The position numbers were made by a program, and so were the translations under genes. A stretch of DNA of 64,000 nucleotides from NCBI GenBank assembly GCA_964458595.1, contig CAYWJQ010000003.1, positions 123,116 through 187,115 on the forward strand. Reading direction: 5' to 3'. Shown in pieces: positions 1 through 64,000 of this stretch. The DNA comes from an uncultured Thermoplasmata archaeon. GTDB taxonomy: Archaea > Thermoplasmatota > Thermoplasmata > Halarchaeoplasmatales > Halarchaeoplasmataceae. The stretch's first letter is position 1, and every line of letters starts with the position of its first letter. The notes under the pieces are model-generated. The model saw only the letters and a program-made list of their open reading frames with translations. It had not been told where the DNA came from and made no database searches.

Positions 1-639
1 AATCCTCACATATATCGGAGCTTTGGAGGATACAGGTGAAATCATGTCCTTCAGATACTGTAGTGCGAACATGCTCTCCACCTCTCCTTCAACGTTGTAC
101 TTACCAAATTGGTCCGAATAGACGGTCATATCGATCTCATCCTGATCACTTTCGGCCGTGATCCTGCATTTGAGATCATCCAAACTTATCTTCATTCCAT
201 CACTTACTGTATCAGCGGCTTTAACAGCCTTCTTGAGATAATCGGCTTCCATCTTCACCTCATTTGACAGATCTAGGTCCGGAATATCGGCGGACTTCAT
301 CCCTTCGGGATCCAACAGGGGGAAGACTTGAGACAGATTCCCACTCTCCAATTTCAATTTACCACTTTCATTGATAAGATTTAAAATTGAGTCGGAATTC
401 ACGATCTTTAGGAAATCCTGTATCTTTTCCAGGTTTAGGGCCATAGTTTCTTTCCCTTCGGTATCATATTTCTCAAAACCATTCGAGAGTACAGAGACAT
501 CCACCATGGCGACGTGAGAGTCATCTACAGCCCTGACGTTTAGTTCGTCTTCATCCACGATAAATCGGGCTTCAGCGACCACAGCATCAACTATATCTAT
601 TATCTCTCTCAACCTATCCGCTTCAAGACTCAGCTCCAT
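1..639 (-). CDS. pcn: DNA polymerase sliding clamp PCNA (partial; C-terminus runs off the window start)
   Basis: Reverse-strand translation from ATG at 639: MELSLEADRLREIIDIVDAVVAEARFIVDEDELNVRAVDDSHVAMVDVS ... PDIPDLDLSNEVKMEADYLKKAVKAADTVSDGMKIS ... FALQYLKDM. Length and motifs (PDIPDLDL, AADxVSD, YLKDM) match archaeal, haloarchaeal-like PCNA. Not in the ORF track because it is truncated at the edge. Confidence 0.8.
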   Translation of the reverse strand, partial: MELSLEADRLREIIDIVDAVVAEARFIVDEDELNVRAVDDSHVAMVDVSVLSNGFEKYDTEGKETMALNLEKIQDFLKIVNSDSILNLINESGKLKLESGNLSQVFPLLDPEGMKSADIPDLDLSNEVKMEADYLKKAVKAADTVSDGMKISLDDLKCRITAESDQDEIDMTVYSDQFGKYNVEGEVESMFALQYLKDMISPVSSKAPIYVRI

Positions 640-729
640 ACTGCCGATTCCTCCCAAAGTTGTGGGTTAATCTGTTTCATCGTATAAAAAATGACGGAAG
701 AGTTCTTCTTTTTACCCACTGTTTATACT

Positions 730-3147
730 TCACCGTTTCTTCTCGTGGTAGATCGCCACGGCTATGACCACTGACATCAACAAGATTATCGTCGTAAACC
801 CGGGTATACCTCCATCTTCAGGACATGATACTGATTCTCCGAAGTTTGCTGTTATCGTCTTATTGCTGTCCATAGTGATGTTTATCTGTTTCCTCTCTTC
901 ATCGTCAGGTACATTTCCTGTCCACACGTCGAAATCCCAATTTTCGTCTTGTACTGGTATAGCTTCCAGCGTGACATTAGTACCTTCTTCGAACCTACCG
1001 GTCCAGCCGTCTTCTATCTCTTTTCCGTCGACTTCTACCGTTCCATTACCATCTATATTTATCGTAAGGCTATATTCATCCAATTTCTCTTCTTCACAAG
1101 CCAAAAATGGATAGCCATCGTTGATCTCTTTATCTTCATCTATATCCCATATCTCTTTATTTCCAGTATCATCGTTGGGATCATCTACAAAATCCCATGG
1201 TTCATCCAATCTTTCAGTATCCGTATCTGTATAGGTTGCAAAGTCCTTCATCTCCTCTGTTGTCTTTCCCGTGGCGTTGCCTGACGTAGATGTTTGTCCG
1301 CTGGTCTCCGTGTCCCAGAAGTTACCAGTCATCTCGTAATCTTCACCTATATCTACACTTCCACAGAAACCTTTGTTTGTAGGGTCAGTACTATCTTCGT
1401 AGGTCACTCTTCCCGTTGAGTAGCAGTTGATTATTTTTCCACGATAATTACTACCTACGAATCCGCCGAATGAGATGTCGCTTGAACCGGGTAATCTGGT
1501 TACCTCTCCTCGTGCATAAGAGTTCTTAACCATGCCAGAGTTAAATCCCACGAGTCCGCCTAGTGTGTCGTTTCCACTCACATCTCCGGTGGCATACGAT
1601 TTCTCAACCCTGCCATCGTTAGTACCTGCGAGTCCGCCTACACACCAGTCTCCGCTCACTTTGCCGGTTGCATTTGAGTTTTCCACTGTACTAAAACCAA
1701 AGTTGTCCCCTACGAGCCCGCCTACCCGCCAATCACCACTGACGTCTACCGCACCGTACGAGTTCAAAACCTTGCCACTATTATCTCCCACGAGTCCGCC
1801 CACCTGATCATTACCGCTAACATTTCCGGCAGCGGAGGAGTTCAAAATCGTGCCCCCGTTGCCTCCTACGAGCATGCCTATATGACTATCTCCATTCACT
1901 TTTCCCATAGCGGACGAATTTAAAACCGTACCCTCGTCGTTCTCGCCAACGAGTCCGCCTACATACTCGTTACTCCTGATATTCACATTTACCATCTCGA
2001 GATTAGTTACCTTTCCACCCTTTACATATCCGAACATACCAATATGGGAAATAAATGGAAGATCGATGTTTAGTTTAGAGATGGTGTGGTTATCACCATC
2101 GAAGTCCGCTGCGAGATAGGGTATATATAGACCAGGATTATCCGACATATCAATATCGGAAGATAGATGGAAATCATATCCTTCCTTATCGGCAAATCCA
2201 AGTAGATCTTGTAAACCTTCTACACTGTTTATCTCGTAATGATCACCAGATGGGATCAAGGTGTCACTGTAATCTTGTATGTCAAGTTCCATATCCTCTA
2301 TCCAGTCCTGGTACTGCGCATCGAAAAGCCCGCCGATAGTGACGTGGTGACCACCATTTATCAGCACTGAATCGATATTATAGTACGAGTTCGAAACCGT
2401 GCAACCTTCATCGTTAGATCCCACGAGTCCACCTATATTGCCGTTACCGCTCACGTTTCCAGCAGCGTACGAATTTAAAACCATCCCCCAGTTATATCCC
2501 ACGAGTCCACCTACACTGCTGTTGCCGCTCACGTTTACCTCAGCGCACGAGTTATCTACTGTACCCACATTCCATCCCACGAGTCCACCTACATTGTGAT
2601 TACCGCTTATTTCACCAGTGCCGTACGAGTTCTTCACCGTGCCAGAGTTATATCCCACGAGTCCGCCTACCGACCAGTCACCACTAATATTCACGTCGAT
2701 CAATCCAATATTTTTGATCACTCCGTCATCGTTATATCCAAGCAATCCAACCCTACCCTCATTAGGTCGGTCGATGTACAGGTCGCTCACAGTATGATTC
2801 CGACCATCTAGACTGCCGTTAAATGAGTTGGCCCAATTTTCCCCAACAGGCATAAAACCCGATCCACCGTTCCACTTACTCGTCTCACTCGCATTTATAT
2901 CGTTCGCAAGGGCATAGTGTGCATTCAAATCCTCATTTATAGCCTGCAGTTGCGTAACATTTTTTATCAAGTACGGATCTCCAGGTATACCGCTCCCTCC
3001 AGCAAAAAGATTATTTGAACCTTCAGTTTCATCCCTCGCCAAATCAGTACCTTTTGATGAACTTAAAGCGATACCAAACCCACTGATTACAAGGACACAA
3101 ACCAAGCAGAAGACCAATATCTTTTGAACCCTCATATTTTCGGTCAC
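730..3147 (-). CDS. Secreted cell-surface protein with ~11 GLUG-type repeats (VGGLVGxNxGxV), bacterial-Ig/InlB-B-like C-terminal domains and a PGF-CTERM archaeosortase sorting signal
   Basis: N-terminal signal peptide (MRVQKILVFCLVCVLVISGFGIALSS). Many repeats of the form NVGGLVGWNVGTVDNS / SVGGLVGYNSGTVKNSYGTG. C-terminus GGIPGFTTIILLMSVVIAVAIYHEKKR is PGF + TM helix + basic tail, the PGF-CTERM motif. Likely true start is the internal Met (MRVQ...). Confidence 0.7.
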   Translation of the reverse strand: MTENMRVQKILVFCLVCVLVISGFGIALSSSKGTDLARDETEGSNNLFAGGSGIPGDPYLIKNVTQLQAINEDLNAHYALANDINASETSKWNGGSGFMPVGENWANSFNGSLDGRNHTVSDLYIDRPNEGRVGLLGYNDDGVIKNIGLIDVNISGDWSVGGLVGYNSGTVKNSYGTGEISGNHNVGGLVGWNVGTVDNSCAEVNVSGNSSVGGLVGYNWGMVLNSYAAGNVSGNGNIGGLVGSNDEGCTVSNSYYNIDSVLINGGHHVTIGGLFDAQYQDWIEDMELDIQDYSDTLIPSGDHYEINSVEGLQDLLGFADKEGYDFHLSSDIDMSDNPGLYIPYLAADFDGDNHTISKLNIDLPFISHIGMFGYVKGGKVTNLEMVNVNIRSNEYVGGLVGENDEGTVLNSSAMGKVNGDSHIGMLVGGNGGTILNSSAAGNVSGNDQVGGLVGDNSGKVLNSYGAVDVSGDWRVGGLVGDNFGFSTVENSNATGKVSGDWCVGGLAGTNDGRVEKSYATGDVSGNDTLGGLVGFNSGMVKNSYARGEVTRLPGSSDISFGGFVGSNYRGKIINCYSTGRVTYEDSTDPTNKGFCGSVDIGEDYEMTGNFWDTETSGQTSTSGNATGKTTEEMKDFATYTDTDTERLDEPWDFVDDPNDDTGNKEIWDIDEDKEINDGYPFLACEEEKLDEYSLTINIDGNGTVEVDGKEIEDGWTGRFEEGTNVTLEAIPVQDENWDFDVWTGNVPDDEERKQINITMDSNKTITANFGESVSCPEDGGIPGFTTIILLMSVVIAVAIYHEKKR

Positions 3148-3320
3148 CTCTCTCCTAATTATCCCATTGAAAATAAGACAAATATAAAAATATTTTCTAT
3201 TACAGATCGTTTCTTCAGACGGGTCTATTTACCTGTAGATCTCCTTCTATTCTTCCATTAACATATGAGTCGGAAACCATGCTTTTATCACTGACTCCAA
3301 CAATTTCACCCACAAACCAT

Positions 3321-3653
3321 TTATCCTTTCTGTACCCGATAAATTACTGCTGCAATGATCGAACTGAGTAACAGTAGGGTTGTGATAAATCCGGGCGTTT
3401 CTCCATCACTGCCATTACCATCTTCTTCCTCTTCAAAAATCGCTGTTATTTTCTTACTCTCGGTCATAGTGACATTTATGGTGTCTTCTTTCTCTTCACC
3501 TTCGAGTACATCTCCCCTCCATGAGACAAACTCTGAACCCTCGTACGGTTCAGCGGTCAATCCGACCCTCTTGCCTTTGATATAATCATTATGGCTATTG
3601 TTCCGATACAAGAAAATGGGTAAATTTGGATAGGCCTGAGCAGAAATTAGCAA
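3321..3653 (-). pseudogene. Remnant/duplicate of the C-terminal module of a PGF-CTERM surface protein (repeat domain + PGF-CTERM), lacking a signal peptide
   Basis: Encodes ...VGLTAEPYEGSEFVSWRGDVLEGEEKEDTINVTMTESKKITAIFEEEE...GETPGFITTLLLLSSIIAAVIYRVQKG, parallel to the last ~100 aa of the 805-aa neighbour (TLEAIPVQDENWDFDVWTGNVPDDEERKQINITMDSNKTITANFGE...GGIPGFTTIILLMSVVIAVAIYHEKKR). The N-terminus has no secretion signal. Confidence 0.35.
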
Positions 3654-3969
3654 AATGCTTTAGCTCTAAAACACGATAGAGAAGTAACTTTTTGGCCACA
3701 TTCCTTTAGAATCCACCGTTAGCTAGACCATTTCATCGTTACTGAATAAACCGATAATACTCTGAACAATATTAGTTCCGATTCGATTACCAATCTTTGA
3801 AGTGTCTATAACTTTTGTCTTCATACTCTTTCAAGGCAAGCAATGTAATTTTCTGAGGTACTGTATACTTCTTCGGAGAATATTTGCTAGTATACTTAGG
3901 CAAGTTGCTTGTTTCTACTACCATCCTGACAGCTTGGCTAAACCTAATATATCGGTTTTCACATACCAT

Positions 3970-4037
3970 GAGTGCATCCCTTTCCTGGTGCTGGCTGTCA
4001 GGACTGGACGTCAGACAGCCAGCACTCGGATGCACTT
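3970..4037. repeat. Long, near-perfect nested inverted repeat (extended hairpin, ~68 nt)
   Basis: Outer arms GAGTGCATCC (3970-3979) / GGATGCACTt (4028-4037). Inner arms GCTGGCTGTC (3990-3999) / GACAGCCAGC (4014-4023). The loop is AGGACTGGACGTCA. It lies in non-coding DNA ~170 bp from the IS left end, and overlapping small ORFs look spurious. Confidence 0.5.
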
Positions 4038-4136
4038 ATCTATTTCTATATCACGAGAACTTGCTTCGAGTGAGAGTTGGAATTTTCAATTCCTACGGAT
4101 TTAAAAATATTGATAAAATCAGTTCCATCTACGAGA

Positions 4137-4190
4137 AAGGTTTTCTACTGAGCCGATAAAACTAAGCACTCCTACGAAAAAGGTTTTCTA
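4137..4190 (+). repeat. Two copies of a ~26-bp direct repeat (CTACGAgAAAGGTTTTCTACTGAGCC / CTACGAaAAAGGTTTTCTACTGAGCC) abutting the IS left flank
   Basis: Read directly: ...ctacgagaaaggttttctactgagccgataaaactaagcactcctacgaaaaaggttttctactgagccaagccat... The second copy runs into the 13-bp direct repeat that flanks the IS. Confidence 0.5.
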
Positions 4191-4191
4191 C

Positions 4192-4204
4192 TGAGCCAAG
4201 CCAT
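4192..4204. repeat. Left copy of 13-bp direct repeat TGAGCCAAGCCAT flanking the IS (candidate target-site duplication)
   Basis: The identical 13-mer occurs at 5212-5224, immediately outside the right inverted repeat. Confidence 0.5.
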
Positions 4205-5211
4205 TGTGTTATTCGCGAATTATTTCGTTTCAATATCATCACCCCTTTCAATCATTTCAAAGAAGTTTCCAAGAATGTAAGATCGAAGCCTTTTCCAGAA
4301 TACTTCTTCAGGAGTTCGAATATCTAGACTAAAATGAGGTTTGATTTCGTTGTACCAATCAATGAAATCATCGATTGAATCAAACCTATATCGATGCTTT
4401 TCATACGTATCAAACCATTTCTCGATCTTGCCATTGCTTTGAGGGTGATTATACTTGCAGAGCAGATGTTTGATTCCTTTTTCCTTGCAGTAGTTCTCAA
4501 AAGAATGATCAGCTTCTCCGTCCTTGTCTCTTTTGTTAGCGTAAAATTCTGTACCATGATCAGTTATCACTTCTCTAATCGATCTTACATGGCTGTACTT
4601 CTCGAATGCTTCATTTAGCAATTCTATAGAAGCTTCAGCGCTTCTACTATCATACTCTCCTGCGGAGAGTATTTTACGACTAGAATCGTCTAATACAGCA
4701 CAGATCCACTTACCATGCTTGTTTTGATGCCAGTCCATATGTACAGCAGATAAGCTGTGATTCCGTTCATATCTGACCCAGGGTTTCTTTCTTCCCTTTT
4801 TGTTGTCATTTTCTCTAGCCATATTATTCTCCAACAATACTTCATGGACTTTACTATCAGCAATTTTTACATCGTCTTTTTTTCTAAGATATTTTGCTAT
4901 CAAAGTTGCTCCCATCTGAAATTCTTTACTCGTCTGGATTATCCGCTCTTCAATATCTTTAGGATAATCAGCGTATGGTTTTCTACCAGGTTTTTTCAGC
5001 ATCGGAATTTTGCCAGTTTCTCTATACTTCTTAACCAACTGTTGAATGCGACGTTGACTCACATCAAAGTCTTTCGTTACTTGTTCAGTCGATAATCCTT
5101 CATCAACCACCCATGTCACTATTTTCCTGACATCATCGTCTTCTAGAGTCATTGAATGATTAGTATCATCACTACTTAAATCTTGACGAAATAATTCGCG
5201 AATAATACAAC
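4205..5211 (-). mobile_element. IS481-family-like insertion sequence (~1.0 kb) with imperfect terminal inverted repeats and a single DDE transposase ORF
   Basis: IRL TGTGTTATTCGCGAATTATTTCG (4205-4227). The reverse complement of IRR (5187-5211) is GTTGTATTATTCGCGAATTATTTCG, with 19 identical terminal-proximal bp. It encloses one ORF with HTH + rve/DDE integrase core and is flanked by the 13-bp direct repeat. Confidence 0.65.
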
Positions 5212-5227
5212 TGAGCCAAGCCATCAA
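4220..5227 (-). CDS. DDE transposase (HTH + integrase/rve core), IS481-like
   Basis: HTH region LEDDDVRKIVTWVVDEGLSTEQVTKDFDVSQRRIQQLVKKY. Catalytic core HMDWHQNKHGKWICAVLDDSSRKIL ... ITDHGTEFY ... NHPQSNGKIEKWFDTYEK (D, D, E with the typical N-x-G-K-IE-R/K motif). The ORF-track start at 5227 overlaps the IR/DR. The likely real start is the internal Met at ~5152 (MTLEDDD). Confidence 0.75.
   Translation of the reverse strand: MMAWLSCIIRELFRQDLSSDDTNHSMTLEDDDVRKIVTWVVDEGLSTEQVTKDFDVSQRRIQQLVKKYRETGKIPMLKKPGRKPYADYPKDIEERIIQTSKEFQMGATLIAKYLRKKDDVKIADSKVHEVLLENNMARENDNKKGRKKPWVRYERNHSLSAVHMDWHQNKHGKWICAVLDDSSRKILSAGEYDSRSAEASIELLNEAFEKYSHVRSIREVITDHGTEFYANKRDKDGEADHSFENYCKEKGIKHLLCKYNHPQSNGKIEKWFDTYEKHRYRFDSIDDFIDWYNEIKPHFSLDIRTPEEVFWKRLRSYILGNFFEMIERGDDIETK
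5212..5224. repeat. Right copy of 13-bp direct repeat TGAGCCAAGCCAT flanking the IS
   Basis: Identical to 4192-4204. Confidence 0.5.
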
Positions 5228-5273
5228 AATTTATAAATACTAAAACCTAAAATTTACTGTTGAGGTAAAGAAA

Positions 5274-5543
5274 ATGGAGCCGGGCGACGGAGAGATTTTG
5301 AAGATCAGAGTTAATGATATCCAGTTAAAGGACTTGCTCTCTGATGAGATAAAAGAAAGATACAACGAAGAGATGAATGTTGATTTAAAAGTCCCTAGTA
5401 TGATATTCGCCCTCGAGAATGGAGCGGTTTTTGCAAATCATCCTAATAGAGAAACAGAAGACGAGGAAATAATAGAAATAGAAACAAACGATGAAGAAGC
5501 TCTGGAAAAATTCTGTGATTTTATAGAGATAGTTAAGGACTGA
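5274..5543 (+). CDS. Small acidic hypothetical protein (89 aa), first gene of a three-gene tightly spaced set
   Basis: GAGGT Shine-Dalgarno-like motif upstream. No recognisable domain. Next start is 10 bp downstream. Confidence 0.4.
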   Translation: MEPGDGEILKIRVNDIQLKDLLSDEIKERYNEEMNVDLKVPSMIFALENGAVFANHPNRETEDEEIIEIETNDEEALEKFCDFIEIVKD

Positions 5544-5552
5544 GGTAAAATT

Positions 5553-6050
5553 ATGGAAGATGTTTTAGATCAAGACGAGATTGAGGATGTTACTAACGAA
5601 GGAGAAGGCGCACCGGATGTCTTTCCAATTGGTGGTGAAAAAGCTGAGGAGATGGGGGCTAAGATTAGAAAACGAGCCTTTGATTTTATGGAAAAAACCA
5701 AAGGTTTTCCTGAGCTTATCAAAGATCAATCTGATATTGCTCGAACACAAGCAGAAACAGAGAAAAGAAAGGTAAAAGTTATGGAAGAATTTCTATATGT
5801 AGTCAAAGAAGAAGGGGGCATACCTATTAAGATCAAGAATGATGAGTCAGAGGGTATGGAAGAAGAAGTAGTAGTGGTGGAAGAGATTCCAAAAGAAGAG
5901 GCTAAAGATGATATAGTCCAATATTTTAAGAATCATCCTGGAGAGGATATAACACCTACTGACCTTAATCTAGAGCTTGAAATCCCATATGAAACCGTTG
6001 TAGAAGTAATAAAAGAACTTAAAGAAGAAGGGAATATCGAAGAGAGCTGA
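5553..6050 (+). CDS. Acidic hypothetical protein (165 aa) with a possible C-terminal winged-helix-like segment
   Basis: C-terminal ...DIVQYFKNHPGEDITPTDLNLELEIPYETVVEVIKELKEEGNIEES resembles a small wHTH. The wHTH assignment is inference only. The rest is highly charged low-complexity sequence. Confidence 0.4.
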   Translation: MEDVLDQDEIEDVTNEGEGAPDVFPIGGEKAEEMGAKIRKRAFDFMEKTKGFPELIKDQSDIARTQAETEKRKVKVMEEFLYVVKEEGGIPIKIKNDESEGMEEEVVVVEEIPKEEAKDDIVQYFKNHPGEDITPTDLNLELEIPYETVVEVIKELKEEGNIEES

Positions 6051-6054
6051 TATT

Positions 6055-6273
6055 ATGGTAGAATTCTACGAAAAAGAGGGATGCGGTATAGAAGGTGAAA
6101 AAATTAGGGTTGAGGCTAGAAAACTTAAAGAGAAGGGAAAAATAAGAGGATCTAGCCAACACAGGAAACAACTAATGATGGCAGAAAAAGATGCAGTGGC
6201 CATAATAGAAAAATCATACAGATCCAGATACGAAGATGATGGAACTCATCCAAATGAACATAAATTGGATTAA
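6055..6273 (+). CDS. Small hypothetical protein (72 aa), third gene of the set
   Basis: Starts 5 bp after the previous stop. Lys/Glu-rich. No recognisable domain. Confidence 0.35.
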   Translation: MVEFYEKEGCGIEGEKIRVEARKLKEKGKIRGSSQHRKQLMMAEKDAVAIIEKSYRSRYEDDGTHPNEHKLD

Positions 6274-6521
6274 ATCTTCCTAGCTTCTATTCATTAGCCA
6301 AACAGTTCTCATCTGTTTCTCCTTTAAAAATAAATTTATAATACCAGTTGATATTGACTCTTTTCAGCCCTTTTTAGATCTATTTTATTAAACCAAATAA
6401 AAATACTGCGAAAGTTCATAATTCAACTAGATTTAGAAACACTTTACTTTTATCAAAATTTTGATAGGATTTTGGTATTAAACTTTCACCTAGTTTTAGA
6501 CAACTTTCAATCACACTGACA

Positions 6522-6719
6522 TCAGGGTCGGTATTTCCAAGATCTGTCCTCTTTCTTCTCCGCCTGATCTAAAGAAGATAGATATCTACCGATCGTTCTA
6601 CCCGATATTTCAAAATCAAGAGCCCGTCTTAGATCGTAAATCTTTGCCTCTCCAAGTTCCTTCAAAGATTCCAAAACCTTTCTTCTCTCTTTATCTCTTT
6701 CTTCTTGGTCTTTGAACAT
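6522..6719 (-). CDS. Small hypothetical protein (65 aa), possible HTH
   Basis: ...YDLRRALDFEISGRTIGRYLSSL... resembles a helix-turn-helix. Weak support. Confidence 0.25.
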   Translation of the reverse strand: MFKDQEERDKERRKVLESLKELGEAKIYDLRRALDFEISGRTIGRYLSSLDQAEKKEDRSWKYRP

Positions 6720-6871
6720 CTGCAGTCATGTAGTATTTCCTTGTTATATTTTAATCTTTCTCTATTATACTGACATTACAATAAAGTTATAGGACCGCTG
6801 AGAGCAGATAGGATATAGGTCAATAACGTTTAAATCCCAAACTCCACATTCATACCACGTCGAGGGCGACG

Positions 6872-7084
6872 ATGTCGGATAGACAGGATGAAGAAGATAG
6901 TCCTCAAAAGTATGATAAAAAGGAAGAGGAATCCGAGGGAAGTCGGTCCGGGCTGAAGAAGGTCTTCACGGAAAAGAAGAAGATAGCTGCTGTTGTCATC
7001 GCAGATGTTTTGATAGTCGCCAGCACCTCTGTTGTTCTCGTATGGACTACTCCAGCGACGGCCTTGCCAATTACACTTTCTTAG
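6872..7084 (+). CDS. Small hypothetical protein with acidic N-terminus and one TM helix (70 aa)
   Basis: Contains KKIAAVVIADVLIVASTSVVLVWTT. ORF only; could be spurious. Confidence 0.2.
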   Translation: MSDRQDEEDSPQKYDKKEEESEGSRSGLKKVFTEKKKIAAVVIADVLIVASTSVVLVWTTPATALPITLS

Positions 7085-7164
7085 GGGATATAGAAGGCAA
7101 TTGGGGAGAAGAGTTTTATCGCCGAGTACGAGAAAAAACCTCACATGAAAAGTTTTAATAAAGT

Positions 7165-7920
7165 TTGATCCGCCTATATAAGTTGGTGAGGGATATGTTC
7201 GAAAAGAAGGTATCCTCGGAAGTCAAAAAAGAAGGGGCCGGAGCAAAGGTGAAAAGATTGTTTCCGTCTAAAGATATGGATCATTACGATCCTTTCGTTT
7301 TATTAGATGAGTTCTTCGTGGAGTCCGACGCGGGTTTCCCGAAGCATTCTCACGGCGGTTTTGAAGCCTTGACATATATCCTCGAAGGTGGTTTTAGACA
7401 TGAAGATAATTTAGGCAACGATTCCGCGATAACTGAAGGCGGTGTTCAGAGATTCACCGCGGGGAAAGGCATCAGACACTCCGAGATGCCAGAAGGTGAG
7501 AAAACGTCTCACGGATTTCAACTGTGGATAAACCTTCCTGAAAAGTTGAAAGGGATCGAACCCAGCTATCAGAAAGTATCTTCCGAAGAGATCCCGAAGG
7601 AAGAAAGAGACGGTTTTGAGATCAAAAAGATAATCGATGACGAGTCTCCGGTAAAAGTGAATTCTGAAGTGATTTATCACCACTTTAGTTCTGAAAAGGG
7701 AGGTTCTTGTCTCGTATCTCTGAAGGAAGGTTTCAATTCTTTCTTCTACGTTTTCGAAGGGGAATTGAAGATCGACGGCGATAAGATCGGGGAAGAGGAA
7801 GGATATTTTATCGATAATAACGAAGTATCTCTTGAGGCTGAGAAAGGCACTTCTTTCATCTTCTTATCGGGCAAACCTTTAGATGAGACTATAAGATTGG
7901 AGGGGTCTTTCGTTAGATGA
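7165..7920 (+). CDS. Pirin-family (bicupin) protein
   Basis: PKHSHGGFEALTYILEGGFRHEDNLGNDSAITEGGVQRFTAGKGIRHSEMP matches the pirin N-terminal cupin metal-site motifs (HxH...H...E). Confidence 0.75.
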   Translation: MIRLYKLVRDMFEKKVSSEVKKEGAGAKVKRLFPSKDMDHYDPFVLLDEFFVESDAGFPKHSHGGFEALTYILEGGFRHEDNLGNDSAITEGGVQRFTAGKGIRHSEMPEGEKTSHGFQLWINLPEKLKGIEPSYQKVSSEEIPKEERDGFEIKKIIDDESPVKVNSEVIYHHFSSEKGGSCLVSLKEGFNSFFYVFEGELKIDGDKIGEEEGYFIDNNEVSLEAEKGTSFIFLSGKPLDETIRLEGSFVR

Positions 7921-7959
7921 CCAAAAGTTTATTTTAAGCTTCCTAGATTCTGTAATGCC

Positions 7960-8799
7960 ATGACGGGGATGAATTTCTTTAGGAGTAAGGATCTCGAGAC
8001 TACGACAGAATTCTACATGGAAGAGCTGGATATGGATCTCTGGCTTGACCAGGATAAATGTAAAATAGTCAAGGACGGTAACCTCTTGATAGGCTTCTGT
8101 GAAGGGGAAACCGTAGACGAAGGAGGAACGATCACTTTCTTCTACCGCACTAAAGAAGAAGTCGACGAGATGTACGAAAAGTTCAAGGATAGAGCTCGTG
8201 GGGAACCTTCTGAGAACGATTTCTTCCAGGTCTATCAATTCTTCGCCGAGGATCCCGAGGGAAGGACTCTGGAATTTCAGACCTTCCTACACCATTTAGA
8301 ACCATACTTGGAGGGCATCGACCTCTTGGAAGGCAGGAGGAGCGTCAGAGAATACACGGACGAAGAAGTACCTGAAGAGACGCTGCAGAAGATATTCGAG
8401 ACCTGCAGGTTCGCGCCGACTTCTAGAAATTCGGAATCGTATTACTTCATACCTATAGAAGATAGAGAAATAATCGAGTTCATGTCGGAAAGGAGAGGTA
8501 GGAACAGTCAACCTATAGCGGAAGCTCCGATGGCCGTAGCTATCTGCTGCGATTCAGAAGAAACGGGCAGACCCAAACAGGACGGCGATATAGGCGCATA
8601 TCATTTCATGCTCACGGCTTGGGCTCACGGTCTAGGAACATGTTGGATCGCCGCGATGGACAGAGAAGATGTCAAAGAGAAGTTGGGGATCCCGAAGGAA
8701 CATTACGTTGCAACCGTAACACCACTGGGTTATCCTGAAGAGGTACCGGAAACACCTTCTAGAGAAGATGCGGATCATTACGTCAAAAGAATAGAGTGA
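7960..8799 (+). CDS. Fusion protein: N-terminal glyoxalase/VOC-like domain + C-terminal nitroreductase-family (FMN) domain
   Basis: The N-terminal ~115 aa (EFYMEELDMDLWLDQDKCKIV...LLIGFCEG...EFQTF) fit the VOC fold. The C-terminal part (RFAPTSRNSESYYFIPIED...AWAHGLGTCWI) fits the nitroreductase family. Confidence 0.65.
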   Translation: MTGMNFFRSKDLETTTEFYMEELDMDLWLDQDKCKIVKDGNLLIGFCEGETVDEGGTITFFYRTKEEVDEMYEKFKDRARGEPSENDFFQVYQFFAEDPEGRTLEFQTFLHHLEPYLEGIDLLEGRRSVREYTDEEVPEETLQKIFETCRFAPTSRNSESYYFIPIEDREIIEFMSERRGRNSQPIAEAPMAVAICCDSEETGRPKQDGDIGAYHFMLTAWAHGLGTCWIAAMDREDVKEKLGIPKEHYVATVTPLGYPEEVPETPSREDADHYVKRIE

Positions 8800-9134
8800 G
8801 GAGAACGGAAAGTTGAAATCATCTATCCAGTGTCTGAAAACCCTTTAGACTTTATATCTATTTGAAAAACTATCGATTTTTCTAACAACCAATATCCCGT
8901 GGTAAAGTATTTATATAGGTCAAACTTCGAATTGTATTAGGTACCTTCATGTCTAGTACAGTCACGATTTCGAGTATTCGAACCGAATTAAGTTTAAAGT
9001 ATTCTATTAACCGTTCCTCTTTTCGATGGTTCAGATGTTTGGGGTCGGAGGAAAATAATAACGATCTTGAAGGTATCTTAGCTTGACGATAAATATGAGA
9101 ACAGATAAAAATATGATTTAGGAAGGGATATAAG

Positions 9135-9467
9135 ATGACCGAAGAAGAAAAAAAGGAAGAAGATCCAGACCAGAAGTGCTGGCAGGTCGAAACAGGAAAT
9201 AAAGAAGGCCAAGTTTGCGTTATAACGGAAAGGTGCAAGGGCTGTGAATTCTGTATCGATTTCTGTCCGACTGGGGCTTTAGAACAATCCGATGATACCA
9301 CGGAGAAAGGTTATCATCCTCCGGAGATGGACGAAGGATGCGTACTTTGTGGTAAATGCGAGAAGATATGTCCGGAATTCGCGATATATCTCGGAGAAGA
9401 AGAGGAGGATAAAGATGAAGAAGACGAAAAAGAAGAAGAGAAAGAAGAAAGAGGTGAATGGATATGA
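9135..9467 (+). CDS. porD: 2-oxoacid:ferredoxin oxidoreductase delta subunit (2x[4Fe-4S] ferredoxin) with acidic/Lys low-complexity tail
   Basis: Two CxxCxxCxxxCP clusters (CKGCEFCIDFCP, CVLCGKCEKICP). The C-terminal tail is EEEEDKDEEDEKEEEKEE. Confidence 0.75.
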   Translation: MTEEEKKEEDPDQKCWQVETGNKEGQVCVITERCKGCEFCIDFCPTGALEQSDDTTEKGYHPPEMDEGCVLCGKCEKICPEFAIYLGEEEEDKDEEDEKEEEKEERGEWI

Positions 9468-10642
9468 TGGAACCGGGTACATATTTCATGGAGGGTAATA
9501 CCGCTTGTGCAGAAGGAGCTATAGCCGCCGGATGTACGTTCTTCGGCGGTTATCCGATCACGCCGGCTTCAGAGATCTTAGAGAGAATAGCTGAAAGATT
9601 TCCCGAGATACATGGGAGTTACATACAAATGGAAGATGAGCTGGGAAGTATAGCCTCGGTTTTGGGGGCCGCGTGGGCTGGAAGAAAGGCCATGACCGCA
9701 ACATCGGGACCGGGTTTCAGCTTGATGATGGAGAATTACGGATTGGGCCTGATGACCGAGACACCATGCGTGATCGTAGACGTGATGAGAGGCGGCCCCT
9801 CGACAGGTTTACCGACCATGGTCGCTCAAGGAGACGTCAACCAGGCTAGATGGGGTACGCATGGAGACGTGGGAGTTGTCGCGTATGCGCCTTCTTCGCC
9901 TCAGGAGTTATTTGATTATACGATAAAGGCCTTCAATACGGCTGAAAAGTATCGTCTTCCAGTGGTGGTTCTTTCCGACGAGATGGTATCTCACATGACG
10001 GAAAAAGTCGAGGTCCCGCCGAAGGAAGAGATCGATCTGGTAGATAGGAAGAAACCTGAGGAACCGCCAGAAGAGTTCCTGCCTTATCGCCCGGACGAAG
10101 ATGATCTCGTCCCTCCGATGGCCGACGCGGGAGATGGGTATTCCATCCACGTGACCGGTCTTACACACGACGAAGAGGGACATCCTTCTGTCGATGAAGA
10201 AACGCAGAACATGTTGGTACCTAGGTTGATCGATAAGATCAGGAAGAACGCCGATGATATATTAGAATATGAAGAATACAAGGTCGAAGACGCCGACAAA
10301 GTTATCATAGCGTACGGAAGCGTTTATCGAGCCGCCGTCGAAGCGGTAGATAAAGCAAGAGAGAAAGGTTACGACGTGGGTCTTCTCAGACCCAAGACTA
10401 TATGGCCCTTCCCCGAAGAGAGGATATATGATCTGGCCAGAGAAGGGGTCGACGATTTCCTCGTAGCCGAGATAAACTTCGGTCAGATCGCATATGAAGT
10501 CGAAAGATGCACAGGCGGTGCCGCTCAAACTTATCTGACCCCTAGGATGGGTGGTAATATACACACTCCTGAAGAGATCTTCGATAGGATAGAAGCGATC
10601 GACGAAGAAGAAATCCCGTCTTTCAAGGAGGGTAAAAGATGA
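9458..10642 (+). CDS. porA: 2-oxoacid (pyruvate/2-ketoisovalerate/2-oxoglutarate):ferredoxin oxidoreductase alpha subunit
   Basis: GNTACAEGAIAAGC...FGGYPITPASEI...GSIASVLGAAWAG is typical of OFOR alpha. Overlaps the delta gene by 10 bp. Confidence 0.8.
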   Translation: MDMMEPGTYFMEGNTACAEGAIAAGCTFFGGYPITPASEILERIAERFPEIHGSYIQMEDELGSIASVLGAAWAGRKAMTATSGPGFSLMMENYGLGLMTETPCVIVDVMRGGPSTGLPTMVAQGDVNQARWGTHGDVGVVAYAPSSPQELFDYTIKAFNTAEKYRLPVVVLSDEMVSHMTEKVEVPPKEEIDLVDRKKPEEPPEEFLPYRPDEDDLVPPMADAGDGYSIHVTGLTHDEEGHPSVDEETQNMLVPRLIDKIRKNADDILEYEEYKVEDADKVIIAYGSVYRAAVEAVDKAREKGYDVGLLRPKTIWPFPEERIYDLAREGVDDFLVAEINFGQIAYEVERCTGGAAQTYLTPRMGGNIHTPEEIFDRIEAIDEEEIPSFKEGKR

Positions 10643-11553
10643 GTATAAGAAGAAGCAGAGATTGGTTTTCACCGGATTACCAGGAACAGGAAACAGAAGA
10701 AGGTGTTGGTCACGGACTTCATCCTTTAGATGACTACTTGAGGAAGGACAGGATACCTCATATATGGTGTCCCGGATGTGGTCTAGGAACTATCTTGAAT
10801 TCATATCTTAGAGCTCTCAAGGATTCGGATATCGCTCCCGAAGAAACTGCCATGATTTCTGGAATAGGATGCAGCGGTAGAGCTGCCGGTTATGTCGACG
10901 TAGATTCATTCCACGTCACCCACGGTCGAGCTATACCCTTCGCTACCGGATTGAAGATAGGTAACCGCGATCTTAAAACCACGGTTTTCAGCGGTGACGG
11001 CGATCTTTTCGCAATTGGCGGCAACCATTTCATACACGCGGCTAGACGTAACGTCGATTTCAACGTCATCTGTGTGAACAACTTCAACTACGGGATGACA
11101 GGCGGACAGGCCGGACCTACTACACCGACAGACGCGGAAACTTCCTCGACACCATGGGGTGGTTTTGAACATCCATTCAATCTGCCCGCTGTCGCGGCCG
11201 GGGCAGGAGCCGTTTACGTGGCTAGATGGACCACATTCCATGTTGAAAAGATAATCGAATCATTCGAGGAGATGCTGGAAAAAGACGGATTCTGCTTCAT
11301 CGAGATCTTATCTCCGTGTCCCACTGGATACGGTCGGAAAGTGGGACTGAAAACGGGCAAAGAAACCATGAAGCATTTCAAGGAGAACAGCGAGATCAAG
11401 CCCGATGCGGACCCAAGCGAAGTAGCTTTAGATCCTGAAGATCCTGAATCGAACATAATCGTCGGAAAATTTGTGGATAGGGAAGCTCCTACATATCAGG
11501 ACGAGCGTGGAGAAGTCTTTGAAGACGCTAGAGAAGAACTGGGGGTGGAATGA
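10639..11553 (+). CDS. porB: 2-oxoacid:ferredoxin oxidoreductase beta subunit (TPP-binding)
   Basis: WCPGCGLGTI...GIGCSGR...GDGD (TPP/Mg site). 4-bp overlap with the alpha gene. Confidence 0.8.
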   Translation: MSIRRSRDWFSPDYQEQETEEGVGHGLHPLDDYLRKDRIPHIWCPGCGLGTILNSYLRALKDSDIAPEETAMISGIGCSGRAAGYVDVDSFHVTHGRAIPFATGLKIGNRDLKTTVFSGDGDLFAIGGNHFIHAARRNVDFNVICVNNFNYGMTGGQAGPTTPTDAETSSTPWGGFEHPFNLPAVAAGAGAVYVARWTTFHVEKIIESFEEMLEKDGFCFIEILSPCPTGYGRKVGLKTGKETMKHFKENSEIKPDADPSEVALDPEDPESNIIVGKFVDREAPTYQDERGEVFEDAREELGVE

Positions 11554-12059
11554 TGAGGAAAGAGATCCGATTTTCTGGATTCGGCGGTCAGGGAGTAATA
11601 TTGATGGGCCATATTTTTGGTGAAGCGGCGGTGCTCGACGATAAAGACGTGACTTTGACGAAAAGCTACGGGCCAGAAGCGAGAGGAGGAGCCTGCAGCA
11701 CGGACGTAATCATAAGCGACGAGAGAGTACACTATCCGCAGGTCAGAGATCCCGATTATCTGATATCGATGTCTCAGACCGCATTGGATACCTATCTGCC
11801 TGGACTCGGAGAGAACGGCGAATTGATAGTGGATACCGGTCTTGTGGAATCGCCTAGGGAAGACACCTTGGGACTACCAGCGACTCGGATCGCCGAGGAA
11901 GAACTCGGATTGAAGATGGTCGCCAACATAGTGATGCTCGGTTACTTCACGTCCGAATCGGGTCTGGTTACTGAGGAGTCTATGAAAGAAGCAATAAAGA
12001 AACAGGTGCCGGAAGGTACGGAAGAGAAAAATATCGAAGCCTTTGAGACGTCTATTTGA
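11550..12059 (+). CDS. porG: 2-oxoacid:ferredoxin oxidoreductase gamma subunit
   Basis: FSGFGGQGVILMGHIFGEAA...SYGPEARGG is typical of the gamma subunit. 4-bp overlap with the beta gene. Confidence 0.75.
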   Translation: MMRKEIRFSGFGGQGVILMGHIFGEAAVLDDKDVTLTKSYGPEARGGACSTDVIISDERVHYPQVRDPDYLISMSQTALDTYLPGLGENGELIVDTGLVESPREDTLGLPATRIAEEELGLKMVANIVMLGYFTSESGLVTEESMKEAIKKQVPEGTEEKNIEAFETSI

Positions 12060-12696
12060 AGACTTCATCAGTTTCCTTGTACCAGAGAACTAGATCGAGG
12101 TGACCTAAAGGTATACCCACCTCTTCGGAAAATCCTTTCATTTTTTCTTCTATCCTTAAATATCTCTTTTTGGTCAGAGTACTTGGCTCTTCATCTATGA
12201 CTTCTAACTCTACAAGATTTTTGATTATGTGTCTATCCAATATCGCCAGGTCGTGACCTTTCCCTATATTTCTTAGAAAGTGGCTGGCTTCTTTGTATCC
12301 CAGCCCTTTTACGTTATCAACGATCCATTTTCTAGCTTCCTTCTGATCGTCGAATCCCGAGAGTTTTTCTTTTATCGACACGTCGTTATCGATAAACTTT
12401 TCTCTAGCTTTGGTCAGATAATTTGCTTTATTGTTTCTGAACCTGACCCGATTTATCTCGTTGGATATCTTTTCTTCATCTCCTTCTAAAAGCAGGTCGT
12501 TCTCCTTCAGATTTTGAACCGTGTCCCAGCAAACTTTCGCCTTGGATTGAGGTGTAAAAAGGCAGAAAACCATCTCGTCGAAAACTCTTTTGTCCCCCTC
12601 TTCCCAGACCCCCTCGAATTCCTCTATCCTAGATTCTATAACTGGTTTGATCTCTTCATAGATCTCTCTGATATCTTCTATCTCTGTCTCGTTCAT
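12052..12696 (-). CDS. ogg: N-glycosylase/DNA lyase, archaeal Ogg2-type (HhH-GPD)
   Basis: KGLGYKEASHFLRNIGKGHDLAILDRHIIK matches the Ogg2 HhH-GPD signature. Confidence 0.55.
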   Translation of the reverse strand: MNETEIEDIREIYEEIKPVIESRIEEFEGVWEEGDKRVFDEMVFCLFTPQSKAKVCWDTVQNLKENDLLLEGDEEKISNEINRVRFRNNKANYLTKAREKFIDNDVSIKEKLSGFDDQKEARKWIVDNVKGLGYKEASHFLRNIGKGHDLAILDRHIIKNLVELEVIDEEPSTLTKKRYLRIEEKMKGFSEEVGIPLGHLDLVLWYKETDEVFK

Positions 12697-12748
12697 CTCA
12701 TCTTTCTAGCATTCAACCGGTAAATCAATCTTGTTATCGTTTTATATT

Positions 12749-14584
12749 TTATTCTATCTCTTCTAATTTTGTCTTCCCATACTCTTCAACGAAAGCTTCT
12801 ATAGAATACAGCAACATCGTGTGTTGGGCGGGAGCTCCTTTAACGTTTCCTCCAAATGATTTGATCAGATTCTGAGCTTTCGCTTCGAATAGCTCCTCGT
12901 CAGTCATCTTTGAAAGTTGGACGAGATCCAATAAGGCGACAGAATTGCCCGACGGATAACTGCCGTCATAGATTTCTTTTTTGGTCAAAGGCAGTTCGTT
13001 TGTAGAACTGAAATAGAATCCTCCGTTCTCTTCATCCCAAAATATTTCGATCATCTTTTTCGCTAGTTCTTTGGCTTTTTCGAGGTAAGTTCCTTTCCCG
13101 CTAGTCTTGTACATCTCTAACAGTGCCCAGATGTAAAAAGCGTAATCGTCCAACATTCCGTCGATGCCGACTTCACCGTCTATATACCTGTGATAAAGAC
13201 TTTCACCCTTTTCCAGTTCGGATGAGATGAATTCTAAACCTTTTTCAGCTTCTTTTCTGATCGATTTATCATCGAATATCCTAGAGGCTGTAGCTAAGGC
13301 GGTTATCATCAGGCCGTTCCAATCGGTCAATATCTTCTTGTCTTTACCGGGAGTTTCCCTTTCTTTTCTAGCCTCGAAGAGAGATCTCCTCATCTTCTCT
13401 ATTTTTTCTTTCAATTCTTCTTCATCCAATCCTTTTTCCTCTGCGATATATTCTATCCCTTCATTCAAATAAAGGACGTTTTTACCTGTTTTTTCACCCG
13501 TAGATTCTTCTCGATAATTCCCTTCTGATTTTACGTTATAAAGTTCCTTGAACATTTCTGGTTCATTCAGGATCTCATCTATCTCCTCTTCGGACCATAT
13601 GTAATAACCTCCTTCGACTTCTCCTGTATCGGCGTCTTGGGAGGAATAAAAACCGCCGTTTTTACTTTTTAAATCTCTCAACACGTATTCTATGGTCTCT
13701 TCCGCGGTCCTTTTGAATCTATCTTCCTCTCTCACTTCATAGGTCATCGAATAAGCCATCACCATCATTGCCTGGTCGTACAGCATCTTTTCGAAATGCG
13801 GTAATTTCCACTGCGGATCGGTCGAGTACCTGTGGAAGCCGTATCCGATATGATCGTATATGCCTCCTAATCTCATAGCATCGAGCGTCTTCTCGACCAT
13901 ATCTAGTGCTTTTTCTTCATTAGTTCTTTCCCAGTACTTCAAAAGAAATAACAATTCATGTGGGGAAGGGAACTTTGGTGAGCTGCCGAAACCGTGATGT
14001 TCGTCGTCGAAAGTCCTTTTCAGGGTCTCGTAACCTTCATCCAAAACAGAGACATCTATACTATCGCTGAATTCACCCTTTCTCCCCCTGAGCGACGAGA
14101 TTATTTTTTCACTTGGCGATAATAATTTTTCTCTATTGTTATTCCATAGATGATCGATACTTTTCGTGAGTTTTATCATTCCAGTTTGATCACCTCTACT
14201 CCGCTTCGGTATATAGGTAGCGGCGTAGAAAGGCTTTTTGTCCGGGGTCATCACTATATTTAAAGGCCATCCACCCGCACCGGTCATAGCTTTAGCTACC
14301 TCCATATACACGTTGTTCACATCGGGTCTTTCTTCCTTATCCACCTTTATAGATACGAAAGATTCGTTCATCAACTCAGCAACTTTTTCGTCCTCAAAAG
14401 ATTCGTGGGCCATGACGTGGCACCAGTGGCATGAAGAATAGCCGATGGAAAGAAATATAGGTTTATCCTCTTTTTCCGCTTTATCAAAAGCTTCCTGACA
14501 CCACGGATACCAGTCAACAGGATTTTCCGCATGCTGTTTAAGATATCTACTCTTCTCCCCCGCTAGATGATTCTTCTCTCCCAT
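12749..14584 (-). CDS. Thioredoxin-domain protein of the DUF255/YyaL family (N-terminal Trx-like domain + six-hairpin glycosidase-like domain)
   Basis: [41 protein letters not shown] is the characteristic DUF255 motif. 611 aa fits the family. Confidence 0.75.
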
Positions 14585-14608
14585 AAAAAAGATAATGAGT
14601 TAATACTT

Positions 14609-15055
14609 TTATAGAATTTTCTCTACTTTCGCCGCGATATCTTCTAGTAGTTTTTCGTCCTCCTCCGAAAAGGCTTCCCTTTGGTGAGAATCTATGTCTA
14701 TCTCTCCCACGACCTCACCATTTTTGAAGATCGGCACCACGATCTCGGACTGAACTTTCACGCTGCATGAGAGGTAATTGTCTTCTTCGGAAACGTCCCC
14801 CACCACAAAGGTATCTTCCGATTCCGCCGCTTGTCCGCAAATTCCTTCGCCGAAATCGATGTTAGTATGTTCGGTCGATTCACCGACGAACGGTCCTAAG
14901 ACAAGTTCCCCATCTTCTACGAGATAGAAACCGACCCAGTCGTAACCGTCCATTTCGGTATGCAGCAAACGGCAGATATCTTTCAGTTTGGAGTCAGTAT
15001 CTCCATCTCTCTCTAATATTTCATCTACTCTTTCCAGTATTTCTTCCCTATCCAT
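14609..15055 (-). CDS. GAF-domain free methionine-(R)-sulfoxide reductase-like protein
   Basis: GFYLVEDGELVLGPFVGESTEH...EGICGQAAESEDTFVVGDV...LSCSVKVQSEIVVPIF...VGEIDIDSH fits the fRMsr/GAF family. Confidence 0.65.
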   Translation of the reverse strand: MDREEILERVDEILERDGDTDSKLKDICRLLHTEMDGYDWVGFYLVEDGELVLGPFVGESTEHTNIDFGEGICGQAAESEDTFVVGDVSEEDNYLSCSVKVQSEIVVPIFKNGEVVGEIDIDSHQREAFSEEDEKLLEDIAAKVEKIL

Positions 15056-15059
15056 ATTA

Positions 15060-15449
15060 TCACATCTCCTTTAGAGCCACCCATTTTTCCACTATCTCTC
15101 TCAGATGAGGTATTGTTATAGAACCTCCGACCACTAGTCCGACCGATAAAGCTTCCATCATCTCTTCATCGCTCACGCCTTCTTCGTCGCAGCGGATCAG
15201 ATGATATTCGATACAGTCGTCACAGCGCAGAACCATAGAGGCTATAAGGCCTAAAAGTTCCTTCGTCTTTTTGTCCAAAGCGCCATCTTCATACACTTGA
15301 GTATCTAGGTTGAAGAAACGCTTGATGTGGAGGTTCCCCTTCTCTAGTACAAGTTCGTTCAATCTTTCCCTTTTTTCCTCAAAACTTTCTTCTTCCGACA
15401 TCGGATATGCAATGGTGAGTAGTTTTTTAACTTTATTGCACCATCTCAC
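15060..15449 (-). CDS. Carboxymuconolactone decarboxylase/AhpD-like family protein
   Basis: RCDDCIEYHL matches the AhpD-core CxxC...H motif. True start may be the internal Met (MSEEES). Confidence 0.6.
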   Translation of the reverse strand: MRWCNKVKKLLTIAYPMSEEESFEEKRERLNELVLEKGNLHIKRFFNLDTQVYEDGALDKKTKELLGLIASMVLRCDDCIEYHLIRCDEEGVSDEEMMEALSVGLVVGGSITIPHLREIVEKWVALKEM

Positions 15450-15457
15450 CGAAAAAG

Positions 15458-15465
15458 TTATATAA
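15458..15465 (+). promoter_or_regulatory. Candidate archaeal TATA box (TTATATAA) with purine-rich BRE, ~28 bp upstream of the ArsR start (leaderless-type promoter)
   Basis: gaaaaagTTATATAAggatattagaataacgtaatatcATG. Spacing is consistent with an archaeal TATA at about -26/-30. Confidence 0.3.
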
Positions 15466-15488
15466 GGATATTAGAATAACGTAATATC

Positions 15489-15827
15489 ATGATAAATGAA
15501 AGTGAATCGGATGATGAGCGCATCCACAGGATGCACGCCGACCTCTGCAAGATGCTGTCCCACCCTACAAGGTTGAAGATACTGGAACAGTTGAAGGACG
15601 GAGAGAAAACAGTCAGCGAAGTCGTAGAGGCGCTCGGAGAAAGTCAATCGACGGTTTCCCAGCATCTAGGCGAACTGAAGAAAAGAGGTCTAGTGAGGGC
15701 GGAAAGAGACGGGTCGAATATGCTGTACAGCATAACTTATCCCGAGATAATGGACGCTTGTGAGATCATCCGAGATGTACTTTTCAAACAGCTCTCTGAA
15801 AATAACGACTTACTTAACGAGAGGTGA
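15489..15827 (+). CDS. ArsR/SmtB-family transcriptional regulator
   Basis: HPTRLKILEQLKDGEKTVSEVVEALGESQSTVSQHLGELKKRGLV. Confidence 0.75.
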   Translation: MINESESDDERIHRMHADLCKMLSHPTRLKILEQLKDGEKTVSEVVEALGESQSTVSQHLGELKKRGLVRAERDGSNMLYSITYPEIMDACEIIRDVLFKQLSENNDLLNER

Positions 15828-16249
15828 TTATGATGGGAAAAAGCGCAGATGAAGATGTAGAAAAGATAAAGAAAGAAATGGTGGATGATATGATGAACGA
15901 AAGCAGCAGTACGGAAGAGTACCCCAGCGGGCCGATAGAGGTAAACGACGAAAACTTTCAGGAAACGTTAGAGAAGTATCCTTTAGTGTTAGTCGACTTC
16001 TGGGCCGCGTGGTGCGGACCATGCAAGATGATGGAGCCGGTGATGGAGGAATTGGCCGCGGAGTACGAAGGTGATGCGGTCGTTGCGAAGATGAACGTGG
16101 ATAACAATCAAAGGATACCGAGTCAATTTCAGGTTTCAAGCATACCGACTTTAGTTCTGTTCAAAAACGGTGAAAAAGTCGATCGGATGATGGGTGCTAG
16201 ACAGAAGGGACAATTGGCCCAGAAGCTGGAACAGCACATGGAGAACTAG
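15824..16249 (+). CDS. trxA: Thioredoxin
   Basis: WAAWCGPCKMMEP active site. 4-bp overlap with the ArsR gene. Confidence 0.8.
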   Translation: MIMMGKSADEDVEKIKKEMVDDMMNESSSTEEYPSGPIEVNDENFQETLEKYPLVLVDFWAAWCGPCKMMEPVMEELAAEYEGDAVVAKMNVDNNQRIPSQFQVSSIPTLVLFKNGEKVDRMMGARQKGQLAQKLEQHMEN

Positions 16250-16390
16250 GAAGTCTCTATTCTCCCTTAAAAATTTTTCATTTATATTTTAACTAAACCT
16301 TTAATTTTTTCTATAATTGTAAATGTTGGTCGATAAGGCCGAAAGGAGTTAGAAACTAAACAATTTATATTTTCGACTTACCTCGTTCCG

Positions 16391-16402
16391 AAAATTTAAT
16401 AG
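16391..16402 (+). promoter_or_regulatory. Candidate TATA box (AAAATTTAATAG) ~28 bp upstream of the probable ValRS ATG (16430)
   Basis: ccgAAAATTTAATAGtaatctatcggtttgaacctatctatcATG. Implies a leaderless transcript. Confidence 0.25.
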
Positions 16403-16429
16403 TAATCTATCGGTTTGAACCTATCTATC

Positions 16430-19063
16430 ATGACACTCACTGGAGATTACGATTTCAAAGAAGCCGAGAGGAAATGGATGGAGAGATGGGAAGATATGGA
16501 TATCTACCATTACGATCCAGATTCCAACAAACCCGTCTTTTCCATCGACACTCCTCCTCCGACTATATCGGGAGAAATGCATATCGGTCACGCCTATTCT
16601 TATACTCAGATGGATATCGTAGCAAGGTACAAGAGGATGCGGGGCTACAATCTGTTCTATCCCTGGGGATGGGACGACAATGGGATAGCGACCGAATTAC
16701 TAGTTATAAATGAGACGGGTATCGACCCCAAAGAAGTCGGCAGAGAAAAATTTAGAGATATCTGTATAGAGGAGAGCGAAAAACTCGAAGAGGAACTGGA
16801 GCGGAAATGGAAGAGGATCGGCACTTCTGCGGATTTCGACCTTTTCTACCGGACCAGTGATGAGAGGACATTGAAGACTTCACAGAAATCGTTCCTCGAT
16901 CTTTACGAGATGGGTAGGGAATACAGGAAAGAAGCTCCTACTCTTTGGTGTCCACACTGTGAGACCGCGATATCACAGGTGGAAACGGAAGATATGAAAA
17001 AAGAAGGCAAGTTCAACAATATCCATTTCTCTGTAAAAGGTGAAGGAGAACTGGTCATCTCGACGACCAGACCAGAACTTCTGCCAGCCTGCGTCGCCAT
17101 CTTCGTTCATCCCGAAGACGAGGAACATAATCATCTAGCAGGAGAAACCGCGGAAGTACCTCTTTTCGGCCAAGAAGTACCTATCTATGAAGACGAAGAC
17201 GTGGATATGGAGACCGGCACCGGAGTAGTGATGTGCTGTACTTTCGGCGATCAGGCCGATATAGACTGGTGGTACGCTCACGATCTACCTCTCAGGATCG
17301 CTATAGATGAGACCGGGTACATGACCGATGTAGCGGAAAAATACGAGGGTATGCACGTCGACGAAGCGAAAGAAGAGATAATAGAAGATCTGAAAGAAGC
17401 TGACAAAATTAGCAAGCAGTGGGATATCACTCACGATGTAAATGTTCACGAGCGATGTGATACGCCGATAGAGTTCTTAGTTACCCAACAGTGGTTCATA
17501 GAATATTTAGACTTAACAGATAAATATCTAGAAGTTGGAGAGGAACTTGAATGGCATCCCGAACACATGAAGGTCAGATACGACAATTGGGTTGACTCTC
17601 TAAAGTGGGATTGGTGTATTTCCAGACAAAGATATCACGGCATACCTTTCCCGGTATGGTACTGCGAGGAGTGCGGAGAGGTTAAGCTCGCGGAGGAGGA
17701 AGACCTTCCCGTAAATCCACTCGAAGACGAACCCAAAGGTGAATGCGAGTCCTGCGGCTCTACAGAGTTCGAGCCTGAAGAGGACGTTTTAGATACTTGG
17801 GCTACTTCTTCGCTAACTCCGTACATAGCGACAAGGTGGATAGAAGATTCGGAGATGTTCGAGGATGTCTTCCCATTCGATCTCAGACCTCAGTCACATG
17901 ATATCATCAGTTTCTGGGCTTTCAACACTATCGTTAAGAGCCTGTTCCATTCCGATACAAAGCCCTGGGACGACATAATGATCCACGGATACCTTATGCT
18001 TCCGGGTGGTAAGAGCTTTTCTTCTTCGAAAGGCATCATAATCGATCCTGAAGAGGTCGCCGATGAACACGGTGCGGATTCGATCAGATATCTGGCAGGA
18101 GTACACAAACCCGGTGAAGACGCCGAATACGAAGAGAAATGGCTGAAAAGAGGTCAAAGGATCAGAACTAAATTCTGGAACGTTCAAAAGCTCATCTCTA
18201 ACTCTTTTGACCAAAAGCCGGAGAAAAAACCCTCACTCGAACTGATAGACAAGTGGCTTTTGACCAAGTACAGCGAGCTCGTCGAATCCGCTACAAATTA
18301 CATGGAAGATTACAGATACGATAAGGCATTAGAAGAAACCGAGTACTTCCTGTGGCACGTCCTAGCGGACCATTATCTCGAGATGGTCAAGTACAGGATA
18401 TACGAGCAGGAGGACGAAGCCGCTGAATACGTTCTTTATCAGGTCGGTCTCGGGATCACTAAACTTCTCGCGCCGGTACTTTCCTTCATCACGGAAGAGG
18501 TGTATGATCAAGTTTACAAAGAGTACCAAGACGAAAAAAGTATTCACGTTGAATCATGGCCGGGACCTATCTTAAAGGAGGAATATGCTGCAGAGACCGG
18601 CGAGATAGTGAAAGATATCATAGCCGAGATAAGGAACTGGAAGTCCGATCAAGGTATCCCTCTCAATGATGAAATAGGTTCTATTAGGCTAGTCACGGAT
18701 AACGAAGACGTGCTGGAGTGTGAGGAGGACATCTTGAACACATTGAAAGCCTCCGATATACAGATCTTGGATGAAGAAGAGATAAAGGAAGAAGCTGTTG
18801 ATATAAAGCCGGACCATTCCAAGATAGGACCTAAATATAAAGATAAAGCTAACGAGGTATTCCAGAGATTGGAAGAAGCGGATCCTGAAAGAGTACATTC
18901 TTCCTTTGAAGAAAACGGGCACTACAAATTCGAATTATCTGATGGGAACGAAGTGACCCTCAGCGAAGACGAGGTCCAATTGAGAAAGTCGAAAGTCCAC
19001 GAAGGAGAAAAGCTCGATTCGCTCTCTATTGATGACATGGTGATACTGCTGGAGAAACGGTAG
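16430..19063 (+). CDS. valS: Valyl-tRNA synthetase (class I, with editing domain)
   Basis: PPPTISGEMHIGHAYSYTQMDIVARYKRMRGYNLFYPWGWDDNGIATE, and WCISRQRYHGIPFPVWYC. Size (~877 aa) fits ValRS better than Ile/LeuRS. The ORF-track start at 16415 is a TTG, and the in-frame ATG at 16430 (MTLTG...) is the more likely start. Confidence 0.65.
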   Translation: MTLTGDYDFKEAERKWMERWEDMDIYHYDPDSNKPVFSIDTPPPTISGEMHIGHAYSYTQMDIVARYKRMRGYNLFYPWGWDDNGIATELLVINETGIDPKEVGREKFRDICIEESEKLEEELERKWKRIGTSADFDLFYRTSDERTLKTSQKSFLDLYEMGREYRKEAPTLWCPHCETAISQVETEDMKKEGKFNNIHFSVKGEGELVISTTRPELLPACVAIFVHPEDEEHNHLAGETAEVPLFGQEVPIYEDEDVDMETGTGVVMCCTFGDQADIDWWYAHDLPLRIAIDETGYMTDVAEKYEGMHVDEAKEEIIEDLKEADKISKQWDITHDVNVHERCDTPIEFLVTQQWFIEYLDLTDKYLEVGEELEWHPEHMKVRYDNWVDSLKWDWCISRQRYHGIPFPVWYCEECGEVKLAEEEDLPVNPLEDEPKGECESCGSTEFEPEEDVLDTWATSSLTPYIATRWIEDSEMFEDVFPFDLRPQSHDIISFWAFNTIVKSLFHSDTKPWDDIMIHGYLMLPGGKSFSSSKGIIIDPEEVADEHGADSIRYLAGVHKPGEDAEYEEKWLKRGQRIRTKFWNVQKLISNSFDQKPEKKPSLELIDKWLLTKYSELVESATNYMEDYRYDKALEETEYFLWHVLADHYLEMVKYRIYEQEDEAAEYVLYQVGLGITKLLAPVLSFITEEVYDQVYKEYQDEKSIHVESWPGPILKEEYAAETGEIVKDIIAEIRNWKSDQGIPLNDEIGSIRLVTDNEDVLECEEDILNTLKASDIQILDEEEIKEEAVDIKPDHSKIGPKYKDKANEVFQRLEEADPERVHSSFEENGHYKFELSDGNEVTLSEDEVQLRKSKVHEGEKLDSLSIDDMVILLEKR

Positions 19064-19064
19064 A

Positions 19065-19337
19065 TCAGGAATAATAGTCCGTGTAAGAAACGTCTTTTTC
19101 CCGTTCTTTTTCTTTGCTACCCCTACACTCTGAGCAGACACCTCTATGCATATGTTCATCACAGACTAAGGAGCCGCATATACTGCAGCTTTGGTTCGCT
19201 TTTTTACCACATATATGGCATCCTCCTATCTCTTTCAAGTACTTTCCACCTCCATCGTTAAATAATACATAATCGATGGTTTTAAATCTGCTCCCTGCAA
19301 CCGAAAAACATATGGTACAGCAGTATTTAGAACTCAA
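19065..19337 (-). CDS. Small Cys-rich zinc-ribbon-like protein (90 aa)
   Basis: Multiple CxxC pairs (CCTIC, CHICG, CSICG, CSEC). No family assigned. Confidence 0.3.
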   Translation of the reverse strand: MSSKYCCTICFSVAGSRFKTIDYVLFNDGGGKYLKEIGGCHICGKKANQSCSICGSLVCDEHMHRGVCSECRGSKEKEREKDVSYTDYYS

Positions 19338-19352
19338 TGCAGGATGATATAA

Positions 19353-20594
19353 ATGGTTGACTTTGAAAAAGAATTCTCGGAAAGAGCTTCGAAGATGAAG
19401 AGGTCAGAGATAAGAGAACTGCTAAAGCTCATCCAACAGCCGGATATAATCTCGTTTGCCGGCGGCCTTCCGAATCCGAAAGCCTTCCCTATCGAAGAGA
19501 CCAGAGAGATAATAAATGATCTTTTGGACAATGAAGGGGAAAAGGTTATGCAGTACGGTTCGACGGAAGGTGTACCCGAACTCAGGAAAGAGCTCTCGAA
19601 GATGATGACGGAGAGAGGGATGGATGTCGACCACGAAAACATACTCATAACTCACGGTTCTCAACAGGCTTTGGACTTATTGAGCAAGGTCATGCTCGAT
19701 CCGAAAGACACCATAATCGTGGGCTCACCGACTTACCTCGGAGCCACGGGAGCTTTCCGTGCTTTTGAGGCCAACATGGAGACGGTCCCTGTGCGGGAGG
19801 ACGGCATGGACACGAGTCTTTTGAGAAATAAGTTGGAAAAGATGGAAAAGAGAGGAGAACTGCCCAAGTTCATCTATGTTGTACTGACCTTCCAAAATCC
19901 TTCGGGAGCGACGATGTCGGCTGAAAAGAGGCATGAACTCTTAGATATCGCCTCAGAATACGATCTTTTAGTGGTGGAAGATTCGCCTTATTCTCACCTG
20001 CGATACGAAGGTGAAGAAAAACCCCACCTCATGGCCATCGATGACGAGGACAGAGTATTGAGGTTGGAAACATTCTCAAAGATACTCGCCCCTGGTTTCC
20101 GGATCGCATGGGCAACCGGTCCTACGGAGCTCATCGAAAAGATGGTCATAGCGAAGCAGGCTACTGATCTCTGCGCTAATCCGTTCGGACAATTCGTGGC
20201 TTACAAATATTTAGCCGAGGGCGTGATGGACGACCATCTTGAAAAGATAAAGAAATTATACAATGAGAAAAGATTGACCATGTTAGAAGCGATGGAAGAA
20301 CACTTCCCCGAAGAGGTAGATTGGAACAGACCTAACGGCGGGATGTTCATCTGGGCTTCTTTACCGGAACATATCGACACGAGAGATATGTTCGATAAAG
20401 CCGTTGATGAGAAGGTAGCTTACGTCGTAGGTGATGCTTTCCACGTAGGCGACGGCGGTCACAACACGATGCGCATAAATTTCACCCACTCCTCCGAGGA
20501 AGAAATAAAAGAGGGCATAAAATCTCTTGGAAAAGTGATCAAAGAAGAGATAAAGTCGAAAAAGGTCGAAGAGGATAGTCCTATATCGCCTTAG
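19353..20594 (+). CDS. PLP-dependent aminotransferase, class I/II fold
   Basis: ~413 aa with the aminotransferase fold-type I pattern (e.g. SFSKILAPGFRIAW lysine region). Substrate not assignable. Confidence 0.65.
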   Translation: MVDFEKEFSERASKMKRSEIRELLKLIQQPDIISFAGGLPNPKAFPIEETREIINDLLDNEGEKVMQYGSTEGVPELRKELSKMMTERGMDVDHENILITHGSQQALDLLSKVMLDPKDTIIVGSPTYLGATGAFRAFEANMETVPVREDGMDTSLLRNKLEKMEKRGELPKFIYVVLTFQNPSGATMSAEKRHELLDIASEYDLLVVEDSPYSHLRYEGEEKPHLMAIDDEDRVLRLETFSKILAPGFRIAWATGPTELIEKMVIAKQATDLCANPFGQFVAYKYLAEGVMDDHLEKIKKLYNEKRLTMLEAMEEHFPEEVDWNRPNGGMFIWASLPEHIDTRDMFDKAVDEKVAYVVGDAFHVGDGGHNTMRINFTHSSEEEIKEGIKSLGKVIKEEIKSKKVEEDSPISP

Positions 20595-21436
20595 AGGAGA
20601 GGATGTGACCTTATCAGCCGGTCGGAAACTTCCTTTTCCTTTGCCAATTTTTTAATTTTTTTAGAGTTGACCAACCCGTTTTCAGTTACGAATTTTCCTC
20701 TTCTTAATGAAGTGAGTTCGAAGTAATCATTTTTCACTTGGATATTTTTTTCTGTATTCCACACTTCTCTTGGAGGATGTTTTTCTTTCCGTGAAACCGG
20801 TATTTTCGATGGAAGTATCTTTGAACTATCCGCTGTCACGAAAAACTCTTTATCTAATTCCTTCGCCAAGACGGCAAGAGGTCTGGTACCTATCTTATTT
20901 AGAAAGCCTTCCACCGAGATGGTGTCGGAACCGACCACTACGCAATCCACTTTATCCATCGCTTTACACATCCCGGCGTCTATCCAGAATTCTACCTTCA
21001 CATCCTCATCGGAGAGATTTTCTGCTAAGACCCTTCCTTCTTTTTTTGGTCGTGACTCGAGAATAACGACTTTTTCTAACTCGGATAAAGATTCTAAAAC
21101 GGTTGAACTGTAGCTGAACGTCAGGACCTTATCGAAATCTCTTTGATCTAATAGATTCTTCATCTCATCGATAACTTTTCTCTTTTTAGAGACAAATTCT
21201 TTTTCGAAACTTTCCAGCTCTGGATCAATTTGCTTTCCTTTATCGATCGAAAGAAAAGTACGGTTCGCAAGATTGAGCAAAGGGGTCATCGAATATCTGT
21301 TTTTGATCAGTGTATCAAGATAACCTTCGATCTCGTCTTTTTCCAACTTTTTGAGACTCTCTATCGCATCCGTCAAAAGCTCTGAAGCGCCTTTCTCAGT
21401 ATCATTCACTATCTTGGAAGCACTTCTAAATCCCAT
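20591..21436 (-). CDS. eIF-2B alpha/beta/delta family protein (aIF-2B-like / ribose-1,5-bisphosphate isomerase family)
   Basis: VVVGSDTISVEGFLNKIGTRPLAVLAKELDKEFFVTADSSKI fits the eIF-2B/MtnA family core. Confidence 0.6.
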   Translation of the reverse strand: MGFRSASKIVNDTEKGASELLTDAIESLKKLEKDEIEGYLDTLIKNRYSMTPLLNLANRTFLSIDKGKQIDPELESFEKEFVSKKRKVIDEMKNLLDQRDFDKVLTFSYSSTVLESLSELEKVVILESRPKKEGRVLAENLSDEDVKVEFWIDAGMCKAMDKVDCVVVGSDTISVEGFLNKIGTRPLAVLAKELDKEFFVTADSSKILPSKIPVSRKEKHPPREVWNTEKNIQVKNDYFELTSLRRGKFVTENGLVNSKKIKKLAKEKEVSDRLIRSHPLL

Positions 21437-21470
21437 ATTTTAGTTTATAGCGCTCCATAATTATCAAATT

Positions 21471-24400
21471 TTGTGTTATAATTTTTTAACCGTAATCTTA
21501 TTTAACCTGTCATCTATTAAGATTGGAACGAGTTCACGCGCGAAAAGTTCGTTTAAATACGGAGGTATAATCACGTCAGAATTAGCTCATTCTAAAGAAA
21601 TTGAAGATTATTTCCAAACCTTGGAAGAAGAAGCCGAGAGCTGTTATGAACTTGCGAAAAAGGCTAGGTCGAAAGGATACGATCCCCAGAAAGAAGTCGA
21701 GATCCCGAGAGCGGAAGATCTAGCTCTTAGAGCTCAAAAGTTGACTGAAGTTGAAGATACCGCGGAAAAGATAAGAGAATTGAGCGAGAAGTACGAAAGA
21801 GAAGAAGTGTCTATCAGGATCGCTAAAGAAGTCGCGTCCAGGGACGAGGGCACCATAGCCGAAAGGCTGGAGGATGCGGTCAGGATCGGATTGGCCGTTC
21901 TCACGGAAGGAATACTCGTGGCCCCCTTAGAAGGTATAGGAGGCGTAGATATAAGAGAAAACAACGACGGTAGTAAGTATGCAGAATTATCTTTTGCTGG
22001 ACCTATACGTTCTGCCGGAGGTACCGGTCAAGCCATGAGTGTGCTCATAGCGGACGTGGTTAGAAGAGAGCTCGGGATCGATGGGTTCCAGCCTACGCCT
22101 GCGGAGATACAGCGTTTCAAGGAAGAGATACCATTGTACAAAAAATCTCTAGGCCTGCAGTATACACCCTCCCCTGAAGAGATATCTTTGATAGTGGACG
22201 GATGTCCGGTCAGTATAAGCGGAGAGGGTACGGGAGAAGAAGAGGTCTCGGGAAACAGAGATCTGCCGAGGGTCGATACTAACCGGGTGAGAGGCGGAGC
22301 GTGTCTAGTCATCGCGGAAGGGATGTGTCTAAAAGCTAAAAAATTGAAAAAATATGTAGAAAAACTCGACATCGAGGGATGGGAATTTATAGACGAATAT
22401 ATAGAGAAACACGCTACTGGAGACAAAGACGACTCAGAAGATTCTGACGAAGATGGGGAGGAAGAGGATAAAGGTATAGCTCCCAAGAAAAAATACATCC
22501 AGGAAACTATCGCGGGAAGACCCGTTTTCGGTCATCCCAGCAAGGAAGGCGGTTTTAGATTGAGATATGGTAGGACTAGAACAGAGGGTCTCGCCGCCGT
22601 CGCGGTCAATCCGGCGGCAATGTACCTTACCGATGAATTCTTGGCTCTAGGAACGCAGATCAAAACCGAACGTCCCGGGAAAGCCGGGGCTATAACTCCA
22701 TGTGATACAATAGAGGGCCCTACCGTTTTGCTCAAAGATGGAACCGTTAAAAGAGTCGATTCTGCGGAGGAGAGTAAAGAACTTCAGAGGAAAGTCGAAG
22801 AGATAATCGATCTGGGAGAGATACTGGTCCCTTTCGGAGAGTTCGTGGAAAATAATCATCCTCTAGTTCCCGGGGCTTACTGTCACGAGTGGTGGGTTCA
22901 GGAGGTGGACGAAGATTTTGAGGAGGAAGAAATCACACCTAAAAAGGCTGTAAACCTTTCGCAAGAGAAAGGGTATCCATTACATCCAAAGTACATCCAC
23001 TTCTGGGATTATGTTGACACTCAAGATATCAGAGAACTCAGGAGTTGGATATCCGATGAGGGAGAGATAGAAGAGGATAGGTTGAAACTGCCGGTAGAAC
23101 AGCAGATGAAAGAGATCCTGGAATCTATCGGTGTCCCGCACGAGAAAGATGATGAGAGTATAATTATAGAAATCTACGAACCGTTTATTTTCTCTCTCGC
23201 CCTCGATGAAGAGAGTCTCAGCAAAACAGGAGAATCTAACGAAGATCGACCATTAGAGTATATCAGTGATCTAGCGGGTGTAACCATAAGGAGTAAGGCT
23301 CCTACAAATATAGGTTCTAGGATGGCGAGACCAGAAAAAGCGAAGGAAAGAAAGATGAGTCCGCCAGTACACGGGCTTTTCCCACTCGGTGACGCCGGCG
23401 GATCGGAAAGACTGGTAAAAAAGGCGGTCGAAGAAGGCATCATAGAGGTAGATATCAGTGCGAGAAGATGTCAAAAATGTGGGAAAAGCGGTGCCCAGAT
23501 CAGATGTACCTGCGGCGGTCGAAGGGAAATAATCGACGAACCGCAGGAACAGAAGATCCCGATGAAAAACATATACAGACAGGCTTTGAATACTCTTGGA
23601 GAAGGGGGAAACATCAGCAAGATAAAAGGAGTTAAAGGTCTCATCACCGAGACCAAAACTCCAGAAGCGCTCGAAAAAGGCATCTTGAGAGCTAAACACG
23701 GCATCTACGTCTTCAAAGACGGTACTTCAAGATATGACATGACGGATCTTCCTCTCACACATTTCAAACCTGAAGAGATAGGTTTGACCGTGGAGAGGGC
23801 TAGAGAACTCGGATATGAAAAAGATATAGATGGTAACGAGTTAGAAAGAGAAGACCAAGTGGTAGAGTTGAAGCCGCAGGATATGGTGATAGCGAATGAA
23901 GCCGGCGAGTACATGGTGAAAGTGGCTGAGTTCGTAGATGATCTATTGGAAAAGTATTATGAATCTGACAAGTACTATAATGCGGAATATAAAGAAGACC
24001 TGATAGGAGAGTTAGTGGTAGGTTTAGCACCTCATACTTCCGGTGGAGTACTCGGCAGGATAATAGGATTTCACGACGGTAGAGCAGGATACGCTCATCC
24101 TCTCTTCCATGCAGCGAAAAGACGGAACTGTCTTCCCGGTGATACGGAAGTTAAGATGGCAGATGGAGGTACCGTAAAGTTAAAAGAGCTCTATGATAGA
24201 GCACACGGGGAGGAAGAGATGGATTCTGTAGGTACCACTGGAAAGGAAATTGAAGAAGAAGTCCTCACAGTCAATGGAAGTGAAATACAAACTTCTAAAG
24301 CGTCCAAAGTGATCAAAACACCCGCACAGGAATTCAAGATCGAGATCGAAACGGAGTCGGGCAGATCAATGGAAGTCTTCCCGGATCACAGGATGAAAAC

Positions 24401-26300
24401 CGATGACGGAATAAAAAAAGCTCGAGAACTTGAAGAAGACGATAGGATATATACCCCTCTACAGATAGATGTTAAAACCGACGATAAAGAAACTCTCGAT
24501 CTGCTTGAATTTATTCCAAACCACAAAAATGTGATGATCAGGCAAGTAGAGAAAAGGGTAAATGAGGCTATAGAAGAACTCGGTGGATTGAAATCTGCTG
24601 TCGAAGAGCTGGGCATATCGAAAAAGACTCTAGGCAATTACAAGTATCGTGAATCCATTCCTTTGAACGTCTACCGAGAGCTGATGGAAAAGGCGGGATC
24701 GAAGAACTCTATTTCCGGAGACGCGGTTCTAGCGGCGAAGAGAGATGCAGTGGAGATACCTCCAAAAATAGATGTGAATTCTGACTTGATGAAAGTGCTG
24801 GGATATTATCTGGCCGAAGGTTATACCAGGAAATCTGAGAAAAAAGGAGAAGAATTTTACCAAATATGCTTTGCCTTCGGGGAAGACGAGATGAAAGATA
24901 ATATCAAAGAGGTTGTAGAAGAAACGTTTGGAATCGAACCGTCTGAAGAGGAGAATGTTTTAACGCTGAGTTCTCGGTTGATATATGAGTTATTTCAGTC
25001 GTTAGAGATAGGATCGGGAGCTAGAGAGAAGAGGGTTCCGGAATTCGTGAGCTCACTGCCGAAAGAGAAAGTTTCGGACCTGCTCTCGGCTTATTTTGCT
25101 GGGGATGGATCGGTGGAAAAAGGATGTCTTCATGTTCAGGCAACTAGTGTATCTCGAGGATTGTTAGACGATATCGATTTCCTTTTGAAGAGGTTCGGTA
25201 TTTACGCCCGCTACAGCCAAAATGAGAGAGAAGCTGGGGGGATATTGACAGAAAAATATGGTGAGGATCACTACGAGGGAAGGACCTTCACTACCAATAA
25301 GCTTCATATCAGGTCATCTCACGCCGTAAAGTTCGGAGAGAAGATAGGATTCGATCTGGAAAGAAAAAATGAAGCCTTGAAAGAAGATTTTTCTTTAGAG
25401 AGAAAACCGAGGATAGACACTTCGGGTAATCTGGTGAAGGAGCGAATTAGAGCTAAAGAGCCCAAAAAATCCGATGAAGAGTTCATGTATGATATTGAAG
25501 TGGATGACACCCACAACTTCGTTACCAAGGATAATCTGATAACGAACAACTGCGACGGAGATGAGGACTGTATAATGCTCCTTTTGGACGGCCTTCTTAA
25601 CTTCTCCGAAGATTTTTTACCGGAGAAAAGAGGAGGTCTGATGGACGCTCCACTAGTTCTAACCACGAAAATAGATCCTTCCGAGATCGACAGCGAAGCT
25701 CACAATGTGGATACGGTTTGGGATTATCCCCTAGAATTCTACGAGAAAACTTTCGAATATCCGAAGCCCAAAAAGGTGGGCGACTTGATAGAGACCTTGG
25801 AGGATAGATTGGAGGATGAAACCCAGTACGAGAATTACGGTTACACACATGAAACGAGTAGATTAGACGAGGGGCCCAGCACCAGCCGATATACTAGACT
25901 TGGAAAGATGACAGAGAAGATGGATTCGCAGATCAAGGTAGCGGATATGATAAACGCTGTGGAAACCAAGGATGTGGTGAGTAGAGTCATAAGCGATCAT
26001 TTCATCCCCGACCTGATAGGCAATCTCAACAAGTTCGGCGTCCAGGATATAAGGTGTACGAAATGTAACACCAAGTATCGAAGGATACCGCTGAGCGGCG
26101 AGTGTAAATGTGGAGGAAATCTAACTCTGACCATACATGAAGGCAGCGTGAAAAAGTATCTCAACTTTTCTCTAGAGATGGTCGAAAAATACGAAGTATC
26201 GGAATATCTTTATCAGCGTGTGAAACAGCTTAACAGACAGATAGAATCCTTGTTTGAAAATGATAAGGTATCCAATCCGAGTCTTGACGAGTTCTGCTGA
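21471..26300 (+). CDS. polC: DNA polymerase II (PolD) large subunit DP2, interrupted by one intein
   Basis: Canonical DP2 motif HAAKRRN|CDGDEDC, split by a 474-aa insertion. DP2-like N-terminal region and C-terminal Zn-finger clusters (CTKCNTKYRRIPLSGECKCGG). The N-terminal 35 residues at the ATG at 21471 look non-native, so the true start is uncertain. Confidence 0.85.
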   Translation: MCYNFLTVILFNLSSIKIGTSSRAKSSFKYGGIITSELAHSKEIEDYFQTLEEEAESCYELAKKARSKGYDPQKEVEIPRAEDLALRAQKLTEVEDTAEKIRELSEKYEREEVSIRIAKEVASRDEGTIAERLEDAVRIGLAVLTEGILVAPLEGIGGVDIRENNDGSKYAELSFAGPIRSAGGTGQAMSVLIADVVRRELGIDGFQPTPAEIQRFKEEIPLYKKSLGLQYTPSPEEISLIVDGCPVSISGEGTGEEEVSGNRDLPRVDTNRVRGGACLVIAEGMCLKAKKLKKYVEKLDIEGWEFIDEYIEKHATGDKDDSEDSDEDGEEEDKGIAPKKKYIQETIAGRPVFGHPSKEGGFRLRYGRTRTEGLAAVAVNPAAMYLTDEFLALGTQIKTERPGKAGAITPCDTIEGPTVLLKDGTVKRVDSAEESKELQRKVEEIIDLGEILVPFGEFVENNHPLVPGAYCHEWWVQEVDEDFEEEEITPKKAVNLSQEKGYPLHPKYIHFWDYVDTQDIRELRSWISDEGEIEEDRLKLPVEQQMKEILESIGVPHEKDDESIIIEIYEPFIFSLALDEESLSKTGESNEDRPLEYISDLAGVTIRSKAPTNIGSRMARPEKAKERKMSPPVHGLFPLGDAGGSERLVKKAVEEGIIEVDISARRCQKCGKSGAQIRCTCGGRREIIDEPQEQKIPMKNIYRQALNTLGEGGNISKIKGVKGLITETKTPEALEKGILRAKHGIYVFKDGTSRYDMTDLPLTHFKPEEIGLTVERARELGYEKDIDGNELEREDQVVELKPQDMVIANEAGEYMVKVAEFVDDLLEKYYESDKYYNAEYKEDLIGELVVGLAPHTSGGVLGRIIGFHDGRAGYAHPLFHAAKRRNCLPGDTEVKMADGGTVKLKELYDRAHGEEEMDSVGTTGKEIEEEVLTVNGSEIQTSKASKVIKTPAQEFKIEIETESGRSMEVFPDHRMKTDDGIKKARELEEDDRIYTPLQIDVKTDDKETLDLLEFIPNHKNVMIRQVEKRVNEAIEELGGLKSAVEELGISKKTLGNYKYRESIPLNVYRELMEKAGSKNSISGDAVLAAKRDAVEIPPKIDVNSDLMKVLGYYLAEGYTRKSEKKGEEFYQICFAFGEDEMKDNIKEVVEETFGIEPSEEENVLTLSSRLIYELFQSLEIGSGAREKRVPEFVSSLPKEKVSDLLSAYFAGDGSVEKGCLHVQATSVSRGLLDDIDFLLKRFGIYARYSQNEREAGGILTEKYGEDHYEGRTFTTNKLHIRSSHAVKFGEKIGFDLERKNEALKEDFSLERKPRIDTSGNLVKERIRAKEPKKSDEEFMYDIEVDDTHNFVTKDNLITNNCDGDEDCIMLLLDGLLNFSEDFLPEKRGGLMDAPLVLTTKIDPSEIDSEAHNVDTVWDYPLEFYEKTFEYPKPKKVGDLIETLEDRLEDETQYENYGYTHETSRLDEGPSTSRYTRLGKMTEKMDSQIKVADMINAVETKDVVSRVISDHFIPDLIGNLNKFGVQDIRCTKCNTKYRRIPLSGECKCGGNLTLTIHEGSVKKYLNFSLEMVEKYEVSEYLYQRVKQLNRQIESLFENDKVSNPSLDEFC
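24129..25550 (+). other. Intein (474 aa) with LAGLIDADG homing-endonuclease domain inserted in DP2 at the conserved RRN/CDGDED site
   Basis: Starts CLPGDTEV (Cys1) right after AAKRRN. Two LAGLIDADG-type motifs (LGYYLAEGYT, LSAYFAGDGSV). Ends ...HNFVTKDNLITNN, followed by extein C (CDGDEDC). Confidence 0.75.
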
Positions 26301-26316
26301 TTCCTCACCAATAAAA

Positions 26317-27333
26317 TCAACCGAAAGAGGAAAGACTGCTCTGCTTTCTCTTCTTCATCCCTTCTTCATACTTTTCTAGAGCCGACTCTATTCTCGATTC
26401 GGAAAAGTCCCTTTCATCGCAGAGAAACCCTTTCACGTTTCCTAGTTCGGTTTCGAAATCGATAGAGTAGTCGGTTTTAACCTCGGGCTTCAAAAATATT
26501 TTTTTAATAGCTTCGTGATTTTCAACCTTCTTATCTTTTTCTTGGAGAACGGTTTCTAAATCGCCGTGTTTCTTAACGTACTTCAATCCTCTTTTCGGCC
26601 CTATACCTTTGACGCCGTCATTATAATCGGTTCCGCACAGTATCCCGATATCTACCAACTGTTCTCTATTTATCTCCAGTTCTTCCAGCACCTTTTCGAG
26701 TTCTATCAATTCCAGACTGATATCTTTATATTTCGAAGAACCGGGCATCTTTCTCTTACCGGTTATCGTGAGGTTTTTCACGAGTCGAGGAGCGCCGAAC
26801 AGTAATGTGTCATAATCCTGTCCACCAACCGACCAAGCGTCTCCTTCTCTAACCATGTGGGCGGCCTGACTTTCACCTTCAGCGGGGGCTTGAATCCAGG
26901 GTATCGCTAAAAGCGACAAGAGCTTTTTACTGCTCTCTTCGATCTCGTCCGTCATCCTGGAAGTTTGCTGAGCTTTCATCCTAGCTCTTTCCAGATCCCC
27001 TTCTTCTAGAGCTTTGTCATATTCTTTTTCAGCCTCTTTCTTTCTCTCTTTTCTTTTCTCCAAAGTTCCTTCTTTCATCACGTCGGGAGCACCGTCGAAA
27101 ACATATACGGGTTTGATCCCGGCTTCTATCAGATTCGCGTTTCTGTAGAGTAAGCCCGACAGATGTGAGGTAACTCTTCCTTCAGAATCTTTCAATAATT
27201 CTCCGTCCCTCTGCCTTATACTGGATAAAAATTGATATATTATGTTGTAAGCGTCTACCGCGATAACTTTATCTTCCATATCTTCGAAATCTATCTCTTC
27301 CCTCTGAATTATATCTCCTATTCCCACGCCCAT
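26317..27333 (-). CDS. fen: Flap endonuclease 1 (FEN-1)
   Basis: MGVGIGDII...KVIAVDAYNIIYQFLSSIRQRDGELL...SHLSGLLYR is the FEN-1 N-domain. Also contains the I-domain and HhH region. Confidence 0.85.
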   Translation of the reverse strand: MGVGIGDIIQREEIDFEDMEDKVIAVDAYNIIYQFLSSIRQRDGELLKDSEGRVTSHLSGLLYRNANLIEAGIKPVYVFDGAPDVMKEGTLEKRKERKKEAEKEYDKALEEGDLERARMKAQQTSRMTDEIEESSKKLLSLLAIPWIQAPAEGESQAAHMVREGDAWSVGGQDYDTLLFGAPRLVKNLTITGKRKMPGSSKYKDISLELIELEKVLEELEINREQLVDIGILCGTDYNDGVKGIGPKRGLKYVKKHGDLETVLQEKDKKVENHEAIKKIFLKPEVKTDYSIDFETELGNVKGFLCDERDFSESRIESALEKYEEGMKKRKQSSLSSFG

Positions 27334-27345
27334 CTTATGACCACC

Positions 27346-28053
27346 TTAAAAAATAGCTCCTTCCATCTGTACGTCTATCCCGTGATCCGTTATCACGAAG
27401 GGCTTGATCTTCCGAGAATGATTTATCCGCCTCATCTTTATCACCTGGACGCTCAGTTGTACTTCTTCCATATCCGATTGGTTGTATCTCAAGAGAATGA
27501 CTCCATCAGCGGTATACTCTATCAAACCGTCTCTAGAACTTTCCGGGTTCTCGTCCTTAACTTCAGCGGTCAATAGAGCTGTAGTCCCGGTATCTTTTAT
27601 CATCTTACTGAGCGCGAACAGCTGATCTCGTTTCTCCTGAGGATTACTAGCCAACATATTGAGAAGGGAAACCGAATCTATAGCGATCCTGTCCGCGTCG
27701 AAACTTTTTATGAACTCTGGAAGATCGCTCTGGATCTTGTTAATAGTGGCTTCAGCATCAGCCGGGGTAAGCTTTTTCACAGCTAATTGGTTATTATCGA
27801 TGTAAGGTTGAAAATCCCATCCGTATGATTTACCGGTCTCTATCATAGCGTTTCTATCCTCTTCTAGAGAGATGAAGATACCCGACTCCCCCTGCTGCAG
27901 ACCTTCCCATATATATTGTAATGAAAAAGTCGTTTTTCCCGTGCCGAACTGTCCCATCACGGTAAATACGTGGCCTTTCGGAATTCCACCGTTCAGCATC
28001 TCATCTAAACCATCTATCCCGGTCTTTATTTTTTCTATATCTTTTTCTTCCAT
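27346..28053 (-). CDS. KaiC/RadA-like RecA-superfamily ATPase (single domain, intact Walker A)
   Basis: GGIPKGHVFTVMGQFGTGKTTFSLQYIWEGL and ILLRY...VQLSVQVIKMRR are typical of archaeal KaiC-like ATPases. Confidence 0.7.
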   Translation of the reverse strand: MEEKDIEKIKTGIDGLDEMLNGGIPKGHVFTVMGQFGTGKTTFSLQYIWEGLQQGESGIFISLEEDRNAMIETGKSYGWDFQPYIDNNQLAVKKLTPADAEATINKIQSDLPEFIKSFDADRIAIDSVSLLNMLASNPQEKRDQLFALSKMIKDTGTTALLTAEVKDENPESSRDGLIEYTADGVILLRYNQSDMEEVQLSVQVIKMRRINHSRKIKPFVITDHGIDVQMEGAIF

Positions 28054-28057
28054 CTTA

Positions 28058-28951
28058 TCACCTGATCTTTTGATAATTTATCACGGTATAGCCCTCATAA
28101 TCGCTGACTTCCGCAGTGAATCGAGCGATCTTTTCCCTCTTCAAGTGAGGGAGAACACTCATAAACTTATCAACTAAAAGATAACGCTGCCGCTGAGAAC
28201 TTCCTGTGGTTTTTGACCATTGGAAGGAAAATACTCCATCTACACTATCTATTATCTGATATTCGAGACTTTTGTCGACTATGCTTTTTGACATCAATAG
28301 ATAGACCACTCCACCCCATTTTTTAGATGCCCTTCTCATACCCTTTATGACCATAACGAGCTTGTCTTTATCGATCGATGAGTTCGTCAATAGATCGGTA
28401 AGCGAATCTAGAATGATGACGTTATTTTCAGCGTTCTCTTCGAGAAAATGGACTAGATCCTCCAATATGTCGGAATCGGAGGAGTCTGAAAATAGGTTGT
28501 TAGAACTCATCTCGCCGGCCCAACTGGGTGGCACCATGGTCCGCTGGAAGTACTGTTTGGAGAAATCCTTGAATTCTAGATTTTCTTCTATCACGTCGTA
28601 GTAATCCTGATTAAATGAGGTTCTGACCTCGTCTAAAACATCTTCTCTCGATCGAGAAAATGTGATATAGAACACGTTTTCTGGCAGCATAGAGCCCTTA
28701 CATTCGTCCCCTAAATGTACAGAGAGATCTTCTGGTTCCTCTTTCACCCTCAATATCTTTGCGGAAGACGTGTAGGTATACTCAACGCCTCCCGCACCGA
28801 TCTCAGTGAGGAGAAGAACGACGGAACCAGCGGGTATGCCCCCTTTGATTATGGCATCTAAATCGCTAACACCAGTAGGTATCTTTTTCATGATCTTACA
28901 CCGTCGGACTACTGTCAGACAGAGCCTTCCAATATGGTATAATGGAAGCAT
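28058..28951 (-). CDS. KaiC-like fold protein with degenerate Walker A (probable non-catalytic partner)
   Basis: TGVSDLDAIIKGGIPAGSVVLLLTEIGAGGVEYTY has the same architecture as KaiC-like proteins but lacks the GK[ST] lysine. Likely start is the internal Met (MKKIPTG). Confidence 0.5.
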   Translation of the reverse strand: MLPLYHIGRLCLTVVRRCKIMKKIPTGVSDLDAIIKGGIPAGSVVLLLTEIGAGGVEYTYTSSAKILRVKEEPEDLSVHLGDECKGSMLPENVFYITFSRSREDVLDEVRTSFNQDYYDVIEENLEFKDFSKQYFQRTMVPPSWAGEMSSNNLFSDSSDSDILEDLVHFLEENAENNVIILDSLTDLLTNSSIDKDKLVMVIKGMRRASKKWGGVVYLLMSKSIVDKSLEYQIIDSVDGVFSFQWSKTTGSSQRQRYLLVDKFMSVLPHLKREKIARFTAEVSDYEGYTVINYQKIR

Positions 28952-29350
28952 TGTTTATAATTTACTTATCGATGATAAGCGAAAGTTGTATTTCCGTTTC
29001 GAATATTATGTGTTAAAGTCTTTCTAGCGGCGAACGCTCACAGAAAATGAGGATAATGATTTAATTATATTTGTTTTCATATCTCTTGGAAGGGAAAAAC
29101 TTAATAATCTCACCACCTTCGTCTTCATTTACAAAACATAAAAATGAAATTATCTTTCCGGCCTTCCAAAATGCTTTTATAGGAGGCCCCTTTCTAACTC
29201 AAGACCCAAGCCGGGGTCGGTTGACGCCGGCGCGGGAAGCAAAGTTAAAATAGCTTAATTGCATAATGTTTACAATGCACTCGGCGACATGAGAAAAGGT
29301 TGTCGAGGAAGGGTATAGGATCAGTATGATCCGATGATTACCGATCATAC

Positions 29351-29371
29351 GCAGACCTGGATGTGTACCAG

Positions 29372-29375
<4 letters not shown>
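29351..29375 (+). other. 5' half of the 23S rRNA processing stem (pairs with 32326-32355)
   Basis: GCAGACCTGGATGTGTACCAGACCG is complementary to CGGTCTGGTCATCAGACAGGTCTGCGTG at the 3' flank. The helix with internal bulges is typical of archaeal pre-rRNA bulge-helix-bulge processing sites. Confidence 0.45.
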
Positions 29376-32325
<2,950 letters not shown>

Positions 32326-32327
<2 letters not shown>

Positions 32328-32355
32328 GTCTGGTCATCAGACAGGTCTGCGTGTG
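32326..32355 (+). other. 3' half of the 23S rRNA processing stem
   Basis: See 29351-29375. Confidence 0.45.
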
Positions 32356-32507
32356 TATTATTGTAATCTTTTCTAAAATAGCAATATGTGTTAGTCTAGA
32401 GTATAGCCATTTATAGTCAAAGACGGAACTTTTGTTGAATTTTTATGTCTTCCACTAAATAACGAATAATCTAGAGCGATACATCATATCTCATCTTTTA
32501 TGTGCGG

Positions 32508-32879
32508 TTATATCCCGTCTAATATCAAGTGGGACATATATCCGGTCAAAAAGAAGTATAGAATACTGCTCACTAGATCAGGTCTTTTCAATAATAAAAG
32601 CAGTGAAAGAAACCAAAATAGCAGCATCAGAAAAAATAGCGTCCTGCTGTGGGCGAAGGACCTGTGATATCTAGTGAATGGCGGATCGAGTATATCCGGT
32701 AAAATCCCTCCGAGGATAGAAGATCCTACCATAGATAAGAACATATAGACTCTCATAGAAAGGAGAATTTGGATAAGTCCCTGAAGATTAATCAAAGATC
32801 TAAAAGTTAAAATTCTGTAGAGGAAAAAAGCAAGAACCCCGAAGATCACAGCCCCTAAAACATGTGATTTTTTCCTCAT
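32508..32879 (-). CDS. Small polytopic membrane protein, possibly DUF457-like membrane-bound metal-dependent hydrolase
   Basis: Three to four TM helices. A His near the N-terminus and a C-terminal SHLILDGI motif are reminiscent of the YdjM/DUF457 family. Weak. Confidence 0.35.
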   Translation of the reverse strand: MRKKSHVLGAVIFGVLAFFLYRILTFRSLINLQGLIQILLSMRVYMFLSMVGSSILGGILPDILDPPFTRYHRSFAHSRTLFFLMLLFWFLSLLLLLKRPDLVSSILYFFLTGYMSHLILDGI

Positions 32880-32992
32880 GTATCTTTCGCCATCTCTGCA
32901 TATATAATTAATATATAAATTGATAACATGGAGGGGTAGATGAAAATGGAAAAATATTATTTAAGAACTATCAGTATGGGGAACGGAGTAAT

Positions 32993-34132
32993 ATGAAGGA
33001 GAACGATTCACCCGATGAAGATGAGTTCACGGTCACTCCTTGGGAAGTCGAAGGAGATATAGATTATGAAAGGCTGATAGAGAAATTCGGAACAGATGAA
33101 GTCGATCAAGAACTGTTGAAAAGGATAGAGGAGATCGCCGGCAGTACGCATTTCATGCTTAGGAGAGGCATTTTTTATTCTCACCGTGACTTGGATTGGA
33201 TTCTCGATAGATACGAAGAAGGAAAAAAATTCGCATTATATACTGGTAGAGGCCCCTCAGGGCATACCCACGTTGGTCATCTCATGCCCTGGATATTTGC
33301 TAAATGGATGCAGGATAAGTTCGATGTAGAAATGTATTTTCAATTGACGGACGATGAAAAGTTTCTATTCGAATTTGACAATACATTAGAAAAGACGCAC
33401 TCATATGCCTTGGAAAACGCTAAAGATATAATAGCTCTAGGTTTCGATCCTGAAAAAACTCACATCATCATAGACACTGATCATATAGATAAGCTGTATC
33501 CGTTGGCTTTAAAGGCTGGCAAAAGATTGAATTTTTCTAACGTTAAGGCGGTATTCGGATTCGATAATTCCACCAATGTCGGAAGTATTTTTTATACCGC
33601 TATACAGTCCGCCCCCTGCTTTCTCCCGAGTGAGGTGAAAGATGGAGATGTACCGGTTTTGATTCCCTGCGGGATAGATCAAGACCCTCATTTCAGATTG
33701 ACGAGAGATATAGCGGAGACCATAGGTTATCTAAAGCCCGCTCTTTTACACAACAAATTGGCCCCATCTTTAGACGGATCGGGAAAGATGTCAGCGAGTC
33801 AGCCCAAAACTACTATATTTACCACTGATAGTTCTGAAGATGTGGACGAGAAGATAAACGAGGCTTTTACGGGCGGTCGAGTATCGGCCTCCGAGCAAAG
33901 AGAAAAAGGTGGTAATCCAGATATCTGTGCGATACAGAATTACAGATATTACATATTTGAAAGCGATGACGAAAAGGTGGATGAGATCGACAAAAAGTGC
34001 AGACAAGGAGATATCCTATGCGGAGAGTGTAAGGGTCTTCTCAAGGAAAATATAAATGAATTCTTGAGGGAGCACCAAAAGAGGAGAGAGAAGGCCGAGG
34101 ATAAGATAGATGAATTTATATTAGATGAGTAG
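32993..34132 (+). CDS. trpS: Tryptophanyl-tRNA synthetase (archaeal/eukaryotic type)
   Basis: GRGPSGHTHVGHLMPW (HIGH-type motif) and KMSASQP (KMSAS). ~380 aa. Confidence 0.75.
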   Translation: MKENDSPDEDEFTVTPWEVEGDIDYERLIEKFGTDEVDQELLKRIEEIAGSTHFMLRRGIFYSHRDLDWILDRYEEGKKFALYTGRGPSGHTHVGHLMPWIFAKWMQDKFDVEMYFQLTDDEKFLFEFDNTLEKTHSYALENAKDIIALGFDPEKTHIIIDTDHIDKLYPLALKAGKRLNFSNVKAVFGFDNSTNVGSIFYTAIQSAPCFLPSEVKDGDVPVLIPCGIDQDPHFRLTRDIAETIGYLKPALLHNKLAPSLDGSGKMSASQPKTTIFTTDSSEDVDEKINEAFTGGRVSASEQREKGGNPDICAIQNYRYYIFESDDEKVDEIDKKCRQGDILCGECKGLLKENINEFLREHQKRREKAEDKIDEFILDE

Positions 34133-34273
34133 TTTATGACACTTCAGATTAGCATATGATCCTTCACGCATTTTGGCCCGTTGAAAAATCTATAAATAGG
34201 GGGACCCATTTTAGCCGTGTTTACGTGGTCATCGAAATGACTTGGAGATTTCCTCTAACACAGGTGGATCGCT

Positions 34274-37200
34274 ATGAATTCTAGTTTGCTTGGAAAGCTG
34301 ACATCGGGAAAGGAGAACCCCTCCTCCAGCCCTTCGTGGCTAGAGAAACACTGGGATACCACAGCATGTCTGTTAGGTATCTTCGTAGTTGCATTGATAA
34401 TCCGTTCGTACTTCGCCTATGAAGCGGCTACAAAGTTCGGATTACCTTATCTCTTAGGAGGAGGAGCCGACTCATATTACAATGCTAGAATAATCAATTA
34501 TATCGCAGAGACTCACCACCATCTTTTTACTGATCCATTGAGAGGATATCCCTTACCAGGGTTAAAAAATACTCGTCCCCCGCTCTATCAATGGTCGGTC
34601 GTGTTAGGAGGATATCTTCTATCTCCTTTTGTAGGTAGCCTGGAAAAAGCGATAAACATTTCATTCATTTTCTCATCTGCCTTCTGGAGTGCGATGACCG
34701 TTTTCCCCGTTTATCTGATAGGGAAGAAAACGTTCGGAAAGAAGGCAGGAATAGCTGCAGCACTGATGTTGACTCTCAGCGCAGCTCATCTTGGAAGAGG
34801 TGTTTTGACCAACACCAACCACGACGCCTTTTCGATGTTCTGGATCGTTACCGGTTTCTTTTTCTTCATGCGCTCTCTTGAAGAGATAAGGAGCGAAGAA
34901 AAGTGGGTTTCAGACTGGATGAAAGTCGAAGAGATCAAGAAGGGATTAGCAAAATTTTTCGGGAGCAACAGAAGAGCTCTCTTATACTCGGCAATGACGG
35001 GTATGGTGCTCGGGGCTCTAGCCTTAACCTGGAAAGGTTATTCCTACGCCCTTGTGATCATATTGGTCTACTTTTTGGTACAGATTGTTATCGATAAATT
35101 CAGAAAGAAAGATTCTCTCGGTATAACGGTAGCGATTTTCGTAATGATGATGATCGCATTCTTTGTGGCCTTACCATGGTATGCTAAAACGAGCGGTGGT
35201 TTTGCCCTGTTAGAAAAATTCACCACTTTAATCCAATGGCCACTTGGAAGGTATTATCAAATTCCTTTCGTGATATTCCTAGGAACTTTCGCTATCGGTG
35301 CTTATTTTTCAGTCACCCGAGACCTTCCTTGGGTGTTGACTTTTTCGATCCTTATCTTGGCAGGAGTACTATTTTTTACTTTGGGACCCAACGTTATCAG
35401 AAATGCAGCCTCTCAATACTTCATCCAGAATAAATTATATTCGACGATCGCAGAGGCTCAAGCACCCTCGTTCAGTCGCTTGGTTTTGTCGACAGGTCTC
35501 GTGACATCCTTCCTTTCCTTTATAGCCATCCCTCTCGCCGGATGGCATCTCAAGAAAACTTGGCGGAGGTCATTTTTGTTCGTATTAGTTTGGCTTACAT
35601 TTGCTATCTATATGGCTACAACCGCTACCAGATTCATATTCAATGCCGCTCCGGCTTTTGCTCTAACGTCGGGATGGATGATCGCCTTGATGTTCGATAA
35701 AGCTAACTTCTCCAGCGTGGTAAGAGGTTTCAAAAGTCATAGAGGCAACGTTATAAGAGGTATCCGCGAGGGTGTGAAGATAAAACATGTTTTGGTAACT
35801 CTTTTCGTTGTTTTCTTGATACTAACCCCCAATGCTTTGTATGCCATAGACGCGGGCATTCCTTTCCAAGAGAAGCAGAAGTACAATGAACAGGTCTATA
35901 GAGTCCTACCTCAACAACTGAGGCCGGACGATTATGATCCAGATAAAGGTGGTCTACATTATCTGGGTGCTTTCGGCTACAGTATGGATAGACCGACTCA
36001 ATATTGGCCGGGAGCTTGGGATTGGTTCAGCCAACAAGACGATGAGGTACCGCCCAAAGAGAGGCCTGCGTTCGTGAGTTGGTGGGACTATGGATTCGAA
36101 TGCATTAATCGAGGAAAACATCCCACCGTAGCTGACAACTTTCAGCACGGTTATAGGTTCACTGGTAACGTTTTGATGTCTCAAAACGAATCTGAGATGA
36201 TGGCATTACTGGTAGGAAGACAATTACAATTGCCTTATCGCCAGGAAGGAGCGTTCGAAGGAAAGGTCCGCGCCATCTTGGTGGATCATATAGGGAAAAA
36301 GAAAACGGAAAAACTGGAAAATATCTATGAACATCCGAATACCTATAAAGATGAGGTACTATCTAACCCGGATAGATATCATCCCAGGGCCAAAGACATA
36401 GGCAGGAGAAACGTTATGTGGGCGATGGTCATGGGCACTTTATCTTATGAAGATCTGAAAACATTGAACTCTCTTTACAGAGATATAAGTTACAATTCAG
36501 GTTATGAGAGACTCGAAAATAGAATGGGATATATAGCTGTAGATTCAAGGATGTTCCCGACCTCTGGCAGAGATACAGGCATTTTCCACGCCCCAGCTTA
36601 TCTTTCTGGCCATCGTATGAAAACCGTTGGTCGTACTAGAGCTCCCGTGGACTTTTATTCTTTCGAATTCATCGATGCTCGAGGGCGGGCATATGATGAT
36701 CCCGAAGAAGTTCCAGAAGGCGCTAGAATAACAAGACAAAGGATAAAATACAAGCAGATGTTCTTCAATACTGCGTTGTACAGGATCTTCGCAGGATTTG
36801 GAAAACATGAAGTGGGGGAAGGTGAAAAGGGCATACCAGGCTTGTCTAGAACTAGAGGAAGAAGACGGCCGCTCAAACCCATGCCGAGCTGGAATATGAC
36901 CCATTTCAAGACCGATTATAGAACTGCATATTTCAATCCTTATCCGAACAAGAAGGTCCAGAATCATTCAGAGGCTTGGGAAGCGATAAGTTATGATAAA
37001 GGCATAGATCTTCAGGATAATAAGAATGTCACCGTAGATTTGAGCAGCAGGAGCTATATGAGGCAAGGAGTGATATTCGTCCGATACTACGACGGCGCTA
37101 TCTTGAAAGGCCAGGTCGAAACGGAAGGCGGAGAACCGATCCCTAATGCAAAGGTGACCGTATATGACACCTCCGGAAATAGATATACACCACATCATGT

Positions 37201-40200
37201 CACCACTACTGATAGCCAGGGAAATTATAGAGCTATACTTCCACCTGGAAATGTAACCGTATTGGCGTCCACTGGCGGTGGTGGAAGAGAAATGCTGAAG
37301 AAGGAGCAGACCCTTCTAGGCAATGAACAGTACGAGATATCGGAGGAACAAGCATTAAGAAGACGGATCGATAGAAACGGAGACGGTCGCTGGGATTATA
37401 AACTTCAGAAGGACTTTGAAGTCAAACCGGGAAAAATATCAGGCAAAGTGTTTTTAGATAGAGGTGACGATGGGTCCTTCGATAAAACTAACGATACACT
37501 TTATCAGGAGAATGGTAAAGTCAAAATCAAAAATAAACAGAGTGATATCAAATATACGACTACGGTGCAGAATGGGACTTATGAATTTTCCAATGTAGTT
37601 CCGGGCAATTATACTGTCAATAGTTCGATCCCGGGAAGTCCTAATGCGAGGGAGATTCTCCTTAAACCCGACGCAGAAAAATCGAAAGATATACCTCTTT
37701 CCGTCGGAAAGATAGGAGGCAATATCACTTACGGCGGAGAGGTGGAGAAAGGTGAAATAACGCTGTCGATCGAGGGTACAGATAAAAAGAAACAATTGAA
37801 TCTTGGCGAGACCGATAGTTTCGAATTCTTAGATCTCCCATTCGGAAAACACACTTTAAGTATAGAAGATGAAGGATACGCTCTCAGATATGGTCCATCG
37901 GGATACAATATACAGGATACAAAAAAGATCAATAGGAATCTGCAAGTGGTGAAAGCTTACCGATTAGAGGGTCGAGTGACAAAAGAGGGCGAACCGCTTA
38001 CTGATCAGAAACTTACCGTATTAGGAAAGAGATATGATAGAGTGATCACGACCGATCAGGATGGTCAATTTAGTATAAAAGTACCTAAGGGCAGATATCA
38101 AATATACGGCATCAATAGAGAGGGGGAAGATGTCTACGTCACTTTAGATGATGTCACAGTAGATTCCTCCACCAATTACCACGGCAAATTCGAAAAGGGT
38201 TATAGATTGACTGGCAGCGCGGTGCATAAAGGCGAGGCACTCAACAGAGGTGAGTTATTCATAAGGGGTAGAACAGGTGAAGAGTACTATATCACTACTA
38301 ATCCGCAGGGAAGATTCAAAGTCTATCTTCCTAAAGGATTTTACGAGCTTTATGGTTGGAAGAAATTCGGTTTCCGTCAACCTAATAGAAATACAAAATT
38401 TTACTGGGAGGATATAACGCTAGATAGTGATACGGAAGTCAAATTGGATTCCTCAAACGCATCTTTAGAGGAGGGCAAAGTTATCCGGGATATCCACAAT
38501 TCTGAAGAAGAAGGTGAAGGAATATTCACTGATATACATATATCATGTGGAGGAAGAACTTTCACGACGAGCACCACCATAGATGGTAATTATTCCTTAT
38601 ATTTACCCAACCAAAGATGCACATTCACTATAGATAAGGAAGGTTATCATAAAAAAGTCTTGACAGTGAATCCTGTAAGAGATGTTCAAGAGGATATCTA
38701 TCTTAATGCGAAAAATGTCTCCGTAGAAGGAGATATAGACTTCGATAGAGAGTCCGTGGGTAAATTAACTCTCAGGTTCGTACCTGAAGACGGCGGAGCT
38801 GTCGCTAAAGAGATAACTGTAGATGGTAATGAGTACAGCGTAGATCTCCAGCCGGGCGATTACAAGATAGTTAGTGATCACTTCCTAGAAGATTCTAACG
38901 CTAAATATGAGATATCAGATTCGATATCTATCGAACCTGGGGAAGAAAATATTCAGAACGATCTTTCCGCCCGATATAGAGTGAAAGTTCAGGGCGATAT
39001 TGAGATTTTAGATGCAGATGAATCTCCCACGGCAAATATCTACTTCCAAGGTCTAGAAGATGAGATGATCACTGCTAATGGTTCTTACGCGACATACTTG
39101 ATCCCTGGAAATTATTCCGTGAGAGCTGTACACCCAAGAGGTCATCGCTCGGTACAGAAAAAAGTTAAAGTCGAAGGGCTTACGAGTACTGATTTCACAC
39201 TGGAAGAGACCTATTCGGTAGATGCAAAATTAAAGGGACTTCGAAAACCAGGTATTCCAGTCTATTTCAGAAATAAAGAAACGGGTTTCGTCATCAAAAC
39301 ACTCAGCGGTGTTGACGGCGAATTGAATCTCAATATAACCTCTGGAAATTATGAGATAACAGTTAATCACGTGATAGAAGAACAGGTCAGAGGAGTCAAA
39401 AGGAAGGTTAAATATCACCTTACCGAGCAGCATTCTACTCCTATTTCAGGTATGTTGGAATTAGAGAAGAAGGTCCTACATTCAACACTAAGGGGCGAGG
39501 TTAAATTGGAAGGTAGTTATATAAGCGGCGCGGATATCGAAATAAAGTCCGACGATAAAGTTTTCGATGTCCAGTCTAACGAAAACGGAAAATACAGCAT
39601 AGACGAAGTGATACAAGGTCGATATACTGTATACGCTTCTTATCAAGCCCAAGGAGAAACCTACACTTACTTCGAGAGTTTCAAGATGCCCGCTGAAAAT
39701 AAGTCCATGGATATCACCCTAGAAAAATCCCACATACTCTCCGGGAAAGTTACCTTAGACGGTAAAGGGATCCAGACCGGACTTAAAGTAGTAAAGGGCT
39801 CCGCTAGAAAACAATTCGATACTTCACAGGACGGAACTTTCAGAATCGAACTGCCCAAGGGGAGATATTCCATAACTGCAAGCGAAACGAGAGAGATGAA
39901 ATACGGGACGACCGAATTCCAGTATTCGGCTAGTTTTGAACTCAACCACGACGAGTCAAGAAATATCCAACTCAAGAAGGTCAAAGAATATGGTATAAAG
40001 GCGGAAGGACTAGAGACCAAACAAGCATCTCAGGGCGAGGTCATAGAGTATACCGTTCAGATATCGAATACCGGGAATACACCCGACGAATACGGATTAT
40101 CGGCTGAAAAGTCGAAATGGGATATAGATTTCACCCCTCAAAATATTTCCCTGCAGCCGAATGAAAAGGCTGAAGTCAACATCAGGGTAAAAGTTGGAGA

Positions 40201-40780
40201 GAACGCTACAGTTGGGGAAACCGTCAAATTCACCGTTACTTCACACAATTCTGATAAAAAAGTCAAAAAAGAGATTCCGATCAATATAAAGCAGATACAC
40301 AGAGTTGACCTCTATTCTGAAGCCCAGGACAAGAAATATGGGAACGGCAAGTTCACTTATTCTGTGAAGATTAAGAACGGAGGAAACGGACAGGATTCTT
40401 ATCAAATCGAAGTCGCGAATAGAAAAACGTTGAAAAGTAGTGGTTGGAATGTAACCGTTCCAAATAAAGTAGAAGATGTCGGTGCCCATAAAGAGAAATC
40501 TGTCGAAGTGAAATTACGATCAATTTCATCCAAACCGAAGAGATCAGTCAAGTTAGAACTGATGGTGGTCTCGGAAGGAGATAGCACGAGAAAAGATACG
40601 GAAACATTTACCACTACTCTACCGGAGATCACCGGAGATAGAAACAAAGTAGGCTTTTCAGGGACCAAGATGGTATTGGAAAAACAGCCCTTCAAATTAT
40701 CTAACTGGCATTGGGGCGGGATAGTCATTTTGGTTGCGATTGTAGCCCTATATGTGATGAAGAAAAAGAGGTGGCTCTGA
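34274..40780 (+). CDS. aglB: Giant (2168 aa) AglB/STT3-type oligosaccharyltransferase fused to a ~1250-aa C-terminal array of beta-sandwich (carboxypeptidase-regulatory/PEGA/CARDB-DUF11-like) domains ending in a second TM anchor
   Basis: N-terminal multi-TM region with GGADSYYNAR (first DxD-type motif), catalytic WWDYGF motif (FVSWWDYGFECINRGKH) and a DK-like region. Then repeated ~90-aa modules (e.g. GKVFLDRGDDGSFDKTND, TVQNGTYEFSNVVPGNYTV, GRVTKEGEPLTDQKLTVLG, EYTVQISNTGNTPDEYGLSAEKSKWDIDF...VKFTVTSHN). Terminal WHWGGIVILVAIVALYVMKKKRWL. One continuous frame in the ORF track. Confidence 0.7.
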   Translation: MNSSLLGKLTSGKENPSSSPSWLEKHWDTTACLLGIFVVALIIRSYFAYEAATKFGLPYLLGGGADSYYNARIINYIAETHHHLFTDPLRGYPLPGLKNTRPPLYQWSVVLGGYLLSPFVGSLEKAINISFIFSSAFWSAMTVFPVYLIGKKTFGKKAGIAAALMLTLSAAHLGRGVLTNTNHDAFSMFWIVTGFFFFMRSLEEIRSEEKWVSDWMKVEEIKKGLAKFFGSNRRALLYSAMTGMVLGALALTWKGYSYALVIILVYFLVQIVIDKFRKKDSLGITVAIFVMMMIAFFVALPWYAKTSGGFALLEKFTTLIQWPLGRYYQIPFVIFLGTFAIGAYFSVTRDLPWVLTFSILILAGVLFFTLGPNVIRNAASQYFIQNKLYSTIAEAQAPSFSRLVLSTGLVTSFLSFIAIPLAGWHLKKTWRRSFLFVLVWLTFAIYMATTATRFIFNAAPAFALTSGWMIALMFDKANFSSVVRGFKSHRGNVIRGIREGVKIKHVLVTLFVVFLILTPNALYAIDAGIPFQEKQKYNEQVYRVLPQQLRPDDYDPDKGGLHYLGAFGYSMDRPTQYWPGAWDWFSQQDDEVPPKERPAFVSWWDYGFECINRGKHPTVADNFQHGYRFTGNVLMSQNESEMMALLVGRQLQLPYRQEGAFEGKVRAILVDHIGKKKTEKLENIYEHPNTYKDEVLSNPDRYHPRAKDIGRRNVMWAMVMGTLSYEDLKTLNSLYRDISYNSGYERLENRMGYIAVDSRMFPTSGRDTGIFHAPAYLSGHRMKTVGRTRAPVDFYSFEFIDARGRAYDDPEEVPEGARITRQRIKYKQMFFNTALYRIFAGFGKHEVGEGEKGIPGLSRTRGRRRPLKPMPSWNMTHFKTDYRTAYFNPYPNKKVQNHSEAWEAISYDKGIDLQDNKNVTVDLSSRSYMRQGVIFVRYYDGAILKGQVETEGGEPIPNAKVTVYDTSGNRYTPHHVTTTDSQGNYRAILPPGNVTVLASTGGGGREMLKKEQTLLGNEQYEISEEQALRRRIDRNGDGRWDYKLQKDFEVKPGKISGKVFLDRGDDGSFDKTNDTLYQENGKVKIKNKQSDIKYTTTVQNGTYEFSNVVPGNYTVNSSIPGSPNAREILLKPDAEKSKDIPLSVGKIGGNITYGGEVEKGEITLSIEGTDKKKQLNLGETDSFEFLDLPFGKHTLSIEDEGYALRYGPSGYNIQDTKKINRNLQVVKAYRLEGRVTKEGEPLTDQKLTVLGKRYDRVITTDQDGQFSIKVPKGRYQIYGINREGEDVYVTLDDVTVDSSTNYHGKFEKGYRLTGSAVHKGEALNRGELFIRGRTGEEYYITTNPQGRFKVYLPKGFYELYGWKKFGFRQPNRNTKFYWEDITLDSDTEVKLDSSNASLEEGKVIRDIHNSEEEGEGIFTDIHISCGGRTFTTSTTIDGNYSLYLPNQRCTFTIDKEGYHKKVLTVNPVRDVQEDIYLNAKNVSVEGDIDFDRESVGKLTLRFVPEDGGAVAKEITVDGNEYSVDLQPGDYKIVSDHFLEDSNAKYEISDSISIEPGEENIQNDLSARYRVKVQGDIEILDADESPTANIYFQGLEDEMITANGSYATYLIPGNYSVRAVHPRGHRSVQKKVKVEGLTSTDFTLEETYSVDAKLKGLRKPGIPVYFRNKETGFVIKTLSGVDGELNLNITSGNYEITVNHVIEEQVRGVKRKVKYHLTEQHSTPISGMLELEKKVLHSTLRGEVKLEGSYISGADIEIKSDDKVFDVQSNENGKYSIDEVIQGRYTVYASYQAQGETYTYFESFKMPAENKSMDITLEKSHILSGKVTLDGKGIQTGLKVVKGSARKQFDTSQDGTFRIELPKGRYSITASETREMKYGTTEFQYSASFELNHDESRNIQLKKVKEYGIKAEGLETKQASQGEVIEYTVQISNTGNTPDEYGLSAEKSKWDIDFTPQNISLQPNEKAEVNIRVKVGENATVGETVKFTVTSHNSDKKVKKEIPINIKQIHRVDLYSEAQDKKYGNGKFTYSVKIKNGGNGQDSYQIEVANRKTLKSSGWNVTVPNKVEDVGAHKEKSVEVKLRSISSKPKRSVKLELMVVSEGDSTRKDTETFTTTLPEITGDRNKVGFSGTKMVLEKQPFKLSNWHWGGIVILVAIVALYVMKKKRWL

Positions 40781-41592
40781 TGAAGTGGAAAAAAACAACG
40801 ATATTCGTTATAGCGATAGTCTTTCTTATGGTTATCAGCGGTTTTTCGGGAATGCAAGTTACCAAAGGCGCGGAAAAAGACGATAGGATTAATCCATTAG
40901 TCGATGGACCTGAAGAAGTCTTTGTGAATGTCACTGAAGTTTATCAAGTCGAAATAAAGGGGGTATTCGAGGTAAACGGAAATATAGTGGATGTAGAGAA
41001 TGCTAACAACTGGACGCTCAAAACGGAGTCCAGTCTCGATGCTACGGTAAAACCGAAAGAACAGGAGTCCTCGACGAGTAACCACTTCACCGTTAACGTC
41101 ACAGTACACGAAGCAGGTAAAGGATATCTGAACATCACGGCATATTGTGGTAAAAAGGGAAAAGTCTCTTATTCTGAAAAACAGGTTAGAATCAAAGCTG
41201 AAAAGCCTCAAAAAACCACCGTTCCTATAAACAATCCAACGAATACCACGGTTGAAGAGATGAGATTAGGACTGTTCATAGACGGTAAAAGAAAGAGCAC
41301 TATAACGGTCACCGATTTAAAATCGGGAGAAGAAAAAACAGTCACATTCAAGTGGTCGAAGAGCGGCTTGAGTTCCGGCGAACATGATTTAGAAGTTTGG
41401 GTTGATTACGGCGTATCTGCTGATTCAAGTGGTTTTACTAAACAGGATCAAGTGATAGATAGTAACTTCCATGTAAAAGGGGAAACGAATACCCTTCTCT
41501 ATGGAGGTATAATAGCGGCTGTAATAGCTAGTGGTTTCGTAGTGTTCTTATTGTATCAACAAAGAAAAAGAAAACGACGGAGACCTTGGTGA
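40780..41592 (+). CDS. CARDB-domain membrane/surface protein, translationally coupled (TGATG overlap) to the AglB-fusion gene
   Basis: Start ATG at 40780 overlaps the upstream TGA stop (ctcTGATGaag). N-terminal signal/TM (MKWKKTTIFVIAIVFLMVISGFSG). CARDB-like module (MRLGLFIDGKRKSTITVTDLKSGEEKTVTFKWSKSGLSSGEHDLEVWVDYG). C-terminal TM + poly-basic tail (LLYQQRKRKRRRPW). Confidence 0.55.
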   Translation: MKWKKTTIFVIAIVFLMVISGFSGMQVTKGAEKDDRINPLVDGPEEVFVNVTEVYQVEIKGVFEVNGNIVDVENANNWTLKTESSLDATVKPKEQESSTSNHFTVNVTVHEAGKGYLNITAYCGKKGKVSYSEKQVRIKAEKPQKTTVPINNPTNTTVEEMRLGLFIDGKRKSTITVTDLKSGEEKTVTFKWSKSGLSSGEHDLEVWVDYGVSADSSGFTKQDQVIDSNFHVKGETNTLLYGGIIAAVIASGFVVFLLYQQRKRKRRRPW

Positions 41593-41829
41593 ACTAAAAC
41601 CATTCCTTAATCTTTACAACTTATCGGTTTTTTTCGTGGCTTTTAATTCAATCGATATATGATAGAGAGAAAGATAGAATCGGATTTTTAATTATAGAGT
41701 AAGACGTAACTTTTTGGACTAAGTTCCGCCTTACTCCACTAGTAAAAGACACGATTAACCTCAGAAAGTTTTGTCTTTTACTATAAAAGATAATTTGAAG
41801 AAGTTTTAAATTTGGAAATTTTTCCTTCT

Positions 41830-44025
41830 CTACATTACCTCACTGTCGGGAGAAAGATCCTTATCTAGTTTGATCGCTCCCTCGCTGTCCTTTAAAACGA
41901 GAGCATTTTTTTCTCCGATCAATGCGACGCTAGTACCCTCGAACGGTTCTTCATCCAACGGTTCTAGCTCCTTTCCCGCTTGAACTCTTCCATCTTTCGA
42001 GACGACGCTCTTGAAATCATACTCTTTGAATTCTTCGAAAGATATCTTCTCAGCGTCACCGTTAGTCTTTTGAATGTTTTCTCCTATCGAACCCTCGGGT
42101 CTGAGCAAGGAAACGGTATCGTCTTCTTGAGCAGCTAACATCATTCCTTCGGATTTAATCCCTCTCAATTCTGCAGCTTCCAGATTGGCCACTACAGCTA
42201 TTTTTCTACTTTCCATTTCGGATCTATCGTAATAGGGTTTGAGTCCCGCGACCAACGTTCTTTCCTCGTCACCTAAGTCCACCCTCGTTACGTAGAGTTT
42301 ATCGGCATTGGGATGCTCTTTGACTTTCGTTATCTTCCCTACTCTGAGATCAAGCTTTTTCATAGACTCCTCAAGTTCTGATCCCTTCCTCATCTCTTCG
42401 AGATCGATGGTATCGTAGAGAGGTTCGGGTTCTTTCAACTTGATTCCTACTTCAAGAGGTTCTAAAGCTTCTTTCCACTCCTGATCGTGAACGCTCTCTT
42501 GACTTTCAGAAAGATAATCCCAAAGAGTTTCCATGCTTTTAGGAAGATAAGGAGCAGCGGTGATGCAGAGCGTTTTCACCATCCTTAAAGAAATATTCAG
42601 AGTAGTGGCTGCAGAATCTTTATTGTCCGGTATATCTTCCCAGGGAGCCTTATCGTTGAAGTACTTATTTCCCATGCGAGAGAGCTCTAGTACTTTTTTA
42701 AGTCCCTTTTTGAATTTTCTGTTTTCTATATACGCTCCGATACTCTCGGTTTTATTTTCGATCTCGTCCAGTATCTTCTCGTCCCTTTCGTCGAGTTCTC
42801 CAGGCTCTGGTACTTCTCCAAAGTTCGAGTAAGTGAATGAGAGGACCCTGTGTATAAAGTTGCCTAGATTACCAACCAATTCGGAGTTTATCTTGTCCTC
42901 GAATTCGTCCCAGTCGAAATTCGTATCTTTGGTTTCCGGCATTATGGCGGTTATGTAGTAGCGGACCGCATCGCTATCGAAATCTTCCAATATGTCTGGA
43001 AGAGAAACGATAGTACCTCTAGAGGTTGAGAACTGTTCTCCCCCGAGCCTCATGTACTGGTTCGCCGGCACATCATAAGGCAGATTCAGTTCGCTATCAT
43101 ACCCCATCAACATCGAGGGCCATATGATCGTGTGGAAAGGTATATTATCCTTCGCTAGAAAGTAATAATGCTCTGCTTCAGAATTTTTCCAGAATTTTGT
43201 CCAATCTCCATCCGTCTCTTCGGACCACTTGATGGAGGTGGAAAGATAACCGATGACGGCTTCGAACCACACGTATATCTTCTTTTCTTCGTAACCTTCT
43301 ATAGGTACGGGTATCCCCCAATCCATATCTCTAGAGATAGGACGATCTTCAAGTCCCTCGTTCAACCAACTTTTAGTAAAATTCAGCACGTGATCTTTCC
43401 AGTGATACTTATCTTCCAAATAATCCTCTAGAACATTCTGGAAATTCGAAAGTTTCAAGAAAAAGTGTTCACTCTCTCTCATCCTGGGTTCTTCACCGCA
43501 GTGCTTACATTTCGGATCGATAAGATCTTCTGGATCTAAAAGCGTTCCGCATTCGTCGCATTGATCCCCCTTGATCTCTTCCTGTCCGCATTCCGGGCAT
43601 GTACCTATCACGTACCTATCGGGGAGAGACCTCTCACAATTGTCGCAGTAGAAAGTTTCCATAGAATCTAGATAGATGTGATCTTTCTCGTAAAGGGTCT
43701 TAAAGATATCTCTAACTACCCTTTTGTGAGTTTCATTCATGGTGTATGTGAAAAGCGAAAATTCTACGTTCAGGTCCTGTAAAGCTTTAGAATTTATTTT
43801 ATGATATTTTTCGGCGGTTTCTTCAGGTGTTAGACCTTCCTCTTCGGCTGTAACGGTAACGGGAGTTCCATGTTGGTCTGAACCTGAGACCATCAGAACT
43901 TCATTGCTTTTCATCTCATGATAACGTCTAAATATGTCCGGTGGAAGGTAACAGCCACCCACTTGACCTATATGGATCGGGCCGTTGGCATAAGGCCATG
44001 CTACTCCTATGAGGATTCGTTTCAT
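41830..44025 (-). CDS. metG: Methionyl-tRNA synthetase with zinc knuckles and C-terminal EMAP/tRNA-binding domain
   Basis: PYANGPIHIGQVGGCYLPPDIFRRYHEMKSNEVLMVSGSDQHGTPV. Zn knuckles CDNCERS...CPECG...CDECG. C-terminal KLDLRVGKITKVKEHPNADKLYVTRVDLG (OB-fold tRNA-binding). The likely start is the ATG at 44025 (MKRILIG). This fits a TATA-like TTTATAT ~28 bp upstream, rather than the ORF-track start at 44088. Confidence 0.8.
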   Translation of the reverse strand: MKRILIGVAWPYANGPIHIGQVGGCYLPPDIFRRYHEMKSNEVLMVSGSDQHGTPVTVTAEEEGLTPEETAEKYHKINSKALQDLNVEFSLFTYTMNETHKRVVRDIFKTLYEKDHIYLDSMETFYCDNCERSLPDRYVIGTCPECGQEEIKGDQCDECGTLLDPEDLIDPKCKHCGEEPRMRESEHFFLKLSNFQNVLEDYLEDKYHWKDHVLNFTKSWLNEGLEDRPISRDMDWGIPVPIEGYEEKKIYVWFEAVIGYLSTSIKWSEETDGDWTKFWKNSEAEHYYFLAKDNIPFHTIIWPSMLMGYDSELNLPYDVPANQYMRLGGEQFSTSRGTIVSLPDILEDFDSDAVRYYITAIMPETKDTNFDWDEFEDKINSELVGNLGNFIHRVLSFTYSNFGEVPEPGELDERDEKILDEIENKTESIGAYIENRKFKKGLKKVLELSRMGNKYFNDKAPWEDIPDNKDSAATTLNISLRMVKTLCITAAPYLPKSMETLWDYLSESQESVHDQEWKEALEPLEVGIKLKEPEPLYDTIDLEEMRKGSELEESMKKLDLRVGKITKVKEHPNADKLYVTRVDLGDEERTLVAGLKPYYDRSEMESRKIAVVANLEAAELRGIKSEGMMLAAQEDDTVSLLRPEGSIGENIQKTNGDAEKISFEEFKEYDFKSVVSKDGRVQAGKELEPLDEEPFEGTSVALIGEKNALVLKDSEGAIKLDKDLSPDSEVM

Positions 44026-44186
44026 GTTTAGAAGAAATATGTCCTGGGATATAAATTCAATGATTCGATTCCTGCTCGAGCGGTACAAAAACTAGAGATT
44101 AGATTTTCTCATTTTATTCGAAATTCTACCAGTTCACAAATCGGAGATTTATTCATGAACCAAGGTTCAAACCCTTTTAAAAAAAG

Positions 44187-44203
44187 ATGCAGGCGACGGG
44201 ATT
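44187..44203. repeat. 17-bp duplicate of the tRNA-Gly 3' end (ATGCAGGCGACGGGATT), part of a ~55-bp imperfect tandem duplication of the tRNA 3' flank
   Basis: Identical 17-mer at 44323-44339 (within/abutting the tRNA). Neighbouring TTCATGAACCAAGGTTCAAACCC (44152-44174) is similar to TTCGTGAACCCAAGGGTTCTCATCCC (44265-44290). Confidence 0.5.
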
Positions 44204-44323
44204 CTGCTCAGAATATTCACTCTGTTCATATTCTAGGCGCTCACAAAATCAAAAATCGATTTTGTTCGTGAACCCAAGGGTTCTCATCCCTCTGTCTTCT
44301 TTTTTTCCGAAAAGGTAGTCAAA

Positions 44324-44396
44324 TGCAGGCGACGGGATTTGAACCCGTGCTATGAGCTTGGAAGGCTCAGATCCTACCAAACTAGATCACGCCTGC
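44324..44396 (-). tRNA. tRNA-Gly (anticodon UCC)
   Basis: Reverse complement folds as a cloverleaf: acceptor GCAGGCG/CGCCTGC, D-arm ATCT..GGAT, anticodon stem TGAGC/GCTCA with loop CTTCCAA (anticodon TCC), T-arm ACGGG TTCAAAT CCCGT, discriminator A. No CCA encoded. 73 nt. Confidence 0.8.
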
Positions 44397-44561
44397 AACT
44401 ATTTTGATTGATTACAATAAGGGTGATATTAATCTTTTCTGCTTCTATGTCTTACGGCGGATTTGTTTTCCTTTATTTTCAAGATTTTACTGTAAGAATT
44501 GAATGAATATCACCATTTGAAATCTATTTGAACGGCTCATCTTCCGATAGATTTTTATTGT

Positions 44562-44984
44562 TTGCCATCAATCAGCTTGTCGGACGTGAATGACATGATA
44601 GGCGACTTCATCAAGAAAAAGACCCATTTCAAGGAAAAAAAGGGAAAAGGACCCGAGCTGGGTTCTGAAGAATACATCGATCTCACCCACATGGCCGAGG
44701 AAGAAGAGGAAAAAGTTTTCGAAGCAGATACTTTGATAAAGATAGCCGAAGTCCATCGGTACGAGGATGTCAGAGACGTAACTGAAGAATTGTATGACGG
44801 CAACATACTGTTGGTCGATGTGGAAGCTATCGCTGGAAGTGAAGATTCTTTGAAGAGAGTACAGAGCGAGCTCAAGGCGGTCGCTAACGAGGTATCTGGT
44901 GATATCGCTAGAGTAGGCAATAACTTTATAGCCGTAACTCCAGAAGATATCGGTATCGACAGGAATAAGATAAAACCTTTCTAG
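44562..44984 (+). CDS. sepF: Cell division protein SepF (FtsZ-binding), archaeal
   Basis: C-terminal DUF552/SepF domain: ADTLIKIAEVHRYEDVRDVTEELYDGNILLVDVEAIAGSEDSLKRVQSELKAVANEVSGDIARVGNNFIAVTPEDIGI. Start may be an internal Met. Confidence 0.65.
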   Translation: MPSISLSDVNDMIGDFIKKKTHFKEKKGKGPELGSEEYIDLTHMAEEEEEKVFEADTLIKIAEVHRYEDVRDVTEELYDGNILLVDVEAIAGSEDSLKRVQSELKAVANEVSGDIARVGNNFIAVTPEDIGIDRNKIKPF

Positions 44985-45034
44985 GTCTTTCATCCTATTC
45001 CTTTCGTTTGGATATGGGTCCTTTCGACCTTCAC

Positions 45035-45979
45035 TTATCCGTCTAGGGCTAGCCCTTTTTCTGTTGATTTGAGAATGTAGGAAGTGCCACCTTTTTTTTC
45101 TATCTCTTCGGAAACTCTTTCTGGTCGATCTGTCAACGCTATCATCGAGCCACCGCCCCCCGCTCCGGTCAGTTTCGCCCCGTAAGAAAATTTTCTCGCT
45201 CCCCGGATCAATTTTTCCAATTTAGGATGACTGACACCCAGAATAGAAAGTAGACGATGGTTCTTATTCATCAATTTACCCACTTTTTCCAGATCACCGT
45301 TTTCCAAAGACTCGGCGCCTTCTATAACGATCTCGCCTATATCTCTGATTATCTCTTTAGCGAAGTTGCTCTTGTGGTAAAATTTGCGCACTTTCTTAAC
45401 TAGAGGTCCGGTCGGGGAATGTACACCGGTATCGCCCACCACGAAATCGATATCGGGTATCTCTCGATGATGTATGTTCCATGTGGTATCTTCTCGATTT
45501 ATCTTCCACATGAAGTCCTCTTTTTTTTCTTCTGAGACCATCACCGCATTACCATGGGTGGAAGTCGAGGTATCTATCGGACTCGCTCCCCCTTGAACTT
45601 CATACTCGATATCGAAAGCGTCCTTTGCTATAAATTCCTCTTCGAACTCTTCCCCCAAAAAGCTTCGCAAACAGCCCAACGTTGAAACTGTCACGGCTGC
45701 CGAAGACCCCATGCCGGCTCCACTAGGCAGTTCACTCTCTGTTTCTATATTCAATTTTTTTTCTGTACCTACTTTATCTATACAATCCAGTATATAACTG
45801 TGATATTTTCTCTCTATAGGATATCCGTTCACAAAAGTTTCCGTGTCTGAAGGTGAGATCTTACAGGTAGTGCGTTTATTCACCGCTAAAGCCAGTGCCG
45901 GCTCTCCGTAAACAACAGCGTGTTCTCCGAATAAGATCACTTTTCCGGGGGCAGAAGCTTTTGCTGTCACAACATACAA
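45035..45979 (-). CDS. mvk: Mevalonate kinase (GHMP kinase family)
   Basis: APGKVILFGEHAVVYGEPALA (motif I), SELPSGAGMGSSAAV (motif II), C-terminal TGAGGGGSMIAL (motif III). Confidence 0.8.
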   Translation of the reverse strand: MYVVTAKASAPGKVILFGEHAVVYGEPALALAVNKRTTCKISPSDTETFVNGYPIERKYHSYILDCIDKVGTEKKLNIETESELPSGAGMGSSAAVTVSTLGCLRSFLGEEFEEEFIAKDAFDIEYEVQGGASPIDTSTSTHGNAVMVSEEKKEDFMWKINREDTTWNIHHREIPDIDFVVGDTGVHSPTGPLVKKVRKFYHKSNFAKEIIRDIGEIVIEGAESLENGDLEKVGKLMNKNHRLLSILGVSHPKLEKLIRGARKFSYGAKLTGAGGGGSMIALTDRPERVSEEIEKKGGTSYILKSTEKGLALDG

Positions 45980-46012
45980 AAATAGAATTGGTACTTAATG
46001 GTTGCTGAAGAT

Positions 46013-46891
46013 CTATAGGTAACTGAAGTCAGTAGACATCTTTCTCAACCGTTTAACTCTCTCTTCGGTCGGCGGGTGTGATGAAAAGAGTCTTACGAAT
46101 AGGCTCTTCTTGAACGGATTAACTATGAAGAGTGAAGAGTTTGTCATGCTTTTGCTTTTCATCGGATTCCGCCTATTTTCCGATTCCAATTTTTCTAAGG
46201 CCCTGGCTAGAGCGCCCGGATTTTTCGATATCTCCGCACCTTTCTCGTCTGCCTTGAATTCCCTTTTTCGAGATATAGCCATCCTGATTATTATCGCACC
46301 TATGGGGGCTAAGACCATCGCTACCAGCAAGATGGGGTTCATCCTTTTTTGTCCCCTACCGAAAAACATCTGAAACCAGACTATCCTAGCCATAATAGTT
46401 ATCGCTCCGGCGAGGGTCGCGGCTATACTCATAACGAGCATATCTCTATCCTTGATATGTCCTATCTCGTGGGCTATAACACCCTTGAGCTCTTCTTCAT
46501 TGAGTGTTCTGAGTATTCCTTTCGTTGCTGCTACCACTGCATTATCCTCGTTCCGCCCGGTGGCGAAAGCATTGGGTGTATCGGACGGGATTATCGCGAC
46601 CCTCGGCATCTTTATATCCGCTTCATAGGCCACTTCTTTCACTATATTGTAGAGCTTAGGATTGTCCGATTCTTCTATTATCTCGGCACCGTGAGCTCTT
46701 AGTATCAATTTATGGCTGTAGTAATAAGAGCCCAGGTTTAAGGCCGCTGCGAGGATGAGAAATAGGATAGTACCTAGTATCCAATTTCCTAGTAAAAATC
46801 CTCCGATAAGGTACCCTATCACTATGAATAAGAGCACCATGAAGGCGAATAATCCACCGGTCGTAGCTTTGTAACCCATCAATTCTTTCAT
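46013..46891 (-). CDS. htpX: HtpX-like membrane zinc metalloprotease (M48 family)
   Basis: HEIGHIKDRD (HExxH), TM helices at N-terminus and mid-protein, ...ALEKL... tail. ~292 aa. Confidence 0.8.
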   Translation of the reverse strand: MKELMGYKATTGGLFAFMVLLFIVIGYLIGGFLLGNWILGTILFLILAAALNLGSYYYSHKLILRAHGAEIIEESDNPKLYNIVKEVAYEADIKMPRVAIIPSDTPNAFATGRNEDNAVVAATKGILRTLNEEELKGVIAHEIGHIKDRDMLVMSIAATLAGAITIMARIVWFQMFFGRGQKRMNPILLVAMVLAPIGAIIIRMAISRKREFKADEKGAEISKNPGALARALEKLESENRRNPMKSKSMTNSSLFIVNPFKKSLFVRLFSSHPPTEERVKRLRKMSTDFSYL

Positions 46892-46999
46892 GTGTTTTAG
46901 GCTGTAAATAAAGGTTTTGATAGATTATGGTGAAGCATATAGTTATCCATAGATTCAATTACGCATATCAAAAAATCTTTTACAGGAAAGTACGATAGG

Positions 47000-48244
47000 A
47001 TGGTCGTGAATGGAAAGAACAAGAATCGAAGATTTCTTTCTCGCGTTCTTCGAGATCATTATTCGACCGTAGACCTTTCACTTCCTTACAGGTTTACGAT
47101 GCGTGAGTTCGCCTTCATCTATTTCGACAGCGAAGGCATGCACAGACCCGTAGCTTTCAATTCAAAAAAAGAAACTAAAGAGTTCTTGAAAGAGAAGACT
47201 CCACTCCATTCTTATTATTCCACCGCTTACTATTCTAACCCTGAGGCGCCCATGGCCGATAAAGAATGGCTCGGCGCCGATCTGGTCTTCGATCTGGACG
47301 CCGATCATCTCGCCGGCAGCGAGGATATGAACTACGTGGAGCAGTTGAAAAAAGTCAAAGAAAAATGTATGCTCTTGATCGAAGACTTTTTGATAGAGGA
47401 TTTCGGCTTCGAAAGAGAGGATCTGGACCTATATTTCTCTGGGAATAGAGGTTATCACGTCCACGTTAGACGGAATGAAATATTATCCCTTTCCAGTCAA
47501 GCAAGAAGGGAGATAGTCGATTATATCACAGGTGTAGGACTAGATTTAGACGTCATACTTCCTTACGAAACCGTCAAAGTGGGTGAGTACAAAGACATCG
47601 ATAACATAAAGAAGTCTCCGATCCTTCCGGATGTCGAAAAAGGAGGGTGGAAAAAGAAAACGAGAACCTTGACCTCGGAATTACTAAAACGATGGAACCA
47701 GATGCCTAAACGGGAGGTCCTCAAGGAGATGGAAGAGAAACATGGGGTGGGAACGAAGACTGCCGAGGGGTTATATGACGATCTTTTCGAGAAAGGAAAA
47801 TGGGAAACGATAATCAGCGAGGGAGTCTTAGACGTATTTTCTGAAGATAAGAGGATGGTGAACGTTTCGACGTTCGAAAAGATAATAGAAGGGATTTTGA
47901 AGGAAGAGAACGTTCAGGAGATCGGTTCTCAGATCGTCGGTTCTACTGACGAGCCCGTGACTGGGGACACAAAAAGACTGATCAGGCTTCCATCTTCCAT
48001 ACACGGCGGGTCTTTTTTGACGGTAGAGAAGATCGATATAGATTCATTCGATACTTTCGATCCTCTGAGTGATGCGACTCTCGATTTCTTGACTGAAAAA
48101 GAATATAAGATCGTTTTTGAAACTCTGCCGGAAATAGGCGTTCTAGAGATCAAAAATAGCTTTTTCGACATCGAAAAAGAGATGGAGATCCCAGAGTTTG
48201 CGTTACCGTTCTTCATATCGAAGCTAGGGGCGAAAGTCCTATAA
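47000..48244 (+). CDS. priS: DNA primase small (catalytic) subunit PriS
   Basis: DLVFDLDADHL (catalytic DxD), YFSGNRGYHVHV, RLPSSIHGGS are archaeo-eukaryotic primase signatures. Confidence 0.8.
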   Translation: MVVNGKNKNRRFLSRVLRDHYSTVDLSLPYRFTMREFAFIYFDSEGMHRPVAFNSKKETKEFLKEKTPLHSYYSTAYYSNPEAPMADKEWLGADLVFDLDADHLAGSEDMNYVEQLKKVKEKCMLLIEDFLIEDFGFEREDLDLYFSGNRGYHVHVRRNEILSLSSQARREIVDYITGVGLDLDVILPYETVKVGEYKDIDNIKKSPILPDVEKGGWKKKTRTLTSELLKRWNQMPKREVLKEMEEKHGVGTKTAEGLYDDLFEKGKWETIISEGVLDVFSEDKRMVNVSTFEKIIEGILKEENVQEIGSQIVGSTDEPVTGDTKRLIRLPSSIHGGSFLTVEKIDIDSFDTFDPLSDATLDFLTEKEYKIVFETLPEIGVLEIKNSFFDIEKEMEIPEFALPFFISKLGAKVL

Positions 48245-48272
48245 GGGAAAATACCAATAAAGAATCAGTTTT

Positions 48273-49175
48273 ATGCCAGAAAAAAGGGCACCTAAAAATG
48301 GACCAAGTCCTGAACTCAGGAAAAAACTGGAAGATCTCGAAGACAAAGTAGAAAAGCCCTCACAGATAACCAGAATCAAAAGGTTACAAGATCTTCAGGA
48401 AAAATTAGAGGGCGCCCATAAGATAGAAAGGTTGAAAAACATAGAAAAAAAGGTGATACTAGCCCAAGTAGTCGGGATATTGATCTTTTTTCCCATAATA
48501 ATGTATGTCAACGGCATCTCCCTCGAACCTTTCTATCTTCCACTTTATCATTCTTCCCTGATGGTGTTGATCTGGACGTTGATACTTTCTCTTCAGGCAT
48601 TCATGTTCAAGATCATAGAGATAAAACGTCACGAGAGTTACAGTGCAAAATATATAATAGCGAGAAGATCGATCAGACGAGCTATACCGGTCGTTGTCAT
48701 CGCTTTGATCATCCTTACCTCACTTTACACGCCTTACGTGGTCGAGGAGATCAATTCGAGATCTTCCGTCGATCAAAGGATCGAACTGAATAGAAACGGA
48801 TATAATCAAGTAGAGTTGACGAACAAGGGCAGACTTGATTTTAGAGTATTGAAGAATTTGACCGTAAATCCACATCATTCTAGCGTCAGGGTAAGGATAT
48901 ATGATAAACAAACTAAAAATGATATAATCAATGAACGAATAAATAAAACCACTACTTTTCAGAAATTCAATACGAACGAATTCAGTGAACTCGTTCTCAG
49001 AGTTAACTCCTCTCATGTTTCCCAGGTCAGCTATAATACCCATGTGAAATTGAATCCGACGAAACGTACAGCGTTCACCTTATTGTCATTTTTCTATATC
49101 GCGATATTTTCTGAATGGGCCGCTCTGTTGTATCCGATCAAAAAGAGGTATTCGGGCGTAGGGATATATCATTAA
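48273..49175 (+). CDS. Hypothetical membrane protein with N-terminal coiled-coil (300 aa)
   Basis: LEDLEDKVEKPSQITRIKRLQDLQEKLEGAHKIERLKNIEKK, followed by 3-4 TM helices. No family recognised. Confidence 0.4.
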   Translation: MPEKRAPKNGPSPELRKKLEDLEDKVEKPSQITRIKRLQDLQEKLEGAHKIERLKNIEKKVILAQVVGILIFFPIIMYVNGISLEPFYLPLYHSSLMVLIWTLILSLQAFMFKIIEIKRHESYSAKYIIARRSIRRAIPVVVIALIILTSLYTPYVVEEINSRSSVDQRIELNRNGYNQVELTNKGRLDFRVLKNLTVNPHHSSVRVRIYDKQTKNDIINERINKTTTFQKFNTNEFSELVLRVNSSHVSQVSYNTHVKLNPTKRTAFTLLSFFYIAIFSEWAALLYPIKKRYSGVGIYH

Positions 49176-49969
49176 AAAGAACAGCATTTTTCTAAGCGCA
49201 CGACCTCATGATTTTTTTTCATCCATTTTTCTGTTCTTTTCGAAGGTAGAACTATCCCTTTAACTCCCCGTTTAAGGGCTTGGATCTCCATCTCTGGGCG
49301 TCCCTTTTCCCTCATGCAGCCCAGGATTGTTTCAATACCTTCGTCGACCTGATCCACTACAGAGAGAAGATTTTCTTTTTTCACGCTCTTACCGAAATTC
49401 AGCGGTATCAAGGTATTTAGAACTAATTTTTCCGGCTTATCTATCATCTCCACCGCCTTGAATTCACCTTTCAATACCCCTCCATTAAGACCTACCGTGA
49501 TATGAGGAACCACTTTCAGTCCACGATCGCGCAAACTATCATAACCTTCTTTATAATCTTCAGGGGTCGCATCTATCCCGTAGATATTTTCGATCGTTTC
49601 TTTAGATCCGATCATATCGTAGGAGACGATATCGATTTTACTTTCGATGAGTTTTTTTATCACTCTCTCGCTGGGAATACCGGTGTGAACGTTTATTTGA
49701 AGCGAGGTCTCTTCCTTTATCCTTTTAAGTTTATCGCAGAAATCTACTATCGGCACTCTACCTTTTTCATCACATCCGCCACTGAGGAGAAAACCGTTTC
49801 CTCCTGAATCTTCTAATTTTTTGGCAAAACTGTAAAGATCGTCTGGATCCGATATATTTTCCATGCTCTCGAGAAATCTTCCATCGCAGTGAGGGCAGGC
49901 AAGCGAACAAGAGTTGCCAGTGACCGATATACTGGGAAACTTATCCCCAGGGTGATACAATTTTTTCAT
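49172..49969 (-). CDS. Radical SAM domain protein (canonical Cx3Cx2C)
   Basis: SVTGNSCSLACPHCDGRF, ~265 aa TIM-barrel-sized. Subfamily not assignable. Confidence 0.6.
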   Translation of the reverse strand: MKKLYHPGDKFPSISVTGNSCSLACPHCDGRFLESMENISDPDDLYSFAKKLEDSGGNGFLLSGGCDEKGRVPIVDFCDKLKRIKEETSLQINVHTGIPSERVIKKLIESKIDIVSYDMIGSKETIENIYGIDATPEDYKEGYDSLRDRGLKVVPHITVGLNGGVLKGEFKAVEMIDKPEKLVLNTLIPLNFGKSVKKENLLSVVDQVDEGIETILGCMREKGRPEMEIQALKRGVKGIVLPSKRTEKWMKKNHEVVRLEKCCSF

Positions 49970-50219
49970 TATTATTTTGAGATGGGAGGTGATAAATAAT
50001 CTTGTGGTACATTGAACTGGTTGACCTGCTTTGTCTTTGACTATACTTGTTTATGAGTAGGGGGAAAACAGATGGACGATAAGATCAAAAGTTAAGACCA
50101 TAGGATCAGAGAAAATTGATGTATCTTGGTTGGTATTGAATGATAAGCTTTAATTATAGATAAATGGATTACTATCCCATTCAGTAGACTTTTGTTTATC
50201 AAGCTTTGCGAGGTAAAAT

Positions 50220-50759
50220 ATGGTTAATTTTGAGATGATCGGTGTTTTTATTGCTGCTACTGCGGGCCTACTAAGTGTGGCCATGGCTTTGATTTTTATC
50301 TATTATTCCTACAAAAATGCGTTAGAATTGAAGGGGGCTATTGGTAAGTTTCTCACGGCATTGGGGTCTGTTTTCTTTTTGATGCCCGGATTCTTATATG
50401 CGGGAGGAAGTATAGAAGCGGGTCTAGGGTCAGTTTTGAGGTATATTGCTTTTATACTATTTTTAGTCGGCCTTCTTTTGATGTTGAATGGCGCAGTATT
50501 CACTCTTAGAATTTTCTATAGAGAGGAAGATAAAAAATCTCCGATGAAGATATTGAAAAGACTCCCTAATGGTACTTATTTGATGGTAGGTTATATGGCC
50601 TTGGTCTTCGTTGCTTTCCCTTTCTATATGTTGAGTATATATGCCTCTGTAAGAACGATCTATGGATACATCGCATTGCTCGGTGTTGTGGTCTGTTATT
50701 CCTCATTTGCCATAGGTGAAAAAAATTGTATTCGAAGCTCACTGTTTCCACATCTTTAG
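50220..50759 (+). CDS. Polytopic membrane protein (5-6 TM); probable sensor domain of the downstream histidine kinase (separate gene or frameshifted N-terminus)
   Basis: Entirely hydrophobic helices. Ends 33 bp inside the start of the kinase ORF, in a different frame. Confidence 0.4.
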   Translation: MVNFEMIGVFIAATAGLLSVAMALIFIYYSYKNALELKGAIGKFLTALGSVFFLMPGFLYAGGSIEAGLGSVLRYIAFILFLVGLLLMLNGAVFTLRIFYREEDKKSPMKILKRLPNGTYLMVGYMALVFVAFPFYMLSIYASVRTIYGYIALLGVVVCYSSFAIGEKNCIRSSLFPHL

Positions 50760-52294
50760 AAGAACTTCCAGAAGAGAAATTAATGCTGCTGAAAGAAGAC
50801 GTGTATAATTTACGTCTGTTTACCTCATTGACCAATGATTATCTCGCGAAGATAAGACAAAGCATCGGTGAAGACAGTTTGAAAAAGTTTTTTGAATCTA
50901 GTGCTGTCAAAGAACTAACGTTATTTTCATACGATGTTTTAGATGATGAAGATAATTTATCGAGTAAAAAATTGAAGTCGAACTTAGTTTCCGATAATAA
51001 AAGCGAGAGAATCGAGCATATTTGTAATGAGTTCAGTCAGATTTTGTCTGGTTTAGTGGATTTTTACGGGAAATCTACATCGATTGATTATGCGAGATCA
51101 GAGCTGGAAAAAAGTTTTGGGGAAGTCAGAGAGAAGGTCGGTGAAAACCCGATCATATTTGATATACTCCGAAATCTGCCTGAAGAGGTTATGGAGGATG
51201 AAGGATATTCCCTTCTATCGAGGCAGGAATTGGAGTCTAAAGTAGAGAAGAGAACCGCTGAATTAGAGAATGTAATGGACACTATGGTGGATACTCTCAT
51301 CAAAGTAGATTCGAACGGAGATATAGAGATGGCTAATTATTCTCTTTATGAGTTGTTAGGCTATGAAGAGGATGAGGTTGTAGGCTCGAAGCCGGATAAA
51401 TTATTTTTAAAAGAGAAAGATGAACTAGGAAATGAAAAGTCACCTTGGAGAGAGATTTATAGAAAAATCAGAGAGAATGGATATACCAAGGACTACGAGG
51501 CGTATTATAAAACAAAAGGGGGTGAAAAGATTCCAGTCACATTCTCAGGATCAGTGATGGACTTGGAAGATCTGGAAATAAAGGGAAGGCCTGGAATAGT
51601 CTGCGTTGGAAAGGACATAACGGAACGGAAAGAAGCTGAAGAAAGGGCAGAATTTTTACATTCCTTGCTCAGGCACGACTTGGGAAACAAATTACAGATA
51701 ACTAGAGGCTTTTTGAATCTTGTTGATACCTCTGAGCTCCCTGATGAGGATAAAGAATACGTCGAAGATTCACTAAAGGGAGTCGATGGAGGTATCGAGT
51801 TGATAGAAAATATAAGAACTCTCAATGATCTTGAATCCGGGGAAACTAAGATGAAACCGATGGATTTAAAGGATACTTTAGAGGAGAGTATAAAGCGTCA
51901 TGATGATCTGAGAAAAAAGAAGGAATTTAAGATCGATAATAGAGTTGGGGATGAGGGGAAGATTGTCGAGGGTGGAGTACTGTTAAAAGAACTTTTTTCG
52001 AATCTTATAGAAAATACTCTCAAGCATTCCGAGGGCAGCATGATGGAGATCTCATGCGAAGAGAATGACCGAAGGATAAAAGTAATGGTGGAGGACGATG
52101 GGAAGGGCATCCCAGATGATATGAAAGATAAGATAACCGAGAAAGGCTATCAAGGCGAGGGATCCTCAGGGTCTGGTCTAGGTATGCATCTAGCTAAAAG
52201 GATCGCCCTCACCTATGGAGAAGCTTTTGAAGTGAAGGATTCGAAGTTGGGAGGAGCAAGATTTGATATAGTTTTGAACGCGGTAGAAGAATGA
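50726..52294 (+). CDS. Sensor histidine kinase (PAS + HisKA + HATPase_c), cytoplasmic portion
   Basis: PAS region (ANYSLYELLGYEEDEVVGSKPDKLF...), H-box FLHSLLRHDLGNKLQ, N/G boxes LFSNLIENTLKHS...GSGLGMHLAKRIA. Confidence 0.7.
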   Translation: MYSKLTVSTSLEELPEEKLMLLKEDVYNLRLFTSLTNDYLAKIRQSIGEDSLKKFFESSAVKELTLFSYDVLDDEDNLSSKKLKSNLVSDNKSERIEHICNEFSQILSGLVDFYGKSTSIDYARSELEKSFGEVREKVGENPIIFDILRNLPEEVMEDEGYSLLSRQELESKVEKRTAELENVMDTMVDTLIKVDSNGDIEMANYSLYELLGYEEDEVVGSKPDKLFLKEKDELGNEKSPWREIYRKIRENGYTKDYEAYYKTKGGEKIPVTFSGSVMDLEDLEIKGRPGIVCVGKDITERKEAEERAEFLHSLLRHDLGNKLQITRGFLNLVDTSELPDEDKEYVEDSLKGVDGGIELIENIRTLNDLESGETKMKPMDLKDTLEESIKRHDDLRKKKEFKIDNRVGDEGKIVEGGVLLKELFSNLIENTLKHSEGSMMEISCEENDRRIKVMVEDDGKGIPDDMKDKITEKGYQGEGSSGSGLGMHLAKRIALTYGEAFEVKDSKLGGARFDIVLNAVEE

Positions 52295-52399
52295 ATTATT
52301 GATCTTTTAATGCTGTACTAGATTCACTTGATCGGTAGGAAAAATGCCCTCACTCGGAGACCGATCAATTTATAAAAAAAGAATATCTACTCTGAAGAG

Positions 52400-52699
52400 A
52401 TGGCAGAGGACGATGGCAGGCAACGGTACGTAGCTTTCATGATCGAAGGCGGAGAGACCGACAGGAGAGGCATGATAGAGGCTATCAGAGATGAATTTTC
52501 TAGAAAAGAATATGATGAGATAAAACCGTGGTTGACCGTCTTTGAAGAAGATAGAGGGATAGTCAGGTGTAAACATACCGGTAAAAAAAGAGCGATAGAG
52601 ATATTGAATGAGATCGAAGTCGGCGGAGGCAAAGTAAAGACTATAAAAACCAGCGGGACAATAAAGAAGGCCAAGAAAGTGTTGACTGACCATGAATGA
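52400..52699 (+). CDS. rnp2: RNase P protein component 2 (Pop5/Rnp2 homologue)
   Basis: RQRYVAFMIEG...GIVRCKHTGKKRAIEILNEI...KTSGTIKKAKK. Size ~100 aa, the R-RY-AF-IE start and the SGTIKK tail are characteristic of archaeal Pop5. Confidence 0.6.
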   Translation: MAEDDGRQRYVAFMIEGGETDRRGMIEAIRDEFSRKEYDEIKPWLTVFEEDRGIVRCKHTGKKRAIEILNEIEVGGGKVKTIKTSGTIKKAKKVLTDHE

Positions 52700-54338
52700 T
52701 GATAGATGGGAAAAGAAAACAGATAGAAGAGAAAGAGTCGATATTTTAGTCGTTGACGGATATATCGACGAACCGAGTCTTTTGGGCGTACCACCTTACT
52801 TATCTCCAGAGCCCAGGATGTTAGTTGGTGTTGCCAGAGAGTCGGATCTGACTTGGGAATATATCACCGCAGACGAGTATAGGCGTAACGGCGTACCTCT
52901 AGGGGATATCATCCTTGTTCACGGAGGCGTGACCGTTCCTGGAAAATATATCGGTGGAACGCCTCTGACAGTGGAGGAAGCGGAAGAGATTGCCGAGGAG
53001 CCCGGAGAAACGTTCTTAGGGGGGCCTTTGGCGAGATATGAAGATGTTGATGGTTACGATCACTATGCGGAGAAGGATCTTGCGGCTTACTTTTACGATT
53101 CTCTTTTCGGAGAGGGTGAAGACAGATGGGCCGAGCCTGCTGAGATGGAGGACTGGCTGAAGTATGGGCATAAAGTTGTGGAAAGACATCCGCTTTTCCC
53201 GGATCCTTTAATCCTGGAGATGAGCGCTTATAGAGGCTGTCCGAGATATTTCACCGGCGGCTGTTCTTTTTGTTCCGAACCATCTTATGGAAAGCCTCAG
53301 TTTAGAGATCAGGAAGATATAATCGAGGAGATGGAGCTGTTATATGAGAAAGGGGTCAGGAATTTTAGACTCGGAGGCCAGTCCTGCACGGTGAGCTATA
53401 AAGCTGAAGGTATAGGTGAAAGGGAAGTTCCGATACCGAAGCCTGAAGAGATCGAAAGTTTATTCGAAGGTATCGATGAAGAGTGTCCGGATATAGAAGT
53501 TCTGCACGTAGATAATGCGAATCCCGCCGTGATATCTGAATATCCGGAGAAGAGTAGAAATATACTGGAAACTTTGGTTGAATACACCACATCCGGAAAC
53601 GTTCTAGCTCTTGGGATGGAAACCGCAGATGAAGACGTGATATTGGATAACAATCTCAATGCTGACCCCTTACAGGTCAAAGAAGCTGTGAGGCTGATAA
53701 ATGAAGTCGGTAGGAAGAGAGGCGAGAACGGGATGCCGAAACTGCTGCCCGGACTCAATTTTCTAGGCGGCTTAAAAGGCGAAACTAGAGAGACTTACGA
53801 GAAAAACTATCGATTTTTGGAGGAACTGATGGAAGAGGATCTCCTGCTCAGGAGGATAAACATCAGACAGGTACTATCGCACAGCGGAGAATTTTCGGTA
53901 AAATACAAGAACGAATTTAAACAGTTCAAAAAGAAGGTCCGCGAGAACATAGATCAACCGTTATTGGAAAAGATGCTGCCGGAAGGGACCACCCTGAAAA
54001 ATGTTTACATGGAGAAGATGGATGGCGAGACCACTTTCGGTCGTCAGGTCGGTACATATCCGTTACTGGTGGGTGTTGATTATCCTTTGGAACTCGGTGA
54101 GTATTATGATATCATGATTACGGATTATGGCTATAGAAGTGTTACGGGAATTCATAGGCCGTTTTATGTTGAAGATGCCTCTTTTAATCAACTTCAGAAG
54201 ATCCCGGGCATAGGAAAGAAAAGGGCCGCGACCATATTTAGAAAGAGGCCGGAAAGTGTCGAGGAACTAGGAAATATTATAGAAAATGGAAAGACGCTCG
54301 AAGAGATATCGAAGTTCGTAGAATTCAAAGGAGAATAG
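52692..54338 (+). CDS. Putative B12-binding-like/radical-SAM-like protein with non-canonical Cx7Cx2C cluster and C-terminal helix-hairpin-helix
   Basis: N-terminal Rossmann-like segment (DILVVDGYIDEPSLLGVPPYLSPEPRMLVGVARE). Cys cluster YRGCPRYFTGGCSFCSEP. C-terminal HhH (KIPGIGKKRAATIFRKRP). Overlaps the Pop5 gene by 8 bp. Confidence 0.4.
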   Translation: MNDDRWEKKTDRRERVDILVVDGYIDEPSLLGVPPYLSPEPRMLVGVARESDLTWEYITADEYRRNGVPLGDIILVHGGVTVPGKYIGGTPLTVEEAEEIAEEPGETFLGGPLARYEDVDGYDHYAEKDLAAYFYDSLFGEGEDRWAEPAEMEDWLKYGHKVVERHPLFPDPLILEMSAYRGCPRYFTGGCSFCSEPSYGKPQFRDQEDIIEEMELLYEKGVRNFRLGGQSCTVSYKAEGIGEREVPIPKPEEIESLFEGIDEECPDIEVLHVDNANPAVISEYPEKSRNILETLVEYTTSGNVLALGMETADEDVILDNNLNADPLQVKEAVRLINEVGRKRGENGMPKLLPGLNFLGGLKGETRETYEKNYRFLEELMEEDLLLRRINIRQVLSHSGEFSVKYKNEFKQFKKKVRENIDQPLLEKMLPEGTTLKNVYMEKMDGETTFGRQVGTYPLLVGVDYPLELGEYYDIMITDYGYRSVTGIHRPFYVEDASFNQLQKIPGIGKKRAATIFRKRPESVEELGNIIENGKTLEEISKFVEFKGE

Positions 54339-54348
54339 AGGTGATGAT

Positions 54349-55419
54349 TTGCAGCATATAGACGTGAAACCGATATGGTCGGACAGTATGGGGGCCAAAA
54401 GCACGTGCGTGAAAGTGGAGACGTCGGATACCTCTATGATCTTGGATCCCGCTGCCGCGGTCATGCAGAAAAGCTATCCTTTGAAGACTGAAAAAAAGTA
54501 CGAGTTATTGGATAGGGCTCGAAGAGAGATAGAAAAAGCTGCAGAGGGTGCGGAACACGTTTTCATCTCTCACTACCATTATGATCATCATTTTCTGCCC
54601 GATACCAGCGGTATAGATTTCTCAACAGTCTTTGAAGATAGAGAATTGTGGATCAAGGATCCAAATAGATGGATCAATCCTTCGCAGTGGAACCGGAGTA
54701 GAAAATTTCTGCAGGCACTTTTGGGCTTGGAAGATAAAGAGTTGGATATAGCGGATTTTGAATTTGACGCTGAAGAGAAAGAGTACGAAGATCCATTGAA
54801 AGAATTACCCATGCTTCAAGAGATCGAAGAAGGCGATTATGGAGATAGAAGGGAAGAACTTCACGAAAAGTGGAGAAAGAAATTTTTTGATCGGACCGAG
54901 ATGTGGAATAACGAGAAGCACGTAAAAGAGCCTTTGAAGCGAGTCCATTTCGCAGACGGTAAAACTATCAGGGAAGGAGATACCACGATAAAGTTTACAA
55001 AACCTATGTTCCACGGTATAGAGTACTCGAAAACAGGTTGGGTGTTGAGTGTAATCGTGGAAAAGGGGGATGAAAAGTTCATCTACACTTCCGACCTTCA
55101 AGGGCCGACTATAGAGGATTATACACAGTGGATAATCCAGGAGGATCCAGATTTTCTGGTACTGGACGGCCCGGCTACTTACCTTTTAGGATACATGCTC
55201 AACAATTTTAATCTAGATCGATCGGTAAATAACGCTGAAAGGATAGTAGAAGAATGCGATTTCGAAACCTTGCTCTATGATCATCATATCGCTCGGGAGT
55301 CGGGTTTTAGAGAGAAAACCGAAGCCTTATGGAAAGCTGCTGAAGAATCGGAAGGCGAGGTTCAGACTTTTAGGGGATATTTAAAAGGTGAGAAACCGCT
55401 GGTCGAAGAAATAGATTAA
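54349..55419 (+). CDS. Metallo-beta-lactamase-fold hydrolase
   Basis: ISHYHYDHH (HxHxDH motif). 356 aa. Confidence 0.55.
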   Translation: MQHIDVKPIWSDSMGAKSTCVKVETSDTSMILDPAAAVMQKSYPLKTEKKYELLDRARREIEKAAEGAEHVFISHYHYDHHFLPDTSGIDFSTVFEDRELWIKDPNRWINPSQWNRSRKFLQALLGLEDKELDIADFEFDAEEKEYEDPLKELPMLQEIEEGDYGDRREELHEKWRKKFFDRTEMWNNEKHVKEPLKRVHFADGKTIREGDTTIKFTKPMFHGIEYSKTGWVLSVIVEKGDEKFIYTSDLQGPTIEDYTQWIIQEDPDFLVLDGPATYLLGYMLNNFNLDRSVNNAERIVEECDFETLLYDHHIARESGFREKTEALWKAAEESEGEVQTFRGYLKGEKPLVEEID

Positions 55420-55940
55420 TCTATCCTTTTGAGTCCTTCTTTGTAACGTTTCGGAAAGGAGGCGTACTCTTCCTTGATCTCTTTCCATTTCTTTTTATAG
55501 GCATCTGATATTTCTTTTACCTCTTCAGCGGGAATACCTACAACGACATTCTCTTCCTCGACAGTTTGACCATTGCTGACCACCGCACCTTCTCCGACGA
55601 CGCCCCAATTTTTGACCTCGGCGTCATCGCTGACTATCGATCCCATACCTATGACCGCGTAATCGTAAATGGTCGCTCCATGGATTATAGCTCCGTGCCC
55701 TACGGTGACCCAATCTCCTATCTCCGTTCTCTCGTCGGGCCTCGCGTGCATCACGCAGTTCTCTTGTACGTTCGTGTTACTTCCTATCACTACGGTGCTG
55801 TAATCTCCTTTTATCCTGGTTCCGGGCCCTATGTAACAGTTTTCTCCTACAGTGACGTCGCCAATCACCGTTGCGCTTTTAGCTACGTAGCTTTTCTCTG
55901 AAACTTTAGGTTTCCTACCTTCGAACTCGTATATGGCCAT
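55416..55940 (-). CDS. Gamma-class carbonic anhydrase / hexapeptide-repeat (left-handed beta-helix) family protein
   Basis: Hexapeptide repeats (IGDVTVGENCYIGPGTRIKGD...), metal-binding His pattern of the gamma-CA/PaaY family, 174 aa. Confidence 0.65.
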   Translation of the reverse strand: MAIYEFEGRKPKVSEKSYVAKSATVIGDVTVGENCYIGPGTRIKGDYSTVVIGSNTNVQENCVMHARPDERTEIGDWVTVGHGAIIHGATIYDYAVIGMGSIVSDDAEVKNWGVVGEGAVVSNGQTVEEENVVVGIPAEEVKEISDAYKKKWKEIKEEYASFPKRYKEGLKRID

Positions 55941-56020
55941 AATCGCATATTAATTAAAGAGATTAAAAACCTTCCTCAAATGGAAAACGATATTATTCAC
56001 CCGCCCCATGTTATTAACCG

Positions 56021-56497
56021 ATGAAATACGTCCTGGACACTTCGGCTATACTTTCAGGAAAAGATATTCCACTGGATGATGACATGTACGTGCCACCTGG
56101 AGTCCTATCAGAGATAAGCGAGGGTGGACGCTGGCACAGGAAATTGGAGATGATGAGATCCGCGGGTCTGCAGGAATTGAATCCTCCTGGAAACTTGATC
56201 AACAGGGTAAAACAGCACTCTAACCAGACCGGAGATGCGATCCGTCTGTCGGATACCGACGTAGAAGTATTGGCTTTGGCCATATATGTGGAAGGTACGA
56301 TCCTTACCGACGACTACTCCATCCAGAACATGGCTAAAAACATGGATATAGAGTATAAAGGTGTGGCTCAAGATGAAATCGACGAGGAGTGGGAATGGGA
56401 ATACAGATGCGAAAACTGCCGTAGGTGGATCAAAGAACCGAAAGACGAATGTCCTAGGTGTGGAGGAGAAGTCACAAGCGCTAAGCTTGTGAGATGA
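56021..56497 (+). CDS. Nob1-like endoribonuclease: PIN domain + C-terminal zinc ribbon
   Basis: N-terminal PIN (MKYVLDTSAIL...TDD). C-terminal CENCRRWIKEPKDECPRCGG. The architecture and ~158 aa match archaeal Nob1. Confidence 0.55.
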   Translation: MKYVLDTSAILSGKDIPLDDDMYVPPGVLSEISEGGRWHRKLEMMRSAGLQELNPPGNLINRVKQHSNQTGDAIRLSDTDVEVLALAIYVEGTILTDDYSIQNMAKNMDIEYKGVAQDEIDEEWEWEYRCENCRRWIKEPKDECPRCGGEVTSAKLVR

Positions 56498-56501
56498 TTC
56501 C

Positions 56502-57137
56502 TTAGTTTATCCTGTCTAAAATATTTCCAGCTCTTTCGAAGGCTCTTTCTTTGAACTCGCCTTCCCTTTTTTCTTTATCTAAAAATTGTTTGATCTCTTT
56601 TTTGATCGTGGTTAGATGTTTATCCCTGTGTCCTTCGTCGATCGCTTTTTCCCCCTGCAGTTTTTGACCTCCTTCATGGAAGCCTTCGGCGAAGTACCAG
56701 TCCTTGAACCAGGTGAAACCTCTCTCGAAGAGTTTGAACCCCAGTCTAGTGCAGGGCGGAGGTGATCCACTCGATAGTAGACTCCTAGTTTCTTTGTCCT
56801 TGTAATATCCGATGAAGATCCTTCCGCCTTTGTCTAATTTTCTAGAAAAAACATCTAGAAGATAATCCTCCACTTGAGAGTCGAAAAATGCAAATTCTTT
56901 ATTTTCTAGAAAAGGCTCGGGCTGGATATCGAACAGCTCTATCCAAGGCTTGTAGTAGGGACTTTTCCCGTAGTAAACACTGACTCTCATCAACCTTCTC
57001 TTCTTTTCGCCCTTCTCTATCATCAATTCAAAATATTCTTGTCGGGATATCCGGCCTTCCTCAAAATTCTCTCCGTAGATGTTGTATCCGTCTATCTTTT
57101 TGCCTTCTTTTAGGTTACTGGTCAACTTTTCGGTCAT
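56502..57137 (-). CDS. Conserved hypothetical protein (211 aa)
   Basis: Continuous ORF convergent with Nob1-like gene. No confidently recognised domain. Confidence 0.35.
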   Translation of the reverse strand: MTEKLTSNLKEGKKIDGYNIYGENFEEGRISRQEYFELMIEKGEKKRRLMRVSVYYGKSPYYKPWIELFDIQPEPFLENKEFAFFDSQVEDYLLDVFSRKLDKGGRIFIGYYKDKETRSLLSSGSPPPCTRLGFKLFERGFTWFKDWYFAEGFHEGGQKLQGEKAIDEGHRDKHLTTIKKEIKQFLDKEKREGEFKERAFERAGNILDRIN

Positions 57138-57222
57138 CCGTTTTTCACTCTCTCATCTTTCACTACTTATGATTCTGATAGAAGAATGATTTTATTAACT
57201 TTTCCGATTTCGATGAGATGAT

Positions 57223-57969
57223 TCACTTTTTACAAATCACGATCTGCTGGCCGGAGTTGTTAGTGAATTCCGATTCATCAAAATCGCCGTACTTGTGTTC
57301 GATCTTAAATCCGTTGTATTTTAGAACTTCATGGACTTCTTTTGGAAACCAGATCCGGTTCGTCCATTCTCTTTTTTTCGTCGTATCGCCATATTCATAG
57401 AACCATGTAAGATGCATCAACTGGGAAGCTTTCTCATAGCGTACCTTTTCGGTTATCTCAACACTCCCCCTTGTCTCGGGATGATCGTATTCCATAACGG
57501 GATATTCTTCTTCAGGATCTCTCGTCAGGATATCGAGGTCGGGATTGAAGAATTCGATTATAAATCTTCCCTCGGGTCTAAGATGATTTTTTACATTTTT
57601 TAATAACATCTCCATGTCTTCGAGCGTCAGGATATGATGGATAGAATTGAAGGGAACGAATATCAGATTGAATCTTTTATTTAGAGAAAAAGTTCTCATA
57701 TCGTCTCGGATCCAATCGATTTCTAGATCGCTTTTTTCCGCTTTACTCTTAGCTCTTCTCAAGAGTTCTTTTGAGATATCCAACCCGATTATCTTATGCC
57801 CCTCTTTCGCTATAGGGATTGTTATCCTCCCGGTCCCACAGCCGAGCTCTAGTACCGGATCACCGTACTTTTCTACCTGTCTTTTGTAGAAGGGGATATC
57901 GATCTTTCTTTCAGTCATCGCATCATAATGTTCTCCGTCGAAATAGATGGGAAGCGATTCTTTTACCAT
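57223..57969 (-). CDS. Class I SAM-dependent methyltransferase
   Basis: Motif I VLELGCGTGRITIPIAKEG, motif post-I IGLDIS. Small-molecule/RNA MTase type (no DNA-MTase DPPY motif). Confidence 0.7.
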   Translation of the reverse strand: MVKESLPIYFDGEHYDAMTERKIDIPFYKRQVEKYGDPVLELGCGTGRITIPIAKEGHKIIGLDISKELLRRAKSKAEKSDLEIDWIRDDMRTFSLNKRFNLIFVPFNSIHHILTLEDMEMLLKNVKNHLRPEGRFIIEFFNPDLDILTRDPEEEYPVMEYDHPETRGSVEITEKVRYEKASQLMHLTWFYEYGDTTKKREWTNRIWFPKEVHEVLKYNGFKIEHKYGDFDESEFTNNSGQQIVICKK

Positions 57970-57983
57970 CTTCTCATGCGGCC

Positions 57984-58652
57984 TTATTCATTTTTTATAT
58001 AATAAAGTCTATTGCTTTGGTCTTCTTCCGCAAATTCAACCTGAACTTTATCCTTTATAGAGAAATCTTTTTCGATGATATCTTCTATTTTATCGTCTTC
58101 CAGATTCCAGAAGTAGATCCCACTTTCTTCTCTATAAAAGTTATCTGAGATCTCTTCGGCTTTGAATTCTTCCATCTTTTTCGGTTCGATGTAATCGTTC
58201 AACTTGAGAAAAATCTTACCGCCGGGCTTTATTATCCTTTGGAATTCGTCGATCAGTTTTCTCGCATCCTTCGGGATGAGATTGTCCAAAACGTTAGAAA
58301 GTATGCCCGCATCGAATCTATCATCTTGATAGTTTTTCAGGTCCACGATGCCTCCAACGAAAAAGTCCGTTTTTTCTTCTATATCGTTTGAGACTGCAAT
58401 ACTTTTTGCAGTTTGGATCCCTTCTGGACTTATATCTAAACCGACCCCTCTTTCAGCTCCTTTTGCCAGGCATCTCATCAATAACTTACCGTTCCCACAG
58501 CCGAAATCGATCACCGAGGCCTCGTTCGAGACCAACCAATCTAACCCTCCTTCGATCTCTTCAAAGGAAAGACTTTCTCTGTAATCAAAATCTTCGTCGT
58601 GATCACTGAAAACATCGTCCCAAAATTCCACGGTCCTCTCGTAAGATGACAT
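57984..58652 (-). CDS. Class I SAM-dependent methyltransferase (second, paralogous)
   Basis: Motif I VIDFGCGNGKLLMRCLAKGAERGVGLDIS, and IIKPGGKIFL. Confidence 0.7.
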   Translation of the reverse strand: MSSYERTVEFWDDVFSDHDEDFDYRESLSFEEIEGGLDWLVSNEASVIDFGCGNGKLLMRCLAKGAERGVGLDISPEGIQTAKSIAVSNDIEEKTDFFVGGIVDLKNYQDDRFDAGILSNVLDNLIPKDARKLIDEFQRIIKPGGKIFLKLNDYIEPKKMEEFKAEEISDNFYREESGIYFWNLEDDKIEDIIEKDFSIKDKVQVEFAEEDQSNRLYYIKNE

Positions 58653-59066
58653 GATGAAAGTTCAAAAACTACCATTATATTAATCAATCGTTCATATCTG
58701 AAAATAAAGCCGTATTTTACCTCTTTTAAGCGTTTAAAAATCTTATTTTTGGGCAAATAAAAAATAACTCCTAACTCATATATGCTTTAAAGAAGCGATC
58801 TAGCCGGGAAAACGGATTCTTTCAGGATAAAAAAAGTAGATCGCCAACTATCATGATCAAGGTTGAAGATCCATCTTCAGAGGAATAATATTTCCTAATT
58901 AGGTGGGTGAAATTCCAACTCATTTGGGATCACGCTCTGTGATCTAAACAGGTGCTCAAGGAGTCTTTAAGGAATGAAATTTCACGGGATTAAAGATGTG
59001 ATGAAGCTAAAAGGAATTTCCTGCTTTGATTATATATGGAAAAGGCGCGAATAGAGGTAGATTAAA

Positions 59067-59951
59067 ATGAAATACGTGATAAAAGAAGACAGCAGATATC
59101 CCTTCTCTAAGGGTATCTTGGCAAGATCTCTGGACATTACAGGTCTATCGATCGATAAGATATATGAGATAGTTCAGGAAGTAAATGAGGAGATCCAGGA
59201 AAGGGAAGGAAAAGAGATCCGATCCAAAGAGATTAAGGAAAAGATTAGAAAGAAACTGCTCGATAAAGGCTATGAAAAGGAAGAAAAATTTTATCGAATT
59301 TCTAGGGAAATCAGATATCTCGATAAGCCTCTATTGATCTTGATAGGAGGGGGCCCGGGAGTCGGTAAATCCACACTTTCATCTGAATTGGGCCACAGGT
59401 TGGGGATAAACAGGGTGATCGGAACGGATACGATAAGAGAGATAATGAGAACTATGCTGACCTATGATATCGCTCCCAATCTCCATGAATCGACCTACAT
59501 GACCGACAAGAGCGTAGCAGCGCCCTTCGTAAGTAACAAATTGATATACGGTTACGATCAGCAGGTGAATCTGGTGAGTTCTGGGATGAAAGCGGTAATC
59601 GATAGAGGAGTGAAGGAGGGACTCAATACTATCATAAATGGAGTCCACATAGTACCCGGTTATCTCGATTTGGACGATAACGAGGACGCTTGGGTCTTTC
59701 AATATGTACTGGAAGTCCCTAATCTAGATGAACATGTAGAGAGGTTCAAGATGAGGGCCGAGGGCAGCCACAGAGATCCGGATAGGTATATCGACAGGAT
59801 AAATAAGATAAGGGAGATCCAGGAATTCACTATCCAACAGGCGAGAGAGAACGATGCTAAAGTCATCACAAATATAAATATGGAGGCGACGATACGGGAG
59901 ATGATCGAGGACGTCATAAAAGGCTTAGAACAGGTGGTAGATGATGAGTAA
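59067..59951 (+). CDS. 2-phosphoglycerate kinase-like protein (ATP-cone + P-loop kinase)
   Basis: N-terminal ATP-cone-like (MKYVIKEDSRYPFSKGILARSL...). Walker A LILIGGGPGVGKSTLSSELGHRLG. ~294 aa fits the 2PGK family. Confidence 0.55.
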   Translation: MKYVIKEDSRYPFSKGILARSLDITGLSIDKIYEIVQEVNEEIQEREGKEIRSKEIKEKIRKKLLDKGYEKEEKFYRISREIRYLDKPLLILIGGGPGVGKSTLSSELGHRLGINRVIGTDTIREIMRTMLTYDIAPNLHESTYMTDKSVAAPFVSNKLIYGYDQQVNLVSSGMKAVIDRGVKEGLNTIINGVHIVPGYLDLDDNEDAWVFQYVLEVPNLDEHVERFKMRAEGSHRDPDRYIDRINKIREIQEFTIQQARENDAKVITNINMEATIREMIEDVIKGLEQVVDDE

Positions 59952-60375
59952 TTCGGCACCGAAATTTTACGATATAGATATACCGATCCGTAATTTCGTA
60001 ACTAAAAGGGTCATAGGAGTAGATTTGGAAAAGAGTGTCCAAGAGGCCGCGGAGATGATGGTCGAGTTCAATATCAGTTCTTTGACGGTCGTGGAAGATG
60101 ATGAGATCATCGGGTTTTTTACTGATGGTGACATAAAAAAGAAAGTCGTCGCGGAAGGTCTGAAACCAGATATACCGGTCAAAGAGATAATGGTGACAGA
60201 CCTCATCAAAGTCGATATCGATACCAAGGTGAAGAAAGTCCTTGAGCTCATGGCTGAAAAAAATGTCAAACACGTCCTCGTCGAAGAGAAAGATGAAATC
60301 GTTGGTATTATAACTTTTAGAGATCTGATAGAAATAGAAAAACAGAAACTAGAGACCTATATCTCGAGGGAATGA
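59941..60375 (+). CDS. CBS-domain pair protein
   Basis: Two CBS motifs (VEFNISSLTVVEDDEIIGFFTDGDI and KNVKHVLVEEKDEIVGIITFRDL). 11-bp overlap with the upstream gene. Confidence 0.75.
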   Translation: MMSNSAPKFYDIDIPIRNFVTKRVIGVDLEKSVQEAAEMMVEFNISSLTVVEDDEIIGFFTDGDIKKKVVAEGLKPDIPVKEIMVTDLIKVDIDTKVKKVLELMAEKNVKHVLVEEKDEIVGIITFRDLIEIEKQKLETYISRE

Positions 60376-60376
60376 G

Positions 60377-61879
60377 ATGAAGATATTTCAAATATCGGAT
60401 ACACATTTAGGAGATGAATCATATTTTGAAAAGGATGCCTTAGACAAGGCTTTGGAAGAGTTGAAAACAGGTGATTATGACTTACTTATCCATTCCGGCG
60501 ACGTGACACAGGACGGCAAATTGGAATACTATAAAGAAGCGCAGAGATTTTTTGAAAAGATCGAGATACCATATATCGTTATCCCGGGAAATCATGATAA
60601 AAGGAGCGGCGGAAAATCATTATTCGAAGATTATATCGGTTCTAGAAATGATGTTCAGGAGGTCGGTAACGCAGTTGTCGTTTATGTGGATAGTGCAGTT
60701 CCAGATACGGATATAGGACGGGTGGGCATGGTCAAGTTCGACATGATGAAGGAGGCTTTGAATGAATATAATAAAAAGGACATCAAGATAGTCGTTCTCC
60801 ACCATCATACTCTTCCAATACCGAAGGCTGGGAGGGAAAGGAACGTACTTTCCAATGCAGGAGATCTATTGGATCTATTTTTGAAAGCAGATGTGGACTT
60901 GGTTCTATCCGGGCATAGGCATTATCCCAATGTTTACAGGGTCGAGAATACAGTATTCGTGAACGCCGGGACGGTTTCTGGAAAAAAGACCAGACACGGC
61001 GACGTCAATTCTTATAATGTTATAGAGATAGAGAAAAACAGATTGAAGGTGAAGACGAAAAGGATAGGAAGATCCACTAGGTTGTATGAATATCCTAGGA
61101 AAGAAAAACGCATATTTCATGAATTTGGAGATAGAAAGACGAGGATCGTTCACCTATCCAACACCTCCATATCGTCATCTACGAATTTCAGATACACGCA
61201 TTTTCTGAATGCGGTCGACAAGATCAATTCTCTAGATCCGGATATAACGGTACATTGTGGGGGTGTGGTCGAAGAGGGGATAGAAAAAAATTACGAGATG
61301 GCGGGGCAAAACCTGTCCAAAATAGAAGGGCCCATAGTGTATACTCCGGCGGGGAGAGATATAAATTATCTGGGTTATGAACTGTTCCCTCATCATTTCG
61401 GTGAGATGGACCAATCCTACGAAGGCGATGATATATTTATACAAGGCGTTTCTTCATCACAATATGATTCGCCGATAGGAATAATAGGCGAGACCGAGAG
61501 GAAAAGATTGTTTCAAAAACTTGAAGACCGTGAAGAATCATTCAAAGGCGTATTCTTACACCACAACGTGATGCCCATACCCCATGCAAGGGAGAAGGGC
61601 CTGCTCGAGGACAGCGGAGATTTTTTGAGAGAACTGGTAGATGAAAAGATAGACTTGGTTTTGACCGGCACCTCTTCGCATCCATTCTCCGCGAAGATCG
61701 GCGATACGGTTGTGGTGAACGCGAATTCGATGAGCAGCGTCTATCAAAGGAGCGTGTACGGGAATTCGTTCAATCTTATAGACATATACGAGAAAGTGAT
61801 CGTAGTTTCGGAGATCAACAGTCTATGGGGTACTAGAAGAATAGTCGGGATGTGGGACAGGAACGATCTAGAAGTATAA
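60377..61879 (+). CDS. Tandem calcineurin-like metallophosphoesterase (two MPE domains in one 500-aa protein)
   Basis: Domain 1: ISDTHLG...HSGDVTQDG...IPGNHD...VLHHH...GHRH. Domain 2 repeats the pattern (HCGGVVE...TPAGRDINY...FLHHNV...GTSSHP) with partially degenerate metal ligands. Confidence 0.65.
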   Translation: MKIFQISDTHLGDESYFEKDALDKALEELKTGDYDLLIHSGDVTQDGKLEYYKEAQRFFEKIEIPYIVIPGNHDKRSGGKSLFEDYIGSRNDVQEVGNAVVVYVDSAVPDTDIGRVGMVKFDMMKEALNEYNKKDIKIVVLHHHTLPIPKAGRERNVLSNAGDLLDLFLKADVDLVLSGHRHYPNVYRVENTVFVNAGTVSGKKTRHGDVNSYNVIEIEKNRLKVKTKRIGRSTRLYEYPRKEKRIFHEFGDRKTRIVHLSNTSISSSTNFRYTHFLNAVDKINSLDPDITVHCGGVVEEGIEKNYEMAGQNLSKIEGPIVYTPAGRDINYLGYELFPHHFGEMDQSYEGDDIFIQGVSSSQYDSPIGIIGETERKRLFQKLEDREESFKGVFLHHNVMPIPHAREKGLLEDSGDFLRELVDEKIDLVLTGTSSHPFSAKIGDTVVVNANSMSSVYQRSVYGNSFNLIDIYEKVIVVSEINSLWGTRRIVGMWDRNDLEV

Positions 61880-61982
61880 ACGATTGGTTCGGTTACTAGT
61901 GCGGAATTAATAATATTGTTTAAATCTCAGAAAAAAGTTAAATATTCTCTTTAACCTTTGTAAATAGGAGGAGTGGGAGAGC

Positions 61983-62993
61983 ATGAAGAAAGGGAAGTTT
62001 CTCGTATCGATATTCTTTGTATTGATTTTATTGTTTACCGCGTCAATATCTTTAGCTCACGTTCCTAAAACTGGAGATGAAAACGAAAGCTTAGAGACCG
62101 CTAAGCTGGTAGAAGATCCGACCAAATCCTGGGTGATATATTCGGAACTGCGTGAAGGAGCGGAAACGAATTACTACGAGATGGAGATGGAAAAGGGTGA
62201 GAGACTCAGACTCAGTTTATTGATCCCAAATGACGGGGGCTTCGTGCCGGATCTGATCGTTATGGGTCCCGGAATCGAGTCTAACGGGTCTTTACCTCAC
62301 GGTGTAGAAAAACCCGAAAACGTTGGACACAAAGTCATCGAGGGCGAACTGGGCGAAAAGGAGTATGAACCTTTCACTCCCGCCGCTTATCACTATCCGG
62401 CGGAATATGAAGAGGAGGTAGAGGAATCAGGAACATATTATGCTGTTGTTTATGGGGAACATGAGAGCGGTGAATACGGCCTCGCGGTGGGCAAAGAGGA
62501 GAGATACGGTCTCGTAGAATGGATCCGCGTTCCAATCGACGTGGCAAATATACACATATGGGAAGGTCAACCGATATGGCTGATCTTTGCTCCGATGATA
62601 TCGGTTTTAGGGGTAGGGTTTGCGGATACTTTCAGGAGAAGATATAGAAATGGTTGGGGGCCCGATGACATAAAAGAGTGGGGTCTTTTGACCGCCGGTT
62701 TACTCTACATCGGCAGCGGTGCCATGCTCTTCATGCAGATCGGGATCGCCGGTGTCGAATCGCCGAGCCCCGCGATCATAGTAAGTGTCTTCTTCGCATC
62801 TCTACCGACCCTTTTTGGTTTGTTGCTCTGGAGAAGATCATCTGATTTCAAAAATCCAGATAGAAAGAGTAGAGTGAAAATACTCATTTACGGGCTCGTT
62901 GGGTTTTTCGTCTGGGCCGGACTGATAATTGGTCCTATCATAACTATCGTATCTGCGCTTCTCCCCGAGTCTTCAAAGACTAAAGAGACTTGA
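61983..62993 (+). CDS. Hypothetical secreted/membrane protein: signal peptide, acidic extracytoplasmic domain, C-terminal 4-TM region
   Basis: MKKGKFLVSIFFVLILLFTASISLAH signal peptide. C-terminal hydrophobic helices (PIWLIFAPMISVLGV..., LLYIGSGAMLFMQIGIAGV..., ILIYGLVGFFVWAGLIIGPIITIVSALL). Confidence 0.4.
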   Translation: MKKGKFLVSIFFVLILLFTASISLAHVPKTGDENESLETAKLVEDPTKSWVIYSELREGAETNYYEMEMEKGERLRLSLLIPNDGGFVPDLIVMGPGIESNGSLPHGVEKPENVGHKVIEGELGEKEYEPFTPAAYHYPAEYEEEVEESGTYYAVVYGEHESGEYGLAVGKEERYGLVEWIRVPIDVANIHIWEGQPIWLIFAPMISVLGVGFADTFRRRYRNGWGPDDIKEWGLLTAGLLYIGSGAMLFMQIGIAGVESPSPAIIVSVFFASLPTLFGLLLWRRSSDFKNPDRKSRVKILIYGLVGFFVWAGLIIGPIITIVSALLPESSKTKET

Positions 62994-63438
62994 CGTAGAT
63001 CGAACAGGGATTTCCTTCGTCCCAGCCCGGATAAGGATCGATAGTTTCTAGATGTAAAAAGTCCATCTTTTCATAGAATTTTCTAGTTCGGGCATAGGGT
63101 TCATAATCGGCATCTTTAGAGAGCGTTTTCACTTCGAGTATCTGTATCCCTTTCTCACGTAGATAGTTCTCGGATTGAAGGACGAGTTCTTTTCCGAATC
63201 CCGAACCTCTTTTGTCTTTTTTGACTGCCAACCAAGAGATGTCTGCGCAGTCGTCGTTCTTGATATCTAATGAGATAAATCCTGCTGTTTCGTTTTCTTC
63301 TTCAACTACGAAAAATTCGTGGTTTTTCAGATCTTTTTTCATACTCTCTAAAGCGTCTTCAGTAAAATATTCATCTAGACCCTTAGCTATATCGACGCAG
63401 TCTTCGACATCTTTTTCTATTCCAGCTCTCATTTTCAT
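62980..63438 (-). CDS. GNAT-family N-acetyltransferase
   Basis: LAVKKDKRGSGFGKELV (acetyl-CoA binding motif A). 152 aa. Confidence 0.7.
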   Translation of the reverse strand: MKMRAGIEKDVEDCVDIAKGLDEYFTEDALESMKKDLKNHEFFVVEEENETAGFISLDIKNDDCADISWLAVKKDKRGSGFGKELVLQSENYLREKGIQILEVKTLSKDADYEPYARTRKFYEKMDFLHLETIDPYPGWDEGNPCSIYVKSL

Positions 63439-63511
63439 TGGATGGATGGCAACCCCACGTTATTATTAAAATTATCGGAAGTCTTTTTAACATTATATGT
63501 GATTATAAACT

Positions 63512-63820
63512 ATGAAGCTGAAAGATAAAGTTGTTGTCGTGACGGGCTCTAGTTCTGGAATAGGGAAGTCTACGGCAGAATTGTTCGCTGAGGAGGGGAG
63601 TAAAGTCGTCGTGACCTACAATAGAGGGGAGGAAAAAGGGAGAGAGGTGATGGAGTACTGTGAGGAAAAAAGCGGATCTATGCTCACTCGCTTAGATGTA
63701 ACCGATAGATCTTCTATCGAGAAATCTCTAGAGGAAATTAAAGAACGATTTGGAAACGTAGATATACTAATCAGTGACTTCCTCACCTCCCTGACCAGCC
63801 GATCAGGAAGGTGCTTCTGA
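63512..63820 (+). pseudogene. Short-chain dehydrogenase/reductase (SDR) N-terminal fragment, truncated after ~90 residues
   Basis: VVVVTGSSSGIGKSTAELFAEEG (TGxxxGxG NAD(P) site) ... NVDILIS. A normal SDR would continue NNAG... and run ~250 aa. Here the frame diverges at ~63775 and stops at 63820. Confidence 0.5.
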
Positions 63821-64000
63821 CCAAAGCTAATGAGGTTGCATTCCGCTCGCCGACTTCATGAAGGAGTAGAACTCCGTCAGAGCGGTCAGGTCACTGCTTC
63901 CAGCTCCGGGACTAGCCACAAAGCCCCCTGCATCAGAAAGCGGCTTCAAAAGCTTTCCTAATGCCCGTCGTCCGATGTTATGTGCTCCGTTCTTGTCCGA
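63775..64000. other. GC-richer segment of different composition abutting the truncated SDR gene (possible end of an inserted or foreign element)
   Basis: The sequence from ~63780 on (ccgatcaggaaggtgcttctgacc...gcattccgctcgccgacttcatgaaggag...ccagctccgggactagccacaaagccccctgc) is visibly GC-richer than the rest of the window. The reverse strand has an open frame running off the window edge. Confidence 0.3.

Follow-up and report, generated by a model that had tools for sequence, protein, structure and literature searches.

A giant AglB oligosaccharyltransferase with a long β-sandwich array and a second membrane anchor in a halophilic Thermoplasmata archaeon

Eukaryotic oligosaccharyltransferase (OST) combines the catalytic Stt3 with type-I subunits such as ribophorin I/Ost1 and OST48/Wbp1, whose lumenal β-rich modules are each held in the membrane by one C-terminal helix that carries a short basic tail. 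In the PGF-CTERM/archaeosortase A system as described, AglB is linked to sorting, and we know of no report of an AglB that itself bears a PGF-CTERM signal. Archaeal OSTs are stated to be single-subunit enzymes; the AglB-L of Archaeoglobus fulgidus (AfAglB-L; PDB 3WAJ, 5GMY, 7E9S) has 868 aa and stops after its C-terminal β domain (PMC8342417). Arrays of prealbumin-like domains are found in NOMO, a subunit of the BOS complex (PDB 9C7V). NOMO, a type-I protein in its own right, combines a signal peptide, 12 prealbumin-like domains, and a C-terminal anchor; it is located at the translocon, has Nicalin and TMEM147 as partners, and is reported to control the spacing of ER sheets (PMC11186639).

We analyzed a 64-kb stretch of DNA (the window) from a halophilic Thermoplasmata archaeon of the order Ca. 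Halarchaeoplasmatales, nearest Ca. Natronoplasma. It encodes an AglB oligosaccharyltransferase that shares with AfAglB-L the STT3-type membrane domain, both acidic motifs, the TIXE and WWDYG motifs, the extracellular catalytic domain, and a single prealbumin-like domain at the corresponding position. To these the window protein adds an insert, 12 more β-sandwich domains, a second anchor, and an operon partner. As had been supposed in an earlier note on this DNA, the architecture appears to be undescribed: no AglB with such an array and second anchor was found in the searchable literature.

One uninterrupted gene with intact catalytic motifs

The gene and the features of its first 1,006 codons are as follows.

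34274..40780, + strand: giant AglB gene, 2,168 aa plus stop, ATG start, one uninterrupted frame
34274..35953, + strand: N-terminal multi-pass membrane domain, STT3 type, aa 1-560 (Pfam PF02516, family profile, hydropathy)
34457..34480, + strand: first acidic catalytic motif, GGGADSYY (D66), aligning with GGNDPWYY of AfAglB-L
34817..34831, + strand: second DXD-position motif, NHDAF (H183-D184), aligning with NDHH of AfAglB-L
35444..35455, + strand: TIXE motif, T391-I-A-E394, external loop 5, aligning with TIAE 357-360 of AfAglB-L
35954..37084, + strand: extracellular catalytic globular domain, aa 561-937 (weak AglB_core-like match; AfAglB-S soluble domains 3VU0 and 3VGP matched)
36080..36097, + strand: WWDYGF catalytic motif, aa 603-608 (sequence and family alignment)
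37085..37291, + strand: D1, prealbumin-like domain, aa 938-1006 (CarboxypepD_reg, 48.4 bits; aligns with AfAglB-L residues 684-826)

The 2,168-aa frame is present exactly as the earlier note described it. Its length could be an artefact of assembly or annotation that joined a normal AglB to a surface-protein gene downstream, and the many database homologues of 750 to 1,460 aa at first sight resemble shorter genes. These entries, however, trace to contig ends, a scaffold N-gap, or frameshifts, and each of the 55 orthologous loci with both ORF ends on the contig holds one frame, of 2,082 to 2,449 aa. Among 80 related loci, the 59 orthologues falling within 2,000 to 2,500 aa (actual lengths, 2,053 to 2,449 aa) were aligned; all are colinear with the window protein, and over the full length of the alignment gaps amount to 0 to 7% in almost all 50-aa blocks of the array and to 14% in one. 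An orthologue with 68% identity (L003) is a single 2,177-codon frame whose sole interruption is a scaffold N-gap, and the exact sequence, with an identical product, was found again on an independent contig (CAJOUK010000035.1, assembly GCA_905333435.1). This second copy and the colinear orthologues exclude the misassembly or frameshift for which a check had been proposed; we rejected the artefact, whose residual probability is negligible, as refuted by the orthologues. We conclude that this is a single real gene encoding a catalytic AglB, a long β-sandwich array, and a second membrane anchor.

The N-terminal domain is a multi-pass membrane domain homologous to STT3. Pfam STT3 (PF02516) covers aa 65 to 516 with 54.5 bits (cutoff, 24.5), and a hydropathy scan revealed 13 peaks before aa 526, some of them overlapping, for ∼11 distinct segments. 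A family profile matched residues 3 to 594 of AfAglB-L (3WAJ/5GMY) at E = 1.7e-43, a likeness that is seen only when such a profile is used; the OST structures 6S7O and 6EZN were among those listed in that search. Both acidic (DXD-type) motifs typical of AglB/STT3 membrane domains were identified, with G64, D66, and Y69 of the first and H183 and D184 of the second invariant in 16 homologues. T391-I-A-E394, at the position of the TIXE/SVSE motif, whose role is set out in PMC8342417, is invariant across the family. The WWDYGF motif and the N-terminal DxD-type motif reported from the first reading of the DNA are in place (aa 603 to 608 and D66), with H183-D184 and TIAE likewise intact. The WWDXG motif lies in the extracellular domain; in a set of 116 proteins with 2,000 or more residues, picked for carrying WWD, all but one (115) contain WWDYG. 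The DK/MI region is divergent: SQNESEMMALL aligns with AQSEEEAMKIV of AfAglB-S1, with Ala/Leu at the Lys position. The family consensus is SQSExEAIALL, and judged by this alignment the stretch may represent a variant of the MI type. Of 60 aligned sequences, 34 to 43 keep the sequons at aa 638, 874, and 897.

D1 matches D1 in all 59 orthologues and, by sequence alignment, is the counterpart of the C-terminal β domain of canonical AglB-L. The noncanonical extension accordingly begins at about aa 1007, not at about aa 940, where it had first been placed. The first ∼1,000 residues are a complete long-type AglB, made up of an STT3 domain, a catalytic domain in which every testable motif is found, and a single prealbumin-like domain.

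A conserved array tethered at both ends

The remainder of the chain comprises the following features.

37292..37441, + strand: 50-aa insert between D1 and D2, aa 1007-1056, motif QA[LM]R...D..GDG..DY, no Pfam match
37442..40000, + strand: D2-D11, ten prealbumin/CarboxypepD_reg-like β-sandwich domains, aa 1057-1909, with approximate boundaries at aa 1148, 1232, 1313, 1400, 1485, 1573, 1650, 1740, and 1823 (Pfam, AlphaFold2)
40001..40633, + strand: D12-D13, two CARDB/FixG_C-type Ig-like domains, aa 1910-2120 (FixG_C, 32.5 and 18.9 bits)
40634..40777, + strand: linker, conserved SNWHWGG, C-terminal membrane helix (aa ∼2142-2164), and basic tail KKKRWL (sequence, AlphaFold2)

With D1, the array counts 13 domains. 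The β-sandwich array of a dozen or so repeats proposed in the earlier note stands, and its Ig-like/CARDB-like character holds only in part: 11 domains (D1 to D11) are prealbumin/CarboxypepD_reg-like, and only the last two are of CARDB/FixG_C type. Over the whole protein, Pfam CarboxypepD_reg scored 164 bits across seven stretches. Scans of single domains returned Pfam matches for D2, D4, D6, D8, D10, and D11 and none for D3, D5, D7, and D9, whose class assignment rests on the all-β model and cross-domain matches. The insert between D1 and D2 is recognizable in 47 of 59 orthologues, and NTGN motifs in the D12-D13 region are invariant. The AlphaFold2 model of the array is all-β with a terminal helix (mean pLDDT, 86); its pTM of 0.40 means that the relative placement of the domains is not set by the model, and its only structural matches were generic multi-Ig proteins. 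Each domain matches mainly the same-position domain of its orthologues, across orders, and in the set of 116 long sequences the interquartile range of length is 2,161 to 2,215 aa. By these sequence comparisons, the family has kept the number of domains, their order, and the identity of the domain at each position. The positional matches, the tight length, and the AlphaFold2 model together point to a defined architecture, not a floppy stalk.

The protein ends in ...WHWGGIVILVAIVALYVMKKKRWL, for which AlphaFold2 predicts a helix at aa 2142 to 2164, and a hydrophobic helix with a basic tail, as initially noticed in the window protein, closes each of the 55 orthologues whose ORF lies wholly within its contig. 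The tail is taken to be cytoplasmic. A sub-lineage, represented by eight of the 116 long sequences (two of the eight being the same sequence), ends instead in IPGFE/PSFE, a helix, and RRR. The shared helix and tail, with a PGF-CTERM-like signal replacing the tether in the sub-lineage, suggest that the second tether is selected for. This sub-lineage is one of two likenesses to the archaeosortase A system-associated AglB; the other is that the best NCBIfam match of the window protein is TIGR04154 (archaeo_STT3), although its 202.4 bits fall short of the cutoff of 450.

The same ending could be read as a sorting signal cleaved by an archaeosortase-like enzyme, with a lipid replacing the helix as in PGF-CTERM proteins, which would leave the mature protein lipid-tethered or released at its C-terminal end. 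The ending is indeed tripartite (a conserved motif, SNWHWGG with the clade pattern TW[HQ]W, then a hydrophobic helix and a basic cluster), the sub-lineage carries its PGF-like variant, and D13 resembles choice-of-anchor T, a family named for the differing anchors that follow it (NCBIfam choice_anch_T over aa 2000 to 2113, 68.1 bits, below the cutoff of 70). However, the window protein has SNWHWGG ahead of the helix and lacks the PGF motif, which sets it apart from PGF-CTERM proteins; no archaeosortase gene was detected among the scanned ORFs of the window, a search that covers only these 64 kb; and Trp at the membrane interface is common in ordinary anchors. We regard cleavage as improbable, and it would alter only the chemistry of the tether and leave the doubly tethered topology as it is.

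Long Ig-like arrays are typical of adhesins, and SdrD_B and SpaA are among the Pfam matches, in keeping with the adhesin or host-contact structure of an episymbiont that the earlier note, which also mentioned DPANN-like signals and an acidic proteome, had suggested. The lineage is Thermoplasmata, and a DPANN host was rejected; the episymbiont reading is thereby left without support. The array shows no marked acidity (D+E 15.2% versus K+R 13.7%), and the same protein occurs in methanogens and DHVE2-group metagenome-assembled genomes, lineages taken to be free-living. Variable adhesin stalks usually differ, whereas here the domain count is fixed and the domains are conserved position by position across orders; with both ends in the membrane, moreover, there is no free distal tip. 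An adhesin role fits these data poorly and is very unlikely.

A coupled partner gene and a widespread two-gene module

Directly downstream lies a second gene, which had been missed in the earlier note.

40780..41592, + strand: partner gene, 270 aa; ATG start codon overlapping the stop codon of AglB by one base (TGATG)

Its product carries a signal peptide and two Ig-like domains, of which the second is a CARDB domain, and ends in a C-terminal membrane helix and the tail RKRKRRRPW; its AlphaFold2 model has a pLDDT of 84.8. In fold comparison, the model matched only generic tandem Ig folds (TM, ∼0.25) and no OST subunit. Candidate partners (225 to 300 aa with a C-terminal hydrophobic helix, typically ∼260 aa) lie directly downstream in 49 of the 59 loci, and for 42 of these 49 homology is seen at the sequence level (E ≤ 4e-6). 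At loci with an unambiguous start call, they begin at −3 to +6 nucleotides from the AglB stop, and they carry a median of six sequons per protein. No partner was detected at the other 10 loci; the giant lineage L084 has none directly downstream, and none was found beside the truly short 1,117-aa AglB form, which is without the anchor. The partner is a small type-I membrane protein, and its gene is translationally coupled to that of AglB.

The giant form is not confined to this organism. The orthologues come from Halarchaeoplasmatales, Methanomassiliicoccales, DHVE2, and other Thermoplasmata, and ∼45 clusters at 50% identity contain proteins of at least 2,000 aa with WWDYG; the giant AglB and its partner are a conserved two-gene module and the standard AglB form in a large part of Thermoplasmatota.

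A built-in scaffold as the proposed role

In a profile search, the best solved match to the repeat part was NOMO2 (E = 1e-25), and Pfam NOMO_5th scored 42.9 bits on the whole protein (cutoff, 27) and 18.3 bits on D2 alone. Like NOMO, the window protein has ∼12 prealbumin-like domains followed by one C-terminal helix; unlike NOMO, it carries its array on the AglB chain, with no separate signal peptide, and the array ends in two domains of CARDB type. No Nicalin-like or TMEM147-like family was detected among the window ORFs scanned. The likeness to NOMO is that of members of a domain family which occurs widely, and the protein falls outside the NOMO/BOS system.

Much as NOMO is reported to space ER sheets, the array might be a structural surface element on an AglB of normal activity, either a fixed-length hoop or strut setting the distance to an outer layer or a component of a glycocalyx. 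Tightly conserved length and domain number, tethers at both ends, and sequons that are mildly enriched in the array (16 observed versus 9.3 expected) and numerous in the partner are all consistent with such a spacer or coat, as is the NOMO2 match of the repeats. A pure spacer, however, would have no need of fusion to an enzyme, yet no protein consisting of the array alone was detected: the matches of 1,250 to 1,300 aa begin inside AglB or D1 and are fragments. Oligosaccharyltransferases are also low-abundance proteins, whereas a coat needs many copies, and the carrier lineages appear to differ in envelope type. We consider a spacer or coat the less likely role, though one with a real chance of being right.

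We favor, with a probability of about 0.5, the reading that this AglB is functional, carries its own extracellular scaffold anchored at both ends, and has an accessory partner. Like other AglBs, the enzyme would transfer lipid-linked glycans to Asn-X-Ser/Thr of exported proteins. Outside the cell, the chain runs on through the 50-aa insert and the 12 further β-sandwich domains before the single helix with its basic tail takes it back into the membrane. Tethered at both ends and built of position-specific domains, the array may form a defined arch or scaffold on the cell exterior, above the active site or next to it. The terminal helix and that of the partner could pack against the AglB membrane domain as a built-in equivalent of the noncatalytic type-I subunits of the eukaryotic OST complex, with the difference that the main module is here fused to the catalytic chain; we offer this resemblance as a possible functional analogy and claim no homology. 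Such a scaffold could hold nascent substrates or neighboring export machinery, or it could stabilize the enzyme. With its extra domains, second anchor, and partner, an enzyme supposed to consist of one subunit may operate as a larger machine.

A single gene with a canonical catalytic core

The 2,168-residue protein singled out in the earlier note, hereafter giant AglB, is encoded, as described there, by a single unbroken frame; it has an ATG start, and the WWDYGF motif attributed to it is present at residues 603 to 608. The gene immediately following it, which that account did not include, encodes a 270-aa product that we call the partner.

Features of the giant AglB locus
34274-40780, + strand: giant AglB, an STT3/AglB core followed by 13 beta-sandwich domains (D1 to D13), a terminal helix and a basic tail
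37292-37441, + strand: 50-aa insert between D1 and D2 (residues 1007 to 1056), with the motif QA[LM]R...D..GDG..DY and no Pfam match
40780-41592, + strand: partner, comprising a signal peptide, two beta-sandwich domains (the second CARDB-type), a C-terminal helix and the tail RKRKRRRPW (AlphaFold2 pLDDT, 84.8)

Pfam STT3 matched residues 65 to 516 of giant AglB (54.5 bits against a cutoff of 24.5), and the top NCBIfam model was TIGR04154 archaeo_STT3, at 202 bits and thus under its cutoff of 450. From residue 944 onward, CarboxypepD_reg matched in seven stretches (164 bits), with weaker matches to SdrD_B, NOMO_5th and SpaA and, close to the C terminus, to FixG_C and other Ig-like families; the NCBIfam "choice-of-anchor T" model gave a near-threshold match at residues 2000 to 2113. 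The protein ends in ...SNWHWGGIVILVAIVALYVMKKKRWL. When the family profile was compared with the solved canonical long archaeal oligosaccharyltransferase (OST), Archaeoglobus fulgidus AglB-L (AfAglB-L), the membrane domain and WWDYG were matched (E = 1.7e-43), and in a second stretch the AfAglB-L C-terminal beta domain fell on the first repeat, D1 (residues 938 to 1006). Because of this alignment, the canonical AglB part is placed as ending near residue 1006.

Residues D66 (in GGGADSYY), H183-D184, T391-I-A-E394 and W603-W-D-Y-G607 are invariant in homologues and are the counterparts of the catalytic motif set listed for OSTs (PMC8342417). The DK/MI region is divergent, reading SQNESEMMALL in giant AglB versus AQSEEEAMKIV in AfAglB-S1, with the Lys position changed. 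Judged by the invariant motifs, the AglB core appears to be catalytically intact. Sequons at residues 638, 874, 897 and 993 (window positions ∼36185, 36893, 36962 and 37250), in the catalytic domain and D1, were kept in 34 to 43 of 60 aligned sequences, which suggests that giant AglB is itself N-glycosylated.

A trivial explanation for such a protein, a misassembly or frameshift fusing two genes, was evaluated against orthologs. The first database search returned homologs of 750 to 1,460 aa, many labeled "partial," and these proved not to be naturally short proteins but fragments made by a scaffold N-gap, a frameshift or a contig end. One of them (P0001; 68% identical, 1,351 aa) ends at a scaffold gap of Ns across which the frame spans 2,177 codons, and its locus is syntenic with the window (Trp/TyrRS, giant gene, small CARDB gene, and MetRS on the opposite strand). 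In a second (P0014, 955 aa), the tail is frameshifted. A third (P0012, 1,450 aa) is followed, with an 8-nt overlap, by a 912-aa ORF ending in a helix and basic tail; its contig name contains "pilon," a polishing step, suggesting an error-prone long-read assembly. When the AglB core alignment was used to scan a single genome for each species, at least 578 relatives were found, of which the best 80 loci were kept. ORFs of 2,000 to 2,500 aa were present in 59 of these 80 (range, 2,053 to 2,449), and these 59 were aligned; four run off the contig at their 5′ ends. Where an ORF among the best 80 loci lay wholly on its contig (55 cases), it was always 2,082 to 2,449 aa long and always finished with a hydrophobic helix and then Arg/Lys. 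Shorter ORFs at three loci (L027, L047 and L071) appeared frameshifted or truncated. Contig CAJOUK010000035.1 of GCA_905333435.1 encodes a protein identical to it over all 2,168 aa of giant AglB. Given the colinear long ORFs and this identical second copy, comparison at the sequence level excludes an assembly or annotation artifact, and the fusion is real.

Host lineage and conservation of the array

The window is archaeal. It carries one tRNA-Gly and a complete archaeal 23S rRNA gene (29381-32321, + strand) with no 16S or 5S gene alongside; ORFs inside the 23S gene (e.g., 30380-30748 and 31866-32141) are spurious. Other genes encode the PolD large subunit, FEN1, KaiC-like ATPases, primase and Trp/Tyr-, Met- and Leu/Ile/Val-type tRNA synthetases. 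The PolD large subunit DP2 (21471-26300, + strand) contains an intein with a LAGLIDADG endonuclease domain at approximately residues 896 to 1359, and two neighboring KaiC/RadA-like ATPase genes (27346-28951, − strand) adjoin FEN1 (26317-27333). An rve-type integrase/transposase (4220-5227, − strand) lies in a low-GC stretch (0.37 to 0.39 at 4 to 8 kb) and may be an insertion element, and an 805-aa protein (730-3147, − strand) containing numerous GLUG motifs as well as an InlB B-repeat-like domain is probably another surface protein. Neither a glycosylation gene cluster nor an archaeosortase was found near giant AglB among the scanned window ORFs, where its neighbors are housekeeping genes. The closest relatives of giant AglB are in Thermoplasmatota MAGs, namely, "Ca. 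Natronoplasma" sp. (65%) and salt- and soda-lake MAGs (65 to 68%). Because of these relatives and the placement of "Ca. Natronoplasma" in the Thermoplasmata, order "Ca. Halarchaeoplasmatales," we assign the host to halophilic Thermoplasmata rather than DPANN. The premise of DPANN-like signals and an acidic proteome therefore falls on taxonomy and on the composition of the array, which is not markedly acidic (D+E, 15.2%; K+R, 13.7%).

Related loci came from Halarchaeoplasmatales, Methanomassiliicoccales, the DHVE2 group and many unclassified Thermoplasmata. Two contigs (L035 and L053), deposited under the bin names "Candidatus Paceibacterota bacterium" and "uncultured bacterium," carry a Thermoplasmatota-type AglB that runs off the contig and are probably misbinned archaeal DNA. 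An exhaustive search of 1.84 billion representatives with array residues 970 to 2168 yielded 88 proteins at E ≤ 1e-30, and WWDYG was carried by 65 of the best 148 matches. Approximately 45 clusters (50% identity) of at least 2,000 aa, reaching ∼2,775 aa, have WWDYG, nearly all with the helix and basic tail; the interquartile range of 116 long sequences was 2,161 to 2,215 aa. Stand-alone array proteins, a sign of recent gene fusion, were not found in this search: the matches of ∼1,250 to 1,300 aa are fragments that begin inside the AglB soluble domain or D1. A genuinely shorter form of 1,117 aa (P0020), present on two independent contigs of a soil lineage (L085/L086), has three or four prealbumin-like domains without an anchor or partner and may represent an intermediate or reduced state. 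A GT4 glycosyltransferase adjoins it on the opposite strand.

When the window protein and the 59 orthologs were aligned over their full length, the array was colinear, with gaps of 0 to 7% in nearly all 50-aa blocks and 14% in one. Identity to the window protein was ∼16 to 31% in the array versus 24 to 61% in the AglB core. Each window domain matched chiefly the same-position domain elsewhere (D1 in 59 of 59, D7 in 36, D11 in 42, D12 in 55 and D13 in 51), and for these domains such matches far outnumbered those at other positions. By this alignment, the array is old, with a fixed domain number and every domain separately constrained; colinearity and positional matching rule out a recently expanded or variable repeat stalk. 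The proposal that the array serves as an adhesin or host-contact structure of an episymbiont, raised when the host was thought to be DPANN-like, is essentially excluded, since the host belongs to the Thermoplasmata and the array is fixed in number and positionally constrained.

The array, its tether and the partner

Beyond D1, the order is the 50-aa insert, ten prealbumin-like domains (D2 to D11), two CARDB/FixG_C-type Ig domains (D12 and D13) with invariant NTGN motifs, a linker and the terminal helix. The insert is more conserved than the repeats on either side and could be a metal-binding or contact element. An AlphaFold2 model of the array from 34 sequences was all-beta (mean pLDDT, 86), with a helix at residues 2142 to 2164; its pTM of 0.40 is too low for the model to fix how the domains are placed relative to one another. 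Foldseek searches of the PDB with this model returned generic multi-Ig proteins at low TM-scores, with no global match and no OST subunit, and searches with the partner model returned generic tandem Ig proteins, likewise at low TM-scores and without an OST subunit. These low-scoring matches included transglutaminase barrels, chaperone-usher proteins, HYDIN-like proteins, alpha-2-macroglobulins and NUP210. As a single-sequence query, the C-terminal half found nothing among PDB sequences; the PDB relatives NOMO2 and AfAglB-L were reached by the family profile only. The chief alternative to the scaffold proposed below, that the array is a structural spacer or coat, seems rather unlikely to us. 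The array carries 16 sequons where 9.3 are expected, and so mild an enrichment makes a weak argument for a glycan coat.

In the window clade, a TW[HQ]W-type motif precedes the terminal helix, which is followed by the tail RKKRW[ILF]. Among the 116 long sequences examined, eight (two being identical) form a sub-lineage of 2,230 to 2,480 aa whose C termini instead have IPGFE or PSFE, a helix and RRR, a PGF-CTERM-like archaeosortase signal. Such endings would fit a C-terminal helix that is a cleaved sorting signal instead of a permanent membrane helix, a reading that we consider improbable and that would alter the type of tether only. Whichever chemistry applies, the distal end of the array is held at a membrane. 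In Halarchaeoplasmatales (loci L004 to L016), a terminal Trp follows the basic run in both the AglB tail (RKKRW[ILF]) and the partner tail (RRRPW), seen in the window at 40760-40777 and 41563-41589, respectively; the other clades examined had plain basic runs or other motifs.

In the window, the partner ATG overlaps the AglB stop codon by one base (TGATG). In 49 of the 59 orthologous loci, the next gene downstream is a candidate partner of 225 to 300 aa whose C terminus has a hydrophobic helix; 42 of these 49 are sequence homologs (E ≤ 4e-6), and the start lies −3 to +6 nt from the AglB stop wherever the start call is unambiguous. The arrangement extends to Methanomassiliicoccales and DHVE2. 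Partners are rich in sequons, with a median of six, two positions being conserved in ∼75% of orthologs (residues 77, NWT, and 106, NVT, in the partner encoded in the window). An origin by duplication of D12-D13 with the anchor was considered and rejected, as there was no detectable similarity. These data show that the partner is a translationally coupled type-I membrane protein.

Function and significance of the giant AglB

Together, our results show an extracellular array tethered at both ends on an AglB with intact invariant catalytic motifs, with a translationally coupled partner, all kept across a large clade. We propose that the array would form a defined arch or scaffold beside the active site, that the two extra helices, from the AglB terminus and the partner, would dock on the AglB membrane domain, and that the enzyme would thereby gain a built-in counterpart of the eukaryotic OST noncatalytic type-I subunits or else a NOMO-like module. 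We give this proposal as a whole about even odds (∼0.5). NOMO is the best solved match to the giant AglB repeats (E = 1e-25); in NOMO, which is found at the ER translocon, 12 prealbumin-like domains are followed by a C-terminal anchor (PMC11186639).

Public databases name members of this family "carboxypeptidase regulatory-like domain-containing protein," "glycosyltransferase family 39 protein," "peptide transporter" or "dolichyl-phosphooligosaccharide-protein glycotransferase." With such generic or misleading names, and with truncated fragments making up many of the entries, the family can be missed when AglB length and distribution are surveyed. AglB, the signature enzyme of N-glycosylation in archaea, is described as having a single subunit of roughly 600 to 1,000 residues. 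We found no description of the giant-AglB architecture in the full-text literature, in agreement with the earlier view that it is undescribed; the main AglB phylogenetic survey (Nikolayev et al. 2020) is outside that coverage, so an earlier mention is possible. The architecture is absent from a 2024 review of archaeal N-glycosylation (PMC11407970), and a 2021 structural paper treats archaeal OSTs as single-subunit enzymes (PMC8342417).

Far from being a one-genome curiosity, giant AglB elaborates a central enzyme across a clade and under strong constraint: AglB has more than doubled in a whole major lineage, including relatives of human-gut methanogens and deep-sea vent archaea. Because the fixed 13-domain array, the second tether and the cotranscribed partner are so conserved, a function beyond catalysis is indicated. 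A bolder and distinctly less likely extension is that much of the Thermoplasmatota has a multicomponent OST, with a 13-domain scaffold, a second membrane helix and a dedicated type-I subunit in a defined assembly working with export or envelope assembly, an independent archaeal invention of eukaryotic OST accessory or NOMO roles; if so, the carriers would include the gut methanogens of the Methanomassiliicoccales. The finding raises the questions of whether archaeal oligosaccharyltransferases act as larger assemblies, how glycosylation couples to export or envelope building in the organisms that carry them, and whether eukaryote-like accessory scaffolds arose more than once.
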